IMG/VR virus record: IMGVR_UViG_3300012176_000002
Coordinates: 53,474 to 117,473 of that record
From: a virus
Strand: one strand, 5' to 3'
DNA length: 64,000 nt
Both the position numbers and the translations under genes were made by a program. Position 1 is the first letter of the stretch. Each line of letters begins with the position of its first letter. The notes under the pieces were generated by a model. That model made no database searches, was not told the origin of the DNA, and saw only the letters and a list, made by a program, of their open reading frames with translations. This document shows positions 1 to 64,000 of this stretch, one piece after another.

Positions 1-145
1 TACCTGAAGTAATCCCCAGGTATAATTGCAATTTTCGTTATTCATATTTTCCTCTCTTTCTCCCCGTTATTATATTAGATACATTATACTCTTTTTCTCT
101 TCTTAAAATCAACTCATATTGATCAATTCGGATAAAATTAACCTT

Positions 146-520
146 CTATAGATTATCCTTGCAGACTTTCCAAAAATTCAAATCTTCTTCGCTCCCAATA
201 ACAATTGAATTGCTTATTATCTTTGTTAAATTATTTTCTATCTCATCCCATAGTTCATCTACCATTGGGTTTTTAAAACCCCAATCTATTGATACCATAG
301 TTTTGCTATCACCGTTTTCTGGATCATACACCCTATATAGAAATTCATGTCCCCTTCCATTATTGAATTCAATCATTCCTTGGGCATATCCCTTTAAATC
401 ACCTCTCATATAGAATTTCAAGTTATATATTCTATACCTTTCAGTGTTAAGCATTTCATGGTTTATATACATACCCATAGAAACCTCCTTTTTAATTTTT
501 GCATAAAACTCTCCTTTCAT
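146..520 (-). CDS. hypothetical early protein (124 aa)
   Basis: ORF track; abuts the upstream gene at 521 in a co-directional small-gene array. Confidence 0.7.
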   Translation of the reverse strand: MKGEFYAKIKKEVSMGMYINHEMLNTERYRIYNLKFYMRGDLKGYAQGMIEFNNGRGHEFLYRVYDPENGDSKTMVSIDWGFKNPMVDELWDEIENNLTKIISNSIVIGSEEDLNFWKVCKDNL

Positions 521-1066
521 TCAAACTGTAAATTCCATTATTCTTTGACAACTATTGACGAAGTTAATTGATTCAATCTTTTTCTTGCTTATTTGTTCTA
601 ATAAAACTTTTTCAATCCCCATTTCAAGTGTTGTTTTGATTTCTGCCCATTTGCCTATAAGTCTAACAAAATCTATTTTAATTTCCTCATCTGTTTTATA
701 ATTATATATTTCTTCTTTTGTGAGGTTGCAGAAGTTATTCCATTTAAATTCAGAAGCAAACGATGGTTCGAAAAAGGTTACACAGCCTTTATTAAATTTT
801 ATTATAAGATGGTGGTGTTTTGTTCTTGAATCATTTCTGTCTATATCTTGATTAAGCCAATATAAATTAATTAATGGTAAGTCTATCTCAAAACATAAAT
901 CTTTTACTGTTTCAGCTATGACTGACATATATTTTTGAATCTCAACTACAGCCCTATATCTATCTTTGGCTCTTTCAACTTTTGTGTTATAATTTATTAT
1001 TTCACTTTCCAAATCTTCAATGACTTTCACCTTATTAACTAATTCTTGTAATCTTTCAATATCCAT
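521..1066 (-). CDS. hypothetical protein (181 aa)
   Basis: ORF with AAGGAG Shine-Dalgarno (SD) upstream. Confidence 0.8.
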   Translation of the reverse strand: MDIERLQELVNKVKVIEDLESEIINYNTKVERAKDRYRAVVEIQKYMSVIAETVKDLCFEIDLPLINLYWLNQDIDRNDSRTKHHHLIIKFNKGCVTFFEPSFASEFKWNNFCNLTKEEIYNYKTDEEIKIDFVRLIGKWAEIKTTLEMGIEKVLLEQISKKKIESINFVNSCQRIMEFTV

Positions 1067-1384
1067 TTTTCTATTCTCCTTTATAATTTTTAATAAAAAA
1101 CCTTCTATTCTGATTTATAGATCGACTCCAAAAATATCTTTTATCCAATCTTTGATGATTGTATCATATCCCAACAAGCCATTCCAATTACAGACATTGG
1201 ATTTTTACGTTTTCAATTCCTTTTTCAATGATAGTTTCCTGTAATGTTTTCATTGTTTACTCTTCCTCGAATACTTCTGTTATTTCTGCCGACGTCGCTT
1301 CTTCGTAAAGTGAATGTGCAGGAATTTTATCAAAACTTTCTCTTGCTTGTTTTTCTGTCTCAGCTTCAATTATAATGCCGCCTG

Positions 1385-1543
1385 TTATGTTGTCTTATAT
1401 CCCATTTTAGACAGTGCATCCTGCATCGGTTCAATATATTCTTCTTTTTCTGGTTTGCATACTCCAATATTCAAGAATACACAAAACTCGTCATACCACG
1501 GGTTATTTTCAAAATATTCTTTTCTTAGAAAAATATCTTCCAT
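1385..1543 (-). CDS. small hypothetical protein (52 aa, MEDIFLRKEY...)
   Basis: Read manually; AAGGAG SD; follows the stop of the 1545-1823 gene. Confidence 0.5.
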   Translation of the reverse strand: MEDIFLRKEYFENNPWYDEFCVFLNIGVCKPEKEEYIEPMQDALSKMGYKTT

Positions 1544-1544
1544 T

Positions 1545-1823
1545 TTAATTTTCCTCCTTCAAATTATGTATAAAACCTTCTTTTTTTTCTAAGTTATAAT
1601 GCTTAACAATATCTGTGGGTGAATCATCAAGTACATCACCATATACACATGTTTGTAATTCTTCTCCACAAGAGTCATACTCAATACAAGCAAGTAAAAT
1701 ATTTTCATCATCCCGTACTAAATCTATATATACTCCGGGAAAATCTTCCGCTGTATCCTTTTCGTGTTTTGCCCAAACTTTCAATTTACCAAGTGGCGTT
1801 TCAATTTCAAAGCATCTTGTCAT
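1545..1823 (-). CDS. hypothetical protein (92 aa)
   Basis: ORF with AAGGAG SD. Confidence 0.75.
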   Translation of the reverse strand: MTRCFEIETPLGKLKVWAKHEKDTAEDFPGVYIDLVRDDENILLACIEYDSCGEELQTCVYGDVLDDSPTDIVKHYNLEKKEGFIHNLKEEN

Positions 1824-1909
1824 ATTCCTGCATCTCCTTTGTTAATTTTATAAGTTTAAATAAAACCAGACTTTCATACCTTTAATTTATTGTTTTTTAG
1901 GCTCAATAA

Positions 1910-2206
1910 CTATCTTACTTCTTGTCTTTTTTGCTCAATAGAAGCCCATGCTTTTATAGCTTCTTCAAGACTGCCAAACAAGTCAATAACGCTAAATGAT
2001 TCACCTCCACGATATCTATAACTATCCGCTCCTTCATATTCTTGCAATACCCAAATAATTTTTTCCCGTTCCCCCTTTATACTAAACTCAAAATATGGAA
2101 ATATTCGGTTCTTGTTTGGCAACATAATAATATTTCCATCTACTGCAAAATTAGCGGACATTATTTCACCAAAATTCTGTTTATCCAATTCATACATTTT
2201 TTTCAT
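1910..2206 (-). CDS. hypothetical protein (98 aa)
   Basis: ORF with AGGAGG SD. Confidence 0.75.
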   Translation of the reverse strand: MKKMYELDKQNFGEIMSANFAVDGNIIMLPNKNRIFPYFEFSIKGEREKIIWVLQEYEGADSYRYRGGESFSVIDLFGSLEEAIKAWASIEQKRQEVR

Positions 2207-2223
2207 TCCCTCCTTTAAATTTG

Positions 2224-2508
2224 TTATAATATAGTAATACCGCCTACATATTCCCCATATCGTTTCGACCAGTCAATGGTTACAACCTTATCAATTCTTT
2301 CTGATCCATTTTCTAACCATTCAGAAATACTTTTTTCGCCGTGCCTATTTACCGCGCCCAATAAGTCAATATATCCTCTTCCTGTTCGGTATTTTAGTCC
2401 ACATTCATCCATTGCCTTTTCAACTTCTTTTGTAAGGAACCAAAACATATAACCAAGGGTAAATCTTTCAAAAATAAGCTTGTGTGCTAGTTTTTCTTGT
2501 GGCAGCAT
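2224..2508 (-). CDS. hypothetical protein (94 aa)
   Basis: ORF with GGAGG-like SD. Confidence 0.75.
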   Translation of the reverse strand: MLPQEKLAHKLIFERFTLGYMFWFLTKEVEKAMDECGLKYRTGRGYIDLLGAVNRHGEKSISEWLENGSERIDKVVTIDWSKRYGEYVGGITIL

Positions 2509-2584
2509 ATATTATTTCCCCCTTCTTCATAAAATCAACATTTTAATCAATCTTTTGACCTTTATTAATTTCCTCTTCTACCTT

Positions 2585-3067
2585 TTACAGAAAATTATGT
2601 ATCCACGTCGATTTATCTAATATATCAACAATTTTAGTATAGTATTTTTCACCTACAGGCGTTTTTGCATATTGCCTTGTATATGATCCCGTGATCATTT
2701 CAGATATACAAAACATTTCGATCCCCTGAATTGTAGTCCAGCATTTAGGCGGTAACACGTCCAGCATTTCGCAGAACTTTTCTTCCGTTATTTCTTGTAT
2801 GGGGCGATTGATATAATAATCCCGTTCAGCTTTTTGGTATTCCTCGAAGGTCATAATTTTATACTCTTTTCCCTCCGCTTGATTTAAATATTCAAAGAAT
2901 ATTGTTCCTTTATGGGGATACTTTTTACAATGATTCCCCCATGTTTCGATTTCTTTTTGTTTAGAATTATTAGCCCGTTCTAACAGTTCCGCTTCTGTTT
3001 CTCCCTCTTTCAAAAAATCATATACCAGCATATGTGTGATATCGACCGCTAAAATATTCTTGTTCAT
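2585..3067 (-). CDS. hypothetical protein, possible DUF1419-like C-terminal domain
   Basis: Start moved to MNKNIL after a GAGGAG SD; EITEEKFCEMLDVLPP motif. Confidence 0.65.
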   Translation of the reverse strand: MNKNILAVDITHMLVYDFLKEGETEAELLERANNSKQKEIETWGNHCKKYPHKGTIFFEYLNQAEGKEYKIMTFEEYQKAERDYYINRPIQEITEEKFCEMLDVLPPKCWTTIQGIEMFCISEMITGSYTRQYAKTPVGEKYYTKIVDILDKSTWIHNFL

Positions 3068-3111
3068 ATATTTTTGCTCCTCTCTTCTATTGTTGATTTT
3101 TACGCCCCTCT

Positions 3112-4113
3112 TCATAATACTACAAATATTTGCTCTGCTAATTTAGCATTAAATCTTACAATTCCCCCATCATAATTACTCAAATGATGATCTTTTGCTT
3201 CATAAGCAATATATTCTTCAAGTCCATCCATAGTATCTATATCTAAAACATAAAGCTTATTATTACAATCAATACAAAAATCTTCATAATCATTTAACTC
3301 TCCATTTTTATCTGTGACATATCCCATTTCATCCGTTACTAGCATAAGTTCCCTATAGCCACCTTCTAATTCATTGGGATCATACAAAAAATCTTCCAAT
3401 AACCCATATTTTTCATAGCAGGGCAACTTTAACGGCTTGTATTCCCTCTCTATATACTCAAACTGTGGACTTTCCGTTTTTATAAGTTTACTAATGCGGT
3501 AAATATTGTTCTCAACCTCAAGGAGATTCACATATTCGTGTTGAGTATGTGCATTATAGTAACCACTTGAAATATTTACGGCTGCAATTCCAAGAAAAGG
3601 AGCAATTTCTGAGATATCGCTAAAAGATCCCTCTGCCTTAATAAATCCTGCCTCCAATACAAAATCAGTGAAGTCTCTGTTATCACAGTCATAAAATACC
3701 GCATCATTTAACCCCTTACGATCCATTTCAATAATGTAGTTTATTCCCTTCGGGGCAATTCCGGACGTTGTGAATTTCCCTGCTCCAATGGCTCCCATCT
3801 CTTCATCTTCACAAAAGAGAATTGAACACTTAAATTCCTTAATGATCTCAAGAATCATATATACCCCGCAACGGTCATCCCCGCCTATACCTTGCGGAGA
3901 CATCATTATATTGCCATCTCTAGAATAACAAATCTGTTTTACCGGCTCATGATGAACGGTATCGAGATGAGCAACCAGCATAACGGGGTGTGTTCCTTGC
4001 GCAAAAATAAAACCGTCTTGTTTTACAGGGCGATACCCTGCCGACTTTAATACGCCATAAAGCGCCTGTTTCAATTCTTTTTGTGTGGACATAAAAATCT
4101 TTTCAATATTCAT
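3112..4113 (-). CDS. M20/M28-family zinc metallopeptidase
   Basis: Metal-binding motifs VAHLDTVH, GGDDRCG, EDEE, YYNAHT. Confidence 0.8.
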   Translation of the reverse strand: MNIEKIFMSTQKELKQALYGVLKSAGYRPVKQDGFIFAQGTHPVMLVAHLDTVHHEPVKQICYSRDGNIMMSPQGIGGDDRCGVYMILEIIKEFKCSILFCEDEEMGAIGAGKFTTSGIAPKGINYIIEMDRKGLNDAVFYDCDNRDFTDFVLEAGFIKAEGSFSDISEIAPFLGIAAVNISSGYYNAHTQHEYVNLLEVENNIYRISKLIKTESPQFEYIEREYKPLKLPCYEKYGLLEDFLYDPNELEGGYRELMLVTDEMGYVTDKNGELNDYEDFCIDCNNKLYVLDIDTMDGLEEYIAYEAKDHHLSNYDGGIVRFNAKLAEQIFVVL

Positions 4114-5678
4114 TATGCTACCTCCATATTTTGATTTTCTATTTCAGAGTAACAGTCGTTACAAAGTTCTTTACCCTCGTATTCGTGGCGCTCCCTGTTC
4201 CTATGCACATTTTCGCATTCTTCACACATAAAATAATCATCCGAATAACAGTCTTCACATATATACCTGTTTTCCCCTTCAATGTAAGCACAGTTTTCGG
4301 CGTAGTAATATTCTCCGCAACCCTCGCAATAAACATAATTCTCAATACAATCACCGCACACATATTTTACACCATTGCTAATACTATAGGATTCATCTTC
4401 TTCGATCCATGTGCCGCAATCATCACATTGTGTATAGTGATTTTCTAAACAATCGTCACATACATAATAGTAGCCTCCAACGTCCGTTACATTTAAAACA
4501 TGTTCTCCGCATCGTTCGCAGTAACTCACACAATCACGGCAATAATATTCCCCGTCTATGATATATGCATCTTCCTCATAGATGGCTTCACCACATTCAT
4601 TACAACAAACAGTGCTATTACCGCAATCATCGCAATATAAATCATTCTCCTCGTCAATTTCTTCCCCACACGTCAGACAATAACATGTTGAACCAATAAT
4701 CATTTGGTCTTTTAATTGAAAATCTTTTTGCAATGAGATATTTGCCTTATACTCTGAATAGATATAATCAGCATAATGCTTCGCAGCATAATGATTCATA
4801 CAATAATCATTTAAACTTTCAGAGTTCTTTTTTATCCACAAATTAGGGATATTATCACATACTGAAAAAATCCGTTGTACTATTTCCCTATATTGCGTTT
4901 TCTTATCTTCATCATTATTAGGATATAGACGGCTTTGCATCAACATAGTGTCCGAATAACAAAACACATTTCTTGTTATTTTTCGTTGATTATAATATTC
5001 GTTTCCACTATAATCATTGTTGATCGTGTAAAAAATTAAACTAACCTCATCGCCCATATATGAAAGTGTTCCTGCCATGTAACAACCATCATCGATATTA
5101 TGACAAGATTTCCAGCCGGTACCGTATGACATATGTAAATAATCGCATGGATGAACTGACAAAACACTTGTCCGCTTAATAACCAACGGATTAAAAGCGT
5201 CAGCCACTTTAGCATATAGCTTGTTATATTCTGGGAGCTTATCCAGTCCTGCCTTTTTGAAAAGGGAATTTAATAGACGGGATACTTTTTGCCCTTCATT
5301 TGTTTTTAATTTTTCTTGTTGCAAGATTTCCTTCATGTCCGTATCAATAAATTGGCTTGTGTAACACCGTAAGATTTCTATACTTCTTTGGATATCATCA
5401 GGAATTACAATATTATTATTTTCTGCATAATTTAGCATATCCTTTATTACATTACGGGCTTCTTTTGGTTCAATATCTCTGATTTCATCAGTGGTCATAA
5501 TTACCGCAAAAGCTTCTTCATTCCAGTTCGGGTGTTTCCTCATTTTTTCGATGAGGGGTTTTTTACTATCAAACCAGCGGTCTATGAGTGAGGAGATTTC
5601 TGTATACTCATATTCTTTTCCGTGTTTGTCCAATACTTCAGTGATAGCATCCTGCAATATCATTTTTGTTTGTTCCAT
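4113..5678 (-). CDS. large protein with C-terminal tandem CxxC zinc-finger repeats
   Basis: Repeated CxxC-x(15-20)-CxxC units over the last ~180 aa; stop overlaps the peptidase start. Confidence 0.8.
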   Translation of the reverse strand: MEQTKMILQDAITEVLDKHGKEYEYTEISSLIDRWFDSKKPLIEKMRKHPNWNEEAFAVIMTTDEIRDIEPKEARNVIKDMLNYAENNNIVIPDDIQRSIEILRCYTSQFIDTDMKEILQQEKLKTNEGQKVSRLLNSLFKKAGLDKLPEYNKLYAKVADAFNPLVIKRTSVLSVHPCDYLHMSYGTGWKSCHNIDDGCYMAGTLSYMGDEVSLIFYTINNDYSGNEYYNQRKITRNVFCYSDTMLMQSRLYPNNDEDKKTQYREIVQRIFSVCDNIPNLWIKKNSESLNDYCMNHYAAKHYADYIYSEYKANISLQKDFQLKDQMIIGSTCYCLTCGEEIDEENDLYCDDCGNSTVCCNECGEAIYEEDAYIIDGEYYCRDCVSYCERCGEHVLNVTDVGGYYYVCDDCLENHYTQCDDCGTWIEEDESYSISNGVKYVCGDCIENYVYCEGCGEYYYAENCAYIEGENRYICEDCYSDDYFMCEECENVHRNRERHEYEGKELCNDCYSEIENQNMEVA

Positions 5679-5753
5679 ATGTCAACCTTTCCTTTCTTTC
5701 CATTTAAAAAAGAAATCCCTGCGGATTTCTAACCTCTATTTAGTAAGTTAACT

Positions 5754-5906
5754 CTACTCATTATTATCTGTACACATTTCTCTAATTGCACAACTACTAC
5801 AAAAGTCATCTATATGCTCACAGCACTCACAACCACAATAGTCTGATTCATTATAGTATTCACACATTCCACCAACATCATGAATACATTCAAACATTTT
5901 GCACAT
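5754..5906 (-). CDS. Cys-rich microprotein (50 aa, 10 Cys)
   Basis: Read manually: MCKMFECIHDVGGMCEYYNESDYCGCECCEHIDDFCSSCAIREMCTDNNE; GGAGG SD. Confidence 0.65.
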   Translation of the reverse strand: MCKMFECIHDVGGMCEYYNESDYCGCECCEHIDDFCSSCAIREMCTDNNE

Positions 5907-5960
5907 AGCATTGCCTCCTTATATTATTTTTGCATTAAACCCATGATAGGTTTTCCTTCT

Positions 5961-6155
5961 TCAATTTATAGTATCTATAAAGTATCCGCTACCATCAGCA
6001 AACGTTAACAAAATACCCGTGTCTGTCATATCTGCCTTAATAATATCCTCTGCGTTTATGTAGTTTTCTGGCATGACATCCCCTTTTCTAAATACAGAAA
6101 ATGTTGCAATTGCAAGTGTTATTGCTAATAAGATACATGTTACCGTCTTTTTCAT
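5961..6155 (-). CDS. small protein with N-terminal hydrophobic segment
   Basis: ORF track; MKKTVTCILLAITLAIATFSVF. Confidence 0.7.
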   Translation of the reverse strand: MKKTVTCILLAITLAIATFSVFRKGDVMPENYINAEDIIKADMTDTGILLTFADGSGYFIDTIN

Positions 6156-6487
6156 TACGCCACCTCCTTAATAAAAGTGATTATTAGTTCATTTAAAAGT
6201 TCTTTTTCTTTTTCCCATGAGATAGTAAAGTTATTACGTATTTTATTAGCTTCTTCCTCATATTTTTGGCATATATCATATGAAGGGGAAATGTTTCCAA
6301 AAGGCCTATAGCCTGTAATAATCGCTATGTCTCCAATCTCATATATATCTGCGTTCCAACCATAAACCCCACAAGTATAGGATACTGGGTTAATATAGTT
6401 TAATAACGATTGTAGATTGCAATATCCTACGCTTATTCTTGTAACATAGCCATTATTAACGACACTTCTAGTTGTTTTATATTTCAT
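6155..6487 (-). CDS. hypothetical protein
   Basis: Start moved to the ATG after GGAGG. Confidence 0.75.
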   Translation of the reverse strand: MKYKTTRSVVNNGYVTRISVGYCNLQSLLNYINPVSYTCGVYGWNADIYEIGDIAIITGYRPFGNISPSYDICQKYEEEANKIRNNFTISWEKEKELLNELIITFIKEVA

Positions 6488-6580
6488 ATTATTTTCCTCC
6501 AATTATTCTTATACCTATTAGGTATTGAAATAAAAAAAGAAGCTTTTCAGCTTCCTCATTGAATTGTTCATTCTATTCAG

Positions 6581-6826
6581 TTACAACCACTTGATTTTAT
6601 GACGATCAAGAAAACCGATAATGTCTTCTTCACCTTCAAATCCAGTCTCATAGTCCATAATAAGAGATTTGAAAACTTCGTCAACATCCGATACAAGGTA
6701 TATATCGCCGTTTGCCTCCTTGCAAAATTCATTGTATTCCTCGTAACTATCTGTAAAGAATCCTTTAATTTCTTCCCATAAGTTGCGTACTTTTTTAACT
6801 GCATCTTCATAATTTCTATTTCCCAT
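6581..6826 (-). CDS. hypothetical acidic protein (81 aa)
   Basis: ORF with AAGGAG SD. Confidence 0.7.
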   Translation of the reverse strand: MGNRNYEDAVKKVRNLWEEIKGFFTDSYEEYNEFCKEANGDIYLVSDVDEVFKSLIMDYETGFEGEEDIIGFLDRHKIKWL

Positions 6827-6853
6827 TTTTATATTCTCCTTTCAAATGTTTGA

Positions 6854-7183
6854 TTACCAGTTACAAATACACTTTGTGCACTTACTAGTTTCGGCGTGTG
6901 TCTTTGCGTTTTTCAAATTCTCATGTAAACTGTAATGTTCATTACAAGGAGTTTGAAAGATTTCAAAATGTCCGCATGTGAGGCGGGTAATATAGATCAT
7001 ATTATACGCAAATTCAAGTGTAAACCCCGTTTCCTTGCGTTCATCATACCGCTGGACTATTTTCATGATGTATTCCAGTTCTTCGGCGCATGTCGCTGTC
7101 TGAATCAATTTGTCAATATCCGGGACATATTTCCCGTTTTCGTTTTTCTGGTTGTCACTCATTATTTGATAGTTGATTTTCAT
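6854..7183 (-). CDS. hypothetical protein
   Basis: Start moved to MKINY after a GAGG SD. Confidence 0.65.
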   Translation of the reverse strand: MKINYQIMSDNQKNENGKYVPDIDKLIQTATCAEELEYIMKIVQRYDERKETGFTLEFAYNMIYITRLTCGHFEIFQTPCNEHYSLHENLKNAKTHAETSKCTKCICNW

Positions 7184-7231
7184 AGAATCCTCTCTTTCTT
7201 CCACGGACAACGCCGGGGTCGGGTGAATAGG

Positions 7232-7423
7232 TCACATCGTGTAATATTCTTTTCCAATCGATTTTGACATTATCCTACCAAATTTTTGAATATAACTAAA
7301 TATTATTTCTTCTTCTTTTGTTAAGTTTTCGGTGTTTTCAGTTGCTCCAATGATATAGTAAGCCCCTGCTAAACCGTCTAATAATAATTCTTTTGCAATT
7401 TCTTTTAATTTTGTTCTTTTCAT
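7232..7423 (-). CDS. hypothetical protein (63 aa)
   Basis: ORF track; sequence resembles the neighbouring 7460-7678 protein. Confidence 0.65.
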   Translation of the reverse strand: MKRTKLKEIAKELLLDGLAGAYYIIGATENTENLTKEEEIIFSYIQKFGRIMSKSIGKEYYTM

Positions 7424-7459
7424 TATTTTCCTTCTCTTTCTGCCCCCTCTGGGACGGGT

Positions 7460-7678
7460 TTAAGAAAACCACATTCCGTCATATCCAAACATCTTGCCTA
7501 TTCTGTCCCCTTGTTGTTTAATGTGTTTCATAATAATATCAAATTCCTCTTTTGGAATATCCTCCATTGAGTATCCAATTTTTGATATTTCAGACATTAA
7601 TAAATCTTGTGCATGTTTTTTTCTTTCAGTTATTGTCATGTCTATAATTGTTTTATCTTTGCAGTTTTTAAATGCCAT
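7460..7678 (-). CDS. hypothetical protein
   Basis: Start after GGAGG SD. Confidence 0.65.
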   Translation of the reverse strand: MAFKNCKDKTIIDMTITERKKHAQDLLMSEISKIGYSMEDIPKEEFDIIMKHIKQQGDRIGKMFGYDGMWFS

Positions 7679-7679
7679 T

Positions 7680-8261
7680 CTACATTCCTCCATCTTCTTC
7701 TACCATGCTATACATAAGCATCGCCCCTAAGAAACGTTCAAAATCATCATGATTCATATTTTTGAATTCATCGAATGAAAGAGCGTTAACACCTTTCATT
7801 TCAATGTATGTTTCCCCATCCTGCCACATTTGAGATAGGGAAACAACCACACTGTTATTCCCCTGTTCGTAAATGACTGTAAAATTTGTATCATCGTTTA
7901 TCGTTATTTCATCGGTTGAATGGTAGCCGTTCAGATAGTCAAGTTTCATTTCTGCTATAGAATAGGGGTTTGTATCTTCATTTTCCCGTTCTTCCATATA
8001 ACCAACTCTTTCCGCTTCTTCGGTCTTCCCTTCTTGTGTGAGAATTTCCCCTAAACGATGCAAAGCGTCCGGGTTGTCAATATAACCGTTCCTTGCGTCC
8101 GTGTATAGGTCTTCGGATGTTCCGTCAAGGTCTAATTCGGGTTCATAATAGTGGCGTTCGTTAAATCTAGCGCTTGCCATTTCCAATTTTTCCGCTATAA
8201 CAATATAATCTTCGTCGCTAACTTCGTATCCAACGATTCTTTCATACTCATTTTTCATCAT
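7680..8261 (-). CDS. hypothetical acidic protein (193 aa)
   Basis: ORF with GAGGAG SD. Confidence 0.75.
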   Translation of the reverse strand: MMKNEYERIVGYEVSDEDYIVIAEKLEMASARFNERHYYEPELDLDGTSEDLYTDARNGYIDNPDALHRLGEILTQEGKTEEAERVGYMEERENEDTNPYSIAEMKLDYLNGYHSTDEITINDDTNFTVIYEQGNNSVVVSLSQMWQDGETYIEMKGVNALSFDEFKNMNHDDFERFLGAMLMYSMVEEDGGM

Positions 8262-8345
8262 AATTTTTTTCTCCTCTTTTTCGAATAGAAATAGGCTTAT
8301 AACCGATGAAAGCTATAAGCCCTAATTTTGTGTTATGAAACTTTT

Positions 8346-8804
8346 TTAATACTCAGTATATGGGTCTACTTCGGGAAGATCTTCGAATGTAATTTCTTCC
8401 TCATCTTCATATGGAGAATTTTCTGTCCAGTCAACCAAACGAAAACTTTCAATCAGTCCGTTCTCATTACGAGTAACAAAGATTTTTACAAGCCCTTTTT
8501 CTTTTTCCCAAAATGAATAACCGCAAGAATCGCTTTGAAGAATTACACTACATTCAGCTTGTTTGAACCACTCTTTTCGGTTCAGTTCTGTATAAGGGGA
8601 AATGAAGCGTTGTTCTCCTTGATTGTTTACGAGGATCGCTCTGGAATCTTCATCACAAAAAAAAGTTCCATTTTCGTCAATGTCTACCACGCCCCAACCG
8701 TGTGCGGTCGCTTGTCGGTATGCCTCTGACTTATTATTGATCCGAATAACATCGATAGCCGCTATATCTGTTACTATGTATCTTACTTCATTTTGTTTTC
8801 TCAT
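8346..8804 (-). CDS. hypothetical protein, first gene of the leftward block
   Basis: ORF with AAGGAGG SD. Confidence 0.75.
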   Translation of the reverse strand: MRKQNEVRYIVTDIAAIDVIRINNKSEAYRQATAHGWGVVDIDENGTFFCDEDSRAILVNNQGEQRFISPYTELNRKEWFKQAECSVILQSDSCGYSFWEKEKGLVKIFVTRNENGLIESFRLVDWTENSPYEDEEEITFEDLPEVDPYTEY

Positions 8805-9670
8805 TTTTTTCGTTCCTCCTTATATTTTATTACTTACGGATGTAAACGAATGCCCGTAATATTTTATAACAATCGTTTACATCGATAAATAATAAAAAGC
8901 ATTGCCGTTTGGCAATACCTGAATTTTCGTGATTGATTTTCTCAACTCCGAATGCGTTTCGTCGTTTTCCGTGTCCAGAAAACGCTATTTTGCACTGTGC
9001 TGGCGTCTATGTTTTGTAGTTCCTATGTATTTGTATACCGCTTTTTATCTTCCTCCGGTTCGGTCTTATAGCGGTTTTTTAAGAACGTATTTCTCAGCTC
9101 TTTTTCCGTGGTTTGTATTTTGCTATGTTTGTATGGCCTTTCATGATCGTTTTCGCTTGTATCCACCTCTATACAAGTTAATTGTCGTGTCAGAGATCCC
9201 CATACAATAGGTAAATACCTCTCACTCCCGTTACGGCTTCCAAACCCCACAGGCCACGGTTTCAGACTCAGATACCGCAAAACTCTCACTATTTCTAGTA
9301 CATATGTTATTGTTCTGGGTTACGATGGTATTCGTTGCCACGTCTGATAGAGTATAACTACTCTGTCCCGGATGTGGTCAGGGTGCCCAGTTGACACTGT
9401 GAAGTCTAATGCGCTTCACCTGCATGCGGTTGGTCTGATTTTGGTTAGTTTTCTGAATACCTCCGCTTATCCTCTTTTGGGGATCATGTGGACTCTCTGG
9501 ACACTCCATCACAGATACTTTTAACGGGTTGTGGTTTGTTGGGAACAAATGTTCTGACTTGAACATTTTGGGAAAATGCCTTAGAATGGAATTGTGATTT
9601 GGGGCATTTTCTTTTGTTCCGCTTGGGGGTAGTGCTGGTAACACTGCCCTCTTTGATTTAGGAAAAGGTT

Positions 9671-9868
9671 ATTCCCGACGCCATTAAAGAAACGACGCAA
9701 CGTCAACTTGCAATAGACACGGGGTGCAGGGAAGCTACTATTAACGCACTTGCTAACAACCGGATCAAGCAAGTACCTATTGATATGCTTGATAAACTAT
9801 GCAAGTATTTTGATTGCCAACCGTCTGATATTTTGGTATATGAACCAGACAGAGGGAAAAGTATGTAA
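9671..9868 (+). CDS. Cro/C1-type HTH protein (near-cognate start or 5'-truncated)
   Basis: Read manually: ...TQRQLAIDTGCREATINALANNRIKQVPIDMLDKLCKYFDCQPSDILVYE; in-frame TAG at 9659; only an ATT start is available. Confidence 0.6.
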   Translation: MPDAIKETTQRQLAIDTGCREATINALANNRIKQVPIDMLDKLCKYFDCQPSDILVYEPDRGKSM

Positions 9869-9906
9869 TTGACAAGGTTCATTGTATCAATTAAAAAAGT
9901 GTAGAA

Positions 9907-9934
9907 CCTTGACAACTTTATAGGCTCTACACTC
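9907..9934. repeat. left arm of 28-bp inverted repeat
   Basis: CCTTGACAACTTTATAGGCTCTACACTC, 26/28 identical to the reverse complement of 10422-10449. Confidence 0.85.
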
Positions 9935-9958
9935 GTATGTATGATTTATGTATTTTGG

Positions 9959-10378
9959 TTACTTTGTTATAATGCGTATAGCCGCCTTTAATGTAGCTAC
10001 GTCTTCGGCGTTAATGTCAGTGGTGGCGCTGGTTTCGTGTAGCCTGTCTCTAATATCGCCTATGCCCTCAACCAGTAAGGAGAAATTACGTTGAATGTCG
10101 TTTTCAAGCGTTACCTTGATACCCGTTACATCAGAATCTATTGACGCTACGTCGGATTTTAGATCGGCAATATCTGATTTGACGTCGGTCATATCTGCCT
10201 TAAGTCCCGCCACGTCTGATTTGAGACCAGATACATCCGACTTAACTATAACCATGTCGGACTTAAGCCCTAAAACATCGGACTCAATACCATCAAGCTT
10301 ATCAAGCTTTGCATGTATTGGTTGTAGTTGTTTGGCTAACATGTCACTGACTACCTGAAGTAGTTCATTGTCGTGCAT
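9959..10378 (-). CDS. heptad-repeat coiled-coil protein
   Basis: (L/V)KSDVxG heptads; start after AAGGGAGG SD. Confidence 0.8.
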   Translation of the reverse strand: MHDNELLQVVSDMLAKQLQPIHAKLDKLDGIESDVLGLKSDMVIVKSDVSGLKSDVAGLKADMTDVKSDIADLKSDVASIDSDVTGIKVTLENDIQRNFSLLVEGIGDIRDRLHETSATTDINAEDVATLKAAIRIITK

Positions 10379-10401
10379 TTGGTGTACCTCCCTTTTGTGT
10401 G

Positions 10402-10430
10402 AGTATATCATATCCTCCAGAGAGTGTAAA
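10402..10430 (-). promoter_or_regulatory. sigma-A-like promoter for the coiled-coil gene
   Basis: TTTACA-N17-TATACT with extended TG; the -35 box lies inside the right repeat arm. Confidence 0.55.
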
Positions 10431-10449
10431 GCCTATAAAATTGTCAAGG
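10422..10449. repeat. right arm of 28-bp inverted repeat
   Basis: GAGTGTAAAGCCTATAAAATTGTCAAGG. Confidence 0.85.
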
Positions 10450-10632
10450 TGCGGTTGTTTCTATAAGTCAATTATACACTAGCCCCCGTATATTGTATAT
10501 AAGATATACACGTTATAATGTAGCAAATACTTAATTTTCTAAGATAATCGTTCATATATATACTGATTTATTCACAGGAATTAAAATCCGGCTTAATTAT
10601 ATTAAGTCCCCATAAATGAAAGGAATCTCACA

Positions 10633-10896
10633 ATGGACAATAATGCCAGAAAAAAAACCAGTCCGGCGCAACTAAGAGCAAACCGCAAATCAGACGCCCT
10701 CAACCGTGTTAAATACAATGTCAGTATGGGGAACAGACTGTACGATATATTACAGGACGCATTAATTAAGCGTGGTATATCACGCAATAGCTACACGGTT
10801 GAAGCAATCAAAGCTCAGCTTATTAAAGACGGCTATGACCTGACTGATGCACTGATACCACGACCAAAAGGCCGCAAGCCTAAAAAGGATGATTGA
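10633..10896 (+). CDS. small basic DNA-binding protein (ribbon-helix-helix-like)
   Basis: YNVSMGNRLYDILQDALIKRGISRNSYTVEAI pattern; AAAGGA SD. Confidence 0.6.
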   Translation: MDNNARKKTSPAQLRANRKSDALNRVKYNVSMGNRLYDILQDALIKRGISRNSYTVEAIKAQLIKDGYDLTDALIPRPKGRKPKKDD

Positions 10897-11116
10897 TTGG
10901 ATGTTGTCAAAAATGGGTGATCTGGGTGTTGTCCGTCTGCTACGCCAAATAGCAAACAAGTGTTCTGGTAGTAGAATACCAGATCCGGATGAGGTTGTCA
11001 AGCGGTTTTGAATATTAATTTGTTGGGGTGATTATCTGGGCGATTTGTTTAGTATTGGTATACTTCGGGTTTAGTATTGGTGTTTTATGTAGTGGGTGTT
11101 TGGATGGGGTTGAATG

Positions 11117-11187
11117 TTAAAATGGGGTTAAAATGGGGTTAAAATGGGGTTAAAGTGATACTAATGTGATACTATTGTGATATCATT
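11117..11187 (+). repeat. two abutting 11-bp tandem arrays
   Basis: (TTAAAATGGGG)x3 + TTAAA at 11117-11154, then GTGATACTAAT/GTGATACTATT/GTGATATCATT at 11155-11187. Confidence 0.9.
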
Positions 11188-12617
11188 TTTGTCTATTTTA
11201 TCTGGTCTAAACGAACTAGACCGAATGACTGCATTAAATTAGCCGATTTGAAATATGGAAAATATTGTACGGATAACAACAACATTTTTAAAATCATTAT
11301 ATAACTTTTACCACAAAGTTAATGTGCCAAAAAAACCTAATGTCACATTAACCCTGCAAAGTCAAGGGTTGGTGGTTGTATTGGAGGGGGATGGTTTACA
11401 TTCTGAGCAATGAATTATTGTCGTAGTTTGGTTCCAGCTATTCCATTCACACATCATAAAATTTCCCAAATCCCGAAATTTTCCCCCATTTTCGTTCGGA
11501 AACCGCTTCGGTCAAATATCATATTCCCTATCGTTTCACCAATCTTCAGACAGCTAAAAATCCCCTATATTACCCCATAAATCACCCATTCCTACCCTAT
11601 AACATAGAAATGTCAACACTTCATCGAATACCCCCATCTAAGGGCCAAAATCAGAATATTCCTATCCCTGAAAAATTCTTATTACAGTGCCAATAACAAC
11701 GCAAAACAGTAGAATTCCAACGCCTTTAAGAAAAATATCACTTCTTATTATTAGTCTCCACCGAACACCCCTAAGACGAAAAGAAAAATTAAAAATAAAA
11801 TGATGTTTGGCTGATTCGAAGAATCTGACAAACGAGTGGTCATCCGATAGGCGGCACTAGAAGGGTAAAGTAAATGACCACTCTACCCGCCCAATAGTAT
11901 ATCTCATATCCCGCTTATCCCCCCATTACCATCAAATAATCGCAGAAGACTATGACTTTTCTATCTTATAGGCGTTTTTTATCCTTATCATGGAGAAAAA
12001 TGCTCCTTTTTGATGCTAAAATCAAATTTAAATCCCCAGACAACCATTGATACCTAAACTGCATCCAGATTCAAAATTACTTAAAATACCCTCAATTTAC
12101 CCTATAAATCGCAACAAAGAATACCAACAGGATATCTCGGCTTTTCTTACTGGCAATTTTGTTCCCCTTTGAAGCATTCAAAAAGAACTTGCTGCCATTA
12201 AACATTCCAATAAGAGTTCTCCCGCCCCCCTTACAGGCGGGAGATATTATCGGGTTAGAAAATATTTTTTAAAAAAATGTCATTTACCCCTATTCGATTG
12301 AGAAGTTTCTACGCATATTAAACATTAGAAAGACAAAAAGGGTAAGAACCGTTCCCGCATATCTCCCCCTCGTCTTGCCTGACTATGTTATCTGGTTCAG
12401 AGAAACATCCCCTACCAAGAACAAATGAATTTTCTTTTTATTGGAAAACGCAGCCCCTCGCACCACTATATACATAATAATATATTCTTATATAATATAA
12501 CTGCACTTTTCTTTTAATTTCACATAACATTTTTCCTAAAACCGTCTTGGAAAAAGTAGTCCCAAAATACAATTTTTTGCGGTAATGATTTTTGACCCAC
12601 TTTAAGGAGGTGAAAAA

Positions 12618-13550
12618 ACGAATATTATACTACAAAGATCAGTCGTACAGAATCCTGATATAAGCCCTGATGGAATTGCAGTTTACATTTCCTTGAGAAG
12701 AACTTGTATCAAGTCCATAACAACCCGCTACGTCACACCAACATTATTATATTACGACCTTGTTGGGAATGACATTATCTCTCAGAATACTCAGCAAAAG
12801 ATCATTTCAGGGATTAACAACCTTTCTGATATAGGACTGCTAAGGATTTTAAAGGCTGAAAAACCCCACTATATCATTGACACAAGTAATTTAATCTTCG
12901 ATTCCAATGAGGAAGGCTTTCTGACTATTGATTGCGATGAAATATATCGGGTGGCTGAAGCGGATAAGGATAATTTTAAATTACTAAAATACCTTGTAAT
13001 CATGTTAAGTACCTTATCATCCAAAACGACAGTGTGCGCTAACAGTAAGATTGTAAAAAATGTTATTGGGAACTGTACTATAGAAAAATTATGCTTACTG
13101 TCGGGGGTGAATGAAAGAACCGCTCATAAGTACAACAAAATATTAGAGGATAATAAAATCATCTATATCTACCGCTTTGCATCCCGCTCAGTCAAAACCA
13201 ATAAGTACCCGACAAATATCTACGGCAGATTCTGCAATAAGCTTCACATTAATATGTACATATCCTCGACTCTTAACTACCTCCCTACTGATGAGATTAT
13301 TGATGCAAAAAAAACAATTAATCATGGTCGCTCAATGATTCAGAAATATAACTACATGTTGCTTGGCAAAGAATACCCCTTAGAAGTAGTTGTAGATATT
13401 TACAACTTTATTAATAGTCGAAACAAGAAATATCAAAATCTTTATGAATCAAGTGGGGATGAAACCTATTTGTCAAAGATCCGGGATACTAATATTTTTG
13501 ACAAATATGATTTTTTGCCCGAAAATTGGGAGGACGAATTATTTGATTAA
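12618..13550 (+). CDS. HTH DNA-binding protein (possible replication initiator or regulator)
   Basis: HTH-like TIEKLCLLSGVNERTAHKYNKILED; frame open from 12606; AAGGAGGTG SD precedes an in-frame ACG at 12618 (ORF track start 12693). Confidence 0.7.
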   Translation, partial: TNIILQRSVVQNPDISPDGIAVYISLRRTCIKSITTRYVTPTLLYYDLVGNDIISQNTQQKIISGINNLSDIGLLRILKAEKPHYIIDTSNLIFDSNEEGFLTIDCDEIYRVAEADKDNFKLLKYLVIMLSTLSSKTTVCANSKIVKNVIGNCTIEKLCLLSGVNERTAHKYNKILEDNKIIYIYRFASRSVKTNKYPTNIYGRFCNKLHINMYISSTLNYLPTDEIIDAKKTINHGRSMIQKYNYMLLGKEYPLEVVVDIYNFINSRNKKYQNLYESSGDETYLSKIRDTNIFDKYDFLPENWEDELFD

Positions 13551-13968
13551 ATCATCCGACGCAAAGTACTTTGACATAGCAAAGGACATAGCAGCGCTCT
13601 CCGATTTTCCCAAAGTTCATGTTGGATGCGTTGCCGTGTATCAAGGACATATAATCGGAACCGGCTGCAACACAAACAAAACCCATCCACAGCAAGACCA
13701 TTTCAACCGTTATCGGAATCGAAATCAGAATTGTAATAACTTCTCTCTTCCCAAAGCCCACGCGGAAATCATGTGTCTAAGTTCTATTCGAAATTTGGAG
13801 ATCAAGTGGAGCAAAGTGAAAATTTTTGTTTACCGGATTAGAAATGATTCTCCCTTCGGAATGGCAAGGCCGTGTCCTGCGTGTATGGCTGCTATAAGAA
13901 GTGCTGGAATTAGGAATATTTTTTATACTACTGACTGTGGATACGCTTACGAGAAATTACTAGATTAA
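13543..13968 (+). CDS. zinc-dependent cytidine/dCMP deaminase-family protein
   Basis: HAE and PCxxC motifs; TTG start after GGGAGG. Confidence 0.85.
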   Translation: MIKSSDAKYFDIAKDIAALSDFPKVHVGCVAVYQGHIIGTGCNTNKTHPQQDHFNRYRNRNQNCNNFSLPKAHAEIMCLSSIRNLEIKWSKVKIFVYRIRNDSPFGMARPCPACMAAIRSAGIRNIFYTTDCGYAYEKLLD

Positions 13969-13988
13969 AATAATAGGAGGATATTATC

Positions 13989-15377
13989 ATATTAACTTGT
14001 TTATTAGGGAGTGAAATAATTAATTGTTTTGACAACAAATATTCAAAAGAAATGTTGAAAAAATGGTCTGGCAAGAACATATTGATTTGCCCAGTTTGCG
14101 GTAATCCATATGAATATTGTCACGGGATGGTAGCTACCCCATATTTTCGTCATAAAGAAAAAGCAGAATGCCCAGATAAATACACAGAACCAGAGACCAA
14201 GGAACATATAAAGGGCAAGCAAGACTTGTATTACTGGATATCCAATCAAGATGATGTATCTGATGTTATATTAGAAGGATGGCTTCCGGAAACTAAGCAA
14301 CGCCCCGATATCATGTTCAAACATAATAAAATACAATATGTTATTGAATATCAATGTACTCCTATAGCAAGTGAATTTTATGAGAGACATTTGTTATATC
14401 AGGCGGCTGGTATTCATGATATTTGGATCTGTGGGACAGAAAAATATTTCTTTGATAGAGCTAGAGATAAGACTATAGAGAATCATTGCGATTGTTATTA
14501 TAATTCATCCTTAAAGCTTTTTGCCTTTAATAATATTAATTACCATCATCCCATATTAGATTTAAATGCAAAATATAACAGCAATGACAATGTACTTTTA
14601 AATAGGGTAAAAAGCCAAGGAGTAGGTATAAGAGAAGAAAAAGTATCAAGACTACCATTTTATTATATTGCTCCTGAAAATACAATATTTGATAATGATA
14701 AAATATGTTTGCATCAGGAGTTCTTAATTAATGTTAATCATAAATTAGAAATTAAAAAAACAATAATTGACATGCGAAAAGATTATAATGGGGAGATGAA
14801 ATTAGGTTTAGAAAGATTCTGTGAAAAATGTGTAAAACTCATACATGCAAAATATCAGAATTTCAGCAATTTTCACATAAGTTGTAAAAATTATAAGTAT
14901 AGATATAAAATAGAGATAGATAGTTATGTTTTTACTTTTCAAAAGAAGACAAATATAATTGATTTTTATGACTTAATACAGGAAAAATATGAACAGTATA
15001 ACTATACAGGGGAAAATATATATGAGGTAGTCAATTTGATCTGTAATTTTATCAATCCATTGATTCAAGAACTAAGCTTATATGATTCCTTTGTAAAAGA
15101 ATATAAAGATTACCCTTTCTATTTAATTATCGCCGAAAGCAAGAGGACGGATCAATATAAAAATGTAAGATTCAAATATCTTAGTGGCTTTCTAGACTCA
15201 TACTATTATTTTAGTACTGATTTTATGAAAGATTTTCTTAGTGTTTTAAAATTCAAATCTTCTCCCAAAATATTCATGATACCCTTCTCTGTTTATATGG
15301 ATCAAAAGATGCTTTTAGATATATTTAAAAAGCACGGATTTACTAATGTTAAATTTTTCAGCAAGGAGGATGAATGA
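13989..15377 (+). CDS. CoiA-like PD-(D/E)XK nuclease domain protein
   Basis: CPVC zinc knuckle, YFRH, PETKEH, RPDI, IEYQ motifs; ATA start after AGGAGG (ORF track start 14052). Confidence 0.7.
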   Translation: MLTCLLGSEIINCFDNKYSKEMLKKWSGKNILICPVCGNPYEYCHGMVATPYFRHKEKAECPDKYTEPETKEHIKGKQDLYYWISNQDDVSDVILEGWLPETKQRPDIMFKHNKIQYVIEYQCTPIASEFYERHLLYQAAGIHDIWICGTEKYFFDRARDKTIENHCDCYYNSSLKLFAFNNINYHHPILDLNAKYNSNDNVLLNRVKSQGVGIREEKVSRLPFYYIAPENTIFDNDKICLHQEFLINVNHKLEIKKTIIDMRKDYNGEMKLGLERFCEKCVKLIHAKYQNFSNFHISCKNYKYRYKIEIDSYVFTFQKKTNIIDFYDLIQEKYEQYNYTGENIYEVVNLICNFINPLIQELSLYDSFVKEYKDYPFYLIIAESKRTDQYKNVRFKYLSGFLDSYYYFSTDFMKDFLSVLKFKSSPKIFMIPFSVYMDQKMLLDIFKKHGFTNVKFFSKEDE

Positions 15378-17053
15378 CTAAACAAACCATATATGAAATT
15401 ATTAAACTACCAACTTCCGTGATATCAAGAAGTAAGAAAAAAGAAGCCCCTTCTAATGGCATAGTCTATAATTTGGGTAAATACTCCTACGAGAAAGCAA
15501 GTTCCAAATGCGAGATTGTTTCGATAGGAGATCACCAACTTTTTAGAAAAATAAGAGAATATTACGGTAACACAAAACACCCCGACGAAATATTTGATGA
15601 ACTTCACGATATTGGTGAAGCAATCAAACACCTTAAGTCTCAAACTAGTAGTGAAGATATTAAAAATCAAATCAGAAGTCTTGAAGACCAAAAACATAAT
15701 TTAATCTATGTAAAAGATGTAGTGAATGTGGTTGTTACAAATAAGGTGGCATATGAGTCAATTGCATTAAATGGATTTTTAATGAATGGAATAAGGTACA
15801 AACGATTCTGCTGCGGCTCCGGCCAGATGCGTAGAAATACCGTTACTTTCGTAAATGAACAATTATATGAGTACCTGCTGGAGCACTTGATGTGCGGATT
15901 ATATGGAAGAATAGAATCCATTTCTCTGGCAAAATTTTCTGCTTACTTCGCGCTCTCCTCTTCTTCCGTTCTATGGGTGAGAAAACCAAGAATTTGCGTA
16001 ATCCCCGACCTTGAAACATTGCTGCCAAACCAAAACATAGATTTTATTGTGAAAGATCCGGATGGATCAAAACACGTTGAAACAAGGGTGATGAATCTCA
16101 AACTAAATTCATGTGATGGAGAGGGACTAATATCCCCAGAATGTGCAGAATGGTTTTCTGCTGACATGGGATTAGATTATACGTGTTGCCAGTTTGTGGT
16201 ACGCACTCCGTTTGTAAAAGGATGTCTTCTAACATTTGACTTCAAGACTTATCTGAAAAATGTTTGTGGTACTGAAAAAATCAATAGCATTTATGGAGAA
16301 TGCTTTAAAATTGATGACATTGATGTCTTGCTAACAGAAAGCATGTTCAAGATGCATTCATTTTATAACAGCGTAAATGAATACCAAAGTTATCATGATG
16401 AGTACGATTTGCAATGGGGCATAGCAAGATATAACAAAAAGCAAGATAACGACTATTCCCTGTTAAATTATCAATACATCCAGAACAATAACCTAAATGA
16501 CAATGCAATTAAAAATTTAACCAATATGTCGGCTGATTGGTTTGAAAAAATTTGCTCAGGTGATAAGTTCTATACAATAATGTATGCTATTGGATCAAGA
16601 AAGGATGATTGCGATTTTGAGTCCATACAGAATTCATGTGGCAGCATTCATACAAAAGCTATTGTCCAAAACAGTCATATGCTAAAAGACGGATATGTAA
16701 GACGAAAAATATATGACAGCATCAAAGAAAGCTTTAGACAAGCTAAGTTGGGTAGGATATTTTGCCATGGCAATTACCAATTCATGTTGTCTGATCCAAT
16801 ACCGTTATTAAGGAACGCCGTTGGATTAGATCCCACTGGACTAATCCTCTCAGATCATATATATAGTAAATATTGGAATAATCATGCCCCTGTTGAAATT
16901 GATGCATGCCGTAGTCCTATGGTAGACCGGCATGAACATAATATTTTAAAATTGGCGAAAAATACTGAAATGGATTATTGGTATCAATACTTATACAGCG
17001 GGATCGTCTACTCCATCTATGACACAAGTACAATCCGGCATAGCGATAGTGAT
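15374..17053 (+). CDS. yonO: YonO-like single-subunit phage RNA polymerase, exon 1
   Basis: GSGQMR, DGEGLI, VRTPFVKG, RSP motifs; ends ...HSDSD at the intron boundary. Confidence 0.85.
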
Positions 17054-18213
17054 TAACATAGTAGTCACCCCATATTAGAAATAATTTGGGAAAAATTCGG
17101 TGAACCTGTAATTGCAGGGTGTGGCATTTATCAGCCGCTAACGGTGAAATTCTAAAAGCGATTTAATAAACATTATTTGTGGAGGTGTATTTAGGTCAAC
17201 AAATATTATGTTTATGAATGGTACAACATTAAAACTGGGTATGTGTTTTATGTTGGAAAAGGCAAAGGAAATAGAATAAATCAGACGCAAAAATCGAAAA
17301 GAAATAAATTTTTCATTAGATACATAAATAAATATGAATGTGCTGCCAGAATTATTAAAGATGACTTAACCGAGGAAGATGCACTCTTGTTAGAAAACCA
17401 GATTATAATTAGCTACAAAGAAACAGATCAATGCTGTTGTAATATGGATAATGGGGGTAGGAACGGAGGTTGCGCTTTTGCAGAAAACAATGGGATGTAT
17501 GGTAAAACACATACTGATGATGTAAAGGCTCTTATTAGTAAAATAAATTCCGATGGCAGACACAAAGGGGAAAATAATTCCCAGTATGGAATCTCTCCCA
17601 AAGACAGAATGTGTCCTGAAACATATAATGGATGGAAACTTAAGCAGTTAAACCGAAAGCATGGAGAAAGTAATCCTAATTTTGGCAATCACATTCTGCA
17701 TCAAAGATATTCAACTGATAAAGTCCTATCAAAAGAAAAACAATCTAGACCCAAGTCTAAAAACGGCAGGGCACAAAAAATATCCATGTATGATGAAAAA
17801 ATGAAAAATGAAATTAAATTCGATTGCATTAAAGACTGCGCTGAATATTTAATAGAAAACAATTTAACAAGAAGCAAAAATCCAGATATTATTTATCAAG
17901 GAATCTGGGCTGCTAAGCGCAAGAATAAACTGCGCTATGATCATTATTTTGTTTATTAAATTGCTCAAGAAAATACCGTGCCAAGCTTAGGTAGAAATAC
18001 CTATGAAGGTGTAACGACTAGGACATACAGGCTAAATCAATGATATGCCAATGAAGTCCGTACACGTTAGGTGAAAATCCTACGTGGAAGTTCCGAATAC
18101 GAATAAATATAGTTTATTCACGGTGGACTCGCTAACCACCGTCCTAACGTAAAACGAGGGTAAAGAGATAGTCTACTCCCCTAATAAATATCGGGAAACC
18201 GAGGGTATAAAGG
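17054..18213 (+). mobile_element. group I intron in the RNAP gene
   Basis: 5' exon ends in U and intron ends in G; AATTGCAGGG, GACTAG and AAGAGATAGTC core elements; removal restores SD|FDGD in frame. Confidence 0.9.
17195..17959 (+). CDS. GIY-YIG homing endonuclease (intron-encoded), NUMOD-like C-terminus
   Basis: YYVYEW...FYVGKG...R...E...N; GGAGGTG SD followed by in-frame GTC (ORF track start 17243 omits the first motif). Confidence 0.85.
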   Translation, partial: VNKYYVYEWYNIKTGYVFYVGKGKGNRINQTQKSKRNKFFIRYINKYECAARIIKDDLTEEDALLLENQIIISYKETDQCCCNMDNGGRNGGCAFAENNGMYGKTHTDDVKALISKINSDGRHKGENNSQYGISPKDRMCPETYNGWKLKQLNRKHGESNPNFGNHILHQRYSTDKVLSKEKQSRPKSKNGRAQKISMYDEKMKNEIKFDCIKDCAEYLIENNLTRSKNPDIIYQGIWAAKRKNKLRYDHYFVY

Positions 18214-19335
18214 TTCGACGGAGATATTGTCTTCACGACCGATAACAAAGAACTGATTAACGGCGCTTATCGCAAAAATAATCCAATTACTTATGACAAA
18301 GAAAAGGCCCCAAGTAGAGAATATACATATGAAAATATAATCAAGTGTGATTTAGATGGGTTTGACACGCTGGTCGGTCAAATTACGAATAATAGTACAA
18401 GCCTAAATGCAATGCTACCACTTTTCCCTAAGTCTAAAAAACCAGAGGAACACCAAGAAATATTAACACGCTTAAAGTTGTTAAGAGAAATTATAGGCGC
18501 TGAAATTGATAAAATCAAACTTGGTATAGCTCCCGAATTCCCTAAAGAATGGGTTGAGCGTGTAAAAATTGATCTCATAAACGATTCCCCTGAGATAATT
18601 GAGGAAAAGAAAAGGAGAAATTCTCTGGTAATTTGCAAAAAGCCTTATTTTATGATCTATTTATACGATGCGCTAAGTAATTCCTATAAGAATCACGTCA
18701 GACAATTTAATTTAGATTGCAGAACAAAATTTAAAATGCCCCTGAATGATTTGAAGTATAAAAAACGTAAAACCAGTGACGAATTGCATTTCTTGAATAA
18801 AGCTAACTACTTTTCTCCCGTTCTGGACACTCCCTGCGTTATGAATAAAATATGTCATATGTTTGAAAAGTTGCAAGATGATATTTCGTTTGACAATTCT
18901 TTTTCCGATTCTATTTTAAGAAATTTTGCCGAAGGAAAATACGATATTAGTGAAGATAAAATGAATGAACTACTTGTTTACTATAAGGAATATAAGTCTA
19001 GGCGTAAATTTTCATATGTGAAAAAGCTGCTGGGTGATCTATATACAAAAACTGATTTTGCTGAGTTTACCCAAGCAATGATGGATAACCTTATTAAAGA
19101 GTACAGAAAGAAGTGCCAAGATATCTCAACTAATTCAATGGAATTATTTCAATATATGATTCGCCTGCCTGAAGCCGTTGATAATTTTGATTATACTTTT
19201 ATCTGGGATATTTTAGGGGACGATATCTTAGATGCCATTCCAAAAGAAAATTCCATTATATACAAGGAATCAGAGACGGGCAGAGACTACTTAGGAAAAA
19301 AATATGAAGTAATGGAGGTTAGGATTATAAATTGA
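18214..19335 (+). CDS. yonO: YonO-like RNA polymerase, exon 2 (spliced product about 933 aa)
   Basis: FDGDIVFTTDN...GQITN, in frame with ORF 18412-19335. Confidence 0.85.
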   Translation, partial: FDGDIVFTTDNKELINGAYRKNNPITYDKEKAPSREYTYENIIKCDLDGFDTLVGQITNNSTSLNAMLPLFPKSKKPEEHQEILTRLKLLREIIGAEIDKIKLGIAPEFPKEWVERVKIDLINDSPEIIEEKKRRNSLVICKKPYFMIYLYDALSNSYKNHVRQFNLDCRTKFKMPLNDLKYKKRKTSDELHFLNKANYFSPVLDTPCVMNKICHMFEKLQDDISFDNSFSDSILRNFAEGKYDISEDKMNELLVYYKEYKSRRKFSYVKKLLGDLYTKTDFAEFTQAMMDNLIKEYRKKCQDISTNSMELFQYMIRLPEAVDNFDYTFIWDILGDDILDAIPKENSIIYKESETGRDYLGKKYEVMEVRIIN

Positions 19336-20144
19336 TAATTTGGGACGAATATGAATATGGTGAAACCCTGTATCACCGATGTCGCGTAAATTCTAATAAG
19401 TGGCAATTAAAGGAATTAAAGGCTTTAATATTTTACATGCTCGAAAACAATTTTTCATCAAAGGACATCCGCGAGAAGTTGTTGGAAGTATGCAATGATG
19501 AAATTAAGTATTTGTCGAGCAAACAAAGAGAAAGTGTTTTTAATAAACTAATTAGCCAGTGCAAATCATCAAAAACTATTAGAAATATTAAAATAGATGT
19601 TTACAAAACTGAATTGGATAATATTAGGAATATAGACAACCCTGATTACGAAAAATGTGTTTTTATTATGTTGATTTATAAAAAATGGTTGGATAAAGTA
19701 AATGAATTGCGTAATCGCAAGAAAAGTCCTTACTATGAGTGGTTCTCTCTCATAAAAGCAGATATTTTCAAAGAAGCCGGACTGTCAAAAATGAATGGAC
19801 TTTCAAAACAATCGATGTTGAATTACTTATATTTGAATGAATATATAAAATCCGATGTGAAAAAACTCACAAAAAGCGATCAAAGAATTGAGAATATTGA
19901 AAAGAAACAAATGTGGTCAGTACCATTTATTAAGTATGATGGGGAAGTAGCTTTTTCTATTGATGATTTTAGAAATGTAATTAACCAATATATCAATTAT
20001 AGGGATGGGGGGTTCTCAAAATGTGGGAATTGTGGAATTTTATTTTCCCCAACCAATAACAGGCAAAAATATTGCGCCGACTGTAGAAGGGCTGTCAATC
20101 GAGAAAAGACAAAACACCGCATGAGGTCTACAAGAAATGTTTGA
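19332..20144 (+). CDS. RNAP-adjacent protein with C-terminal zinc ribbon (putative transcription factor)
   Basis: CGNCG...QKYCADC; overlaps the RNAP stop. Confidence 0.7.
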   Translation: MIIWDEYEYGETLYHRCRVNSNKWQLKELKALIFYMLENNFSSKDIREKLLEVCNDEIKYLSSKQRESVFNKLISQCKSSKTIRNIKIDVYKTELDNIRNIDNPDYEKCVFIMLIYKKWLDKVNELRNRKKSPYYEWFSLIKADIFKEAGLSKMNGLSKQSMLNYLYLNEYIKSDVKKLTKSDQRIENIEKKQMWSVPFIKYDGEVAFSIDDFRNVINQYINYRDGGFSKCGNCGILFSPTNNRQKYCADCRRAVNREKTKHRMRSTRNV

Positions 20145-20400
20145 TTTAGAAACTCCGTGAAACATTGACTTTATGTAATTTCATTACAGCCTTGACCTTT
20201 ACGTAAAAAGGATAAGAAAGAAAAGCACATTATTCTTATTCAACTCTTCTCTTCTCCTTGACCTGCGCCAGGCACGATTTAATATCTGTTTGGCGCAGTG
20301 TATCCTTATTAAATATCTAATTATAAGGCGATTCGCCTTACTCAAAATCATAAAAAAAACAAAAATATTGATCAAAACAAATGCTGAAAGGATTTTTTAT

Positions 20401-20670
20401 ATGAATCGTAACGAATTAATTCAACTTGCAGAAAAAAATGGCATTACAAAAAAGAAAGCAGATGAATCACTTGATATAGTCATTGATCTGTTAAAAGATG
20501 CATTTTCAACTGGCAACGATGTTACACTAAGAGGATTTGGAACTTTTAAAGTAAGGTCATATAAACCCCATACCGGAAGAAATCCTCGCACCGGGGAAGA
20601 AATGATTACATCAGAAAGAAAGAGAATAACTTTCAAGACTGGTAAAACGCTGTTAGATCTTGTTAATTAA
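20401..20670 (+). CDS. hup: HU-family DNA-binding protein
   Basis: VTLRGFGTF...GRNPRTGE...TFKTGKTL. Confidence 0.92.
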   Translation: MNRNELIQLAEKNGITKKKADESLDIVIDLLKDAFSTGNDVTLRGFGTFKVRSYKPHTGRNPRTGEEMITSERKRITFKTGKTLLDLVN

Positions 20671-20753
20671 AAATATCTAGTTTTCTCTTTATTCACATTA
20701 ATAATCCCACTATCCGCTACCTTTATGGGTCTGCCTATAGTGGGCTTTTTTGA

Positions 20754-20825
20754 TGGCGCGTGGCTCAATGGTGGAGCACACGGCTGTTAACCGTGTGGTT
20801 GCAGGTTCAAATCCTGCCGCGTCAG
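20754..20825 (+). tRNA. tRNA-Asn(GTT), no encoded CCA
   Basis: Full cloverleaf; acceptor TGGCGCG/CGCGTCA; anticodon arm CACGG-CT GTT AA-CCGTG. Confidence 0.92.
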
Positions 20826-20836
20826 CTTAACAATAA

Positions 20837-20910
20837 CGCGGGATGGAGCAGCTTGGAAGCTCGTTAGGTTCATTACCTAAAGGTCGCAGGTTCAAATCCC
20901 GCTCCCGCTA
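20837..20910 (+). tRNA. initiator-type tRNA-Met(CAT) with atypical anticodon arm
   Basis: CGCGGGA 5' end with C1:T72 mismatch; anticodon arm TTAGG-TT CAT TA-CCTAA; TTCAAAT T-loop. Confidence 0.88.
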
Positions 20911-20953
20911 CTCTCTCATAGAGAAATTCAAAATAAGAAAGAAGGTTTTTTAA

Positions 20954-21136
20954 ATAGTAAAAATTACAAAAAGTGAGTCTGTTATTTTGAGGAAGAAATT
21001 CCCACAATTTGTTGCAAGAAGTCATAGTCGGAACCCCCACTATTATTTGGTTGAACATCATCGTGCTTTAGCTGCCTTAGATTCACTTCGTAAAAGCCAA
21101 ATAGTCAAAACTGTATCGCAAATCTCAAAAAAATAA
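20954..21136 (+). CDS. small basic protein (60 aa), ATA start
   Basis: Read manually: MVKITKSESVILRKKFPQFVARSHSRNPHYYLVEHHRALAALDSLRK...; ATA directly after an in-frame TAA; GAAGG SD. Confidence 0.6.
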   Translation: MVKITKSESVILRKKFPQFVARSHSRNPHYYLVEHHRALAALDSLRKSQIVKTVSQISKK

Positions 21137-21160
21137 AAAATAGGAAGGTGGTTTTGTTGA

Positions 21161-22411
21161 TTGGAATATAAGCTATTCCTAGACACCAATGCTTTACTAA
21201 ATTTACAAGAAAATGCGTTTTTAGAGGAATTTGTAATTGCCCAAAAGACGCTAGAAGAAATCGAAAAAATTAAAACGGCTGCCAATAAGGACGCCGAGGT
21301 AAAATATAAAGCCAGAAATATAGCCCGGCTTTTGGATAAGAATCATGGAAAATATGTTGTTGTACCCTATAGTAAACCCGTTATAGATTATATATTAAAA
21401 GAATTTGGACTTACTGAGAGTCCAGATAACATAATTCTCGCGTCTGCCTATTATTACAACGCATTCACCAACATGATTTTATTGGTATCTGACGATGTAA
21501 ATGTTAGATTTTTATCGCGTGAAGTCTTCAAATTACCGACCCGTAGTAGCGGAGAAATCAACCTTATTAACGGGCAAGAGGTTTACCAAGGTTTCAAATC
21601 TTTAATATTATCAAATAATGAAATGAGTGATTTTTATACGCATATCTCAGATAATCTATATGGCTTATTGCCAAATCAATATTTAATAATTAAAACACCT
21701 AATGGAGAAATTGTAGATACCCTAAAATGGACAAATAATGGTTACAAAAAGGTATGTAATAAGACATTGAAATCATCCTTATTCGATGACAAAATCAAGC
21801 CAAAGGACGTTTATCAAGCATGCGCTATCGATTCTATACTATCCAATACCATTACTGCTATTTCAGGCAAGGCCGGTAGCGGGAAATCTTTATTATCTTT
21901 AGCATCAATTATGTATCTTATAGACTCAGGCAAATATGACAGAGCCGTTATAATGTTTAATCCCACGAAAGCAAAAGGCGCTTCCGATATGGGATATTAT
22001 AGCGGCAGCGCAACAGAAAAGGCAATGCAGAACTCTATCGGGGCAATGTTAACCACAAAATTCGGTGACAGATACGCCGTCGATATGTTATTGCAGCAAG
22101 AAAAAATCAAACTCATATCTATGGCCGATATTCGCGGAATGGAAATACGTGATAACGAGATTTTATATATCCCGGAATGCCAAAACACTTCAAAGGAGTT
22201 GCTAAAACTTTGTCTTTCGAGAGCAAGTAAAGATTGCAAGATTGTCTTGGAGGGCGACTTCAAAACACAGGTAGACTCTTATTTATTCGATGGTTGTAAT
22301 AACGGCATGGTGAGAGCGATTGAGGTACTAAAAGGAGAGCCGGAATTCGGGTATGTTGAGCTGCAGCAGGTGTGGCGCAGCCGGATCGCAGAGCTTGCGG
22401 ATAAGTTTTAA
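21161..22411 (+). CDS. phoH: PIN domain-PhoH family protein
   Basis: LDTN...DNxIL...SDD PIN motifs; GKAGSGKS Walker A; RGM, ECQN, EGDFKTQVD, RSRIAELA. Confidence 0.9.
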   Translation: MEYKLFLDTNALLNLQENAFLEEFVIAQKTLEEIEKIKTAANKDAEVKYKARNIARLLDKNHGKYVVVPYSKPVIDYILKEFGLTESPDNIILASAYYYNAFTNMILLVSDDVNVRFLSREVFKLPTRSSGEINLINGQEVYQGFKSLILSNNEMSDFYTHISDNLYGLLPNQYLIIKTPNGEIVDTLKWTNNGYKKVCNKTLKSSLFDDKIKPKDVYQACAIDSILSNTITAISGKAGSGKSLLSLASIMYLIDSGKYDRAVIMFNPTKAKGASDMGYYSGSATEKAMQNSIGAMLTTKFGDRYAVDMLLQQEKIKLISMADIRGMEIRDNEILYIPECQNTSKELLKLCLSRASKDCKIVLEGDFKTQVDSYLFDGCNNGMVRAIEVLKGEPEFGYVELQQVWRSRIAELADKF

Positions 22412-22421
22412 GGAGAAAAAA

Positions 22422-22664
22422 ATGAAGAGATATATCTTTGGCTTAATCAGTGGGGCTGTAATTATCCCAATTATTGAAGAACTAATGCCAGTTGTATCAT
22501 CGTATATCGAAGTTCTAAAGTTACATCCAACAAAGGTGATAGAGAAGGGAAATCGGGAAATTCAAGAACTTCGCAGTGATAAGACTGTAAATACAAATCG
22601 TATTGGCTTCTTAGCCGATAAAGAAACAAAGGAAGATGACTTAGAAGGTGGGTGTGAAAAATAG
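22422..22664 (+). CDS. small membrane-anchored hypothetical protein
   Basis: AAGGAG SD; hydrophobic N-terminus. Confidence 0.65.
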   Translation: MKRYIFGLISGAVIIPIIEELMPVVSSYIEVLKLHPTKVIEKGNREIQELRSDKTVNTNRIGFLADKETKEDDLEGGCEK

Positions 22665-22678
22665 TTGTATATAAAAGT

Positions 22679-23974
22679 TTGCAATATGATGAAGATCTAG
22701 CGGATAAAATTTCTGAATACAAACAATGGTATGATGAATTAAAAACGGAAAATTTAGATTTAAGCAGAAAAAAATTAGAAGGAAAACTGGTTTATCGAGT
22801 ATGTTCTGATAAGAATATTATTGGCTCTTGGGACGATGTAACCTATATACTGAACGTCTTGCAAAATGAGAAATATACCGAATCAAAATATAGGAAGCAG
22901 TATGGAGAACTTAAAAAAAAGCCCTTAACTGATGAATATGAATTTTCAAAAGATGATATTACTCTGAAAGAAATACAAAAACCAAAAGACAATGATTATC
23001 TTCAAGAGATCCAGAAACAAAAAGACGAATTATATAAAATAAAACGACAAATTTCTGACCAGCGCAGAGAATATAATAAGTTACTTATATTAGATGCGAG
23101 AGCAGAGCATCTAATGGAAGAAATGATCGGGGTAGCCAAAAAACTTAATGATGAAATGCCCCTAAATTTCAATAATTACATTTCATGCGTATCTAAAAAG
23201 GAAGCTGCATTATTTTGTGCTGATTGGCATTATGGTATGACCACTGATAATATCTGGAATCAATTCAATACAAGTATCTGTAAAGATCGCGTCATTTACC
23301 TCACTAACCAAGTTAAGGAATTTGTATTACTAAATAAAGTAAATACCATACATTTAGTGCTGCTTGGGGATATGGCTCATGGAGCTATACATACTTCAGC
23401 CAGAGTCGCGTCAGAGGAAGATACATGCGATCAAATCATGCACGTATCAGAGATTTTAGCACAAATGATAAATGAAATATCCAGCAGCGTAAACAAAGTG
23501 AAGGTTTATTCTTGTTACGGCAATCATTTAAGAACCATACAGAATAAAAAAGAAAGCGTCCATTCGGATAATATGGAAAAAATGATTCCATGGTGGCTGA
23601 GTTGGAGACTCAAAGAAAACACAAAGGTTTCAATCATTGAATCAGAATTTAAGGAGTTTACAAAATTAAATATTCTTGGCTCAAATATCTGTTGCGTTCA
23701 TGGGGATCTGGATAATATTAAGAAACTTGGGACTGATGTAAATACATTATTTACAAAATTATATGGCGAAACGATTGATTATGCCATATCCGCAGACAAG
23801 CATCATTTAGAAGAATTTGAGAGTTTTGGTATCGAGAACATCCTTGTTAGATCATTGTGTGGAACGGATGATCATGCGAATGGAAAGCGGCTGTATTCAA
23901 CAGCAGGACAATCCCTCATGATATTTAATGATGATTGTGGGCGCGAGTGTACTTATAATATTAAGTTCACATAA
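22679..23974 (+). CDS. calcineurin-like metallophosphoesterase
   Basis: DWHYG, GDMAHG, GNH, VHGD, DKHH motifs; start may be ATA at 22661. Confidence 0.88.
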   Translation: MQYDEDLADKISEYKQWYDELKTENLDLSRKKLEGKLVYRVCSDKNIIGSWDDVTYILNVLQNEKYTESKYRKQYGELKKKPLTDEYEFSKDDITLKEIQKPKDNDYLQEIQKQKDELYKIKRQISDQRREYNKLLILDARAEHLMEEMIGVAKKLNDEMPLNFNNYISCVSKKEAALFCADWHYGMTTDNIWNQFNTSICKDRVIYLTNQVKEFVLLNKVNTIHLVLLGDMAHGAIHTSARVASEEDTCDQIMHVSEILAQMINEISSSVNKVKVYSCYGNHLRTIQNKKESVHSDNMEKMIPWWLSWRLKENTKVSIIESEFKEFTKLNILGSNICCVHGDLDNIKKLGTDVNTLFTKLYGETIDYAISADKHHLEEFESFGIENILVRSLCGTDDHANGKRLYSTAGQSLMIFNDDCGRECTYNIKFT

Positions 23975-24021
23975 CGGGGAGGGGCACTCTCCTATTTTTG
24001 TGCAAAGAAAGGTGAAAATTT

Positions 24022-24168
24022 TTGATAGACAATTACGAGAAGATTACAAAAATAATATCTCTAACCGCAGACGAAGTAGAATTATTGGTTGAAATGCTTG
24101 AGTGCAAACCGGCAGTGTGTCGCTGTGAGGAGATCACAATAGAAGGATTACTGGAAAAGCTAGAATAA
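24022..24168 (+). CDS. small hypothetical protein (48 aa)
   Basis: Read manually; AAAGGTG SD and TTG start. Confidence 0.5.
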   Translation: MIDNYEKITKIISLTADEVELLVEMLECKPAVCRCEEITIEGLLEKLE

Positions 24169-24201
24169 CTTAAAAAATATATAGGAAAGTGAGGTGAACA
24201 G

Positions 24202-25239
24202 ATGGCAAGAAGTACCGTATATAACAATATTACGAATAATGACAAGTTAAAACTTATTAATCATGAGAACAAGCAACTTGGAGATGATTGGTTAGAATAT
24301 TTACAGTCAATAGATAGATCGCCTCAATCCATTGTCGGATATCGATCAGATTTAAATATATTCTGGGTTTGGAATTATGAATTCAACAACAATAAATTTT
24401 TTACAAAAATTACCAAGCGCGAAATTGCAAAATTCCAAAATCATGCTATTAATACATGGGGATGGAGCCCTAACAGAATAAGGCGTGTTAAATCTTGCCT
24501 ATCCTCCCTCTCAAATTATATAGAAAATGTGCTAGATGATGAAGAAGAATTCGAAAATTACCGGCCTATTATCCGTAAAATAGAAAACCCTAATAAGGAA
24601 GTTGTCAGAGAAAAGACTATAATTCCCGATGAGATGGTCGATCATCTTCTAAATACTCTTATAGAGAAGAAAAAATACGAAAGGGCTTGTGCTGTTGCTA
24701 TCGCCGCCTATTCTGGTATGAGAATATCGGAATTACTTAAAATGAAAATATCTTATTTTGATGATGAGCATTTTGTTTATGACGCAATGTGGAAAACTGA
24801 TAAAATTCGGACAAAAGGCTTTGGAAAGCTTGGGAAGCCTTTAAATAAATTTATTTTATATGGAGCAAAACCTTATATAGATCTATGGCTGGAAGAACGT
24901 AAAGTAAAAGGAATTGAAAGTGAATATCTATTTGTTTCAAAAAGAAAAATTTCAGATGACAAGTATGAATGGAATGCCCGTCAAGATATAAGTCATTGGG
25001 CAGAAGAATTTACAGATATTATTGGTGATGATTTTTATTTTCACTGCATGAGGCACTATACATGCACACGCTTGCATAGAATGAATCTTCCATCTCATGT
25101 TATACAAGAATTCTTTGGCTGGAGTAGTTCGGAAATGTTAAGGATTTACAATGATCTCACCGCAGAAGATGAATTTGGAAAATATTTTGACAAAGATGGC
25201 GTCAAAGAAGTAAAACAAGGGAGTTTCACAGATATATAG
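24202..25239 (+). CDS. tyrosine recombinase (phage integrase family)
   Basis: SGMRISELL, KTKG-like RTKG, FHCMRH, C-terminal Y (LRIYND). Confidence 0.9.
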   Translation: MARSTVYNNITNNDKLKLINHENKQLGDDWLEYLQSIDRSPQSIVGYRSDLNIFWVWNYEFNNNKFFTKITKREIAKFQNHAINTWGWSPNRIRRVKSCLSSLSNYIENVLDDEEEFENYRPIIRKIENPNKEVVREKTIIPDEMVDHLLNTLIEKKKYERACAVAIAAYSGMRISELLKMKISYFDDEHFVYDAMWKTDKIRTKGFGKLGKPLNKFILYGAKPYIDLWLEERKVKGIESEYLFVSKRKISDDKYEWNARQDISHWAEEFTDIIGDDFYFHCMRHYTCTRLHRMNLPSHVIQEFFGWSSSEMLRIYNDLTAEDEFGKYFDKDGVKEVKQGSFTDI

Positions 25240-25268
25240 AATCAGTATTTCAAAGGAGAAGAATCTAA

Positions 25269-25604
25269 ATGATAGAATTAAACGATGTGGTTAAATATAT
25301 AGAAACCAAAAACGAGATCCAATTGTATGACTACCAAAAAGAGTTTTTGAAACATATTATCAGAGGCGACACCATATATACGACGCGATGCGCTGGTAGA
25401 AGTACTCTTTACAACGGATATGCCGATTATTTAAAGGAAAAAATAGCGAAGTCTACTGATTATTCGGTTGGCGCGAAAGGATACAATAAAATATTTACAT
25501 ATCACGATGTTGCGCAGGAGATGCCATATCCTGAAGATCTCTTTGAGGAACTAGGTTTATTTGATACAGATTTTTTTGAGAAAGAGTTTAACTGTAATTT
25601 TTAA
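25269..25604 (+). CDS. hypothetical protein resembling a terminase/helicase N-terminal fragment
   Basis: LYDYQKEFL Q-motif and degenerate P-loop TTRCAGRS. Confidence 0.55.
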   Translation: MIELNDVVKYIETKNEIQLYDYQKEFLKHIIRGDTIYTTRCAGRSTLYNGYADYLKEKIAKSTDYSVGAKGYNKIFTYHDVAQEMPYPEDLFEELGLFDTDFFEKEFNCNF

Positions 25605-25787
25605 AGAGATAATGGGTGGAGGAGAAAACTCTTCTCCACTTTTGGTTAAATTCAAATATGTGATTTTACGCTCACCGTCAGAATTCAAATAAATTGACGG
25701 GCTCAAATATTTTTTTGCTTTAGAAGGAACTGCATTAGTGGTATGGCAAAGGGACTGATGGTACTCAGTCCTTTTGTTATTTTATTT

Positions 25788-25859
25788 GCACTAGTAATTT
25801 AATGGATAAAATCCCAGACTTCCACTCTGGTCATGAGAGTTCGATTCTCTTCTAGTGCT
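25788..25859 (+). tRNA. tRNA-Gly(TCC), no encoded CCA
   Basis: Acceptor GCACTAG/CTAGTGC; anticodon arm CCAGA-CT TCC AC-TCTGG; TTCGATT T-loop; U discriminator. Confidence 0.88.
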
Positions 25860-25886
25860 TTTAAAAAATTGAAAGGGGGTGGGTAT

Positions 25887-26894
25887 TTGTCTCAACCAAA
25901 AAAATCTAAAGAAAAAATGATTATTGAATCTATGAATTTACCAAAAACAATAGATGCGACTGTTGAATTTAAAATACCAAGAGCAACGGTTCAGTATGAC
26001 CAAATGAAACATAATTTTAAATGCTCATGTTGCGGGGGGGGATTTAATTCCCAAAAACAAAACTTTCAAAAGTCAAATAGCCCACTCTTCCAATCAAATG
26101 ATGGATACTTACCTTGGTGCAAAAGTTGTACAGATAAATACATGGTAATTATTACTGGACTTTATTCTAATAATGAAGAACATGCTATTGAGCATTTTTG
26201 TATTCAGGCAGATTGGGTTTATGACGTTGAACCGTTAAAATGTGCACGAGAAATATCATCGGATAGAAGTAGAATATCTCATTATGCTGCCAAAAAGAAT
26301 TTAAATGTTGGTGGAAGAAAAACATACTTTGATACTTTGAAATTTAACTATGAACAAAAACAAGAATCTGTAATAACATCTCGTGAGCAAGCAAAATCGG
26401 AAGATTCTACTATTACCGCTTCTGCCATTGATAGATGGGGTGTCGGATTTAACGAAGTTGATTATAAAAACCTTGATGAACACTATCGTATGCTCAAGAA
26501 AAACAATCCAAACTGCGATAATAATCAGGAAATATTTATTAAGTCACTCTGTAGCATTAATATGTTGATGGTTAGATCATTAAAAAACGGAGATTCTGAT
26601 CAGTATGTAAAATTAACTGAACAGTATAGTAAAACATTTACAAAAGCGGGACTAAAAACAATACAAGAAACAGATAACAGTGCAGATGAGTGTTTAGGAG
26701 TAACACTTGCCACTATATCTCAGTATACACCAGAAGAATATTACAAAGATCGAAGTTTATATAAGGATTTTGATGGACTTGGTGATTATTTTGACCGCTT
26801 TGTAAAGCGACCATTAAAAAACCTAATGACAGGATCTACAGAAAGAGATTATGAATATTATGTAAAAGATAAAGCTGGTGATTTAGATGAATAA
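25887..26894 (+). CDS. putative terminase small subunit / packaging-associated zinc-binding protein
   Basis: CSCCG and WCKSC motifs; directly upstream of and overlapping terL; start moved to TTG 25887. Confidence 0.6.
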   Translation: MSQPKKSKEKMIIESMNLPKTIDATVEFKIPRATVQYDQMKHNFKCSCCGGGFNSQKQNFQKSNSPLFQSNDGYLPWCKSCTDKYMVIITGLYSNNEEHAIEHFCIQADWVYDVEPLKCAREISSDRSRISHYAAKKNLNVGGRKTYFDTLKFNYEQKQESVITSREQAKSEDSTITASAIDRWGVGFNEVDYKNLDEHYRMLKKNNPNCDNNQEIFIKSLCSINMLMVRSLKNGDSDQYVKLTEQYSKTFTKAGLKTIQETDNSADECLGVTLATISQYTPEEYYKDRSLYKDFDGLGDYFDRFVKRPLKNLMTGSTERDYEYYVKDKAGDLDE

Positions 26895-28692
26895 TGACTA
26901 TGCTGATGAGCGTCAAAAAAATCTATATAAGAAATTTCCGTCAACTCACTTTTTAAGCAATCCAACACATTTAAATAATACATATTTATGGTGTACGTTT
27001 TTTCGTAGAAATCTACACAGACTAGCTATTGACTACCTTGGTATAAAATTACATCTATATCAACAACTCATATTATATTTAATGGGTATTTCGCAATTGA
27101 TTGTAATTGTTGCTTGTCGAGCAGCTGCCAAGTCATTTATTATTGCGCTATATGCTTGTTGCAAGGCTATAGCAAAACCAAATAGCAAAATTGTTCTTGG
27201 CTCTGCTACTAGAGGTCAAAGTAAATTAATCATAACTGAGAAAATCAAAAATGAATTAATGAATATGTCACCAGCTCTTCGAAAAGAAATCCGTGATATA
27301 AAAGATAGTGCAAATGAATCTATTGTATATTTTAAAAATGGTTCAACTATAAAGGTGTTTACTGCTAATCAATTTGCTAGAGGCTTGAGATCAACAGATG
27401 CGGTTAGAGAAGAATTTCGGCAAATCGATAAAAATGTAGATGATAGTGTAATTTCTCCATTTCAAACAATTCGGCAAGCTCCTTATATGATTGATCCTTA
27501 TTACTCTTCTATTGAAGACTTAAAAGAAGATCCTATAGACATATATATTAGTTCATCTTGGTTTGATGATTCAAGCCATTGGATGTGGGCGGTAGTTGAC
27601 CAAGCATATAATGATATGTTAGCTGGTGGAAGATCTGCTATGCTTGGATTTGATGAAAGCATTACATTGAAACATAACATAAGAACGCAAAGGCAAATGC
27701 AGCAAGAAAAGAAAAAACAAGATCCTATGACGTGGGCAATTGAATTTTTAAATTTAAGAGTCAGGAATAATGCTTCTGCTTTCTTTACATATTCTATGTT
27801 AACTAATACTCAAAAACTGAGGCAAGTTTTTTATCCAAAAAATAATTTAGACGCAAAATTCCGAAAGAAAAATAAATATGCTATTCCCAAACAAAAGGAA
27901 GAGATTAGAGTTGTGTCATGTGATATTGCTTTTGTTAAAGGAAAACAGAATGATAATTCCATATATGCTTGCATACGGGGGATACCAGAATCACTTACAT
28001 ATGAAACTGATAATTCTGAAGTTGAGGTAAAACAAGGATATAAACGTCAATATCCGTATCTGGAATCTAATCAGCTTGGAGATACTACCAAACAAGCGAT
28101 CCGAATAAGACAGCTCTATGAAGATTGGGAGGCAGACTATATTGTTCTTGATTGTCGTAATGGTGGATTGCAAATTCTTTACACGTTAGGCAAAACATTA
28201 TATGACGAAGAACGTGGGATAGAATATTCTCCACTAAAGTGTATGAACAACGATGTTTATGCTGATGTTGTTAAAAATCCAAATGCGCCAGCAGTAATAT
28301 ATGAAATCAATGCAACCCAGCGGTTAAACAGCGATATAGCTTATAATTTCAGACGTTCTCTTGTAGAACATAGAATGGAGTTATTGGTAAATTACAATAC
28401 TGCAAAGGAAGATATTTTAAATGAAAACAAGGAGTATCTAGATGAGTTTGATATCGATTTACAATTAGAATATGAAAAACCATTTTTAGAGACCCAGGCT
28501 ATGATAAGTGAATGTGCGGAATTACTATATGAAAAGCACCCACAAACAGGAGCAATTAAGGTATATGAACAAGGCAGCAATCGAAAGGATCGATATACGG
28601 CCTGTAGCTATGGTTCTTATTTTTATGATCAATTAGAACTTGATTTATTGGGATCTGATTTGGATTATGATTATTGTTGTATATGTGACTAA
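26887..28692 (+). CDS. terminase large subunit
   Basis: ACRAAAKS Walker A, RG..REE Walker B region, DIA, LDCR and KDRYTA nuclease motifs. Confidence 0.9.
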   Translation: MNNDYADERQKNLYKKFPSTHFLSNPTHLNNTYLWCTFFRRNLHRLAIDYLGIKLHLYQQLILYLMGISQLIVIVACRAAAKSFIIALYACCKAIAKPNSKIVLGSATRGQSKLIITEKIKNELMNMSPALRKEIRDIKDSANESIVYFKNGSTIKVFTANQFARGLRSTDAVREEFRQIDKNVDDSVISPFQTIRQAPYMIDPYYSSIEDLKEDPIDIYISSSWFDDSSHWMWAVVDQAYNDMLAGGRSAMLGFDESITLKHNIRTQRQMQQEKKKQDPMTWAIEFLNLRVRNNASAFFTYSMLTNTQKLRQVFYPKNNLDAKFRKKNKYAIPKQKEEIRVVSCDIAFVKGKQNDNSIYACIRGIPESLTYETDNSEVEVKQGYKRQYPYLESNQLGDTTKQAIRIRQLYEDWEADYIVLDCRNGGLQILYTLGKTLYDEERGIEYSPLKCMNNDVYADVVKNPNAPAVIYEINATQRLNSDIAYNFRRSLVEHRMELLVNYNTAKEDILNENKEYLDEFDIDLQLEYEKPFLETQAMISECAELLYEKHPQTGAIKVYEQGSNRKDRYTACSYGSYFYDQLELDLLGSDLDYDYCCICD

Positions 28693-28708
28693 AGAAAGGA
28701 GATGGAAA

Positions 28709-30337
28709 ATGCCAGAAGAAATAAAGAAAAAGCGTGGTAGACCTCGCAAAAATCCAGTGGTAGAGACTAATGATTCATATTCCTCTCCTACTGATATTGA
28801 AAAGACAAATGAATTTAACAGTTATACTGACACAATATTGTTTAATTCTATTTTTAAATGCGGAGTATATGACTATTTCTCAAAGGATGAAATTGATGCC
28901 GTCTTAAGAAATCCTATAGCAAATCACGAAACTGCCATACGCCTGTCTGAGTTTGTCTACGGTAAAAGTGGTATTGTTAGCAATTCTATAGATTATATGG
29001 TTGCTCTAATGACATTAGATAGAATTGTTGTCTCTAAAGACAATAAACCAAGATCTAAAACACTAAAGGAATTAATGAATTCTACACTGAGCAATATAGA
29101 TGATAAATCGTTTTTGCGAGACGCACTTTTTACGGAAATGTTAGATGGAATCGCTTTCTATTATTTTGAAACCACTGAGAGAAGTACCGATAAAACAAAA
29201 TTTCTTTCAGATTATGAAGTAGAAAATATCATTGAAATCAACGAATTAGGTATAAATGCATCAATCATCACCCTACCATGGAAATATACAAAGATTATTG
29301 GCAAAAAAAACAATCGTTTTGTATTGGCTTTTAATTTAAAATATTTTAATGATTATACAGGCGAGGACTTAACTAGAAAATTAAGAAAATATCCTAAAGA
29401 AATAGTAGATGGTTATCATGCCAGAAAAGTATCTAGTAATGGAGATTGGCTGGTTCTTGACAATAACAAGACAATGTGCCGAAAAATAAAATGTAAAAAC
29501 GCCGAAGCATGGGGAAGAAGTTTAATTATCGCTGCTTTATCAGATGTCCTTTATAAAGACTATTTTATTGACACAAAACGTAACGTTTTGGATGAAATAA
29601 ATAATAAGATAATATATGAAACATTTCCCGAAGGGAAGGACAAGGGCTCTTGTGCTCTCACGGCCAAACAGCAGCAGGATCAGCATGACAAGATAAAACA
29701 AGCCGTCATTAATAAAAATAATCGTAGTGGTACGAGCTTCTTTAGTGTGGCCGCTGGAACTAAATTAGACAAAATGGATGTTGGTGTTGATATCTTTGAT
29801 CAGAAAAATGAGTCTGATTTAAATAGTCAAATCGCTTTAGATTTAGGTATATGCGCATCATTGATCGGGGCAATGAGTACAGGTACATTTGCAGGCGGTC
29901 AGCAAAACTTGGAAATGATCACATCCCAAATTTATACTTGGGTGTGTGAGTGGAAAAACGAATTGGTTCACGTAATAAATAAAAATATTATTAAAGATAA
30001 TAAGAATATGATTGATATTTATTATTTCCCAACCTCTTTTGTTAATAGAAAACAATTCTTTGAGATGATGAAAACGCTATACACATCTGCCAGTGGTTCT
30101 TTAACTTTTCTTATTGCAGCCAGTGGCGTTGATCCGGATACATATTTATCAGTTATGGATTATGAAATTGATGAAGGGTATTTTGAGAAATATTTACCGC
30201 ATCAAACAAGTTCAACTATTTCAAAAAACGATACTGTTGGCGGCAGACCTGGGATTGACAGTCCAACCAACGAAAATACGATTGCAAGCAAGACCAATAA
30301 TGGTAATGGTATTCCTAGCCCAAGTGACAATAAGTAA
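28709..30337 (+). CDS. portal protein (SPbeta-like)
   Basis: Position after terL, size about 540 aa; start after AAGGAG. Confidence 0.78.
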   Translation: MPEEIKKKRGRPRKNPVVETNDSYSSPTDIEKTNEFNSYTDTILFNSIFKCGVYDYFSKDEIDAVLRNPIANHETAIRLSEFVYGKSGIVSNSIDYMVALMTLDRIVVSKDNKPRSKTLKELMNSTLSNIDDKSFLRDALFTEMLDGIAFYYFETTERSTDKTKFLSDYEVENIIEINELGINASIITLPWKYTKIIGKKNNRFVLAFNLKYFNDYTGEDLTRKLRKYPKEIVDGYHARKVSSNGDWLVLDNNKTMCRKIKCKNAEAWGRSLIIAALSDVLYKDYFIDTKRNVLDEINNKIIYETFPEGKDKGSCALTAKQQQDQHDKIKQAVINKNNRSGTSFFSVAAGTKLDKMDVGVDIFDQKNESDLNSQIALDLGICASLIGAMSTGTFAGGQQNLEMITSQIYTWVCEWKNELVHVINKNIIKDNKNMIDIYYFPTSFVNRKQFFEMMKTLYTSASGSLTFLIAASGVDPDTYLSVMDYEIDEGYFEKYLPHQTSSTISKNDTVGGRPGIDSPTNENTIASKTNNGNGIPSPSDNK

Positions 30338-30401
30338 ATATTAGTAATTAGAGAGTGAATAAATCACTCTCTTTTTATATATCAAAAGGAGGATAAAAAC
30401 A

Positions 30402-31562
30402 ATGAATAGAATCCTCGAAATCTCTAAAAAGGCAGCAAGAGGGGGCCGTGTTCCTATAAAAATAGCACTCCTTAAGATTCATGAAGATTCAAAGGAGACA
30501 AATCTGAACGGTATTCACTGGGATGAAACGCATGTTTTAAATGCTATAGAAAGTGCAAAAATGATACCTATTTGTGCAGAATTTTGTGATGAAACCAAGA
30601 GTGCTCCATTAGGGCATGGATTGACTGGGGAAGAACTGACATCGGATGGTATCAAGGAACCAGTATTTGAAAATAGTGAAATAGTAGGGGCAATTGAAAG
30701 TGCAGAAATTGAGACAGTAAGCATTAACGATGTTGATACTAAGGTGTTAACTGGAAAAGGTTTTTTGTACAATCAACGATATCCGAAGTTTGTTAAATGG
30801 GTCAGAAAAAACTTTGCATTGGGAAATGTAGATACATCTGTAGAAATAATGGGGTTGGATTTTAATGATAACAAAATTAAATATTTAGAAGAAAAACCGA
30901 CAGATATATTTAGAACACCAACAGAATTTCTTTTTTCTGGAACAGCTATTTTATCACTGAAACCCTCAGATTCTAATGCTGTTGTTTTGGAGGTAGCTCA
31001 AAAACTTAACAAGGAGGAAATAATAAAAATGGATGAAAAAGAGTTAAAAACATTGATTCAAAACACTATCTCTGAGTGTAATGATAAAACCAATGATTTT
31101 ACTACCAAAATTGAAGATCTTAATTCACAGTTGACAGAAAAAGACAATACCATTTCTGAATTAAATGCGACTGTTGAACAAGTGCAAAAGGCGCTGGATG
31201 ATCTAAAGAAGGAACACGAAACCTATTGGGTTGAAAGAGACGCTCTGGAAAAAGAATTGGGCGCATTGAAGGCACAAGCCAGAATTGGCGAATTGAATGC
31301 TGCTCTTGCTGAGTCCGAATTTACAGAGGAAGAACAGAAGTACGCTGAATCTGAAATTAATGCTTTTAAGGAAAATCCGCTTGAAGGAAATGTAGAAGCA
31401 ATTACTGCAAAGATTTACTCGTGTATTGGACAGGCATCTAAAAAAGCATTGGAAGATGCAAAAGTCGCAGAACAGAATGCAGCAAACAAAAACGATATTA
31501 TTGATATTTTTTCGGAAGTGAACAGTAGCGATACTGATCCGGAAGATACAAATATTTTCTAA
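30402..31562 (+). CDS. prohead protease / scaffold protein
   Basis: PLGHG and TSVE protease-like motifs with a C-terminal coiled coil; between portal and capsid genes. Confidence 0.7.
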   Translation: MNRILEISKKAARGGRVPIKIALLKIHEDSKETNLNGIHWDETHVLNAIESAKMIPICAEFCDETKSAPLGHGLTGEELTSDGIKEPVFENSEIVGAIESAEIETVSINDVDTKVLTGKGFLYNQRYPKFVKWVRKNFALGNVDTSVEIMGLDFNDNKIKYLEEKPTDIFRTPTEFLFSGTAILSLKPSDSNAVVLEVAQKLNKEEIIKMDEKELKTLIQNTISECNDKTNDFTTKIEDLNSQLTEKDNTISELNATVEQVQKALDDLKKEHETYWVERDALEKELGALKAQARIGELNAALAESEFTEEEQKYAESEINAFKENPLEGNVEAITAKIYSCIGQASKKALEDAKVAEQNAANKNDIIDIFSEVNSSDTDPEDTNIF

Positions 31563-31582
31563 ATTTAAGGAGGAAAAATATA

Positions 31583-31996
31583 ATGGTAAGATTTGACAAG
31601 ATTTCCGTTACCGAAAAGGGTTATCCGTTTGTTAAGGCAACCGCAGATGGAGAATATATGAATGGAACATTTGGCACCATTACCGATGGTGTATTTAAAG
31701 CAAGTGCTACTGGCTTTTATGTAATCATGAATGTAGAAAAGGGCGATGATGCAAAATCGGCTGATTACACTGTAAAAAAGGGTGAACAGATTCGCGTTGC
31801 GGATCTTTCTAAGGTAGATGGGGCGATTTTAAACATCACTTCTGAACAGCTGCCAGCTGGCATTAAGGCAAAGGATAAGGCGGTTTCTAAGGCTGATGGT
31901 ACTCTGACTGTTCCTGGTACTGCCCCCACTGTTAAGTACCTTGAAGTTACTGAAGTTACTCGTTTTGGTGTTAATGCCAAAGTCGTTGTAGCTTAA
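31583..31996 (+). CDS. putative head decoration protein
   Basis: Beta-rich 137 aa immediately upstream of the major capsid gene. Confidence 0.6.
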   Translation: MVRFDKISVTEKGYPFVKATADGEYMNGTFGTITDGVFKASATGFYVIMNVEKGDDAKSADYTVKKGEQIRVADLSKVDGAILNITSEQLPAGIKAKDKAVSKADGTLTVPGTAPTVKYLEVTEVTRFGVNAKVVVA

Positions 31997-32019
31997 ATTT
32001 TTGGATGGAGGAAATTTAA

Positions 32020-33123
32020 ATGAATTATTCTTTTGAATTAAATAATGCTAGAAGAGATGAAACATTTGCTACCGGAAAGGTAAATGCACAGTCTCCTATT
32101 GTTGAGATTTTTTCTGCTATGGTAAATGGCGAAGAGGTCGGTAAATTTGGTAAGAAGTCCGATGTAGCTGTTAATTATATTAAAGATCTGGGCGCAAAGG
32201 CTACCAATGGCGATCAGTCTGCAATGTCTGAACTTAATGAAATTAGAAAGTTTGTTATCCAGCCTAGACTTTTGCAAGAGATCAAATTACTGGGGCTGTT
32301 TGGTTCGTATACTCCACTTGCATGGGGTGATACTGCATATCTAGAAACAATTACGTATGAAAATGTAAAGGCTGATATTCAAGCAGAAGGACAGGATGTT
32401 TCTACGGCTTTCGCCCGAAAGGTAAAAACTCCACTAGCCCCTATTACGATTTCTGGTGGTCACAAAGCAGATTATAGAGAATTAGCACTTGGGGATATGG
32501 CAACTGAAAATACCCTGATGAATGAAGTTCGGCAGGAAATCAGGAATAAGGCTGTACTGTATATCCTGGAAACGGTGTTTAAAGCAATTGAAGCTGCTGA
32601 TGGTGTAAAATACTTTTATGAAAATGCTGGTTTAGCAAAAGCAAGTGTTGATAGTTTGTTAACCAATATTAGACGCTATGGAAAGCCAAATGTAAACGGG
32701 GATTATGCTATTCTTGCACAATTTTTACCATGGATTGGTTATGCTGGTACAATCGGCTCGAATGCTATTACTGGCGTATCTCAGAAGTTACTGGATGAGA
32801 TTGCTGATACTGGACTCATTGGTACATATAATGGTGCTGTATTGTCTGAAATTCCGAATGGTTATAACTTCAATAAGTTGACTTCTGATGGTAAGAATTA
32901 TGATACGCTGCTTCCTGCCGGACTAGCTTTCGTAACCCCTACTGCTCCTGTTGGTGGTGTTGCGCCAATTCAGACGTTCTCCATTGGTGGACTTACATCT
33001 TTCAGTGGTAACTCTGTTTCTAGTGGTGAAGTGTTTAACAGATTTGATTTAAGCATTGCTGCTGGCGTTGCACAGACTGATGCTGTAGGAATTATCCACG
33101 ATTCAAATCTCGATTCCCTGTAA
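32020..33123 (+). CDS. major capsid protein
   Basis: 367 aa, synteny, high-expression codon usage, strong downstream terminator. Confidence 0.8.
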   Translation: MNYSFELNNARRDETFATGKVNAQSPIVEIFSAMVNGEEVGKFGKKSDVAVNYIKDLGAKATNGDQSAMSELNEIRKFVIQPRLLQEIKLLGLFGSYTPLAWGDTAYLETITYENVKADIQAEGQDVSTAFARKVKTPLAPITISGGHKADYRELALGDMATENTLMNEVRQEIRNKAVLYILETVFKAIEAADGVKYFYENAGLAKASVDSLLTNIRRYGKPNVNGDYAILAQFLPWIGYAGTIGSNAITGVSQKLLDEIADTGLIGTYNGAVLSEIPNGYNFNKLTSDGKNYDTLLPAGLAFVTPTAPVGGVAPIQTFSIGGLTSFSGNSVSSGEVFNRFDLSIAAGVAQTDAVGIIHDSNLDSL

Positions 33124-33188
33124 TCAAAATAATTAGCTATTAAGAGGGTGGTAATTCTGCTACCCTCTTTTAGATTGGAATTAATTAA

Positions 33189-33374
33189 ATGGATAATAAT
33201 TATTTCTATTGCTACTCAACCAGAATGAACTTTTTCTTAATGGCACTAAAGTTTAGATACATTTCTTCGGGCATCAATAAGAATACAAATAAGAAATATT
33301 GGATGTATAGTAAATCATCAGAGTTAGATTCTGCCATTGAATTATACGGCTCTGTAAAACACAACTTTAATTGA
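33189..33374 (+). CDS. small hypothetical protein (DUF5659-like)
   Basis: FYCYS...KYWMY pattern. Confidence 0.6.
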   Translation: MDNNYFYCYSTRMNFFLMALKFRYISSGINKNTNKKYWMYSKSSELDSAIELYGSVKHNFN

Positions 33375-33406
33375 AATATGTAAAATTAGTCGAAAGGAAT
33401 TTCAAA

Positions 33407-33880
33407 ATGATCGAAATTAACATGGACGAAAAAGTAACAGTCTTAAATCTTGCGCCTTGGAATGTTGCATTCCCGAATGCTATTGGTCGGGGCGATACAA
33501 GTTTTCCACCTTCAGCAAGAGTTAGGGTTAAAAGGGAGGAACTTGTAGACCAGATTAGTGCTGGCAATAAACTACTCGCAGGTTTTGATTCTTATGGTTC
33601 TCATGCAACTCTTTATATTGAAGATGTTGACACTAGAAAATATCTTGAGTTTGACTCAGAGGATGGCAAGAGAACTCAAAATGTTATATGTAAAGAAAAA
33701 ATAACAAAGTGGTTTGAAATAAAAACTAAGGCATCATTTGAAAAAACTATAAAGCAAAATGTAATTACTAGAGCAGAAAAACAGTTTTTATTAAAAACCA
33801 TTAAAGATTTGAAATTGGATTCTTACGAGAAGATTGAATTTTGTAAAGAATATTGCAAGTTTTCTTTGAGGGGAGTCTAG
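33407..33880 (+). CDS. hypothetical virion-module protein
   Basis: AAAGGA SD; synteny. Confidence 0.7.
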   Translation: MIEINMDEKVTVLNLAPWNVAFPNAIGRGDTSFPPSARVRVKREELVDQISAGNKLLAGFDSYGSHATLYIEDVDTRKYLEFDSEDGKRTQNVICKEKITKWFEIKTKASFEKTIKQNVITRAEKQFLLKTIKDLKLDSYEKIEFCKEYCKFSLRGV

Positions 33881-33892
33881 GAAGGATAGACT

Positions 33893-34294
33893 ATGGCAAA
33901 TACACTTGCTCAAGAAGTATACGATTCTTTTGAATCAACATTCTCAGATAAAAAGGAAATTTATGAGTCGTTAGAACTTCAATGGTTAAAGGCAGCAATC
34001 GGTAGATATAATATGGAAATTGCCATAGACGAACCATTGAAATTTGACCCAGAACTTTTAACTTTTAGTGAAGAACTTGATCAGTATGTTATTGATACAT
34101 TGGGGCAAATGATTAGACAACTGTACCAAGAGAGAGAATATTCAAGAGTCACTAAAATAGCTTCTATTGTTGGCAAAGAACTATCTGTTAATGGCACAAA
34201 CGGGTTGCAAAAATATTCAAAAGATGAATTGGCGTACCATGAATCTAAAACATCGGATATGATCGAAAATCAAAAGCCTACAGCACTAATATAG
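33893..34294 (+). CDS. putative head-tail adaptor
   Basis: Size and position after the capsid gene. Confidence 0.6.
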   Translation: MANTLAQEVYDSFESTFSDKKEIYESLELQWLKAAIGRYNMEIAIDEPLKFDPELLTFSEELDQYVIDTLGQMIRQLYQEREYSRVTKIASIVGKELSVNGTNGLQKYSKDELAYHESKTSDMIENQKPTALI

Positions 34295-34304
34295 GAGGTG
34301 GCGA

Positions 34305-35366
34305 ATGAAAGAATGGTATTTATCTACACCTCAACCTAATATTTGTAGTGGCTACGAATCAGATGTAATATCTGAGTATGCTCAATCTAATTTTACTGAT
34401 GTTTTAGAAACAGATTTTTCAGATACTGTTATTTTATATAACAGCGACTTATCAGAATCTAAAAAGGTACAATGTATAATACAAAATAACACAGCTAACA
34501 CACAGATAAAATCTTTAGAAAGAACTATACTATTCCCAATTGGAACATCCGTTGCTGGGCTATACGTCTATTTTGATGGTGCCTACTGGCTTTTAACTGG
34601 GTACCCGGGGAACAACAAGGTATACGAAAAAATAACTGCAAACCTATGTGAATTTAAGTTAAGATGGCAAAATTCAGACGGAAAAATTATTGAGAGATGG
34701 GTCTATTCGGTAGATTTTACAAAGTATTCTAGCGGTACAATTGGTAATAAAACAATTACTGTTGGAGACAACCAATATGGACTAACCATTCCTATAGATT
34801 CGGAGTCTAAAAAACTTGATAGAGATATGCGGTTTGCTATTGATTTTGATGATGCTTTAATCCCCGATACATATAAGTTAAGTAATCGCAAGGTGTTTTT
34901 GAATAATTACCAGAGTTCAAAAAAAGGTGGAACACTAATTTTAACATTATCATTTAATGTTTTTAATCCGAGTACAGATAAACACATCTTATTGGATAGC
35001 GGTGAAGAAGTTTGGATAGCTGACTACATAAAGCCTACTGCTCTCCCACCCCGCTCCGATGAAAGTAACGATTCATTGGCTGAAATTTCGTGCAAATCTC
35101 CAATAGTTAAAATAGGTGCACTGCCTAGTAGATTTTATGCTATTTTTAGAGATGAAAATGGCAGCGAAGTAGAAGGGGTTGATTCTGTGTGGGGCATTGA
35201 ATCAGATTTTGATGACAAGCTTATATCCACAATAGATAACTCGTGTATTATGATAAGTGTTAATGATATGAATCTTGTAGGTGAAAAATTCAAGCTTACA
35301 TTATCAGACTCGGATGGTATGTTTGACCCATTTGAGTTAATTGTTTTAATTGAAACAATATTTTAG
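34305..35366 (+). CDS. putative head closure protein
   Basis: Synteny; GGAGGTG SD. Confidence 0.6.
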   Translation: MKEWYLSTPQPNICSGYESDVISEYAQSNFTDVLETDFSDTVILYNSDLSESKKVQCIIQNNTANTQIKSLERTILFPIGTSVAGLYVYFDGAYWLLTGYPGNNKVYEKITANLCEFKLRWQNSDGKIIERWVYSVDFTKYSSGTIGNKTITVGDNQYGLTIPIDSESKKLDRDMRFAIDFDDALIPDTYKLSNRKVFLNNYQSSKKGGTLILTLSFNVFNPSTDKHILLDSGEEVWIADYIKPTALPPRSDESNDSLAEISCKSPIVKIGALPSRFYAIFRDENGSEVEGVDSVWGIESDFDDKLISTIDNSCIMISVNDMNLVGEKFKLTLSDSDGMFDPFELIVLIETIF

Positions 35367-35381
35367 AGGAGGAGGACACAT

Positions 35382-35876
35382 ATGCCAAATAGTTCAACAA
35401 TTTCCTCTTTAAAAAATAAAATCATGAAGTCTATGGTTAACAACGAGACTCTATTTTATGCAATAAACAGTCCAACAATAAAAAATTTTGAAAATGCATC
35501 AGAATTAGCCTATACCCATATTTTCCCGTACGCACAAAACCCTGAAACGATTAAAGACGCTATAACCTTCATTACAATAGAAGTTGACGTTTTAGAAGCT
35601 TATGGCCCCGACCAGCAATGGGTTAAACCCACTCTAATAATAAATATTATATCAAGTGAAAAGTGTATGAAAGTATCAAATATCCCAAAAGTTACAGCCA
35701 ATAGAAATGATTATATATCTCAGTTGATAGACAATATGTTCAACGGGCGTATGGACTTAGGATACGGGCCTCTTACATTATTTAGGAATACTGGTGGATC
35801 TTTAATGTCGGGATATTTGTATAGGAATATGGTATTTAAGACTAAAGATTTTAATGATTCATTGTGTGGTAAGTAG
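35382..35876 (+). CDS. putative tail terminator / neck protein
   Basis: Synteny; GAGGAGG SD. Confidence 0.6.
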   Translation: MPNSSTISSLKNKIMKSMVNNETLFYAINSPTIKNFENASELAYTHIFPYAQNPETIKDAITFITIEVDVLEAYGPDQQWVKPTLIINIISSEKCMKVSNIPKVTANRNDYISQLIDNMFNGRMDLGYGPLTLFRNTGGSLMSGYLYRNMVFKTKDFNDSLCGK

Positions 35877-35877
35877 T

Positions 35878-36609
35878 ATGAACTATAATGATGATTTGAG
35901 AATATTCCGTGGGGAAGATTTTATAGTAAATGATCACATGAAAATACGCCAGCCTACGCTTGGTGAAATATGTGACTTTGGGGAACGAAAGTATTTTTCA
36001 TTAGTCCACAACATTACAGCCACTCCAACTGATTGTAAATACCAATTATCACAGAGCGGTCTGGACTGGAATGTGGTAGATGACTTCGAATTATTTATAA
36101 TGATCTATCGAAGCCTTGATTTTGAAGACACCCGTATACTGTTTGGAGATTTAAATTTTCAAGATTATGTACTTGCGAAAAATAGCCAAAACGAAGAAAT
36201 CTGTTTGCTCAACGAGAATACTGGTAGCATTATTGACAAGTCAATCTATGAAATAATAGTGGATTATATTCGAAGCGCCCATTATATTAGCAAGAATGTT
36301 GAAAGAGCAATGACGGAGACGACAAAAGATGTGCTATTGGAAGAGGCAAAAGAAATCTTTGAAATGTCTCAAGATAAAGAGTACAAATCATATTTAGTCC
36401 CGTTGATATCTACCTTACTAAATATGCCCGGCTTTAATTATACTCATTCGAGCGTGTGGGATTTAAAAATTAATGCATTTATGGATTCTGTTGGACGGAT
36501 GCAAAAAATCAAGAATGTTGATCTTCTCTTACAGGGTGGATACTCTGGGGGAATAGATCTTAAAAAAGTAAACAAAAAGGAACTAAACTACTTTTCCGAG
36601 CTTGGCTAG
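35878..36609 (+). CDS. conserved tail-module protein
   Basis: ORF; start moved to MNYNDD. Confidence 0.65.
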   Translation: MNYNDDLRIFRGEDFIVNDHMKIRQPTLGEICDFGERKYFSLVHNITATPTDCKYQLSQSGLDWNVVDDFELFIMIYRSLDFEDTRILFGDLNFQDYVLAKNSQNEEICLLNENTGSIIDKSIYEIIVDYIRSAHYISKNVERAMTETTKDVLLEEAKEIFEMSQDKEYKSYLVPLISTLLNMPGFNYTHSSVWDLKINAFMDSVGRMQKIKNVDLLLQGGYSGGIDLKKVNKKELNYFSELG

Positions 36610-36642
36610 GAGAGTTTTTTTATTATAAGGAGGATTTTAACT

Positions 36643-37431
36643 ATGTCATTTGATTTAAACAATTTCGTAATTGACCGTGTACGCAGAGGCACGATGTTTA
36701 GTGATACGACCGGAGAAGTTCTGTGGTCAATTACTCAGGTGAAGGACGCATCTCTTAAAATGAGTGGTGAAACTGTAGATGCGACGGATGCCATTGGTTC
36801 TATTATCACGCAGTTTGACCGCGCAAAGAATGCGGAATTTACCGGCAGCAATGCTCTGTGGGATCTTGGACTGTCTGCGGCTCAGTTTGGTGGCAAGAAA
36901 GAGATCGCCAGTACTGGTAATACGATCCCGACGCCAGCATATGAGCAGTTAGTGGTAAGTGGTGGAAAGGTCATTCTTTCTAAGATTCCCGTAGGTACGA
37001 CTGGCTCCGAGATTAAGTACATCTATGCGCTGAATGGGGACTCCACTCTTGGCACTAAGTATAGCCTAGGGACTACTATTTCTGCTACGGAATTTACTTT
37101 GAATGCCGCAACGAAGACCATTACGGTTCCGACTGGCGTAACTGGAAATATTGCAGTATTTTATGATTATGCTGCAACAGAAGCAATTATGCTTCAGAAT
37201 AATGCAGTAGACTTCCCTGCCTCTGGACGGTTTGTTTTAGAGGTTATTGGCAAAGACACCTGCGACAAGACCGCTACCTATGTGGCTACGGTTGTATTCC
37301 CCAATGCTAAACTCAAGATTGACTCTGATTTGAGTTTCCAGACCGATTCCGGTCATTCTTTCACAATGACCATGATGCAGGATTATTGTGATCTTCAAAA
37401 GAAGCTGTTCAATATTTATATCGCGAAATAA
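36643..37431 (+). CDS. major tail tube protein
   Basis: FVIDR N-terminus, 262 aa, beta-rich, flanked by hairpin terminators. Confidence 0.78.
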   Translation: MSFDLNNFVIDRVRRGTMFSDTTGEVLWSITQVKDASLKMSGETVDATDAIGSIITQFDRAKNAEFTGSNALWDLGLSAAQFGGKKEIASTGNTIPTPAYEQLVVSGGKVILSKIPVGTTGSEIKYIYALNGDSTLGTKYSLGTTISATEFTLNAATKTITVPTGVTGNIAVFYDYAATEAIMLQNNAVDFPASGRFVLEVIGKDTCDKTATYVATVVFPNAKLKIDSDLSFQTDSGHSFTMTMMQDYCDLQKKLFNIYIAK

Positions 37432-37486
37432 TTTATAGAATAAAGAGGGGATAGAGATATCTCCTCTTTTCATAAAGGAGTTAAGT

Positions 37487-37783
37487 ATGGAAAAAGCAAA
37501 TCATTGGTGTTCTGTATGCGGTAAGGGATATTGGGCTTGTGATACTTGCACGGAAATTAAAAGTTTCACCCCGTGGCGTTCTATTACGGATTCAATTGAG
37601 CACTATAAAATTCATCTACTCGTAACCGACTATCTTAATGGAAACATTAAAAAAGAGGAGGCGGGTAAGAAGTTAAAAGATATTAGCTACGATCTTCTTG
37701 ACTTAAAAGAGGGCGTTAGAGATGTTATTAAAGAAATTCTTTCGACTACGGATATGTATCGCAAGAATAATTTCAAGAAGTAA
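37487..37783 (+). CDS. small zinc-binding tail-module protein
   Basis: CSVCGKGYWACDTC...WR. Confidence 0.7.
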   Translation: MEKANHWCSVCGKGYWACDTCTEIKSFTPWRSITDSIEHYKIHLLVTDYLNGNIKKEEAGKKLKDISYDLLDLKEGVRDVIKEILSTTDMYRKNNFKK

Positions 37784-37906
37784 AATTTTGAATAGTTAAT
37801 TAGTGTGGTTTTAATCATAGGGATATACACATCTATTCAAAATTGTTTTGAGTATTTTATGTATATCCCTATTTTTTACAAATTTTAAGGAGAAGGAGGG
37901 ATTGTT

Positions 37907-38113
37907 ATTTTTACGATTAGTGACACAACAGGAAAGAGATATGAACCAGAATCTTGCGTATTTTTTAAAAATGCCAAGCAGTCTGCAAGCTATGTACTTT
38001 GGGGTGCGACATTATTAGATGTGTTCCCCACCAGTGATAAAATTTTTGTATTTGTATTCTCAAAAGAAGACCATGATAAATATAGAAAAAAGTGGAATAA
38101 TTATGGCGAATAA
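37907..38113 (+). CDS. small protein (68 aa), ATT start
   Basis: Read manually: MFTISDTTGKRYEPESCVFFKNAKQSASYVLWGATLLDVF...; AGGAGG SD 7 nt upstream; stop overlaps the next gene. Confidence 0.7.
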   Translation: MFTISDTTGKRYEPESCVFFKNAKQSASYVLWGATLLDVFPTSDKIFVFVFSKEDHDKYRKKWNNYGE

Positions 38114-38591
38114 TCTGGCTGCATCAGAAGGTGTCAAAAGAACAAAATTTAATGTAAACAAAGATGTAAGTAGACGTACCCATAATGATATCATTTTTGA
38201 TTCTGAGATGGAAATGGAATATTTCAGGGATGTAATTATTCCTTCATTTGAAAGTGGGATAATTATATATTTTGAATTACAAAAACCATATGAATTATTA
38301 CCAAGATTTATACATATGGGAATTACTGTTCAGCCTATTAAATATGTGGCTGATTTTTTTATTCGCTACAAAGATGGGCGTGAAGAAGTAATTGACATTA
38401 AAGGATACCCCGATAGTGTTGCGCTTATAAAAAGAAAAATGTTTTGGTATAACTACCCAACTGTTGCTTATAGGTGGGTCTGTCATAGCGCCATTGATGG
38501 CGGCTGGTGTGATTATGATTATGTAAAAAAGCAACGCTCAATAAGGAAAAAGCAAAAAAAATTAAAAAAATTGGAGGAAGAGAATGGCTGA
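38103..38591 (+). CDS. DUF1064-like PD-(D/E)XK nuclease
   Basis: FDSEME, ELQKPYEL, YVADF, VIDIKG motifs. Confidence 0.75.
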   Translation: MANNLAASEGVKRTKFNVNKDVSRRTHNDIIFDSEMEMEYFRDVIIPSFESGIIIYFELQKPYELLPRFIHMGITVQPIKYVADFFIRYKDGREEVIDIKGYPDSVALIKRKMFWYNYPTVAYRWVCHSAIDGGWCDYDYVKKQRSIRKKQKKLKKLEEENG

Positions 38592-39084
38592 AAAGATTTT
38601 AAACTTAGTTGATTACATCACGTTCATAAAAACAGTGGTGGACTATGTTATTGAATATGACGAAATAAATGGGGATATCTTGTATTCACCAGAATTACTA
38701 TTCCCCGCAATACAATGTTGTACGGCAACTTACTATAATGATTTCGATGAAACCGGGGATGAAAATGCAGATTATGAAGCCTATATTACCGCAAAGCGTC
38801 CCACTACTGCACAATATGAATCCATGATAAAAGCAATCGAGGAAAAAATTGAGTTTGAGAAAAACAAGTTAATCTTTAAAAAACAGGATAGCTTGACGGA
38901 ACTTCTTGGCACAGTTAACGATAAAATTGGGGAAATTGATATGAAGGCGGTTAATAAATCTATCAAACAATTCTTGCCTAAAGTAAAGAATTTTGATCTA
39001 AATAAATTATTCAAAGGAGTTATAGAAGAAAAGACAGATCAAATGCATGATGCAAGAAACGTGCTCTCCATCAAGAAGGAATAA
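38584..39084 (+). CDS. putative tail assembly chaperone
   Basis: Helical protein upstream of the tape measure gene. Confidence 0.5.
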   Translation: MAEKILNLVDYITFIKTVVDYVIEYDEINGDILYSPELLFPAIQCCTATYYNDFDETGDENADYEAYITAKRPTTAQYESMIKAIEEKIEFEKNKLIFKKQDSLTELLGTVNDKIGEIDMKAVNKSIKQFLPKVKNFDLNKLFKGVIEEKTDQMHDARNVLSIKKE

Positions 39085-39087
39085 ATT

Positions 39088-39504
39088 ATGGCAGCATTCA
39101 ATAGTACAGGCGCACTAGAGGCATATATAAAATCAGCGCTCAATATTGCAATGAAGAATGTGTGTGGAATAATGGCAGATAAACTTACACAGCATATTCA
39201 AGCCGATTATTATGACCAATATTCCCCCAGGATATATAAGCGTACATATCAATTTCTGGATAGCGTTGTCTATAATATGTTAGGATCTGGGTATGGGGAA
39301 GTATTTGTCAATACTGGCTCCATGAATTATGAAGACGCCACTGGACAATATGTTGCTGATTTAGCTTCTATGGGGCTTCATGGTAATCCGGGGATACAAA
39401 CATCTGGTAGATTTTTTGATTCATTCTTAGACGAATGTAATAAAGCTTTCATCATAAATCAACTAAAAATAGAATTAGGGAAACAAGGTATCAAAGTAAT
39501 ATAG
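39088..39504 (+). CDS. putative tail completion protein
   Basis: Y..Y.P..YKRTY motif; directly upstream of the tape measure gene. Confidence 0.55.
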   Translation: MAAFNSTGALEAYIKSALNIAMKNVCGIMADKLTQHIQADYYDQYSPRIYKRTYQFLDSVVYNMLGSGYGEVFVNTGSMNYEDATGQYVADLASMGLHGNPGIQTSGRFFDSFLDECNKAFIINQLKIELGKQGIKVI

Positions 39505-39574
39505 TACTCCGCTGTCGGGGTATTTTTTAATTCACAGACATCTCAATTTGAGATGGGGAAAGAGGTGGTGATGA

Positions 39575-41305
39575 ATGCCTGATTTAAAAATTTTAGCGGG
39601 AGTAGAACTAGAAAGTAATGCAATTAATACTCTCCGATCACAGTTGTCCGGCATAAAAGATGTAGTCTTGAAGGTTGATAAAATAGAAATTTCAAGTGCC
39701 GCCCTGAATAGTATTCGTTCTCAGGTATCTAGGTCTGGGCCTGAAATGGCTAGTGTTGGAACCGAATTAGGGAACCAAATTAGTGCAGGAATCAGTAGGG
39801 CGACCAGAAATATAAAGATCAATGTAAACAGTTCAGAAATTGATAAGTTAAGATCTGCATTAAGCTTAAAAGGTGTTGATACCCAAACTATTAGTGATAT
39901 TACTAATAGATTATCAAATCTTGATGTTCAAATAAAGAAAATTTCAACATCGTTTAAATCTGCTGACGGAAAAAATCTTTTATCACAAATCAATATATCT
40001 GCAATTAATCAACTAGGAAATGCAGTAGAAGTTATTGATAAATACAACCAAAAGACCGGGGAACTTACTTCCACTAATACAAGAGTATCTACTAGTTTTG
40101 ATCAAGTTGCTAGTGCCGCGGAAAAAGCGGCTGAACGAGAAAGAGTTGCCGCTGAAAAGGCAGCTAATGCAACTGAAAAGGCAGCTGCAAAAAAACAAGC
40201 TAGTATTCAATCTCAGATACAATCCGCAATTGACACTAATTCATTCGCCGCCAGCTTTGCCGGAATAGACGCTCAATTAAAAAGAGTTGGCGAATCGTCT
40301 CAATATTTGGATCAGAACTTCCAAAATACACTAAGAACGCTTGATGGATTTCGAGGCTTTAATTGGGATACAGTTAAAGGAAACCCTGAACAGGCTGCGA
40401 CTGCATGGAATTCATATAATACATCTTTAAAAAATGCCAGAAACACTTTGACTGCGGCCATAAGAGAGCAGTCCACTTTTGTTAATGGGCTAGAGAGAAT
40501 GAGAGCCATCTCTAGTATGGAGGCGTGGCTAAATAAAAATTCTGCCGCCAGTGCTCGATTCGGAGACCAGATAAAAAATATCATTACGCAATTAAAAACT
40601 GCCGATAGAACACAGTTTGATAATCTAAAGAATCAGTTTGCGATAGTTAAAGACCAAGCGGAAGCACTGAACATGACTGGTAGAAGTTTTTCCAGCGAAA
40701 TGAAGAACATGTTCTCAAAATTTTCAAGTTGGTTTAGCGTCGCTACTGTTGTCATGCAGAGTATTCGTGGCATTAAGCAAATGGTATCTGATGTTCATGC
40801 CATTGATACGGCATTAACAGATTTATATAAGGTAACGGATAACACTAGTACCCAATACGCTCAATTTTTTAAAGAAGCTTCAGCGAATGCAAAAGAGTAC
40901 GGAAGTACTATTAAAGATATGATCGCTTCCACCGCTGATTTTGCTAGGTTGGGGTACAGCCTGCAAGAAGCGTCTGTATTGGCGAAATCTGCAAATATTT
41001 ATAAAAACGTCGGGGACATTTCTGTTGAAGAGGGAACCAAGAGCATCATTAGTACATCCGCTGCTTGGCGCGAATATAAAAATGATCCAATGGCAATTGT
41101 CGATAAGTTTAATGAAGTTGGAAATAACTACGCAATTTCTTCAGAACAAATAGGAGAGGCCCTACAACGATCTGCCGCTTCGTTAATGGCAGCAGGAAAT
41201 GATTTAGATCAATCTATAGCAATTATTACAGCTGCAAATACAGTCGTACAAGACGCATCCGTTACCGGAACTGCAGTAAAAACCATGGCAATGCGCTTAA
41301 GGGGT
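39575..41305 (+). CDS. tail tape measure protein, exon 1
   Basis: TP901-type TMP domain motifs (DKFNEVGNNYAIS, L.RSAASL, TMAMRLRG). Confidence 0.88.
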
Positions 41306-42758
41306 AAGTCAAAATTGTGCCCAGTATGTAGAAATACATATACCGTGTGCGCTTAAACACGGCACGACAACTATATATGTTAAAGAGTTAGGGGTAACTC
41401 AAGACGTAGGAAAGATTACAATGCTTTTTTGAAAGGAAATGATAATATAAAACATACAATTGAATATATACAAACTATTTTTAATGAATATAATGTTTTT
41501 GTTTTAGAATACATAAACAGCAAAAATATAATAATTATTGATGAAGATGGCTTCAAATACAAAGCGCAATTATACCTTGTAGAAACTAAAAAAAAGCTTC
41601 CGCATAAATTCAGACAAAATCCATTTGTACTAGAAAACATTAATACTTATCTCAATAAAGTAAACTCTAATCTTCTATTATTAAGCAAAAAGTATATTAA
41701 TTGCAAAACAAAATTAGAATTTATTTGTTCACTTCATTCAAATGAGGGGTCTCAATATATTTCCTTAGACGATTTACTTCAGCGTACTGGTTCGTGCAAA
41801 TACTGTTCATATAAAAAACAAGGTGAATCCCAAAGAATAGATACATCAATAATAATTAATAGATGTATTGAATTAAATTTAACTTATGTTGATAGATATA
41901 ATAAAAATCAAGAAACATGTGTTACATTTATTTGTAACAATCATCCTAAAAAAGGGATTCAGCATATTATATGGTGCCATCTTAAAACTTGTTCCGTTGG
42001 GTGCTCTTTTTGTGCCGGACGAAATAAAACAACCGAAGATTTTCGGGAGGAAATGAAACATATTAGCCCCGACATTCAAATAACTGGTGAATATGGGGGA
42101 TCTGAAAAGCATGTTGAATGTAAATGTTTGATATGTCAACACGTTTGGCATCCAATTGGAAGAAGTTTAAAAAGTGGGCAAGGTTGCCCTGCGTGTTCAA
42201 TGAGTAAGGGCGAAAGATGTATTTTAAAAATTTTGAATAATTATAATATCCCCTTTTTATCTCAGCATACCTTTAAAGATTGTTCTTATATTGGAAAATT
42301 GAAGTTTGATTTTTATTTGCCGGATCATAATATCCTAATAGAATATGATGGGGAACAACATTTTTTCCCTGTTGATTTTGCCAATAAGGGGCAAGAGTGG
42401 GCTATTCAAAAATATGAGCAAATAAAAATGCGTGATAAAATGAAAGACGATTATTGTGCTAATAACAATATAAGATTAATTAGAATTCCATATACAGAAT
42501 TTGATTTAATTGAAAAAATAATAGAAACAGAAATTATATTTTAAAAAGCATTGTAAAATCCCAAGAGACTGCGGGGCATATGTGGTAACATATATGCTGA
42601 AGTTGTCCTCCCTGTTGAAAAACGAGAGTGATATACAGTCCAATCTCGCAATATAACCCCAAATTATTAAAATGCGAGAGTCGGCCAGAAATGACCGACC
42701 GCTATGTATTAACATAGTCAGTAATCATTTACTAATTCATGATGAAAGTCATAGATTG
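41306..42758 (+). mobile_element. group I intron A in the tape measure gene
   Basis: Exon ends GGT and intron ends G; P7 GACTG/CAGTC; P9.0 AATCT/AGATT before the terminal G; splicing restores MRLRG|AKTELEDAG. Confidence 0.9.
41429..42544 (+). CDS. intron-encoded Vsr/DUF559-like homing endonuclease with N-terminal zinc repeats
   Basis: KGE..I...L, FDFYLP, IEYDGEQH, RD..KD.YC..NNIRLIRIPY; true start may be ATA 41447. Confidence 0.82.
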   Translation: MKGNDNIKHTIEYIQTIFNEYNVFVLEYINSKNIIIIDEDGFKYKAQLYLVETKKKLPHKFRQNPFVLENINTYLNKVNSNLLLLSKKYINCKTKLEFICSLHSNEGSQYISLDDLLQRTGSCKYCSYKKQGESQRIDTSIIINRCIELNLTYVDRYNKNQETCVTFICNNHPKKGIQHIIWCHLKTCSVGCSFCAGRNKTTEDFREEMKHISPDIQITGEYGGSEKHVECKCLICQHVWHPIGRSLKSGQGCPACSMSKGERCILKILNNYNIPFLSQHTFKDCSYIGKLKFDFYLPDHNILIEYDGEQHFFPVDFANKGQEWAIQKYEQIKMRDKMKDDYCANNNIRLIRIPYTEFDLIEKIIETEIIF

Positions 42759-43295
42759 GCAAAAACAGAATTAGAAGATGCCGGACTAGATACAGAAGGC
42801 ATGGCAACATCAGTTGCATCATTAAGAAAAGAACTAGAAGCACTTGCTGGCGTTGACATTATGCTCGACGATGACACGTTCAAAGAAAGTTTTGATATCT
42901 TTGATGGTATTGCTGAAAAGTGGGGCGAGCTAAAAGACATTCAAAAAGCAACGATTACAGAATTAGTCGCTGGAAAACGCCAGGGCAACGTTTTCTCATC
43001 GCTCATGGAAAATTGGGACGTTGCTAAGGAAACTCTTCTTACCTCACAAAATTCTGCCGGAAGTGCAATGAAGGAAAACGAAAAGTTCCTTGAAAGCATG
43101 GACGGTAAACTTGCTCAGTTAAAAGCAAATTTTGAAACACTTTCAACTGGTATTTTTAACTCTGATTTCCTCAAAGGAGCTATTGATGCCGGTTCTGCAT
43201 TTTTAGACGTCTTATCAAAAATAATAGAAGCATTAGGAGTATTCGGAACCATTGGCGCAGGTGCCGGTATTGCGATGCTAGTCAAGAGCTTAGGT
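42759..43295 (+). CDS. tail tape measure protein, exon 2 (179 aa)
   Basis: AKTELEDAG...ELVAGKRQGN...SAGSAMKENEKFLES; ends KSLG. Confidence 0.85.
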
Positions 43296-43779
43296 AGACC
43301 AAAACAGGTCTTGCTTATTTCCGACAGTAAGCGAGCCTACCATAAAGAAGAATATGCTATAACGGCAGCATAAACAACTTTGTGGCATTGCGGCTCTATA
43401 AAAAATAAAGAGGATTAATTGCTGGGATACCAGAATGCCAATCAAGCTACAACGTGGATTTAAATATCGGGCGTGAATGCGGCGAAAGCAGAAAAAATTG
43501 ATTGGATGGCAAAGGGTGAAATAAAAGCGTGATTCTATCGCGTCCCTTAAAGAGCCACTAACAACGGTACGATCAGCAGCCAACCCTACAGCGTTTAGTA
43601 ATACTATATAATCCGGTAGTAAAAGTAGCGCAAGCTATGCCGGGGTAAAAGTATGAATCGTGGGGAAAGTTCAACGAGCACCATTCCTCAGAGTGTATCA
43701 CCGCCTTAGAGTGATATGCTTTTAATGTATGTTCTAAGTGAAACAGTTCAAATGAATCAATAATATAGTTCATAACGGG

Positions 43780-43821
43780 AACAACCACCTCAAACGGCAA
43801 AGTTTAGGATGGTTGTTTTTT
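43780..43821 (+). terminator. terminator-like hairpin inside intron B (may also be a P9 element)
   Basis: AACAACCA...TGGTTGTT followed by a T-run. Confidence 0.55.
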
Positions 43822-43847
43822 GAGTGATTGTATTTTTTATTTCCTAT

Positions 43848-43876
43848 ATTTTAGCACTATGGGAATAGAAAGTCAA
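43848..43876 (-). promoter_or_regulatory. sigma-A-like promoter, antisense into the intron B ribozyme core
   Basis: TTGACT-N17-TAAAAT on the minus strand. Confidence 0.65.
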
Positions 43877-43927
43877 TAGTAGTATTACTAAAATCATGAA
43901 AAATCATAAGAAGGAGAAAGAGAGATA

Positions 43928-44146
43928 ATGGCTGAATTAAAAGTAGTATTCAACAATGTAGTATTCCATGACGAGGAAGGAAACGAAATTGTTTTTAAAC
44001 CAGTTAGAAAGGAAGATGGAAGTTATAGTTTAAAGGGGGATCTGGAAGAGGAAAAGGAAACCCTAGAAAGTCTTGCTTTGAGGATTTGGGAATTGGAATG
44101 TATGGTGTGTGAGCAGCAGTTGGAAATTAGTGAATTAATAAGATAA
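43928..44146 (+). CDS. intron B cargo ORF 1 (72 aa, acidic)
   Basis: AAGGAG SD, ATG start, hairpin downstream. Confidence 0.7.
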   Translation: MAELKVVFNNVVFHDEEGNEIVFKPVRKEDGSYSLKGDLEEEKETLESLALRIWELECMVCEQQLEISELIR

Positions 44147-44284
44147 CGAAAAAGAATAACAAGTCCCCTCTCGTTAAAAGAAGGGGTTTTGCTGTTACTT
44201 AAATCTTATGTATGTCTTTTTTTGTAACAGGGGCAAGTCAATAGTAGTATCAATTAAATTCATAAAAAAAAGGAGAAAGAGATA

Positions 44285-44800
44285 ATGGAAAATAAACAAA
44301 AGTTGGGGTGCAAAAAAGTGATACTGGGGGAATTCATAGAAGAACTTTCAGAAATCATACTTGATTATGCATGTCAGAAAAAAATGACAATATCCAATAT
44401 TGAAGAGGTCTTGGCGATAGTAATAGGTTATATGGAAGATAACGCAACTATGACAGATGATACTCATGCCGTTGATACAATTCTAACAGATTTATGTTCT
44501 GATATCCACGATATTTATGCGGCTTTAGCAGAATTATATAAGGTGACTGATAATACTAGTACCCAATACGCCCAGTTTTTAAAAGAAGCCCCTGCCAACG
44601 CCAAGGAATGCGGAAGCACTATTAAAGACTATATTTCTTTTACCGCAGACTTTGCCAAGCTGAGATATAGCTTGCAAGAGTCATCCATATTGGCGAAATT
44701 AGTAAATTTTTATAAAAACACCGGAGACATTTCCGTCGAAGAGGGAGTCACTAGCACAAAATTTTACCATGAAGAAGGTAAAGAACCAATAAAAATTTAG
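44285..44800 (+). CDS. intron B cargo ORF 2: chimera containing a diverged copy of TMP exon 1 sequence
   Basis: LYKVTDNTSTQYAQF.KEA.ANAKE.GSTIKD...GDISVEEG is shared with exon 1. Confidence 0.75.
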   Translation: MENKQKLGCKKVILGEFIEELSEIILDYACQKKMTISNIEEVLAIVIGYMEDNATMTDDTHAVDTILTDLCSDIHDIYAALAELYKVTDNTSTQYAQFLKEAPANAKECGSTIKDYISFTADFAKLRYSLQESSILAKLVNFYKNTGDISVEEGVTSTKFYHEEGKEPIKI

Positions 44801-44911
44801 TCCCAAAAGTATGAGGGATGGTATAAACTAGAGAACCGCATAATATTTTTAAAGCACAATATTAAATAAGGTGTCCCGCTGCCTATATCCCAAAGGTGGA
44901 GCATTAAAGTT

Positions 44912-44937
44912 AAAAGAGACCGAAATGGTCTCTTTTT
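44912..44937. terminator. bidirectional terminator between convergent cargo genes
   Basis: AAAAGAGACC-GAAAT-GGTCTCTTTT perfect 10-bp stem. Confidence 0.8.
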
Positions 44938-44995
44938 AATTAGAACAAAAAATCAGCAGATTTTTACGGAGGATGCAAGTTGCATCTTCCGTCAA

Positions 44996-45475
44996 TTACC
45001 ACGTATGACCACAACTCTTGCACTTAAAACTCTTATTAATTTTCCTACTAAAAATCCCCAATCCTGCTATTGAAGCTCCGCGTTCCATTGCGCCAATCTT
45101 TTGAACGACATTGCTTCCACAGGTAGGGCATTTTGGGGTTGGGTCGATTGGTTGGGTGAATGCCGGGGAGGTAGGGGTTTGTGTTTCAGGAAGGGGTGAA
45201 GCAAGGGGTGGGCTCAAGTATTCCCATCTAACACCATCGTGTGTGAATTTCGCCTGTTCTCCTCTATGACATCTTTCACAAAATCGTGCTATACACCTAT
45301 ACAAATCTTCCATCATGCTGTATTCCTCATTTCCACATTGTGGGCAAATATAGGATTCGGACAATAAGTTCTTCCACCTACTACTATGATCCTCCCCGCA
45401 TTGAGGACAAAGATCTGTTCCGAAATTTATAAATGAACTACATTTAACGCACTTGATGAAGCCATAAGTGATCAT
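44996..45475 (-). CDS. intron B cargo ORF 3: multi-zinc-ribbon protein (159 aa), antisense
   Basis: Multiple CxxC pairs, C-terminal KCPTCGS...FKCKSCGHTW; GGAGG SD; start moved to MITYG. Confidence 0.8.
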   Translation of the reverse strand: MITYGFIKCVKCSSFINFGTDLCPQCGEDHSSRWKNLLSESYICPQCGNEEYSMMEDLYRCIARFCERCHRGEQAKFTHDGVRWEYLSPPLASPLPETQTPTSPAFTQPIDPTPKCPTCGSNVVQKIGAMERGASIAGLGIFSRKINKSFKCKSCGHTW

Positions 45476-45504
45476 TGATTTTTCCTCCATTTTGTAATAA
45501 GACA

Positions 45505-45533
45505 ATTGTAACATAAATAAAAGAATATTCCAA
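45505..45533 (-). promoter_or_regulatory. sigma-A-like promoter for the zinc-ribbon cargo gene
   Basis: TTGGAA-N17-TACAAT with extended TG. Confidence 0.65.
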
Positions 45534-45539
45534 TACTTG

Positions 45540-48500
45540 TCGATAAAATCTGTCGGAGATATAGCAAGTACTACTAGTCTTATTTCAAATTTAGGGCAAA
45601 ATGTTCAAGCAATCACAATGGCGATGCATGGATTTAGCGCGGCACAGCAAGTTTCAATGATGACTTCCGCTGGACTTGATAGCGCTATTCAAAATCAAGT
45701 TTTATCATTACAAGGATTAAGCCCCGCACAAGTTCATGCTGCGATGTCCAATGCAACTATGGCGACCGCAACAACTACCAATGCCGCAGCTCAAGGATTA
45801 TTGACAAAAGCACTCGGAGCATTGAAGGCTGCCGTTATTGCACATCCAATATTAGCCTTTGCAGCAGCAGTCGGAATTGCATTTGTCGCAGTAGATCTAT
45901 TAACCGAATCACTGTCAGAGGCGCAGGAAAAAGCCGCCGAATCTGCCGAAGCATATGAGAAGATAAAAACAGAAATTCAGCAGATGAACGATGAATTGGA
46001 GACTGCTCGTGACAGAATTAATGAACTAAATGCTAGAGAAAACCTTTCTCTCGTTGAAGAAGCGGAACTAGAAAAATTAAAGGTACAGAACGAATACCTT
46101 GAAAAGCAAATTTCGCTAAAGGAAGCACTGTCGGGCTTTAGCCAAAAACAGGCTATTAGTGACGCGGTAAATGCAGCTGGTAAAACTTCTGAGAAAGCTG
46201 TTGCTTATGAAGGACAGTATTATCGAGCAGACGGTACGACTGGTGACAAGTATGACGACACCTATGGTAGATATGGACTAAATCGCCTAGACTACGTTCA
46301 GTCAAATTTAAATGCAATAAAGACCTACGAGCAAATTATTAATGATCTGCAAAAACAGCAAAATGCGTTAGATAAAGAATCTGAGACTTTCCAAGATGAT
46401 TTTAATGACTTGGATAAACAAATCAACGCACATTTATCCAAAATTGATGAATGGAATGCTGAAGTAGCTTCTGTTATGGGGGAACTTGGTGAAGAGTTAA
46501 GCACTACATTGGAAGCATATCTGAATGATATTTCTATGAGCGATGAAGCTACTCAGATTGTCGAGCAGTACAACTCTCTCATGGATCAGATCCTAGGCGC
46601 TACTAACAGCGCAGTAGATGAAGCCAGCAACAAAACAGATATTATTGACAAGATTTTTGATCAAAAAAAATGGAGCGACGCCCTTTCTGATATGCAATAT
46701 GCATATGGGGCAGGAATCAGTCTTGATGATATATTAGGCGACTTCTTCACAATAAATAAGGACATCTCTACTGTTCTTGATGAAGCAGGGATAAATAAAG
46801 AAGAACTGAGCAAATATCTAAAATCCCTCCTTGCGCCTGATGAAATTGATTTCAATGAGTTAAGAAGTCAGCTCACTACCACTCTTGATCTTGAAAACTC
46901 TTCTCTTGCTAAAAATAAATGGCTTGACTCCAAATCTGACATGCAGATAGAAATTCTATATGGCATTTCTAAAGACAGGGATATATCTACATTGTCTATG
47001 GAAGAACTCGACGCAGAAATTGAGAAGATCCAAAATCAGAAAATATTCATATCCGTTTCTGATGCAGCTGAACAAATAGCGGCAGTTGGCGAAGAGCAAG
47101 AACTTGTCAACAAGATCCTTAGTGAAGGTACTTCTATTGCCGCTGAAGATTATCAGAAGCTTATTGAATATTCGAAAGAATATGAGTCCTGCCTGACGTA
47201 TGAGGGGGACAGATATACTCTAAATCGCAAAGCGCTCAAAGACCTTACAAAAGAGCGTGAGAAAACCCTTAAAACGCAGATTAAAGAAGCTAAAAATAAT
47301 AAGTATCTTGATTATCATAATTTGTCTAAGGAGTTATATGCTCTCACTCGCGACTATTCGAAATATGACGCCAGCAAAGACCGTTCAATCAAAACCACAC
47401 TAGCTCAGTTAAGTAGCCTAGAAGCAGAAATCAATCAATACAGACTTCTAGAGCAACAATTATTGACCGCTTCAAACGCATTTGATAAGTACAAAGAATC
47501 AAAGAATGCGGCTGATTATGGTGATAATTACAATACGTCTAATGACGCCAGAGGATCTTTAAAAGAAGGTTTTGAAACAGGAAAGGTAGGAACGGTAGAG
47601 TTTGAAAGCGCCGTTGACTTACTCGTTCCCGAAGCTGAAATTGATAAGGGCATTTCTGGGATTAAAAAGTACTATGACAAAACAATCAAAAAATATTTCA
47701 CTGATGACAATGACGGTGTTGTTAATTTTATAAACGACGCACTTTCCAAGGGACTGTTCACTGGTTCTCTTAGTGACTTCTTAGTGACTGATGGGAAGGT
47801 ACTAGATGATTTCTGCGAACAGTTAAATATAACCAAAGAAGTTGCGCTTGCCATATTTGGTGAATTGGAAACCTATGGATACGGGCAGAATTTTGATTGG
47901 TTTGATGAACTGTTTAGGGGCTCTGAAGATTCTTATAACGCACTTGAATCCTTGGAAGTTCAGTTACTAAAAACCAAGGCAGAAATGATTAAAAGTGGTG
48001 ATTGGGGCTTTGACGGTGAAAGTAATAGTGCCAAGACCAAAGAAGTCATTGACCGACTTGAAGAAATTAAACAAAAAAAGAAGGAAGTAGCCCTTACTGC
48101 CGCTGATGGTATTATTAACTATGAACAGGACAAGGCGAATCTAGAGAAATTATATCAGGATTATGAAGCTTTACTCGTTCAGATAAACCAATCAGAAGAT
48201 GAAGAAGTAAAAATAAAGCTACAAGCAGAAGCAGATGAATTATATGCACAAATAGAACATTTAGAAAGCCAGCTTACAGAGCCAACCGAAATGAATATTA
48301 CCATTGCGGAAGAAACTTTAACATCTGAACTGGCTAAGTTCAAGAGAGCATCCGAAGATCCTCAATACGCTGCTGCAATTAATATTACTACCGACGAAGC
48401 CCAAGGGAAAGTCGATGAATTTACCCAGAAACTTGAAGCGATAAATCAAATAAAATATGACCAACAAGAATCTGTACTTTATGGGGTGGGGCAAACGGTT

Positions 48501-51500
48501 GATAAAATCAAGTCAAAGATTGAATCAACAAAGGATTTAAACGTCACCACGACTACGGCAATGACTAGGCTGGAGGCGGTCAATAATTATGTAACCGCTC
48601 TTCGTAACAAGATTTCGCTAGGGGCTAGTTTTAAGGTAACGACAACAACTTCCGATCCTGCGAGTGTCAATGGGACGGCACATGCTAGAGGAACTGTTCC
48701 GAAGATTAAATCCGCAAGTTTTGGAAATGGATATTTAGGAAAAGCTTACTCATCTGGCAATTGGGGAATTGGTCGTGACGAAATTTCTCTGACGGGTGAA
48801 CTTGGGCAAGAGATGGTAGTCAGAGACGGCAGATTCTTTACTGTTGGAGACAATGGCGCAGAAATGGTCGGTCTTAAGAAGGGCGATATAGTATTTAATC
48901 ACCTTCAGACTCGTGAACTTTTGTCGAAGGGTTACGTTACCGGACGTGGAAGGGCTTACGCTGAAGGTTCTGCTTATGTTTCCGGTGGTTCTGGAATCAA
49001 TGTAACTGGCGGGACAAGTAGCAAATCTAGTAGTAAGTCCAGCAGTAAATCCAGTAGTAAAACTAATTCATCCGACGATTCAGACGCGTCTAAGAGTTTG
49101 GAAGACTGGATTGAACGTTTTATTGACGCTTTTCAATACGGGGCGAATGCACTTCAAAGACTTGCGAATGATGTCTACCAGAGATACACCGATCAAAACC
49201 CTGTTATCAATCAAATGGTCTCTGACATACATAATTTTGTTCAACTTGAACAGCAAATGTATGATAGATATATGCAACAAGCCAACTCTCTCGGACTGTC
49301 TTCTGATTACGTCCAAAAGATCCAAAACGGCGCAATTGATATTAGTACCATTACTGATGATAATCTAAAAGAAAAAATTTCTGATTATAAGCAGTGGTAT
49401 GACAAAGCGCAAGGTGTGAAAGAAACTATTGCTGAATTAAAAGTTCAGATCAGAGATCTAAATAATCAAAAACTAAGCAACATTGTGGATGATTTTGAAC
49501 AACTAATTGGTCTCAGCAAAAGCTTGATTTCAGTACAGGAATCATACATTAAGTTAATTGAGGAGTCAGGGAAACGTGTTGTTGAAAATGATTATACGGT
49601 TCTTATTGGAGAGGAAGCCAATACCCTAAGATATCTAAATGCACAGTTCGCAACGCTAAACGCTGAATATAACTCCCTTGTAGCAGCCGGTGCTCTTGAT
49701 ATAGATGACTTCATCAAGTGGAAAACGGTTCTTACTGATATCAAAGAGGAAATCTACCAATCGCAAATAGCATTAGAGCAATATAAGAATTCGATCCGCG
49801 AAGTTCGGTGGGAACCGTTCTTATCTGGCTTGGACGGTCTTGATAATGCAAACGATGCTCTGGACGATATGATGACTCTTTTGGGCAATAGTGGACTGTT
49901 TGATGAAACCAACATTTCATCCATCGGGAAGACCAAATTAGGCTTGCTAAGTCAACAGCTTGTGAACAACAAAAAGATGGCAGCGCAGTATAAAGAAGCC
50001 ATTAACACTCTTGCCAAAGAACTCAAGAATGGAACAATCACCCAGAAGGAATACGATGAAGAATTACTGAAATATCAAAAACTGCAACGTGAAGCTGCCA
50101 TTGCTACCAAAGAAAGCAAAGATGCAATAATCAGTTTAATAAAAGATGGAATTGACAAAGAAACTGAAGCATTCAACAAACTCATCGCAGCTAAAAAAGA
50201 GGCCCTGTCTCAAGACAAGAAAAATGATGAGTATGCTAAAAAGGTAAATGATAAGCAAAAACAAATCAATGCAATCCAAGCTCAACTTGCAGGATTAGAG
50301 GGCGATAACTCCGCAGAGGCAATTCAAAAGAGAAAGAAATTAAATTCTCAATTGAGTACTCTGAATGAGGAATTGCAGGAAATTCGTAAAGACAGGGAAA
50401 TTGAAACTTTAGAGCAAACTTATGATGACGCACTTGAATTATTTGAAGAATATCAAGAAAAGATAAAAGATGAGTTAGACTATAATCTTGATTTGAGAGA
50501 TAAAGAAATTGCTAATATGCTCATCACGACAAAATCCAGCTATGATGAAATATTCGGTTATTTGCAGGATCTATCAGATAATTACAACGTGGCTCTGACG
50601 GACAGTATTACTAATCCATGGAAATCTGGCACAGCAGCCGCTCAAAATTATTATGATGCGGTAAATAAGATTTCCGGTGTATCATCTGGAATAGATACCG
50701 CTCCGGTTAGCACGACATCCTCTAATGAGTCAAGCATTCGGCAGCTATACTCTTCTCTTCTGGGGAGAGACGCCGACAAGACTGGACTGGAACATTTTCT
50801 AAGTATGATGGATTCAGGGACGACGCTGGATCAAGTAAAGTCGGATATTTTGAATTCAAGTGAATACAAAATCAAAAGTCTTTATAAAAGCGTTCTTGGG
50901 CGCGATGCTGATGCTGTAGGGTTACAACATTGGACGAATGCCCTGAACAGCGGCGCTTCTTTATCTGAGATTGAATCAGCAATGCGTATGTCCGATGAGT
51001 TCTGGAAGAGGTCGAGCGAATTTGTGACGGGACTATATAAGGATGTTCTAGGTCGTAGTCCTGATTCTGCGGGACTGAATACTTGGCTACAAGCTATGCA
51101 GAAAGGAATGTCTAAAAAGGAAGTTGAAAGGTCATTCTACAATTCTGCGGAATTCCAGAATAAATATTCCGGTAAGTCCAATCAAGATTATATAACTGCT
51201 TTATACAGCAAGATCCTAAACAGATCCCCTGATTCTGGCGGGTTGTCAACATACTTATCTGCACTGAATAGTGGCAAACCTCGTTCTTATGTTGTTGATG
51301 CGTTACTATATTCGGATGAGTTCAAGAAGCTAAAGGGTTATGCGAAAGGAACGATTCGAGTTCCAAAAACCGGTGTTTATAAAACCCAAGAAGAAGGATT
51401 GGAAGCTATAATTGGTAGTGGGGGACTTGTCACTCCGCTAAATAAGGGAGACACTGTATTTACAAACCCTCAAACGATGCAGCTATGGGATATGTCGAAA

Positions 51501-51722
51501 GATCCCTCTTCTTTTATTCTGAAGAATTTATCTAATGCTCTGCCAAATTATTCAGACTTGAATTCTCAACCTGCTTTAAGTGTGCAGATAGATAAACTGA
51601 TAGGAAGTGTTGAGTATAGGAATAAAGATGATTTGCCAGAACTTAAAAGATTTTTAGAAATGGCTGCGGATCATACTATAGATAGGATCAAGGGGCAAGC
51701 AAGAAATCTCGGTAAGTTATAA
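45540..51722 (+). CDS. tail tape measure protein, exon 3 (spliced product about 2816 aa), with four DUF4214-like repeats near the C-terminus
   Basis: Long helical ORF with no SD at its start; LY..LLGR.PD..GL..W repeats. Confidence 0.85.
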   Translation, partial: SIKSVGDIASTTSLISNLGQNVQAITMAMHGFSAAQQVSMMTSAGLDSAIQNQVLSLQGLSPAQVHAAMSNATMATATTTNAAAQGLLTKALGALKAAVIAHPILAFAAAVGIAFVAVDLLTESLSEAQEKAAESAEAYEKIKTEIQQMNDELETARDRINELNARENLSLVEEAELEKLKVQNEYLEKQISLKEALSGFSQKQAISDAVNAAGKTSEKAVAYEGQYYRADGTTGDKYDDTYGRYGLNRLDYVQSNLNAIKTYEQIINDLQKQQNALDKESETFQDDFNDLDKQINAHLSKIDEWNAEVASVMGELGEELSTTLEAYLNDISMSDEATQIVEQYNSLMDQILGATNSAVDEASNKTDIIDKIFDQKKWSDALSDMQYAYGAGISLDDILGDFFTINKDISTVLDEAGINKEELSKYLKSLLAPDEIDFNELRSQLTTTLDLENSSLAKNKWLDSKSDMQIEILYGISKDRDISTLSMEELDAEIEKIQNQKIFISVSDAAEQIAAVGEEQELVNKILSEGTSIAAEDYQKLIEYSKEYESCLTYEGDRYTLNRKALKDLTKEREKTLKTQIKEAKNNKYLDYHNLSKELYALTRDYSKYDASKDRSIKTTLAQLSSLEAEINQYRLLEQQLLTASNAFDKYKESKNAADYGDNYNTSNDARGSLKEGFETGKVGTVEFESAVDLLVPEAEIDKGISGIKKYYDKTIKKYFTDDNDGVVNFINDALSKGLFTGSLSDFLVTDGKVLDDFCEQLNITKEVALAIFGELETYGYGQNFDWFDELFRGSEDSYNALESLEVQLLKTKAEMIKSGDWGFDGESNSAKTKEVIDRLEEIKQKKKEVALTAADGIINYEQDKANLEKLYQDYEALLVQINQSEDEEVKIKLQAEADELYAQIEHLESQLTEPTEMNITIAEETLTSELAKFKRASEDPQYAAAINITTDEAQGKVDEFTQKLEAINQIKYDQQESVLYGVGQTVDKIKSKIESTKDLNVTTTTAMTRLEAVNNYVTALRNKISLGASFKVTTTTSDPASVNGTAHARGTVPKIKSASFGNGYLGKAYSSGNWGIGRDEISLTGELGQEMVVRDGRFFTVGDNGAEMVGLKKGDIVFNHLQTRELLSKGYVTGRGRAYAEGSAYVSGGSGINVTGGTSSKSSSKSSSKSSSKTNSSDDSDASKSLEDWIERFIDAFQYGANALQRLANDVYQRYTDQNPVINQMVSDIHNFVQLEQQMYDRYMQQANSLGLSSDYVQKIQNGAIDISTITDDNLKEKISDYKQWYDKAQGVKETIAELKVQIRDLNNQKLSNIVDDFEQLIGLSKSLISVQESYIKLIEESGKRVVENDYTVLIGEEANTLRYLNAQFATLNAEYNSLVAAGALDIDDFIKWKTVLTDIKEEIYQSQIALEQYKNSIREVRWEPFLSGLDGLDNANDALDDMMTLLGNSGLFDETNISSIGKTKLGLLSQQLVNNKKMAAQYKEAINTLAKELKNGTITQKEYDEELLKYQKLQREAAIATKESKDAIISLIKDGIDKETEAFNKLIAAKKEALSQDKKNDEYAKKVNDKQKQINAIQAQLAGLEGDNSAEAIQKRKKLNSQLSTLNEELQEIRKDREIETLEQTYDDALELFEEYQEKIKDELDYNLDLRDKEIANMLITTKSSYDEIFGYLQDLSDNYNVALTDSITNPWKSGTAAAQNYYDAVNKISGVSSGIDTAPVSTTSSNESSIRQLYSSLLGRDADKTGLEHFLSMMDSGTTLDQVKSDILNSSEYKIKSLYKSVLGRDADAVGLQHWTNALNSGASLSEIESAMRMSDEFWKRSSEFVTGLYKDVLGRSPDSAGLNTWLQAMQKGMSKKEVERSFYNSAEFQNKYSGKSNQDYITALYSKILNRSPDSGGLSTYLSALNSGKPRSYVVDALLYSDEFKKLKGYAKGTIRVPKTGVYKTQEEGLEAIIGSGGLVTPLNKGDTVFTNPQTMQLWDMSKDPSSFILKNLSNALPNYSDLNSQPALSVQIDKLIGSVEYRNKDDLPELKRFLEMAADHTIDRIKGQARNLGKL

Positions 51723-51779
51723 ATAACCAATTGGAGGGCGGTGAAAATCCGCTCTCCTAAATGTAAAGGTGGTGGTAAA

Positions 51780-52562
51780 ATGGCTATATTTGGAAGCTTT
51801 ACCTATAATGGTATATCTTCCGCTTCGTTTGGGAATATCGTTCTATGCAAATTTAGTTCCATTGAAGATAGATTTACCCAACAAAAGGAAGCACTAAAGG
51901 GTGAGTTAAATCCGTGGAGGGATATCCCGAACTACTACGCTGATAAATATTCCACTCCGCTCACATCAAGCGTTGAAATAGTAAAATGCGATGGCGCTTC
52001 ATTTAGCGGAGAAGAAGCAAGAAAAATCCGCTCATGGCTCATCAGTCCAATGGGGTATCGTTTACTGGAAATCGACGATGGAACCGGATTATATGATGAT
52101 ATTGAATTCTTTGCTAAATTTACCGTTTCAAAGGAAAAGGTATTTACCGGCGACATTAACGCCCTTTGTTTTGAGTTTGAGTGCAATGCTCCGTATGGAA
52201 CCACTAAGGATAGGATCTATAAATTTGATGGGGGAGATACAATTTTAATAAATAACACATCCGATGATAACGAGCGTGACTATTATCCCGTTATAGTAAT
52301 AACCCCCAAAGCGACTGGCGTCATTAAAATAGAAAATGATGCTTATCCCGGAGAGGTTATGGAATTATCAGTACTAAACGGGAACGCGTTAACTATCAAT
52401 AATAAGAATCTAACTATTGTCGATTTAATTGATGATTTTAATTTTTCTGACGATTTTAATCTTACTTGGATACGGTTGAAACATGGCATCAATAATATAA
52501 CGGTAACGGGAGACTGTACTGGTTATTTTAAATGTAATTATATAAGGATGGTGGGCGTATAA
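51780..52562 (+). CDS. distal tail protein (Dit)-like
   Basis: FTYNGISS N-terminus, FECNAPYG, WIRLKHGINNI; follows TMP. Confidence 0.78.
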   Translation: MAIFGSFTYNGISSASFGNIVLCKFSSIEDRFTQQKEALKGELNPWRDIPNYYADKYSTPLTSSVEIVKCDGASFSGEEARKIRSWLISPMGYRLLEIDDGTGLYDDIEFFAKFTVSKEKVFTGDINALCFEFECNAPYGTTKDRIYKFDGGDTILINNTSDDNERDYYPVIVITPKATGVIKIENDAYPGEVMELSVLNGNALTINNKNLTIVDLIDDFNFSDDFNLTWIRLKHGINNITVTGDCTGYFKCNYIRMVGV

Positions 52563-55500
52563 TGTTTATTTTCAAGAAAGAACAAGCACGGGCAAAAGAG
52601 ATATATATTTCCAAACCTAACAATGGTATGCTTGGCCCCTTAGATGGAATCACATCTGCTAAATTCACTCCAAAATTCAACGATATATGGGAACTGGACG
52701 TTTCTGTTGATAAGTATATAGATGGAGTTTTATCTAGTAAATATGATGCTATTCTGCAATATATGGAACTGTATGTTCCTGATATTGGATGGTTTAGAAT
52801 AACAGAAGCTCCGAAAGAAACAATGGACAAGCATGGTCATACATATAAGACATTCAAGGCTCAGGGGTATGAAATTCAACTGCAAGACGTTGATGTTGTC
52901 AATTTCTATGTTAACACGGGAGATGAACTATCATATGAATTTTTTGACGAGAATCTAAACCCGATGGGTGTTCCAATGAGAAACATCCAACTTTATATCC
53001 AAAATGCGTCTGACGATCCTGAGTCTGATAATTATTTCGGGTATGGGATTTTGAATCTCTTAGAAAAATATTATCTCAGAAAGTGGAAATTTGGTGAGGT
53101 AGATATTGAATTACGGAGTCTTAGGGGACGGGTAATTTCAATAGAAAGTCAAAATTTGTATGCAACACTAACTCAGGATATTTCCAAAGCATTTGATTGT
53201 ATTTTTGAATTTGATCGGGAGAATTTCATTATTAACGTTCGCCCGTTTTATAATATAGGCAAGACCCTTAACATCCAAGCATCATACAGAAATCTGTTGA
53301 ATAGCATGACGATTAGTGCATATAGTGACCCCTCATATACCCGTTTTAGGGTTGCTGGTGGAAACGAACAAACAAGCATAATGTACGTTAATTTCGGGTC
53401 TGATTATATAGACAATCTTTCGTATTTTATGAAGGAACCATATTTTAAAAAAGAAGTAGTTGATAAATATAATCAGTTTGTTAGCGTCAGAGAAAGTAAA
53501 CGGGAAGAATACGCAAACTTATATAAAGACTATAGTTTAATCAGCAGTGAGATTTCAGAAATTGATAATAGGGTTCCAATTGATGAGGTAAAAATTGCAT
53601 GGGGGAGATATTCCGTAGAGGAATTGAATACAGAACTCGAAAATTTCAAAGCAATACTTAGTTATTTGGAAAAAACAGGACAGAATGTTGAAGGGGCAAA
53701 TAAGTACCAAACATATTTGTGTATTAAGGATATTATCATTCCAGATATTGAGGCGAATATCCGTGCTAAAAATACGGGGGACGTTGCGGTTGCCGTTGAT
53801 TATAAGACCAATTGGGAATTATATGGGATTATAGAATTAGAATCAAAGAAGGTGGCCTATGAAGATGTTATTAAAGTATACGAACACACTGGGCATAACG
53901 TTCCATGGACACCTGAAGGCTCTACCTCTACATCCGAAGCCGCTCATAATCTGCAATATAATCAATATTTAGAATACGTTGAATATGTAGCCAAAATAAA
54001 ACTAAAACTTACTGCTCTGTATGATAAAAAGAATACCCTCACAGAAAATTTAAAACGAATTGAAGATGATTTGTCCAAAATCAGAGCTTCCGTCTCTATT
54101 GAAAATGTCCAATTTGGGTTTTCACAAAAGGAACTGGAAGATATTCGTTCACTCTATATAGACACTGATTTTACAGATAGTTCCATTGAAGTTCAGGATG
54201 TAGGGATTATTGATGACGTAATTGATTATTCTTGGGATTTGTATGAATCTGCGAAAAAAGAATTGGAATATAGATCCCGCCCACAATTCACGGTCACTAC
54301 TGAAGCCGAAAACCTATTTAGAATTGAATCATTTAAGAGACAAGCCGATACACTGGAAATAGGTGATTTTATATACCTTGATCTCGGAGATAGCAACTAC
54401 AGCAATATTATAAAACAAAGGATTATATCATTTACTGTTGAACTGGTCAACATGGACAACACCTCTCTCTCACTATCATTTTCTAACTTAGCATGTACTG
54501 CATATGGAAAAGCAGATGACTATAGATTTTTCTTCGAAAATAAATCTGGATCAGTTAGTAAAAATTCAATTACTCAAAACAACACATCAACAATTCAATC
54601 CATATCAGCATCCGTAGCACTTTCGGTCATCCAAGGTTATCTCGGTGGCGGTAATTCTATCTTCCCAAACGGGTTAAGCGTACAAGACACTCAGAGGCTC
54701 TTAGATTCACTTTCAGGACTAATTGATGGTAATATATCTCTTGATGAATTAAAGGCCAAATTAGCCAAAATAGACGTGTTAGAAGCAGACAATGCATTCA
54801 TTAAATACCTTGAATCATCATTATTGGTGTCTGATAAGGGAGTTTTTAAAGAATTAAATGCAACCATTGGCAATATAGAGACGTTGCTATCCGGCACTAT
54901 CGGTGCAGGGAATGCCCAGTTTATTAATTTAACAGTAGATAATACAAAAATGACTGATGCTTTTATTAAAAACCTTATTGCATCAAGAATTAGCGTAGCT
55001 GATTTAAATGCTCATACTATGAGTGGTCAGACTATAAATATTATTTCAACAAAAACCGGAGATCCTGCTATATCTTTTATGAATGGGACGCAACAGTTTT
55101 TTGACAGTAAAGGGGTAGTTCGTGTCCAAATTGGACAAGATGCGTCGGGGAATTTTAATTTCATTATTCGTGGAGAAGATGGTACTACTACCCTATTTGA
55201 CGAGAACGGCATCACCAAAAATGCTATTCCTGATGGTTTAATCATAAATGATATGATCGAGTCTGGAACAATAGAGAAAAATAAATTAGGGTTCCCGACA
55301 ATAGAGGCGAATAAATTTGGGGGTGTTGATATCACGCAAGTTTACAATGGCGAAGATGGCTTATGGGGAGTACAATATGATGAGTTTAAAACCTCCACGG
55401 AAACCAAAATAAAAGAAATAGCTTCGATGGCAGACATTATTGAACTTTATGCAGATAATCAGGTGTTTATTGAACAAGATGGGATAATTACCCCCTCTGC

Positions 55501-55960
55501 CATAACCATTACAGCAAAATGTTTGAACACCGCAAGCGTTGACTCGTGGTATATTGACGGAGTAAAAAACACCACTTTTGTTTCTTCTGATAAATTATCC
55601 TTTACGATTCCAAGTTCGTGTTTAGATGGCAAAAAATCGATTATGGTTAAGTGCCAAAATAAAGATGGAGCAGTTTATGATATATATACCATTTATAAAA
55701 TATCTGCATCTTCGGGAATTACTATTACGCTATCGTCTAGCGAAGGGCAGTTATTCAAAACCGATTCGGGGGTTAATTCAACTGTGATCACTTGTAAGGT
55801 CTATAAGGGGACACAAGAGATAACGCCAAATTCATATAAATTTTTGCAACTATCCGATGATAATACAACTTGGGATACTATCGGAACGACACAATCCGTT
55901 ACTATTCCGCTATCAGGATTCATTTCCAAAAGTCGGATAAAATGTCAGGTGGATGTTTAA
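52562..55960 (+). CDS. tail hub / Tal-like baseplate protein
   Basis: Follows Dit; 1132 aa; VRVQIGQDASGNFNF motif; Ig-like C-terminus. Confidence 0.72.
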   Translation: MFIFKKEQARAKEIYISKPNNGMLGPLDGITSAKFTPKFNDIWELDVSVDKYIDGVLSSKYDAILQYMELYVPDIGWFRITEAPKETMDKHGHTYKTFKAQGYEIQLQDVDVVNFYVNTGDELSYEFFDENLNPMGVPMRNIQLYIQNASDDPESDNYFGYGILNLLEKYYLRKWKFGEVDIELRSLRGRVISIESQNLYATLTQDISKAFDCIFEFDRENFIINVRPFYNIGKTLNIQASYRNLLNSMTISAYSDPSYTRFRVAGGNEQTSIMYVNFGSDYIDNLSYFMKEPYFKKEVVDKYNQFVSVRESKREEYANLYKDYSLISSEISEIDNRVPIDEVKIAWGRYSVEELNTELENFKAILSYLEKTGQNVEGANKYQTYLCIKDIIIPDIEANIRAKNTGDVAVAVDYKTNWELYGIIELESKKVAYEDVIKVYEHTGHNVPWTPEGSTSTSEAAHNLQYNQYLEYVEYVAKIKLKLTALYDKKNTLTENLKRIEDDLSKIRASVSIENVQFGFSQKELEDIRSLYIDTDFTDSSIEVQDVGIIDDVIDYSWDLYESAKKELEYRSRPQFTVTTEAENLFRIESFKRQADTLEIGDFIYLDLGDSNYSNIIKQRIISFTVELVNMDNTSLSLSFSNLACTAYGKADDYRFFFENKSGSVSKNSITQNNTSTIQSISASVALSVIQGYLGGGNSIFPNGLSVQDTQRLLDSLSGLIDGNISLDELKAKLAKIDVLEADNAFIKYLESSLLVSDKGVFKELNATIGNIETLLSGTIGAGNAQFINLTVDNTKMTDAFIKNLIASRISVADLNAHTMSGQTINIISTKTGDPAISFMNGTQQFFDSKGVVRVQIGQDASGNFNFIIRGEDGTTTLFDENGITKNAIPDGLIINDMIESGTIEKNKLGFPTIEANKFGGVDITQVYNGEDGLWGVQYDEFKTSTETKIKEIASMADIIELYADNQVFIEQDGIITPSAITITAKCLNTASVDSWYIDGVKNTTFVSSDKLSFTIPSSCLDGKKSIMVKCQNKDGAVYDIYTIYKISASSGITITLSSSEGQLFKTDSGVNSTVITCKVYKGTQEITPNSYKFLQLSDDNTTWDTIGTTQSVTIPLSGFISKSRIKCQVDV

Positions 55961-56010
55961 CATATGCTACTGACGAAGAAACAAACTATGAGAGGAGGTC
56001 GAGATTTTAA

Positions 56011-59000
56011 GTGATTTATGAACAGGAAATAAATATAGTTCGCATTTCTGACGGAGAACCCGGCATATCAGCTGGTTCTCTTTTTACTTGGATTGTGTAT
56101 GCGGACGACGATCGGGGGACTAACCTGTCTAATGATTATAATGATCAGAAGTATATGGGCGTTGCATACAACAAAGTCGATCAGATAGAAAGCACGAATC
56201 CTTCTGACTATACATTCAGCTTAATAAAAGGGAATGATGGTCTAGATGCATATACAATCGTTTTATCAAATGATTCTCAATCTATTGGTACAACATCCGA
56301 TTTAAAACCTTTAAGCGCAACTACGTACAATTGCGTGGTTTCCGTATATAACGGTATTTCTAAACTTACCGCAACAACTGGAACGCCAACAACAGGGGAA
56401 TTTAAGGTTACTCTCCCATCTAATCCTGCGGGATTAACTCTTGCACAATCTACTGCTGGTATTGTGACTTTTGCAACATCTACATCGGCGGTGATTTTAG
56501 ATTCTGGAACTATTAATTTAACCATCACTATTGGAGGCGTTTCTTCTACAATTGCTAAAACCATTAGCTATTCTGCCAGTTCAACGGGGGCAACTGCTCG
56601 GACATATTTTTTAGATGCTGAAACTTTAGTAATCAAAAAAGGAGCAGACAGTGTATTGTCTCCATCCACGGTAACATTTAGTTCATACTATAGAGATGGA
56701 ATCAGTGAGTCCAAAACCTCTTATGCCGGAAGATTTATAGTTCAGGAGTCTACCGATGGTGGTGTTACGTGGACGACAAGGTCAACCTCTTCTTCAAATG
56801 TAACGTCTGTCTTATATACCCCGTCGAGTTCCAACGTAACCACCGTCAAGTGTACCATGTATGCTGCTGGTGGAACCACTATGGCGCTTGACAGCAAAAT
56901 TGTTGTTGTTCTTGTTGATATAGACAATATTGTAATCGGTGGACGCAACTATGCGTTAGGGACTGGTACTCCTAAAACGCTAACTGGTTTTAGTGGATCG
57001 ACAAATTACTGTACTGATGTGTATAAGGTTTTAATAGACAAATCATGGAAGGACGGAGACAAAATCACGATGTCTTGTGATGTCAGTTACACAGAGTTAA
57101 TGTGGACTGACACGCGTAACATCTGCTGGATACAATGGGGAGCGAATACCGGTGACTGGAATTCTGGAAGATATTTTATAAAACCGGAGTCTGGCACAAG
57201 CGGAACAATACACGTAGAGCGTTCTTTTTCGTTAACCGCCGACCACCTTACTAACGACTTCTGCAATGTATCTATCCGAACCGACTACATTACTGGCGGC
57301 TCAATTACATGGGAAAATCTCATGGTGGAGTGTGCTACAACAGCCAGTAGTTGGCAACCCGCTCCTGAAGATATTCAGTTCCAAATCACAACGGTTACGG
57401 AGACAATATCTGGGGTGTCCTCGAAGGTCGACGCCAATGAAAAGTCTATTACTGACAAAGTATGGCAATCAGATATCACTACTATAATTGACAATTATGA
57501 CGGCACAACCGGCAAGGGAATTCGTGATCGTGTTACAATTGTTGAGAAAGATATCAATGGAATAACAACTGAAATCACTGATATCGGAACGATTATTGGT
57601 AGTGCCTCCGATACATCTGGGAGTTCTCTGTATGCCAATATATATAAAGTACAAGAGACGGCAAATGGTATAATCACCACGGTAAGTCAAGTGCAAACAA
57701 ATCTGGACAGCCTGTCCATTGGTGGCAGGAATTATCTGCTAGACACTTCTGGCGAACAAAGCGTTACTGGAACCAATGCGGCAAATCAAGGATTTTACCC
57801 CTACGCGTTATCAACTGGAAGGTTAATGGATATGGGTTGGCAAGATGGGGACTGGGTCACTATAGCCATAGACTGGGAGGCAAAAGGTAGTGGGTTCAGT
57901 GGCTCTTTTTATCCGCAGTTTTATGGTACCCCTTACGATCCACGAAATGGGCTAAAAAATATCACAGTGGTTGGGTGGCCTTCTGGCACACCTAATACTA
58001 CAGTCAAAATAACACAAGAAACCACGTCAGGTAGATGCGTAATAACAGGGCAGATTAATGCGGAAGCCGTGAGTCCGTGGACGTGGATAGATTCGACTGC
58101 TAGCAAGCTAGGATTTCGGCTCGATAATATTCCATCAACGGTGACGCTGACCTTTGGTGGTGCGAAGCTCGAAAGAGCCAGCAGGCCCAGTGACTGGTCT
58201 CCCGCCCCGGAAGACATGGCAACTCAATCCCAGATCACACAACTGGCAGGGGATATCGATCTCAGGGTAGGGAAGAATGACATAATTAGTCAGATTAATC
58301 TCAGTACCGAGGGAGTCCTTATCGCGGGTGAAAAGGTACACATTACCGGACAGACCATAATTGACGATGCCGTGATCACAACTGCAAATATTAAGGATGC
58401 CGCTATAACAAGCGCAAAAATAGATAGTATAGATGCAAGCAAAATTACAGCTGGGACACTAGATGCCGCTAACGTGTCAGTTATCAATCTAAATGCCTCA
58501 AGCATTATAGGTGGCACAATCACTGGAGCAGTCACGGCTACTAATTTTACTTTAAAAGGTGGTAGAATCCTTATTGATACTGATGATAAAGCCGATGACA
58601 TAATACTCTTAAATTGCATCCCTTTCCATCACCATTTTACACCTATGGAAAACTGCTTGTGGGATGACGTGGAGGGATTTAAGGTAAAGCTCCAATCCTC
58701 TGGGTTGTATTTTGTGGATTTTGCTGGTACTTCTTTGGCTTCTTTTGGTTCCTTTGGAATATACCTTAGAAACACAAGTGGAGTTACTTTATCTGAACTC
58801 CACACCGATAGGTTATGCTTTAAGAGTCCAATTGGTTTTGATCAAGCGATATTAAATCCTTCCGGACTAATCTTTAATGATGCTCAGTACGGAACAAAAG
58901 TGGCAGAATTTGGTGCAGATGGAATTATGTCAAAGACCGCTAATTCATATCGTCTTGTGAATGGAAACTATGGCGCCTTTTGGAGGAATGACGGAACTGC

Positions 59001-59805
59001 ATTCTTTTTGATGCTTACTAATTCGGGGAATCAATATGGAAGTTTTAATTCATTCAGGCCATTAACGGCTAATCTTTCCACGGGCGTATGTACAGTAAAC
59101 GGTTGTCTCCCCCTTACTGGTGGCACGATGACAGGGAATCTCAACCTGCCCTATAATGTATGGCTATCATTTGGCGGCACGGCGCATATCAGCACAAATA
59201 CGAATCAGGCACTATACTTTGCCGCATCAGGAGAGTCTGCTTATGAAGCATTTTTAGGGGTCAGAAACAGTATGTGGGCATTTTCCCCTGCAACTAATAA
59301 CAACCTTGCTCTTGGGACAGGCAGTTACCGCTGGAGCCAATTGTTCGCGACGACAGCTACTATCAACACATCCGACCGCAATGAAAAAAATTCCATCGAG
59401 GCCTTAGATACAGATCTTTGGGAAAAATTCATAATGGGTTTAAACACGGTTTCATATAAACTAAATAGCGGCACATCTGACCGTAGACATAATGGTATGA
59501 TCGCACAGGATGTCGAAGTTTTGATGGAATCAATGGGGATTGACAGTAAGGACTTCGCAGGATTTATTAAATTCGCAAAATGTGATGAAGATGGGAATGA
59601 AGTATTGGATGAGAAAGGTAATACAGTATATGGCTATGGATTACGATATGAGGAATTTATATCTCCTATTATTACAACTGTCCAGAAACTTCATAAAGAA
59701 ACAGAAATTTTACGGAGCGTCGAAAATTTCCTAAAATCCCAAAATATTGACCCCAATGACTTTATGGAATTCGTAGTATCAAAGTTCAATAAATATAAAA
59801 AATAA
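56011..59805 (+). CDS. tail fibre / receptor-binding protein with C-terminal S74-like intramolecular chaperone
   Basis: Two GGRN...W.PAPED modules; TSDRNEKNSI...G.IAQDVE...LRYEEFI. Confidence 0.82.
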   Translation: MIYEQEINIVRISDGEPGISAGSLFTWIVYADDDRGTNLSNDYNDQKYMGVAYNKVDQIESTNPSDYTFSLIKGNDGLDAYTIVLSNDSQSIGTTSDLKPLSATTYNCVVSVYNGISKLTATTGTPTTGEFKVTLPSNPAGLTLAQSTAGIVTFATSTSAVILDSGTINLTITIGGVSSTIAKTISYSASSTGATARTYFLDAETLVIKKGADSVLSPSTVTFSSYYRDGISESKTSYAGRFIVQESTDGGVTWTTRSTSSSNVTSVLYTPSSSNVTTVKCTMYAAGGTTMALDSKIVVVLVDIDNIVIGGRNYALGTGTPKTLTGFSGSTNYCTDVYKVLIDKSWKDGDKITMSCDVSYTELMWTDTRNICWIQWGANTGDWNSGRYFIKPESGTSGTIHVERSFSLTADHLTNDFCNVSIRTDYITGGSITWENLMVECATTASSWQPAPEDIQFQITTVTETISGVSSKVDANEKSITDKVWQSDITTIIDNYDGTTGKGIRDRVTIVEKDINGITTEITDIGTIIGSASDTSGSSLYANIYKVQETANGIITTVSQVQTNLDSLSIGGRNYLLDTSGEQSVTGTNAANQGFYPYALSTGRLMDMGWQDGDWVTIAIDWEAKGSGFSGSFYPQFYGTPYDPRNGLKNITVVGWPSGTPNTTVKITQETTSGRCVITGQINAEAVSPWTWIDSTASKLGFRLDNIPSTVTLTFGGAKLERASRPSDWSPAPEDMATQSQITQLAGDIDLRVGKNDIISQINLSTEGVLIAGEKVHITGQTIIDDAVITTANIKDAAITSAKIDSIDASKITAGTLDAANVSVINLNASSIIGGTITGAVTATNFTLKGGRILIDTDDKADDIILLNCIPFHHHFTPMENCLWDDVEGFKVKLQSSGLYFVDFAGTSLASFGSFGIYLRNTSGVTLSELHTDRLCFKSPIGFDQAILNPSGLIFNDAQYGTKVAEFGADGIMSKTANSYRLVNGNYGAFWRNDGTAFFLMLTNSGNQYGSFNSFRPLTANLSTGVCTVNGCLPLTGGTMTGNLNLPYNVWLSFGGTAHISTNTNQALYFAASGESAYEAFLGVRNSMWAFSPATNNNLALGTGSYRWSQLFATTATINTSDRNEKNSIEALDTDLWEKFIMGLNTVSYKLNSGTSDRRHNGMIAQDVEVLMESMGIDSKDFAGFIKFAKCDEDGNEVLDEKGNTVYGYGLRYEEFISPIITTVQKLHKETEILRSVENFLKSQNIDPNDFMEFVVSKFNKYKK

Positions 59806-59828
59806 TTTAATTTCAAGGAGAGTAAAAT

Positions 59829-60224
59829 ATGAGAAAAGAGATTACAAACGCTGAATTGATGCACATCACCAAAAGCATTTCAGAATTAGGGAAAAGTGAT
59901 ATTAAGTTTCCTTGCAACCTACTCTGGAATTTAAAGTTAAATAAAAACACATTAAGCAATCTAATGAATGTTTATACTGATTGCGAAAAAGAAATCCTTA
60001 ACGAATATTCTGGAGATGATAAATCTAAACTGGTTGAATCCGAAGATGGAAAATCCCAAAGAATGGTAAAACCCGAGTTTGTGCAGGAATTCCAAGGGAG
60101 GATGCTAGAATTGCATTCACAAAAATCTGAAATTGAAATCAATACAATCCCATATGAATTAATTGAGGATCTGTCATTTACAAGTTCGGAGTGGGACGCA
60201 ATTGAGTTTATGGTGGAATCATAA
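59829..60224 (+). CDS. hypothetical protein (putative tail fibre accessory)
   Basis: AAGGAG SD; position. Confidence 0.65.
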   Translation: MRKEITNAELMHITKSISELGKSDIKFPCNLLWNLKLNKNTLSNLMNVYTDCEKEILNEYSGDDKSKLVESEDGKSQRMVKPEFVQEFQGRMLELHSQKSEIEINTIPYELIEDLSFTSSEWDAIEFMVES

Positions 60225-60322
60225 TTTAGCGTTTTTCAGAACAAGGGGGGGAGATATGAAAATTCGAGCAAGACCATTATGGTCTTATTTTTGTGCAGAA
60301 AAACAGAAATGAGGATGGATTT

Positions 60323-60625
60323 ATGACAAACGAAGAAATTGCAGTAAAACTAGCAGAGCATAGCAAGGAAATCGGATCGGCTAAACATCGGCTTGATCGG
60401 GTAGAAAGAGAACAGGGGGTCATACACGATCTTGTTATCTCTGTGAAGGAATTAGCTCTTGGCATGCAACACATGATAGAAGAGCAAAAAGAACAAGGGC
60501 GTAGATTGGAAGCTTTAGAAAAAGAGCCTATAGCGCGGTTATCGCAAATCAAAACAGCAATTATTACAGCACTTTCGACTGCCGTTATCGGCAGTATCGT
60601 AGGTGCTATTTTGCTGCTCTCGTAA
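60323..60625 (+). CDS. XhlA-like membrane protein (lysis-associated)
   Basis: HRLDRVE coiled coil with C-terminal transmembrane segment. Confidence 0.7.
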   Translation: MTNEEIAVKLAEHSKEIGSAKHRLDRVEREQGVIHDLVISVKELALGMQHMIEEQKEQGRRLEALEKEPIARLSQIKTAIITALSTAVIGSIVGAILLLS

Positions 60626-60640
60626 AAAGGAGGTTGCCCT

Positions 60641-61279
60641 ATGATAAAAATCGAGATTAACGAATCAGCGCTAAAGGTAACGAAGAGAGAAGCGATAGTA
60701 TCAGGGTCTATTGGTATATATAAAGCTTTATTCGAATTTGATTCGACATGGGACGGGTTATCCAGAAAAGCCGTTTTTGAAGCGGGGGCAATATGCAAAG
60801 AAGTGCAACTAAGTAATACTGGTATTTGTGACGTTCCTTGGGAAGTATTAGGGCATGAAAACGCTGGAAAAGCATTAAAGGTCGGCGTGTATGGTACGGA
60901 TGCCACAGGCGCACTTGTGCGGCCAACCGTATATGGCAAAGTATGGGATAGTATTTTGCAGGGAGTAAAGGGTGCGGACTCTGCTTCCGAACCCTCCCCC
61001 GATGTTTACGATCAAATACTTACTATCATGTCAGATACAGAGAAGCTTGTTCAGGATATTCGAGAGGATATAGATGCGGGTATTTTAAAAGGTGACAAAG
61101 GAGATCAAGGGGAACAGGGTGATCGGGGCGAAACTGGGTTACAAGGCCCCAAAGGAGAATCATTTGATTCAAAAGATGTAGGGCGTATTGATAAAAATGA
61201 AGCATCTATAACAGCACTACAAAATACCATAGGAACCCTTAACGAAACATTATCTGCAAGATTGGCGGGTGAAATTTGA
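60641..61279 (+). CDS. BppU-like protein with collagen-like G-X-Y repeats
   Basis: FEFDSTWDGLSRKAVF; GDKGDQGEQGDRGETGLQGPKGE. Confidence 0.7.
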   Translation: MIKIEINESALKVTKREAIVSGSIGIYKALFEFDSTWDGLSRKAVFEAGAICKEVQLSNTGICDVPWEVLGHENAGKALKVGVYGTDATGALVRPTVYGKVWDSILQGVKGADSASEPSPDVYDQILTIMSDTEKLVQDIREDIDAGILKGDKGDQGEQGDRGETGLQGPKGESFDSKDVGRIDKNEASITALQNTIGTLNETLSARLAGEI

Positions 61280-62613
61280 TGGCGACATTATCAGAAAATA
61301 TCACACAAGTAATAAACGATCTTGATGGTATAAAAGAATCCGCAAATATACCCGATAGAACACCAACAAGCGAATACAAAAAGTATACTATTAAAGATAC
61401 AAGTAAAGAAGTAGTTGAATGGCAATCGCATCCAGACTGGTGGGATATTGAATCCTATGTAAATACAGGTATTGTACCGTGGCTTGATGATCCTCTGGAA
61501 AATGTACGATACGGGTTTGTTGTAACCGATAGTAATCATACGATTATACTGCCTTCTGGCTATCAATTTTATTTATCGGACGGTGCGTATTATGATACTA
61601 CATCAGTTACCACTCATACATGGGATAGAACTAAAGATAAACCGTGTGCAGATGGATATATGACCCGTGCAGTTATAGTATGCAAAAGCAGCGATAAGAA
61701 TGTGTCTATAAGTCATAGAGCGTTTTTGTATGATGGTATAGACAGTATTTATGTTTATTTAGGTGATTGTAATTTGACAAGCATAGTATTCTCTGGTTCA
61801 TCCTCATCAGCATATAGTAATAAACTAATCCAAGCCATACATACAACAGGAAGTACTACTTTTAACACAGGTACTATAATAACTAATGCATTCCAAAATT
61901 GCTATTCCATCAAAAACATAGTATTGCCTAATGGGATAACTAGCATTGCGACTACTGCATTCCTAAATTGTTATTCACTTACGAATATAGTATTCCCCAA
62001 TGGGATAACGAGCATTGGAACTAGTGCATTCCAAAATTGTTATTCAATTACGAATATAGTATTTCCCAATGGGATAACTAGTATTAATGCTAGTGCATTC
62101 TCTGGTTGTTCTTCCCTTATGAATATCTCATTACCTAGCGGAATAACTAACATTGGAGCTAGTACATTCTACGGTTGTTCTTCACTTGCGAATATCTTAT
62201 TACCTAATGGAATAACTAGCATTGGATCTAGTGCATTTCAAAATTGTTCTTCACTTATAAGTATAACGTTACCTGATAAGCTAACTAGTATTGGAAATAT
62301 AGTATTTTCTGGCTGTTCTTCGCTTACGAGTATCTCATTACCTAGTGGAATAACTAGCATTGGATCAAGTATATTCCAAAATTGTTATTCACTCACAAGC
62401 GTAACGGTTCAGGCAGGATTCTCGACTTCATTACCCTTTGACGTGACGAACTGTATCAATTTGTCAATAACATCATCGGAAAATATAATACACAATTATG
62501 CGGATATGAAGGGGAAAACTTCACCCACTTTGACGATAGGCCCTACTAATTTGGCAAAACTATCGGAAGAAATAATAGCTGAAGCCACAGCAAAAGGTAT
62601 TACACTGGCATAG
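61279..62613 (+). CDS. BspA-type leucine-rich repeat protein
   Basis: Eight 23-aa repeats (AFxNCxSLxxIxLPxGITSIG). Confidence 0.85.
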   Translation: MATLSENITQVINDLDGIKESANIPDRTPTSEYKKYTIKDTSKEVVEWQSHPDWWDIESYVNTGIVPWLDDPLENVRYGFVVTDSNHTIILPSGYQFYLSDGAYYDTTSVTTHTWDRTKDKPCADGYMTRAVIVCKSSDKNVSISHRAFLYDGIDSIYVYLGDCNLTSIVFSGSSSSAYSNKLIQAIHTTGSTTFNTGTIITNAFQNCYSIKNIVLPNGITSIATTAFLNCYSLTNIVFPNGITSIGTSAFQNCYSITNIVFPNGITSINASAFSGCSSLMNISLPSGITNIGASTFYGCSSLANILLPNGITSIGSSAFQNCSSLISITLPDKLTSIGNIVFSGCSSLTSISLPSGITSIGSSIFQNCYSLTSVTVQAGFSTSLPFDVTNCINLSITSSENIIHNYADMKGKTSPTLTIGPTNLAKLSEEIIAEATAKGITLA

Positions 62614-62624
62614 GAGAAAAATGA

Positions 62625-62825
62625 ATGTATAAACAAATGTACACATTGGGAAATGGACAAAGAATATTGATATCAACAAATCCAGACATATACTTATACA
62701 ACGGGGAATCACATTCACAACTTATATATTTGGGAAGTGAAGCATCCCCTGATAATTGGGAAGAGGTTACAAAAGAAGAATACGAATCCATGTTAGAACA
62801 ATCTGAAAATGACACCGCAGGTTAA
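62625..62825 (+). CDS. small hypothetical protein (66 aa)
   Basis: AGGAG SD; follows the LRR gene. Confidence 0.65.
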   Translation: MYKQMYTLGNGQRILISTNPDIYLYNGESHSQLIYLGSEASPDNWEEVTKEEYESMLEQSENDTAG

Positions 62826-62924
62826 TAAAGTTTTCAGTTACTAAAAACCAAGCCAACAATAATTTTAACTCTCTTAATGTTGAGGGGGTTATTTTATTTT
62901 GAATAAAAGAAAAGGAGAATTAAA

Positions 62925-63137
62925 ATGGAAAATTTAAAGTCATTAAAATGGTGGGAAGCAGCAGGGGTCAGATCAATCAAGACAGTAGCACAGACAGCAG
63001 TAGCGTTACTTGGTACGGCGGTATTTTTAACGGATGTTAACTGGGTACAGGTATTGTCCGCGTCGATCTTAGCGGGTGGAATATCCCTGCTGACTTCTCT
63101 TGCAGGACTGCCCGAATTGGGCACAAAGGAGGAATAA
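62925..63137 (+). CDS. holin (r1t-like family)
   Basis: W..AAGVRSIKTVAQTA...SLLTSLAGLPE. Confidence 0.88.
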   Translation: MENLKSLKWWEAAGVRSIKTVAQTAVALLGTAVFLTDVNWVQVLSASILAGGISLLTSLAGLPELGTKEE

Positions 63138-63140
63138 AGT

Positions 63141-63950
63141 ATGACAGCAACAGAAAAAAGACAAGCAATAGTAAAAAAACTGATTAGCAGAGAAGGTAAA
63201 AATACTTATACACAGGGAGATAAACGCGATCAAGTAGCCACTGGATATAGTGATTGCTCTTCCCTTACACAATGGGCACACAAAGAGATTCTTGGTATCA
63301 GCATCGGCAGCAATACAGAAGCACAGATTCAGTCCAGTAAGCTGACCACAATCGAAGCTGGCATAAAAAATGGTATCCCCGACGAATCAAAATTACTGCC
63401 CGGTGACGTGCTGTATTTTAGGGGACGAGATGCCAGCCGTAAGGCAACCGGTTATGTAGGGCATGTTGAAATGTATGTTGGCAACGGGCAGATCAGTGGG
63501 CACGGGTCTGGTATCGGGCCTACACGCAAGTCTCTAATGGATTATTGTCGTACACGGCAGTCTGATGCGGTAGCAACCCCGATTGGTAACAGGGGCTTGA
63601 TCTGTGTACGACGTGCTGTACCCGCAGATGCCTCTGATCATAATGAGTGGACAGACAAGCTTACTGAATTATACATAACGCAGTTAGGACGCTTGCCGGA
63701 TGCGGGAGGTCTTGCCTGTTGGTCTGCTCACCTTGCTGGAGGCGCTACATGGGAGAGTGTGGCAAATGCTGTTATTGATAGTCAAGAGGGACGTGAGCGG
63801 TACGTAAGAGAACTATATACCTACCTGCTATACAGAGAACCGGACGCGGAAGGTAAAAAACACTGGCTCAATCTACTTAGTACTGGCATGACCCGCGCAG
63901 AGGTGTACAAGGGCTTTTTGAACAGCCCGGAATATAAGCCTAAGAGTTAA
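63141..63950 (+). CDS. endolysin: NlpC/P60 catalytic domain with two DUF4214-like repeats
   Basis: YTQ...SDCSS, PGDVLYF, GHVEMYVG; LY...LGRLPDAGGL..W repeats. Confidence 0.85.
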   Translation: MTATEKRQAIVKKLISREGKNTYTQGDKRDQVATGYSDCSSLTQWAHKEILGISIGSNTEAQIQSSKLTTIEAGIKNGIPDESKLLPGDVLYFRGRDASRKATGYVGHVEMYVGNGQISGHGSGIGPTRKSLMDYCRTRQSDAVATPIGNRGLICVRRAVPADASDHNEWTDKLTELYITQLGRLPDAGGLACWSAHLAGGATWESVANAVIDSQEGRERYVRELYTYLLYREPDAEGKKHWLNLLSTGMTRAEVYKGFLNSPEYKPKS

Positions 63951-63964
63951 TTTAGATAAATCAA

Positions 63965-63999
63965 AAAGAACACAACCACTTCTAGCCGTGTTCTTTTTG
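63965..63999 (+). terminator. terminator after the endolysin gene
   Basis: AAAGAACAC...GTGTTCTTT followed by a T-run. Confidence 0.7.
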
Positions 64000-64000
64000 A

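Follow-up and report, generated by a model that had tools for sequence, protein, structure and literature searches.

In the present study we have analysed a 64,000-nucleotide stretch of viral DNA (the window) and confirmed that its tape measure protein (TMP) gene is interrupted at 43296-45539, the observation extending further than first noted. This segment is probably a group I intron that harbours independently expressed accessory genes and is spliced out together with its cargo. In the mechanism that we propose, the ribozyme would be formed by the first 443 nt and the accessory genes would lie in the extension preceding the 3' splice site; the late pre-mRNA would be transcribed across the entire insertion, the guide at 43331-39 would align the end of exon 2 (..UAGGU) with the first bases of exon 3 (UCG..), and removal of intron and cargo would leave one TMP, ..LVKSLG/SIKSVGD... 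The proposal is based on intron anatomy, homology, exon collinearity, covariation and cargo turnover. The gene is laid out as follows.

39575..41305, + strand: TMP exon 1 (PhageMin_Tail, Pfam PF10145), ending ..MRLRG
41306..42758 (approximate boundaries), + strand: intron 1, an upstream insertion with an endonuclease ORF within
41429-42544: homing-endonuclease ORF of intron 1, 371 aa (PHROG 559, 9084 and 7140 endonuclease families)
42759..43295, + strand: TMP exon 2, ending ..LVKSLG (GGT), from the junction alignment
45540..51722, + strand: TMP exon 3, beginning SIKSVGD..., with coiled coils and DUF4214 repeats

Exon 1 is collinear with the TMPs of PMBT24 and of L003 (L numbers designate the sequences compared), and the site of intron 1 is uninterrupted in L003, L011 and PMBT24. 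Exon 2 gives tblastn matches in the TMPs of many Firmicutes phages, and exon 3 is collinear with the TMPs of L011 and L012, both intron-less, in which the TMP crosses the site without a gap and runs on for 1995 and 1912 further codons. The TMPs of PMBT24 and phiCDIF1296T likewise read through the intron site, the TMP of the intron-less homologues being a single polypeptide. As the sequence-only reading had observed, TMP homology stops at 43295 (..KSLG) and picks up in frame at 45540, with nothing resembling a Shine-Dalgarno sequence upstream of the latter; the only start-like codon before exon 3 is a TTG. The reading frame of exon 2 itself continues past 43295 to a stop at 43373. The poor start signals of exon 3 and the single polypeptide of the homologues argue against a truly split TMP, in which a ribozyme relic and a moron island would lie between two genes and exon 3 would be translated alone with no splicing. 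Under the intron reading the predicted exon 2-exon 3 RNA junction is ..GAGCTTAGGT/TCGATAAAATC.., and the junction word expected in spliced RNA is ..GTCAAGAGCTTAGGT/TCGATAAAATCTGTC...

The ribozyme core was delimited by its helices, homology and covariation, and the individual elements by a helix check.

43296..43738, + strand: group I ribozyme core, 443 nt, helices P1-P8
43296-311: P1 extension hairpin
43331-39: P10/P1 guide GCGAGCCTA, complementary to the joined exons TAGGT/TCG
43340-85: P2
43410-14/43685-89: P3
43419-25/43573-79: P4
43428-31/43566-69: P5, with a large P5 extension
43584-89/43660-65: P6
43676-80/43730-34: P7
43691-701/43711-21: P8
43722-29: J8/7
45534..45539, + strand: intron 3' end TACTTG, with terminal G45539

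A conserved P3-P8 core with the P3/P7 pseudoknot is thus present. The two core elements picked out earlier, AATTGCTGGGA and GATCAGCAGC, turn out to be the P4 strands (TTGCTGG 43419-25 and TCAGCAG 43573-79). With regard to P7, which had been given as GAGCA/TGCTT, the GAGCA strand is retained and its partner is corrected to TGTTC (43730-34), since only TGTTC leaves room for J8/7 and covaries in the relatives; there the helix reads GAGCA/TGTTC, GAACA/TGTTC or GACTA/TAGTC, which pairs in 100% of cells and shows two double-sided changes. Compensatory changes keep P3, P4, P7 and P8 paired in three diverged intron types. The minimum free energy fold of the core recovers P2, P3, P4, P5, P6 and P8 (z = -2.8), none of 100 shuffles being as stable. 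The core, which occurs in a single copy in the 119.8-kb record, shares homology with group I introns of staphylococcal phages, aligning with an intron of Staphylococcus phage PMBT8 that Rfam scores (92.5 bits) and also with a Kayvirus element upstream of an I-HmuI-like endonuclease gene. The covariance-model scan that had been suggested as a check was negative, Rfam RF00028 giving no match in the window at the gathering threshold or even at E<=10 on narrow windows, nor in L003, L010, L017, L022 and L030, nor for the endonuclease-bearing insertion 1; the same model does score introns in PMBT8. This silence counts against the intron and in favour of a split TMP. We read it as insensitivity of the model and not as absence of an intron, because the core aligns with an intron that Rfam scores.

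The analysis of the guide sequence links the core to both exon ends. The plausible P1 of the sequence-only reading is borne out, TAGGT 43291-95 pairing with GCCTA 43335-39 so that a U.G pair marks the splice site, and an equivalent pairing in other letters exists in L022, L010, L017 and L059. Adjoining the P1 guide strand, CGA 43332-34 pairs with TCG 45540-42 at the start of exon 3 to form P10. In five lineages a contiguous guide, P10 portion followed by P1 portion, matches the joined exons with letters differing in each.

Window: GCGA/GCCTA
L022: AAACTG/GCTTAT
L010: GAAAAT/GCCGAC
L017: TAT/GCCGCT
L059: GAATAT/GCCCAC

Over the five lineages 24/30 P10 positions are paired (P = 2.5e-6). P10 draws its weight from the relatives; the 3-bp match in the window alone does not exceed chance, as some 396 sites preceded by G include 11 that match equally well. 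The covariation of the guide with both exon ends is further evidence against a split TMP. At the other end, the last bases of the intron are kept in L007 and L008 despite diverged upstream sequence, and G45539 is the sole in-frame G within the open stretch preceding exon 3. The P9.0 partner originally put at 43723-29 has to be abandoned, as these bases are the conserved J8/7 (AATGTA); a shorter P9.0 between AAG 43736-38 and CTT 45536-38 is a possible candidate, for which covariation gave no convincing counterpart in L022. The short P10 of the window and the putative character of P9/P9.0 are points against the intron reading.

Comparison of the cargo across related phages, which had been recommended from the window alone, demonstrates that core and junctions are kept and that the cargo varies. 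In the closest relatives, L007, L008 and L009, the core is 95-99% identical and the splice junctions identical to those of the window, the cargo varying cassette by cassette. The same cargo variants appear in contigs from other samples, and the DNA contigs from such samples that align to the stretch contain cargo variants only, with no intron-less joint among them. The start of exon 3 in L007 and L008 is only about 73-74% identical (about 78% in protein); the core is therefore far better conserved than its flanks, which is difficult to reconcile with a relic in a split gene. All relatives carry the intron at the same TMP codon, a Gly codon at which phages further removed carry group I cores that differ, followed by 1.2 to >5.7 kb of cargo that includes antirepressor, toxin-antitoxin-like, abortive-infection-like and transposase genes. 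The relatives keep the core and an antisense zinc-ribbon gene (orfC) adjoining the 3' splice site, their other cargo comprising ANT/Bro, Panacea antitoxin, AIPR, NYN, DUF3800, ImmA-like, TnpB (L025) and DDE transposase (L031) genes; in the minimal forms of L010 and L059 the antisense gene stands alone between core and 3' splice site. In L056 the 5' half, the core and orfC are joined to a different continuation, from which it follows that orphan intron halves can persist, a circumstance that favours a split TMP over the intron. The idea of a splice-away insertion site is supported, and more strongly by these comparative data than by the window alone, although we infer the splicing itself. The stretch from P7' to the last intron bases may tolerate gain, loss and exchange of genes because it would be removed from the TMP message, and the extension would now serve this phage group as an accessory-gene hotspot for genes of moron, defence and mobile-element types.

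The 3' extension, which runs for 1.8 kb from P7' to the 3' splice site, holds the three ORFs already recognised in the insertion.

43780..43821, + strand: terminator-like hairpin with T-run directly after the core, read from sequence
43870..43885 and 44235-44250, + strand: two exact copies of the cassette header AAGTCAATAGTAGTAT
43928..44146, + strand: orfA, 72 aa, strong RBS, followed by a hairpin at 44165-44190
44285..44800, + strand: orfB, 171 aa, followed by a hairpin at 44913-44937
44996..45475, - strand (antisense): orfC, zinc-ribbon protein, 159 aa, ATG with RBS, ORF open to 45514
45505..45533, - strand: predicted sigma-70-like promoter for orfC (TTGGAA, 17 nt, TG-n-TACAAT), from a consensus scan only

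The reported lack of GIY-YIG, HNH, LAGLIDADG and Vsr motifs in the three ORFs was upheld with Pfam, PHROGs, NCBIfam and PADLOC, and no intron-encoded endonuclease of the LAGLIDADG, GIY-YIG, HNH, His-Cys box, PD-(D/E)xK or EDxHD types was found in them. orfA belongs to no known family in Pfam or PHROGs, shows a dN/dS of 0.28-0.43 and is present in L007 and L008 and missing from L009; the site of its deletion, seen in L009 and also in other samples, falls between the two cassettes. Close relatives clearly swap cassettes and differ in which of them they possess. orfC is present in every insertion for which the contig reaches the 3' end and has no homologue in GenBank phages at E<=1e-3, and its AlphaFold model (pLDDT 77) matches only generic zinc-ribbon proteins. 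Its consideration as a hidden endonuclease, for which nuclease domain, nuclease-like fold and conserved His are all missing, was rejected for lack of support and not because it was disproved. The predicted orfC promoter overlaps the final 35 nt of the intron.

The several terminators of the sequence-only reading were recovered as terminator-like hairpins at 43780-43821, 44165-44190 and 44913-44937, the promoter and terminator calls in the cargo being consensus matches no commoner than in shuffled sequence. It speaks against the intron that one required transcript would span three such hairpins, a gene on the opposite strand and antisense promoter-like sites, and together with the other promoter-like sites of the insertion these favour a split TMP; considering the guide, the core and the intron-less homologues, we judge a split TMP improbable. 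Trans-spliced group I introns have been described in organelles, and the strong hairpin with its T-run immediately after the core, as well as + strand cassettes with their own promoter-like headers, might suggest that a first transcript stops at 43780-43821 and that the 3' splice site and exon 3 belong to a second one begun in the cargo. Such trans-splicing appears very unlikely, given that no complementary arms to hold the two RNAs together were found, that a + strand promoter near the 3' end is not clear and that L010 and L059 have only the antisense gene between core and 3' splice site. We propose splicing in cis across the cargo, with read-through of the internal hairpins possibly promoted by the YonO-like RNA polymerase that the phage encodes, in a gene taken as spliced, at 15374-19335; the cargo may also confer some benefit. 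The late genes of SPbeta are transcribed by YonO as a single operon, and this polymerase is devoid of the flap domain that serves in hairpin-dependent termination (PMC5467207).

The architecture had been thought undescribed. Our literature searches found no phage group I intron with accessory-gene cargo, but as a general statement this goes too far, since IStrons and the hexacoral nad5 intron, the closest known layouts, carry non-endonuclease genes (PMC4227781, PMC10167242). The IStrons CdISt1 of Clostridioides difficile and BcISt1 of Bacillus cereus consist of a 5' group I ribozyme and a gene-carrying extension of 1.2-1.8 kb before the 3' splice site (PMC4227781, PMC3984707). They share with the window intron the lack of a homing endonuclease, the Firmicutes setting and a splicing event, inferred in our case, that makes the insertion harmless (PMC4227781, PMC3984707). 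This common layout of ribozyme 5' and genes 3', the comparable size (1.8-2.4 kb for IStrons, PMC4227781) and the TnpB and DDE transposase genes in the cargo of L025 and L031 raise the question of whether the 3' extension is an insertion sequence remnant and the element an IStron, or a derivative of one, spread by transposition. We give this origin hardly any credence: IStron cargo is an IS200/IS605 or IS607 transposon (TnpA/TnpB) found at many sites and in several copies per genome, whereas the window has no TnpA/TnpB (Pfam, PHROGs, NCBIfam, PADLOC) and no transposase, the 119.8-kb record contains the core once, and the relatives occupy one conserved site in one gene. Furthermore, the interval from P7 to P3' is too short to accommodate P7.1/P7.2, and the cargo here is variable, non-transposon and includes an antisense gene.

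TMP-IVS1-3 of Bacillus cereus group prophages are group IA introns in the TMP gene, with different cores fitted to one site through P1/P10 and some members devoid of a complete endonuclease gene, as here; the passage on them describes them only as with or without such a gene and mentions no other cargo (Tourasse and Kolsto 2008, PMC2504315). The hexacoral mitochondrial nad5 group I intron houses 2 to 13 protein-coding genes other than an endonuclease (PMC10167242), but it is organellar and non-viral and contains fixed core respiratory genes instead of a variable accessory set. Phage morons and accessory-gene hotspots resemble the present cargo as small late-operon cassettes that bear promoter-like and terminator-like signals of their own and whose presence varies among close relatives and whose contents are defence-like, toxin-antitoxin-like and antirepressor genes. 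Morons sit between genes, whereas the present cassettes interrupt an essential gene within its coding sequence and would be harmless only through splicing.

If splicing does occur, a self-splicing intron does more than neutralise itself: it provides a protected slot in an essential virion gene where accessory genes may be gained, lost and exchanged at no cost to that gene. This would represent a new kind of accessory-gene hotspot for phage genomics, extend the IStron principle beyond transposons and account for the annotation of TMP genes as fragments in many uncultured Firmicutes phages. Gene callers and Rfam overlook these introns. The ribozyme core with its short 3' signal is a candidate splice-out cassette for gene carriage in engineered phages. 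More tentatively, and with considerable doubt, a widespread cargo-intron class with three linked properties may exist in large SPbeta-type Firmicutes phages. Its 3' region might be an exchangeable island of genes for defence, counter-defence and competition; the antisense zinc-ribbon protein, which is invariant, might represent a new factor tied to the intron, with a role in mobility or as a maturase or a regulator at the 3' splice site; and the host polymerase might see short, terminator-bounded cassettes while the YonO-like polymerase reads through them, the ribozyme then clearing the TMP message.

The cassette header was also considered as a genome-wide promoter motif and discarded, the 119.8-kb record having no copy beyond the two cargo cassettes. 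orfB, whose homologues in a set of 5.8 billion proteins are confined to its own cluster, is composed of a unique N-terminal part and a diverged copy of TMP exon 1 (44498-44746, with 78% nucleotide identity to window 40787-41035). An origin of this copy as the co-conversion tract of another intron was dismissed, since the homology stops 27 codons short of the nearest known intron site. The dN/dS of orfB is 0.14 with respect to L009.

The tape measure protein (TMP) gene lies in a 119.8-kb IMG/VR virus record and occupies three pieces of the window, all on the plus strand and separated by two insertions, the first of which sits approximately 537 nt upstream of the second:

39575 to about 41305, plus strand: TMP exon 1, with a PhageMin_Tail domain
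about 41306-42758: insertion 1, containing a 371-aa homing-endonuclease ORF (PHROG 559/9084)
about 42759-43295, plus strand: TMP exon 2, with C-terminal residues ..LVKSLG
43296-45539: insertion 2, 2244 nt
45540-51722, plus strand: TMP exon 3, with N-terminal residues SIKSVGD..

The sequence-only reading had placed the interruption of TMP after 43295 and its resumption at 45540, and the comparison with 41 related IMG/VR loci bears this out. An uninterrupted TMP at the site was found in two of them, L011 and L012, which continue for 1995 and 1912 further codons, respectively, and exons 2 and 3 align to these intron-less proteins with a gap-free junction. The TMPs of Enterocloster phage PMBT24 and C. 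difficile phage phiCDIF1296T also extend beyond the homologous position, and in most other relatives the TMP similarity breaks off at the identical Gly codon (GGT). These alignments indicate that the gene is truly interrupted at 43295/45540. Relatives carry further TMP interruptions at other codons, up to three or four in locus L030. In the cultured phage phiCDIF1296T (L005) the TMP annotation is split around 3360-3943 into genes phi024 and phi025, and the 585 nt that separate them may be an unannotated ORF-less intron; the end of phi024 roughly coincides with the insertion 1 site of the window.

The assignment of insertion 2 to the group I introns is supported by four lines of evidence, namely homology, helices, covariation and guide sequence. 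The covariance-model scan proposed earlier gave no match to Rfam RF00028 in the window, not even when a 581-nt segment was searched at E<=10; since the relatives and insertion 1 also go unscored, we read this silence as a limit of the model. The stretch 43410-43528 is 75-78% identical to unannotated stretches of Staphylococcus phages. In a Kayvirus, an I-HmuI-like endonuclease gene is located downstream of the match, and the match in Staphylococcus phage PMBT8 adjoins three Rfam-scored introns (best 92.5 bits), one of which is alignable with the window core over P3-P4-P5 (TAATTGCTGGGA..GCTACAAC..GTGAA). In PMBT8 (L002, 1388-2800) the three scored introns stand in series and are followed at 2501-2613 by a fourth element that resembles the window core and is unscored by Rfam.

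Every core helix can be placed in insertion 2, whose first 443 nt constitute the ribozyme. When 43285-43745 is folded without constraints, the MFE structure contains the P1 extension, P2, P3, P4, P5, P6 and P8, with a z-score of -2.8 and equal stability in 0/100 shuffles; unlike typical IA2 introns, the core leaves no space between P7 and P3' for P7.1/P7.2. The earlier observation is confirmed with two structural corrections: the 3' strand of P7, formerly taken as TGCTT, is replaced by TGTTC at 43730-34, and the stretch at 43723-29 formerly assigned to P9.0 forms the conserved J8/7. AAG (43736-38) and CTT (45536-38) are candidates for a short P9.0. Three diverged intron types occupy the 43295 site (the window type, the L022 type and L030) and keep their helices with different letters. 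P7 reads GAGCA/TGTTC, GAACA/TGTTC and GACTA/TAGTC, and every cell (100%) is paired, two of the pairs being altered on both strands; compensatory differences also occur in P3, P4 and P8, the last staying paired through minor changes inside each type.

The joined exons TAGGT/TCG are complementary to the guide GCGAGCCTA (43331-39), and a U.G wobble falls at the 5' splice site. The layout of the guide, P10 directly followed by P1, is common to four other lineages with differing exon ends (slashes mark the P10/P1 and exon boundaries):

L022: guide AAACTG/GCTTAT, joined exons ATAGGT/CAGTTT
L010: guide GAAAAT/GCCGAC, joined exons GTCGGT/TTTTTC
L017: guide TAT/GCCGCT, joined exons AGCGGT/ATA
L059, an SPbeta-type prophage in a Ruminococcus genome bin: guide GAATAT/GCCCAC, joined exons GTGGGT/ATATTC

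Over the five lineages P10 pairs at 24 of 30 positions, with 11 expected (P = 2.5e-6); the window's own 3-bp match is not unique. The open stretch ahead of exon 3 has no in-frame G other than G45539, and the terminal six intron bases, TACTTG, are retained in L007 and L008 despite divergence of all upstream sequence.

Downstream of the ribozyme, insertion 2 carries three genes:

43928-44146: orfA, 72 aa, of no known family
44285-44800: orfB, 171 aa, a unique N-terminal part joined to a copy of TMP exon 1
44996-45475, minus strand: orfC, a zinc-ribbon protein

In line with the absence of endonuclease motifs noted earlier, Pfam, PHROGs, NCBIfam and PADLOC assign none of them an endonuclease domain. 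orfA and orfB each have a copy of one 16-nt header and an RBS in front and a hairpin and T-run behind, and a third hairpin follows the ribozyme core. A sigma-70-like promoter match (43848-43876, minus strand; TTGACT, 17 nt, TG-n-TAAAAT; 10/12) is directed antisense into the core, its -35 box lying inside the first header. orfB has no relatives beyond its own cluster and is under purifying selection (dN/dS 0.14 against L009). Its TMP-like part (44498-44746) is 78% identical to exon 1 (40787-41035) and equally distant from exon 1 of L007, which indicates an old copy maintained by selection; that it might interfere with the tail assembly of competitors is pure speculation. The C-terminal module of orfC is near-invariant (CPTCGS..ERGAS..SKKINKSFKC..CGYTW), and its predicted structure (pLDDT 77) resembles generic two-ribbon proteins only.

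The comparison among related phages, also suggested earlier, revealed a common core (95-99% identical) and the same junctions around different cargo in three close relatives:

L009: insertion of 2454 nt, without orfA and with an extra DarG-like ORF
L007: insertion of 3355 nt, with orfA and with an ANT/Bro antirepressor replacing orfB
L008: insertion of 4818 nt, with an extra 0.83 kb directly after P7' and a further 2.1 kb

Further samples from the same habitat yield contigs with these joints, and several variants occur within one sample. More distant lineages hold 1.2 to more than 5.7 kb of cargo, including a SocA/Panacea antitoxin-domain protein with a partner ORF, AIPR, NYN and DUF3800 proteins, an HTH and ImmA/IrrE-like protein, TnpB and a DDE transposase. 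The complete TnpB gene (OrfB_IS605 and TNB; L025, 10116-11327) and the DDE transposase gene (L031, 7358-8380) lie within the cargo, and transposons therefore land in the intron slot. Cargo ORFs from about 33 loci form about 70 clusters, some spurious. The sole constant cargo is the orfC-family gene, antisense in every case, adjoining the 3' splice site wherever the contig includes it, and the only gene of the minimal forms L010 (1193 nt) and L059. An NCBI contig (L056, GCA_910574865.1) matches L059 at 97% identity over the 5' part of TMP, the core of the intron and orfC. The two diverge 46 nt ahead of the 3' splice site, beyond which L056 has a repeat of 260 nt, then three small genes and another TMP (577 aa plus 2183 aa). 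L056 represents an orphan 5' half, the recombination breakpoint lying within the intron.

The literature searches found no description of a phage group I intron with accessory genes. B. cereus group prophages are known to have group I introns in TMP genes, with different cores fitted to one site among them (PMC2504315). IStrons share the layout of a 5' ribozyme and 3' cargo but differ in carrying a transposon as cargo and in being present at many sites in many copies (PMC4227781, PMC3984707). Inside the nad5 intron of hexacorals lie 2-13 ordinary genes (PMC10167242).

The comparative evidence supports the interpretation of insertion 2 as a splice-away cargo site. Splicing would remove everything between P7' and the final few intron bases, so that this stretch would be free to vary. 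The main difficulty is that the late transcript would have to traverse an antisense gene as well as three hairpins. Among the phage's genes is one for a YonO-like single-chain RNA polymerase (15374-17056 and onward to 19335; PF05183, E=3e-7), and read-through by this enzyme is plausible, since YonO of SPbeta reads 37 late genes as a single operon and is devoid of the flap domain that serves hairpin-dependent termination (PMC5467207). The YonO-like gene itself seems to be split by an insertion (~17057-18213) that includes an ORF containing NUMOD3. Because endonuclease-bearing introns lie 350-750 nt upstream of the insertion 2 site in the window and related genomes, and the window and L007 are unusually alike in the exon 2 flank, a reasonable guess is that the endonuclease-free intron spreads by co-conversion during the homing of its neighbour.

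Follow-up and report, generated by a model that had tools for sequence, protein, structure and literature searches.

A selected chimeric gene carrying a diverged tape-measure segment, in a putative group I intron of the tape-measure gene of an SPbeta-like gut phage

Introduction

Phage tail operons are known to harbour morons, or accessory cassettes, a familiar example being the HK97 gene 15 type, and phage group I introns in which an ORF follows the ribozyme core are known as well, as in the T4 nrdD/sunY type. Gene-fragment scars are likewise familiar, since partial copies of structural genes beside inserted cassettes are usually recombination debris. The tape-measure protein (TMP) is itself a target of dedicated proteins, namely Ltp of TP-J34 and Sie2009, which are superinfection-exclusion proteins directed at the TMP of incoming phages (PMC3952083), and the STAND receptor Avs18, for which a 2026 study describes binding to a conserved helical TMP segment of ~130 residues that is both necessary and sufficient for activation (PMC13581612). 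Host receptors for a conserved TMP segment have therefore only just been described.

Here, we describe ORF171, a small gene found in the window, by which we mean the whole 64,000-nt stretch of viral DNA that was analysed (IMG/VR record IMGVR_UViG_3300012176_000002, positions 53,474 to 117,473). Like morons, ORF171 is small, has its own ribosome-binding site and a terminator-like hairpin, is patchily distributed in close relatives and lies in a late structural operon beside exchangeable cassettes; unlike them, it sits inside a probable group I intron rather than between genes, and its product is a chimera, one part of which is a copy, kept by selection, of a piece of the host gene. The intron in turn resembles those of the T4 nrdD/sunY type and of Staphylococcus phages in having its core 5' and its coding cargo 3', with U at the 5' and G at the 3' splice site, but differs in that the cargo holds no homing endonuclease and forms a multi-gene island on two strands (ORF72, ORF171 and a reverse zinc-ribbon ORF) with terminator-like hairpins and without an Rfam match. 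The segment sensed by Avs18, described as conserved, alpha-helical, ~100-130 residues long and recognisable on its own, may or may not be the one copied in ORF171, whose ~95 residues begin where TMP is most conserved (PF10145 / PHROG 4211); a host receptor is at work there and a phage-encoded copy here, and the hosts there are Proteobacteria (PMC13581612). ORF171 shares with Ltp and Sie2009 the property of being a phage-encoded accessory protein linked to TMP; those two are lipoproteins of the membrane and have no sequence relationship to TMP (PMC3952083), whereas ORF171 is TMP-derived and has neither a signal peptide nor a membrane segment. Morons, intron ORFs and gene-fragment scars are each already known, and what is new is their combination, that is, an old, selected and remodelled copy of a conserved segment of the host gene, joined to an independent small domain and forming one cassette of an intron island with several genes.

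A tape-measure segment joined to a small phage protein

A preliminary description of the locus had presented this ORF as intron cargo that contains a diverged copy of exon 1 of its own host gene, with a small internal duplication and an intact frame behind an unrelated ~60-aa N-terminus. The homology is confirmed by BLASTP against the exon-1 ORF (ORF171 residues 70-171 against 403-508, 62% identity, E 2e-41) and by a direct DNA repeat of 259 nt (40787-41045 and 44498-44756, 76% ungapped identity), and the peptides quoted for it are exact. In all, residues ~59-157 of ORF171 are a diverged copy of TMP exon-1 residues ~392-490, at 62-70% amino-acid and 76% nucleotide identity (Table 1). The duplication is also there, in the form of two 38-nt stretches, 44458-44495 (79%) and 44500-44537 (74%), which both match 40789-40826 and lie 42 nt apart, and the frame is open throughout, with a Shine-Dalgarno sequence upstream and a hairpin plus T-run downstream. 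These are the only two TMP-like places, exon 1 and ORF171, in the whole 119.8-kb phage record. At the profile level, the tape-measure family PHROG 4211 matches in part (residues 69-156 against profile positions 608-694 of 2625, E 5.5e-11), and Pfam returns no match to PF10145 PhageMin_Tail at E<=0.1; with 171 aa, this partial match and nine family-invariant residues changed, ORF171 falls short of a full tape-measure domain. Pfam and PADLOC searches of ORF171 otherwise gave nothing meaningful, and neither Pfam nor PHROG matched a nuclease domain (LAGLIDADG, GIY-YIG, HNH, His-Cys, PD-(D/E)xK or Vsr-like).

Table 1. Positions of ORF171, its parts and its surroundings, numbered from the first letter of the window.
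Feature	Position	Strand	Basis or remark
Parent-type segment in TMP exon 1, residues 405-490; start of conserved PhageMin_Tail region	40787..41045	+	
TMP exon 2	42759..43295	+	UUG precedes; boundaries read from sequence
Putative group I intron 2 of TMP, 2,244 nt	43296..45539	+	Ribozyme core ~43296-43775, then cargo island
Repeated 48-nt upstream block, repeat D3	43870..43917 (before ORF72), 44235..44282 (before ORF171)	+	
ORF72, neighbouring cargo cassette	43928..44146	+	Present in L014/L015, absent in L009
Shine-Dalgarno AAGGAG, 9 nt 5' of ORF171 ATG	44270..44275	+	Read from sequence
ORF171, chimeric accessory gene, 171 aa	44285..44800	+	ORF list; same or near-same ORF on L003-L009, L029-L031; purifying selection
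N-terminal domain of ORF171, residues 1-57	44285..44455	+	phmmer relatives P0003-P0007, alignment A8, AF2 pLDDT 74.5
42-nt tandem duplication, start of TMP-like block	44458..44537	+	Repeat family D2
TMP-like block of ORF171, residues ~59-157, four predicted helices	44458..44756	+	BLASTP, DNA repeat, PHROG 4211, AF2
Unique 14-aa tail of ORF171	44757..44797	+	Allele L031: 3 other residues instead
Hairpin plus T-run, 3' of ORF171	44915..44937	+	Read from sequence
Reverse multi-zinc-ribbon ORF	44996..45514	-	Pfam zinc-ribbon matches
TMP exon 3, 2,061-codon frame	45540..51722	+	Without Shine-Dalgarno upstream

The N-terminus is unrelated to TMP, as first described, in that the first ~57 residues match neither TMP nor anything else in the 119.8-kb record, but it is no orphan, belonging instead to a family of stand-alone phage early proteins. 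A phmmer search of 1.84 billion proteins matched residues 6-62 to five clusters of small proteins (P0003-P0007; 55, 57, 63, 94 and 146 aa) at 45-54% identity and E 3.8e-6 to 4.6e-4. The family alignment (A8), which ORF171 fits, has ten invariant columns and a core of ~50 residues ending in a DNAxL motif; the TMP-like block begins a few residues past this motif, at the point where the stand-alone homologues (55-63 aa) end, and ORF171 is thus a complete small protein extended in frame. It is, in other words, a clean domain fusion between a member of a small phage early-protein family and a TMP fragment. The early assignment is suggested by gene context where this is visible: one relative (L026) comes first in the direction opposite to a cI-like repressor, and another (L017) is preceded by two Tad2-like genes and followed by a gene for a DNA methylase. 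Two family members, P0005 and P0006, carry other, unrelated C-terminal extensions, neither of which is a copy of another gene on its own contig. A MAFFT misalignment had raised the idea that the N-terminal domain is itself a very old TMP copy, and this was rejected, having no BLAST support.

Structure prediction with AF2 gives a short beta-alpha-alpha-beta unit for the N-terminal domain and four helices (pLDDT 73-85) for the TMP-like block. Comparisons of the models were uninformative: Foldseek with the ORF171 model (pLDDT 64) found nothing in the PDB at E<=0.001, VIA-align of the N-domain model against the PDB found generic helical hairpins only (best Z 5.0), the same model had nothing below E 0.65 in BFVD, and an ESM Atlas feature search reached a best score of 0.76. 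A complex prediction for ORF171 with residues 362-515 of P0008, the TMP stretch that follows the copied segment, with both chains supplied as alignments, scored 0.00, which has no bearing either way.

Origin and remodelling of the copy

Among the 120 listed of 955 relatives of the N-terminal part of TMP (TMP-N), those closest to the ORF171 block are the exon-1 sequences of its own clade (67-70% aa), the next being at 45-49%, and a closer donor was found neither among these listed relatives nor in 5.8 billion proteins. The copy branches just outside the exon 1 of its own clade. When the differences were polarised with 52 distinct outgroup TMPs, 15 changes fell on the ORF171 branch and five on the exon-1 stem; because ORF171 keeps the ancestral state at these five sites, the copy must have split off before the exon-1 alleles diverged. 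Nine of the 15 changes on the ORF171 branch are at sites at least 96% conserved in the 52 TMPs (M70L, V74I, D78Y, T82A, S119F, R125K, G127R, A140V and V146T), while the block still keeps most of the family-conserved residues. Together with the purifying selection described below, these nine changes at TMP-invariant sites indicate that the block is constrained, though not as a tape measure.

Recombinational capture, which the preliminary description had set against a function as decoy or dominant-negative inhibitor, is upheld as the origin of ORF171 by the position of the fusion at the natural C-terminus of the small-protein family (phmmer, alignment A8). Capture concerns the origin of the gene and function its present state, and the two are not alternatives. 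It had further been argued that recombination between the two copies would delete exon 2 and both ribozyme cores and truncate TMP, so that divergence between them may be selected. The geometry is as described, with both copies direct and 3,711 nt apart; their longest identical run is 17 nt, a maximum which the dS of ~1.2-1.5 simply gives.

Selection on ORF171

Four ORF171 alleles were available, from ~10 metagenome or viral contigs of one phage clade, and all four have intact frames. Their shared 462 nt contain 28 variable sites, distributed 3/3/22 over codon positions 1/2/3, with 21 synonymous and seven amino-acid-changing. Between the window and L031 there are 13 nucleotide differences, every one of them synonymous and at the third position, and no amino-acid change. 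Pairwise counts of synonymous to nonsynonymous differences (7:1, 13:8 and 10:7) depart from neutrality, with p from 3e-5 to 5e-4, and omega among the alleles is ~0.13. Both halves of the protein are constrained, with omega of 0.04-0.21 in the N-domain and 0-0.13 in the TMP-like part.

The same picture emerges over a longer time span from the dN/dS comparison between the two copies that the preliminary description had put forward. Against its exon-1 paralogue, ORF171 has a dS of 0.8-1.6 (beyond estimation for some pairs), a dN of 0.15-0.19 and an omega of ~0.1-0.2, which is purifying, and the differences fall 15/10/36 on codon positions 1/2/3. No minus-strand ORF of at least 40 aa overlaps ORF171, so none is there to explain the codon-position bias. 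Synonymous sites are near saturation, yet 62-70% of residues and an open frame have been kept, which is not how a copy drifts neutrally. ORF171 is not a neutral relic and has been under long-term purifying selection; the frameshifts in orthologous copies that would have marked a relic are seen in none of the four alleles, and the substitutions are overwhelmingly synonymous. Where partial copies of structural genes are usually debris, this one has long been kept.

The tape-measure gene and its introns

The TMP gene, with a product of 2,816 aa, comprises three exons, and the tail chaperones lie at 38584-39504. Exon 1 (39575-41305) ends in ...MRLRG with GGU directly before the break, and exons 1 and 2 are contiguous in one frame in the distant phage MT837120. 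Intron 1, which separates them in the window, carries a homing-endonuclease ORF recognised by HNH/homing endonuclease PHROGs (PHROG 559, E 9e-57).

At the 5' splice site of intron 2, as read from the sequence, UAGGU (43291-95) pairs with GCCUA (43335-39) through a terminal U.G, and AGCGA just 5' of this guide pairs at four of five positions with UCGAU (45540-44). The intron ends in a terminal G (G45539), and its removal joins ...VKSLG to SIKSVG in frame. GGU precedes the break in six loci (the window, L010, L011, L021, L023 and L025), followed by a hairpin that covaries (AGACC/GGUCU, GAAC/GUUC, AAGGA/UCCUU and AGGGA/UCCCU), and UUG stands at the in-frame 3' site in four (the window, L015, L021 and L025), as it does at intron 1 of the window (42756-58). 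Homology outside this group of phages points the same way, in that 43410-43528 shares 76-78% identity with intron DNA from Staphylococcus phages: in Metroid the match comes directly behind a short tail tube CDS (114 codons), with a gene for an HNH endonuclease downstream of it, and in PMBT8 it lies beside three Rfam group I (RF00028) matches. RF00028 itself did not match intron 2 even at E<=10, P/Q/R/S-like motifs being visible by eye; six homologous introns aligned with MAFFT are too diverged for covariation analysis; and no intron-less homologue spanning the junction of exons 2 and 3 was found. We regard 43296-45539 as a group I intron, an assignment that is well supported but not proven, and the description of ORF171 as intron cargo of the TMP gene holds on the splice-site pairing, the terminal G, the in-frame join and the Staphylococcus homology.

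In essentially all of the 120 listed of 955 TMP-N relatives, homology stops at the same glycine and gives way to read-through junk, and the split TMP recurs in more than 100 protein clusters of related phages. The phages of the window clade are SPbeta-like gut phages with Yom/Yon Pfam families.

An island of exchangeable cassettes

In most related SPbeta-like phages, intron 2 contains the reverse zinc-ribbon ORF only, to which the lineage of the window has added forward cassettes. A homologous reverse ORF lies between TMP-N and the C-terminal part of TMP (TMP-C) in L010, L015, L021-L025 and L031, and is probably the ancestral cargo of the intron. Its protein, with several zinc ribbons, measures ~155-172 aa in the window, L021 (12654-13118), L023 (12398-12877) and L025 (12370-12846), with a shorter homologue of 74 aa in L010 (7356-7580). 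It is the sole conserved cargo of intron 2 among the SPbeta-like loci fetched, runs antisense to the intron, lacks a nuclease motif and might represent a new homing or maintenance factor.

ORF171 is present in the window and in L003-L009 and L029-L031, and is absent from L014/L015, whose exon 3 is 90-94% identical in protein and which keep ORF72 and the reverse ORF; ORF171 is therefore dispensable. In its place, L015 carries a Bro-N/KilAC antirepressor (5343-6164) and small ORFs. No second TMP-like copy was found in the islands of L010, L011, L014, L015 and L021-L025, and no ORF171 relative in GTDB genome contigs. Given this patchy presence, its own Shine-Dalgarno sequence and its terminator-like hairpin, ORF171 is an exchangeable accessory cassette. 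The two copies of the 48-nt block upstream of ORF72 and ORF171 agree fully over the first 16 nt, and this exact 16-mer occurs at these two places only in the window; the block is probably the 5' boundary or leader of a cassette, and may be a phage-specific promoter. No sigma-70-type site above shuffle expectation was found as a promoter of ORF171; the phage has its own RNA polymerase.

Other genes gathered at this site appear to be of the conflict type. Directly after ORF171, L009 has a 168-aa ORF (5220-5726) with a weak match to the C-terminal, toxin-binding part of DarG (PADLOC E 4.5e-5); its product may act as an antitoxin mimic that counters DarTG defence. In L031, 2.2 perfect 48-nt tandem repeats lie directly upstream of a 160-aa ToxN-like ORF (together 1071-1713; Pfam E 0.002, below threshold), which on the face of the sequence is how a type III toxin-antitoxin pair (ToxIN/AbiQ-like) is laid out, here in a tail-gene intron. 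L031 also bears a deletion whose end coincides with the final codon of the TMP block: residues 1-154 of ORF171 are unchanged, and three residues stand in place of the 17 that follow ...VEEG, namely the final three aligned with TMP and the unique tail. After this deletion, only the 3' end of the L009-type 168-aa ORF is left. A DUF3800 protein occupies the same intron site in MT835469 (L011 9000-9743, minus strand).

Possible function and alternative explanations

ORF171 is very probably a functional protein-coding gene. The best explanation overall, which we place just on the likely side, is that it is a translated and selected accessory gene, a chimera and an intron cassette that acts by mimicry of a TMP segment. 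The fusion itself is in frame and joins a complete small phage protein domain (residues 1-57) to ~95 residues copied from where the conserved helical region begins, in a TMP of the same phage clade before the present exon-1 alleles diverged, and the resulting gene is one of the exchangeable cassettes that make up the cargo island of the TMP intron. Its product would mimic the TMP segment and so occupy the partner that normally recognises it. This partner is most likely (a) a sensor of host immunity that detects the conserved TMP segment, in which case ORF171 would be its decoy or inhibitor, or (b) the TMP of a related rival phage or the machinery that assembles its tail, with which ORF171 would interfere; under (b), the divergence of exon 1 (81-89% against ~95% nt) would spare the phage's own TMP from poisoning. 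Long retention under selection and remodelling at residues that are fixed in real TMPs, combined with fusion to an early-protein domain, is the signature expected of a molecular mimic. That TMP mimicry is the function, taken by itself, we judge somewhat short of an even chance. By analogy with Avs18, an altered phage-made copy could blunt a sensor of that type, and a specific version of this idea, which we consider unlikely, would make ORF171 a decoy of an immune-sensed TMP segment with its invariant residues altered, fused to a small oligomerising domain, that occupies an Avs18-like receptor without triggering it and travels with other conflict genes. If true, this would make ORF171 the first decoy of a structural protein directed at bacterial pattern-recognition immunity.

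The nine changes at TMP-invariant residues are just as compatible with a loss of TMP-like binding, the helices then being a mere scaffold for the N-domain. This leads to a functional gene that mimics nothing, in which the N-domain has an early regulatory or anti-host activity and the TMP helices are only a stabilising or oligomerising extension kept for folding. The N-domain family does stand alone or with other unrelated C-terminal extensions (P0005, P0006), and the island neighbours are unrelated accessory genes; we nonetheless find this reading rather unlikely, as constraint on the TMP-like part is no weaker than on the N-domain, most of the family-conserved TMP residues have been kept, and L031, having lost the tail, retains the TMP block to its last codon.

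On another view, an inserted cassette brought along a piece of TMP that is in frame by chance, and the apparent constraint is a sampling artefact. The L031 allele speaks for this in so far as a deletion is seen to stop where the TMP block does. Such a neutral origin of the pattern is nevertheless highly improbable in the face of near-saturated synonymous sites with most residues kept, intact alleles throughout, 22 of the 28 polymorphic sites at third positions, 13 synonymous changes to none in one comparison, and no overlapping minus-strand ORF that would explain the bias. ORF171 might instead serve its own phage as an auxiliary factor for the 2,816-aa TMP, for example by capping or chaperoning the conserved domain. 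Its derivation from TMP itself would suit such a role, and so would its location inside the TMP transcription unit, which would have it made late and with TMP if translated from the pre-mRNA or the excised intron. This, too, is improbable, because the close relatives with a 90-94% identical exon 3 manage without ORF171 and more than 100 related split TMP genes have the intron with the reverse zinc-ribbon ORF alone. The island appears to gather conflict-type accessory genes, and a probable group I intron conserved in more than 100 TMP genes of SPbeta-like gut phages serves them as an insertion platform.

Further observations on the tape-measure locus

The TMP gene is a hot spot for introns, whose positions differ between close relatives. 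The endonuclease intron of the window (41306-42758) is inserted between MRLRG and AKTELE, and in L004 (3700-5780) and L009 (2160-3775) it is found ~95 codons further on, after DIQRA. L015 (1754-3325) has ORF-less introns at both of these sites and another after exon-1 residue 516, and the TMP gene of MT835469 has two endonuclease introns. In Staphylococcus phage PMBT8 (L013 1388-2613), three tandem Rfam group I matches are followed by a fourth, intron-like stretch homologous to the core of intron 2 of the window, all within 1.3 kb. A tyrosine integrase gene lies directly upstream of the TMP gene in the SPbeta-like relatives L021 (8884-9930), L023 (8890-9933) and L025 (8839-9882), an odd place for it, and none is there in the window. 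Exon 1 of the window is 81-89% identical in nucleotides to its counterparts in L004, L009 and L015, against 95-99% for exon 2, the ribozyme core, ORF171 and exon 3, and this high divergence of exon 1 appears to reflect mosaic replacement of the N-terminal part of TMP.

What the first reader, a model, noticed from the sequence alone, without database searches (positions are those of the whole stretch)
44996..45539. Antisense zinc-ribbon gene whose promoter overlaps the 3' splice signal
Seen: a 159-aa multi-CxxC protein on the minus strand with a GGAGG SD and a TTGGAA-N17-TGnTACAAT promoter. The -35 box (45528-45533) touches the P9.0 strand (45533-45538) and the terminal G. The same few bases would serve as a DNA promoter and an RNA splice signal. 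Inference: the gene is expressed by host RNAP independently of the late operon, as expected for a lysogenic conversion, superinfection exclusion or defence factor.
Basis: partly seen in the sequence, partly recalled or inferred. Interest (0 to 1): 0.6.

Follow-up and report, generated by a model that had tools for sequence, protein, structure and literature searches.

The report
Antisense zinc-ribbon gene in tail intron
A small zinc-binding protein gene with its own bacterial-type promoter lies backwards at the end of a self-splicing intron in a phage tail gene, and it is the recurrent cargo of that intron in many phages of gut Clostridia, although its function is still unknown.

Summary
On the minus strand, 44996-45475 encodes a 159-aa protein with six CxxC pairs. 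It has a GGAGG ribosome-binding site and a TTGGAA-17-TGtTACAAT promoter whose -35 box abuts TACTTG|, the proposed 3' splice site of a 2.2-kb group I intron in the tape-measure (TMP) gene.

The gene is real: dN/dS is 0.11-0.15 against a 90%-identical relative. It belongs to a large, unnamed family defined by a basic 45-aa C-terminal zinc ribbon, with about 178 clusters at E<1e-10.

Its position is conserved. In 63 of 65 viral loci the gene lies antisense between the TMP parts, and never on the TMP strand. Its ATG lies 43-75 nt from the 3' splice site. In a TMP-based sample it occurred in 14 of 27 interrupted alleles and 0 of 53 uninterrupted ones.

Sigma-A-like promoters are enriched upstream of family members. 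The -35 box sits at the intron end, across the terminal G or inside the exon, depending on lineage. Tight packing is therefore general, but the exact overlap is not conserved.

The N-terminal module and promoter are swapped as a cassette between near-identical phages. Neighbouring cargo is defence-like.

Function is inferred only. A host-RNAP-expressed phage-conflict factor is most likely; an intron-dedicated role is not excluded. No RNA data could be obtained.

The parts
44996..45475 (-). ZnR gene: 159 codons plus stop. Three 4-Cys zinc ribbons.
   Evidence: dN/dS is 0.11-0.15 against L006. The AF2 model has pLDDT 79.
44999..45136 (-). Family-defining C-terminal zinc ribbon of 46 aa (CPTCGS..ERGASI.GLGIFS.KINKSFKC.SCGHTW). 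Net charge is about +6.
   Evidence: Alignments A1, A4 and A7. 178 clusters at E<1e-10. Charge. It is 92-97% nt identical among close relatives whose N-modules differ.
45172..45533 (-). Swappable cassette: the variable N-terminal two-ribbon module, the SD and the promoter.
   Evidence: Homology to L001, L007 and L008 breaks at 45171 and resumes at 45534. pS is about 0.8 between allele types.
45484..45488 (-). Shine-Dalgarno GGAGG, 8 nt before the ATG.
   Evidence: SD-like motifs precede most family members.
45505..45533 (-). Sigma-A-type promoter TTGGAA-17-TGtTACAAT.
45534..45539 (+). Last six intron bases, TACTTG. The terminal G is at 45539. TACTT can pair with AAGTG at 43739-43743.
   Evidence: Conserved in all close relatives. 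Homology blocks end and resume exactly here. G|xLKxxG is found in at least 12 lineages.
43296..43745 (+). Group I-like ribozyme core, P1 to P8, at the 5' side of the intron.
   Evidence: nhmmer finds it in distant relatives. P3, P4 and P8 covary: 76.5% of cells are paired against 37-43% when partners are slid. Rfam RF00028 does not detect it.
43746..44995 (.). Variable cargo between the core and ZnR. It holds a 72-aa ORF (43928-44146, +), a 171-aa ORF with a copied TMP fragment (44285-44800, +) and hairpins.
44912..44994 (.). Two hairpins downstream of the ZnR stop (44967-44994 and the symmetric 44912-44939). They are the likely end of the ZnR transcript.
   Evidence: Read from the sequence. 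The terminator scan did not list them.
45540..51722 (+). TMP exon 3, 2060 aa, with no SD or ATG of its own.
   Evidence: The junction VKSLG|SIKSVGD is collinear with uninterrupted TMPs.
42759..43295 (+). TMP exon 2. It ends in GGT, and the U pairs with G43335 in P1.

Best explanation
This is a real accessory gene that host sigma-A RNA polymerase transcribes from its own promoter, in the direction opposite to the phage's late tail operon. It sits in the terminal loop of a group I intron inserted at one fixed site of the tape-measure gene (…G|xLKxxG…) in SPbeta-like temperate phages of Lachnospiraceae and Oscillospiraceae. It is the recurrent, probably original, cargo of that intron.

The protein is modular:
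- A near-invariant, strongly basic C-terminal zinc ribbon, with a conserved flexible loop, most likely docks on a conserved partner. Nucleic acid is the leading guess.
- An acidic, rapidly exchanged N-terminal zinc-ribbon module most likely sets specificity.

The most likely role is in phage-phage or phage-host conflict in lysogens and early infection: superinfection exclusion, defence or counter-defence. The intron would serve as a safe harbour that lets such genes sit inside an essential late gene.

Shown: the gene, its selection, its family, its position and its promoter signals.
Inferred: the timing of expression, the binding partner and the conflict role.
For: Coding and selection:
- dN/dS is 0.11-0.15.
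- The family has 178 clusters at E<1e-10, and the domain is always C-terminal.

Position:
- 63 of 65 viral loci have TMP parts on the opposite strand around the gene, and none on the same strand.
- ZnR is present in 14 of 27 interrupted TMP alleles and 0 of 53 uninterrupted ones (Fisher 1.3e-8; not corrected for relatedness).
- The minimal element L210 is core, then hairpin, then antisense ZnR.

Own promoter:
- It is kept in both diverged alleles.
- It is enriched family-wide, 42% against 4.3%.
- SD-like motifs are present in about three quarters of family genes.

Conflict role:
- The N-module and promoter are swapped as a cassette between phages whose downstream tail genes are 100% identical.
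- Some phages carry two to four tandem paralogues.
- Other cargo in the same bay includes DUF262/GmrSD-like, DUF3800, trypsin-like and 4-TM proteins.
- Family members outside TMP sit beside an integrase, a methylase and a GmrSD/HNH nuclease; beside IS elements; or beside HerA and radical-SAM genes.

Temperate lifestyle:
- The genome has a serine recombinase and three tyrosine recombinases.
- Homologues occur in bacterial chromosomes such as C. asparagiforme DSM 15981.
Against:
- No hit to any known defence family in PADLOC-DB 2.0.
- No informative fold.
- No signal peptide. A membrane span is present in only 6 of 178 members, unlike classical injection-blocking exclusion proteins.
- Retention at the same spot over phages whose TMPs are only about 25% identical is tighter than expected for a freely exchangeable moron. 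It hints at a link with the intron itself.
- The promoter control used random, mostly coding, windows rather than intergenic ones.
Confidence: 0.45

Rival explanations
1. Intron-dedicated factor. The basic zinc ribbon binds the intron RNA, or the DNA of the TMP insertion site. It acts as a splicing cofactor or repressor, bringing the distant 3' splice site to the core or keeping TMP unspliced in lysogens. Alternatively it acts as a non-nuclease helper of intron spread or retention.
For: - Strict co-occurrence with the interrupted allele and never with the intact one.
- A fixed place next to the 3' splice site in every lineage.
- It is the only ORF in the minimal element L210.
- This intron has no homing endonuclease of its own.
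- The C-domain carries a charge of +6.
Against: - Family members also occur away from TMP genes, in defence or mobile islands.
- Tandem paralogues and a hypervariable N-module are not expected of a maturase.
- No catalytic residues are conserved.
- About half of the interrupted alleles sampled show no ZnR within 9 kb. Some of those are cut short, and some have islands longer than 9 kb.
Confidence: 0.22
2. The transcript matters more than the protein. A constitutive antisense RNA started at the splice junction covers the last 0.55 kb of the intron. By RNA pairing or polymerase collision it silences leaky TMP expression in the lysogen.
For: - The promoter always sits on or next to the 3' splice site and fires into the intron.
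- The intron carries sense-strand hairpins that would stop host RNAP.
Against: - The protein is under clear purifying selection, and its C-domain is conserved at the amino-acid level with free synonymous change.
- SD sites are kept.
- An RNA-only role would not preserve six CxxC pairs.
Confidence: 0.1
3. Relic of a transposon. The element descends from an IStron-like chimera, and the ZnR ribbon is what is left of a TnpB- or IS-type zinc ribbon.
For: - The layout matches IStrons in having a ribozyme core at the 5' side and a long cargo before the 3' splice site. IStrons combine a group I intron with an IS element (PMC4227781). The 3' placement of the IS part is from memory.
- Weak Pfam hits to Cas12f1-like_TNB and Zn_ribbon_IS1595 (E 0.002-0.003, below cut-off).
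Against: - The hits are below every cut-off and typical of any CxxC knuckle.
- The spacing between knuckles is 32 residues, which by my recollection is longer than in TnpB ribbons (not checked here).
- The orientation is antisense.
- No transposase, RuvC remnant or IS ends were seen.
Confidence: 0.04
4. Chance ORF or decaying pseudogene with a fortuitous promoter match.
For: The promoter scan of the region finds no more sites than shuffles do.
Against: dN/dS is 0.11-0.15, hundreds of homologues exist, and the start, SD and promoter are conserved.
Confidence: 0.01

Closest known systems
Group I introns in prophage tape-measure genes of the Bacillus cereus group (TMP-IVS1-3; Tourasse & Kolsto 2008, PMC2504315)
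   Same: - Group I (IA-type) introns split the TMP gene of temperate siphophages of Firmicutes.
- Several of them lack a complete homing endonuclease.
- Different introns can occupy the same site.
   Different: No antisense gene or non-endonuclease cargo is mentioned in the prophage-intron section of that paper that was read here, and a search of its text for 'antisense' and 'opposite strand' found nothing. Here the intron carries 1.8 kb, and more than 9 kb in relatives, of independently promoted genes. A conserved antisense zinc-ribbon gene sits at its 3' end.
Intron-encoded homing endonucleases and maturases, including the antisense endonuclease gene of the Didymium S956-2 intron (from memory)
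   Same: - An ORF housed in a peripheral loop of a group I intron and inherited with it.
- A precedent exists for antisense orientation with its own expression signals.
   Different: - No nuclease motif (LAGLIDADG, GIY-YIG, HNH, His-Cys, PD-(D/E)xK) was found.
- No catalytic residue is conserved.
- The family also occurs outside introns.
IStrons (group I intron plus IS200/IS605 element; PMC4227781; bioRxiv 10.1101/2023.11.20.567912)
   Same: - A chimera of a group I ribozyme with protein-coding cargo. IStron copies of about 1.9 kb were probed for in vivo splicing (PMC4227781).
- This shows such an architecture can work, and that RNA and protein functions can share sequence.
   Different: - Here the cargo is not a transposon.
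- The conserved gene is antisense and has a host-type promoter.
- The insertion site is one fixed codon of one gene rather than many sites.
Phage morons, lysogenic-conversion genes and superinfection-exclusion genes (for example Ltp of S. thermophilus TP-J34, PMC3952083; P22 SieA, PMC10461980)
   Same: - An autonomous promoter-gene-terminator unit embedded in a late operon of a temperate phage.
- Likely expressed from the prophage.
- The known exclusion proteins Ltp and SieA act at the DNA-entry step, and Ltp is reported to act on the tape-measure protein (both from memory).
   Different: - Known exclusion proteins are lipoproteins or membrane proteins. ZnR is a soluble, basic zinc-ribbon protein.
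- Its harbour is an intron inside the TMP gene rather than an intergenic site.

Membership tests
Group I intron (the host element of the gene) | 5' exon ends in U, which pairs with G in P1. The internal guide sequence is present. | tested here: met
   UAGGU (43291-43295) pairs with GCCUA (43335-43339), giving U43295-G43335. P1 is poorly conserved in the distant alignment, at about 60% paired.
Group I intron (the host element of the gene) | Terminal G at the 3' splice site, and in-frame exon ligation that restores the host protein. | tested here: met
   G45539|TCG. The junction VKSLG|SIKSVGD is in phase and collinear with uninterrupted TMPs. A G precedes xLKxxG in at least 12 lineages.
Group I intron (the host element of the gene) | Conserved core helices P3-P8, with P3 and P7 forming the pseudoknot. 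| tested here: met
   P3 is 100% paired, P4 82.5%, P8 88% and P7 69%. Nine pairs show compensatory change. The whole structure is 76.5% paired against 37-43% when partners are slid. Only about four independent lineages were available.
Group I intron (the host element of the gene) | Match to the curated Rfam model RF00028. | tested here: not met
   No hit, even at E<=10. The same model found three introns in Staphylococcus phage PMBT8 but not the adjacent stretch that is 78% identical to this core.
Group I intron (the host element of the gene) | Splicing of the RNA. | not testable with these tools
Homing endonuclease or intron maturase | A nuclease or maturase fold and motif (LAGLIDADG, GIY-YIG, HNH, His-Cys box, PD-(D/E)xK). 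| tested here: not met
   Pfam, NCBIfam and PHROGs give only sub-threshold zinc-ribbon hits. The invariant residues are Cys, Pro, Ser, Gly, Lys and Ile only.
Moron or lysogenic-conversion gene | Own promoter and terminator, inserted in a late operon of a temperate phage. | tested here: met
   Promoter and SD. Hairpins after the stop codon. Recombinases in the genome. Prophage copies.
Moron or lysogenic-conversion gene | Expressed from the prophage and changes the host phenotype. | not testable with these tools
   Needs RNA-seq and phage-challenge assays.
Known anti-phage defence systems (PADLOC-DB 2.0) | Significant match to a defence protein model. | tested here: not met
   The only hit is a Cas12f zinc-knuckle match at E 0.009.
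TnpB/IS-type zinc ribbon (IStron relic) | Significant match to OrfB/TNB or IS1595 ribbon models, or remnants of RuvC or transposase. | tested here: inconclusive
   Sub-threshold hits at E 0.002-0.003. No transposase-like ORF lies in the intron.

The most novel reading that the evidence does not exclude
The zinc-ribbon protein is the intron's own non-nuclease 'selfish' gene, a functional replacement for a homing endonuclease. It would be expressed from a promoter assembled across the intron-exon junction, and so only where the intron sits in this TMP site. It would bind a conserved nucleic-acid or protein target and give intron-bearing phages or lysogens an edge over intron-less competitors, or control splicing of the tail gene. 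That would explain why this antisense gene, and not an endonuclease, has stayed at the 3' splice site across a whole clade of Clostridia phages.
Probability: 0.17. Interest if true: 0.85.

Novelty: new variant of a known kind. Interest (0 to 1): 0.62.

Why it matters
Group I introns are thought to persist through homing endonucleases or to decay. Here one intron site in an essential tail gene has instead kept a small antisense, non-nuclease gene with a host-type promoter across a wide clade of gut-Clostridia phages. It has also grown into a cargo bay of up to more than 9 kb holding defence-like genes.

If the protein proves to be a conflict factor, introns become a new class of safe harbour for prophage-encoded defence. 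The 45-aa ribbon would then be a handle for finding such genes.

If the protein acts on the intron, it would be a new kind of intron-encoded protein.

Either way, the promoter placed on a splice junction gives a tractable case of DNA and RNA signals sharing the same few dozen bases. The architecture is present in cultured strains, for example C. asparagiforme DSM 15981, so it can be tested.

Tried and rejected
- Rfam: no group I hit in the window or in 17 related loci, at the gathering threshold or at E<=10.
- Cultured phages: tblastn of the protein against 50,697 phage records found nothing. Megablast of 24 kb of the window found nothing.
- PADLOC: no defence family.
- Fold searches:
  - Foldseek against PDB gave its best hit to Rpb9-type double ribbons at E 0.02 and TM 0.2.
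  - VIA-align wide gave a best Z of 3.9.
  - The atlas returned only unnamed zinc-ribbon clusters.
  - A PDB profile search returned only generic ribbons at E>=0.07.
  - The C-domain folded alone gave pLDDT 67 with a floppy loop, so it was not searched.
- P9.0: I tried to confirm the AAGTG/TACTT pairing by covariation in L013 and L009. No consistent partner was found.
- Co-variation of the N-module with exon 3: I considered that the ZnR N-module co-varies with the first 400 aa of exon 3. Type B alleles go with both 78% and 89% identical exon starts, so there is no clean link.
- Membrane anchor: I considered this for the hydrophobic loop. Only 6 of 178 members have a true span, and the point could not be settled.
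- Complex prediction was not run, because no specific partner is claimed.

Full report
**What is there**

The window is part of a 119,764-bp IMG/VR viral contig with 35.8% GC. The contig has a serine recombinase and three tyrosine recombinases. It also encodes an RNA-polymerase-like protein whose relatives lie in B. subtilis SPbeta-type phages and Enterocloster phages. A close relative carries YomN and YomU tail proteins. The element is therefore an SPbeta-like temperate phage.

The tape-measure (TMP) gene is in three pieces:
- Exon 1 runs from 39575 to about 41300 and carries PhageMin_Tail.
- Exon 2 runs from about 42759 to 43295.
- Exon 3 runs from 45540 to 51722. It encodes 2060 aa and has no SD or ATG.

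The finding concerns the minus-strand ORF between exons 2 and 3.

**The observation**

- The ORF 44996-45475 gives 159 aa with six CxxC pairs. GGAGG lies 8 nt before the ATG.
- The promoter is TTGGAA (45533-45528), a 17-nt spacer, then TGtTACAAT.
- The 159-aa start is the right one. The longer ORF would begin upstream of the -10 box. The 156-aa homologues also begin at the equivalent residue.
- The -35 box abuts TACTTG (45534-45539), which ends in the proposed terminal G.
- One promoter match in AT-rich DNA is not above chance: 6 sites were found against 7.4 expected. I therefore relied on comparison, described below.

**Is the surrounding element an intron?**

Rfam's RF00028 does not see it. 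Four lines of evidence still support an intron:
1. 43296-43745 has the group I landmarks. These are a P1 with U43295-G43335, AATTGC…GCAGCC (P4), GAGGA…TCCTC (P3), GAGCA…TGCTT (P7) and a P8 hairpin.
2. nhmmer finds the same core in distant relatives. On that alignment the helices are 76.5% paired, against 37-43% when partners are slid. Nine pairs change on both sides. This rests on about four independent lineages.
3. Joining 43295 to 45540 is in frame. The product, …VKSLG|SIKSVGD…, aligns without a break to uninterrupted TMPs of related phages.
4. Compared with a 90-95% identical phage (L001), homology stops at 43743 and resumes at 45534. These points lie just after AAGTG and just at TACTT, which can pair with each other. 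In L001 the pairing is AAGTA/TACTT.

Group I introns in prophage TMP genes are already known in the B. cereus group (PMC2504315). IStrons show that group I ribozymes with protein-coding cargo exist, and copies of about 1.9 kb were probed for in vivo splicing (PMC4227781).

**The gene is real and belongs to a large unnamed family**

- Against the 90%-identical copy in L006, dN/dS is 0.15 in the N-part and 0.11 in the C-part.
- A full-library HMMER search found 1568 relatives at E<=1e-3 and 178 clusters at E<=1e-10. Nearly all match only the last 45-50 residues, always at the C-terminus of proteins 65-282 aa long.
- The consensus is CPTCGSTNIxKIGGxERGASVxxLGLFSKKINKSFKCxNCGYTW.
- No Pfam, NCBIfam, PHROG or PADLOC model reaches its cut-off.
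- The domain carries about +6 net charge, while the rest of the protein is acidic. Only 6 of 178 members have a membrane span.
- AF2 models the N-terminal two-ribbon module well (pLDDT 82-95). It models the knuckles of the C-ribbon well but not its conserved loop.
- Fold and PDB searches gave only generic zinc-ribbon likenesses.

**Position is the striking part**

I searched IMG/VR with the family motif and obtained 68 loci.
- Of the 65 loci with a clear hit, 61 have the TMP N-part on the opposite strand beyond the gene.
- 50 have the TMP C-part on the opposite strand before it. 63 have at least one of the two.
- None has TMP on the same strand.
- TMP identity to the window falls to about 25%.
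- The big C-terminal TMP frame opens within about 100 nt of the ZnR start and almost never has an SD-preceded start. ZnR usually has ATG plus SD.

I then asked the converse question by sampling 80 loci by TMP exon 2 similarity.
- 53 are uninterrupted at this site, and none has ZnR.
- 27 are interrupted, and 14 have ZnR. Several of the remaining 13 are cut short or have islands longer than the 9 kb fetched.
- Fisher's test gives 1.3e-8, not corrected for relatedness.

The smallest version, L210, is simply core, hairpin, antisense ZnR and exon 3, with the ATG 27 nt from the splice site.

In bacterial genomes the family lies in Lachnospiraceae, Oscillospiraceae and other Clostridia. Most copies are again between TMP parts, including in [Clostridium] asparagiforme DSM 15981. 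None of 50,697 deposited phage genomes has it.

**The promoter and the splice site**

- Near-identical phages carry two alleles. Type A is in the window and L006. Type B is in L001, L002, L003, L007 and L008.
- The swapped block is 45172-45533, which holds the N-module, SD and promoter. The C-domain (92-97% nt identity) and TACTTG|TCG stay the same. Between the types pS is about 0.8.
- Type B has TTGGCA-17-TGcTATAAT at the same distance from its ATG, but its -35 box lies 11 nt from TACTTG. The exact overlap is therefore not conserved.
- Family-wide, strong sigma-A-like matches occur upstream of 42% of 161 genes, against 4.3% of random windows. The -10 box ends about 27-45 nt before the ATG.
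- Where the splice site can be placed (G|xLKxxG, at least 12 lineages), the ATG is 43-75 nt away.
- The best -35 box lies in one of three places:
  - at the intron end (window, type B, L019, L080);
  - across the terminal G (L009, L015, L095, L128);
  - inside exon 3 (L011/L013, L063/L065, L010, L012, L148).
- The general feature is crowding of the ZnR control region onto the intron-exon junction.

**What it may do**

Several points favour a conflict or accessory role:
- The N-module is exchanged as a cassette between otherwise near-identical phages.
- Some phages carry two to four tandem paralogues.
- The same bay holds DUF262/GmrSD-like, DUF3800, trypsin-like, HExxH and 4-TM proteins in other phages.
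- Family members outside TMP sit next to an integrase, an EcoRI-type methylase and a GmrSD/HNH nuclease; next to IS elements; or next to HerA and radical-SAM genes.

Expression by host RNAP would fit SPbeta biology. In SPbeta the late operon is read by the processive phage polymerase YonO (PMC5467207). That could also explain read-through of the sense-strand hairpins in the intron, but this is inference.

Other points favour a role tied to the intron:
- The gene is absent from intact TMP alleles.
- Its place at the 3' splice site is fixed.
- It is the sole ORF of the minimal element.
- The intron has no endonuclease.
- The ribbon is basic.

I put the conflict-factor reading at about 0.45, the intron-factor reading at about 0.22, an RNA-only antisense role at about 0.1, and a transposon-relic origin at about 0.04.

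**Verdict**

- The finding is a new variant of a known kind: a group I intron ORF that is antisense, non-nuclease, self-promoted and conserved as the hallmark cargo of one TMP intron site.
- It is testable in cultured strains.

Noticed in passing
window 44285-44800 (+): The C-terminal half of this 171-aa cargo ORF (aa 70-155) is 62% identical to TMP exon 1 residues 403-487. It is a copied piece of the host gene fused to an unrelated N-terminus. The ORF is 95-100% conserved in L001 and L006.
   Followed up: partly
window 41300-42760; L008 3667-4402 (reverse complement coordinates): The first TMP intron carries a 371-aa endonuclease (phrog_559, E 9e-57). L008 has the same intron at the same site without the endonuclease ORF. 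In L001, L006 and L007 the endonuclease-bearing intron lies about 230 nt further downstream in the TMP gene.
   Followed up: partly
window 43410-43528; L004 2001-2112; L005 2001-2113: The P4-P5 part of the intron core is 76-78% identical to unannotated stretches in 34 Staphylococcus phages (Kayvirus, PMBT8 and others). Rfam finds three tandem group I introns just upstream in PMBT8 but not this stretch. A subclass of phage introns seems invisible to RF00028.
   Followed up: partly
window 43870-43885 and 44235-44250: The same AGTCAATAGTAGTAT header, followed by AAGGAGAAAGAGA(GA)TAATG, precedes both sense-strand cargo ORFs, as if they were cassettes with a shared leader.
   Followed up: no
window 43780-43826, 44160-44190, 44912-44939 (+): These are terminator-like hairpins with T-runs on the sense strand inside the intron. 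They must be read through for TMP to be made. Read-through by a YonO-type phage RNAP is a guess.
   Followed up: no
L150 10644-11645; L152 10769-11512; L148 12421-13128; L158 6796-7152: In related phages the same TMP gap holds a DUF262/GmrSD-like protein, a DUF3800 protein, trypsin-like peptidases and a 4-TM protein. The gap exceeds 9 kb in some, so it is a real cargo island.
   Followed up: partly
L028 3242-3352 (-): There is a drum RNA (RF02958) match of 67.7 bits inside or next to the C-terminal TMP region of a related phage.
   Followed up: no
window 15374-17056 (+): This 560-aa protein has relatives in B. subtilis SPbeta-type phages, Clostridium phage c-st and Enterocloster phages (24-34% identity). 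It is probably the N-part of a YonO-like phage RNA polymerase.
   Followed up: partly
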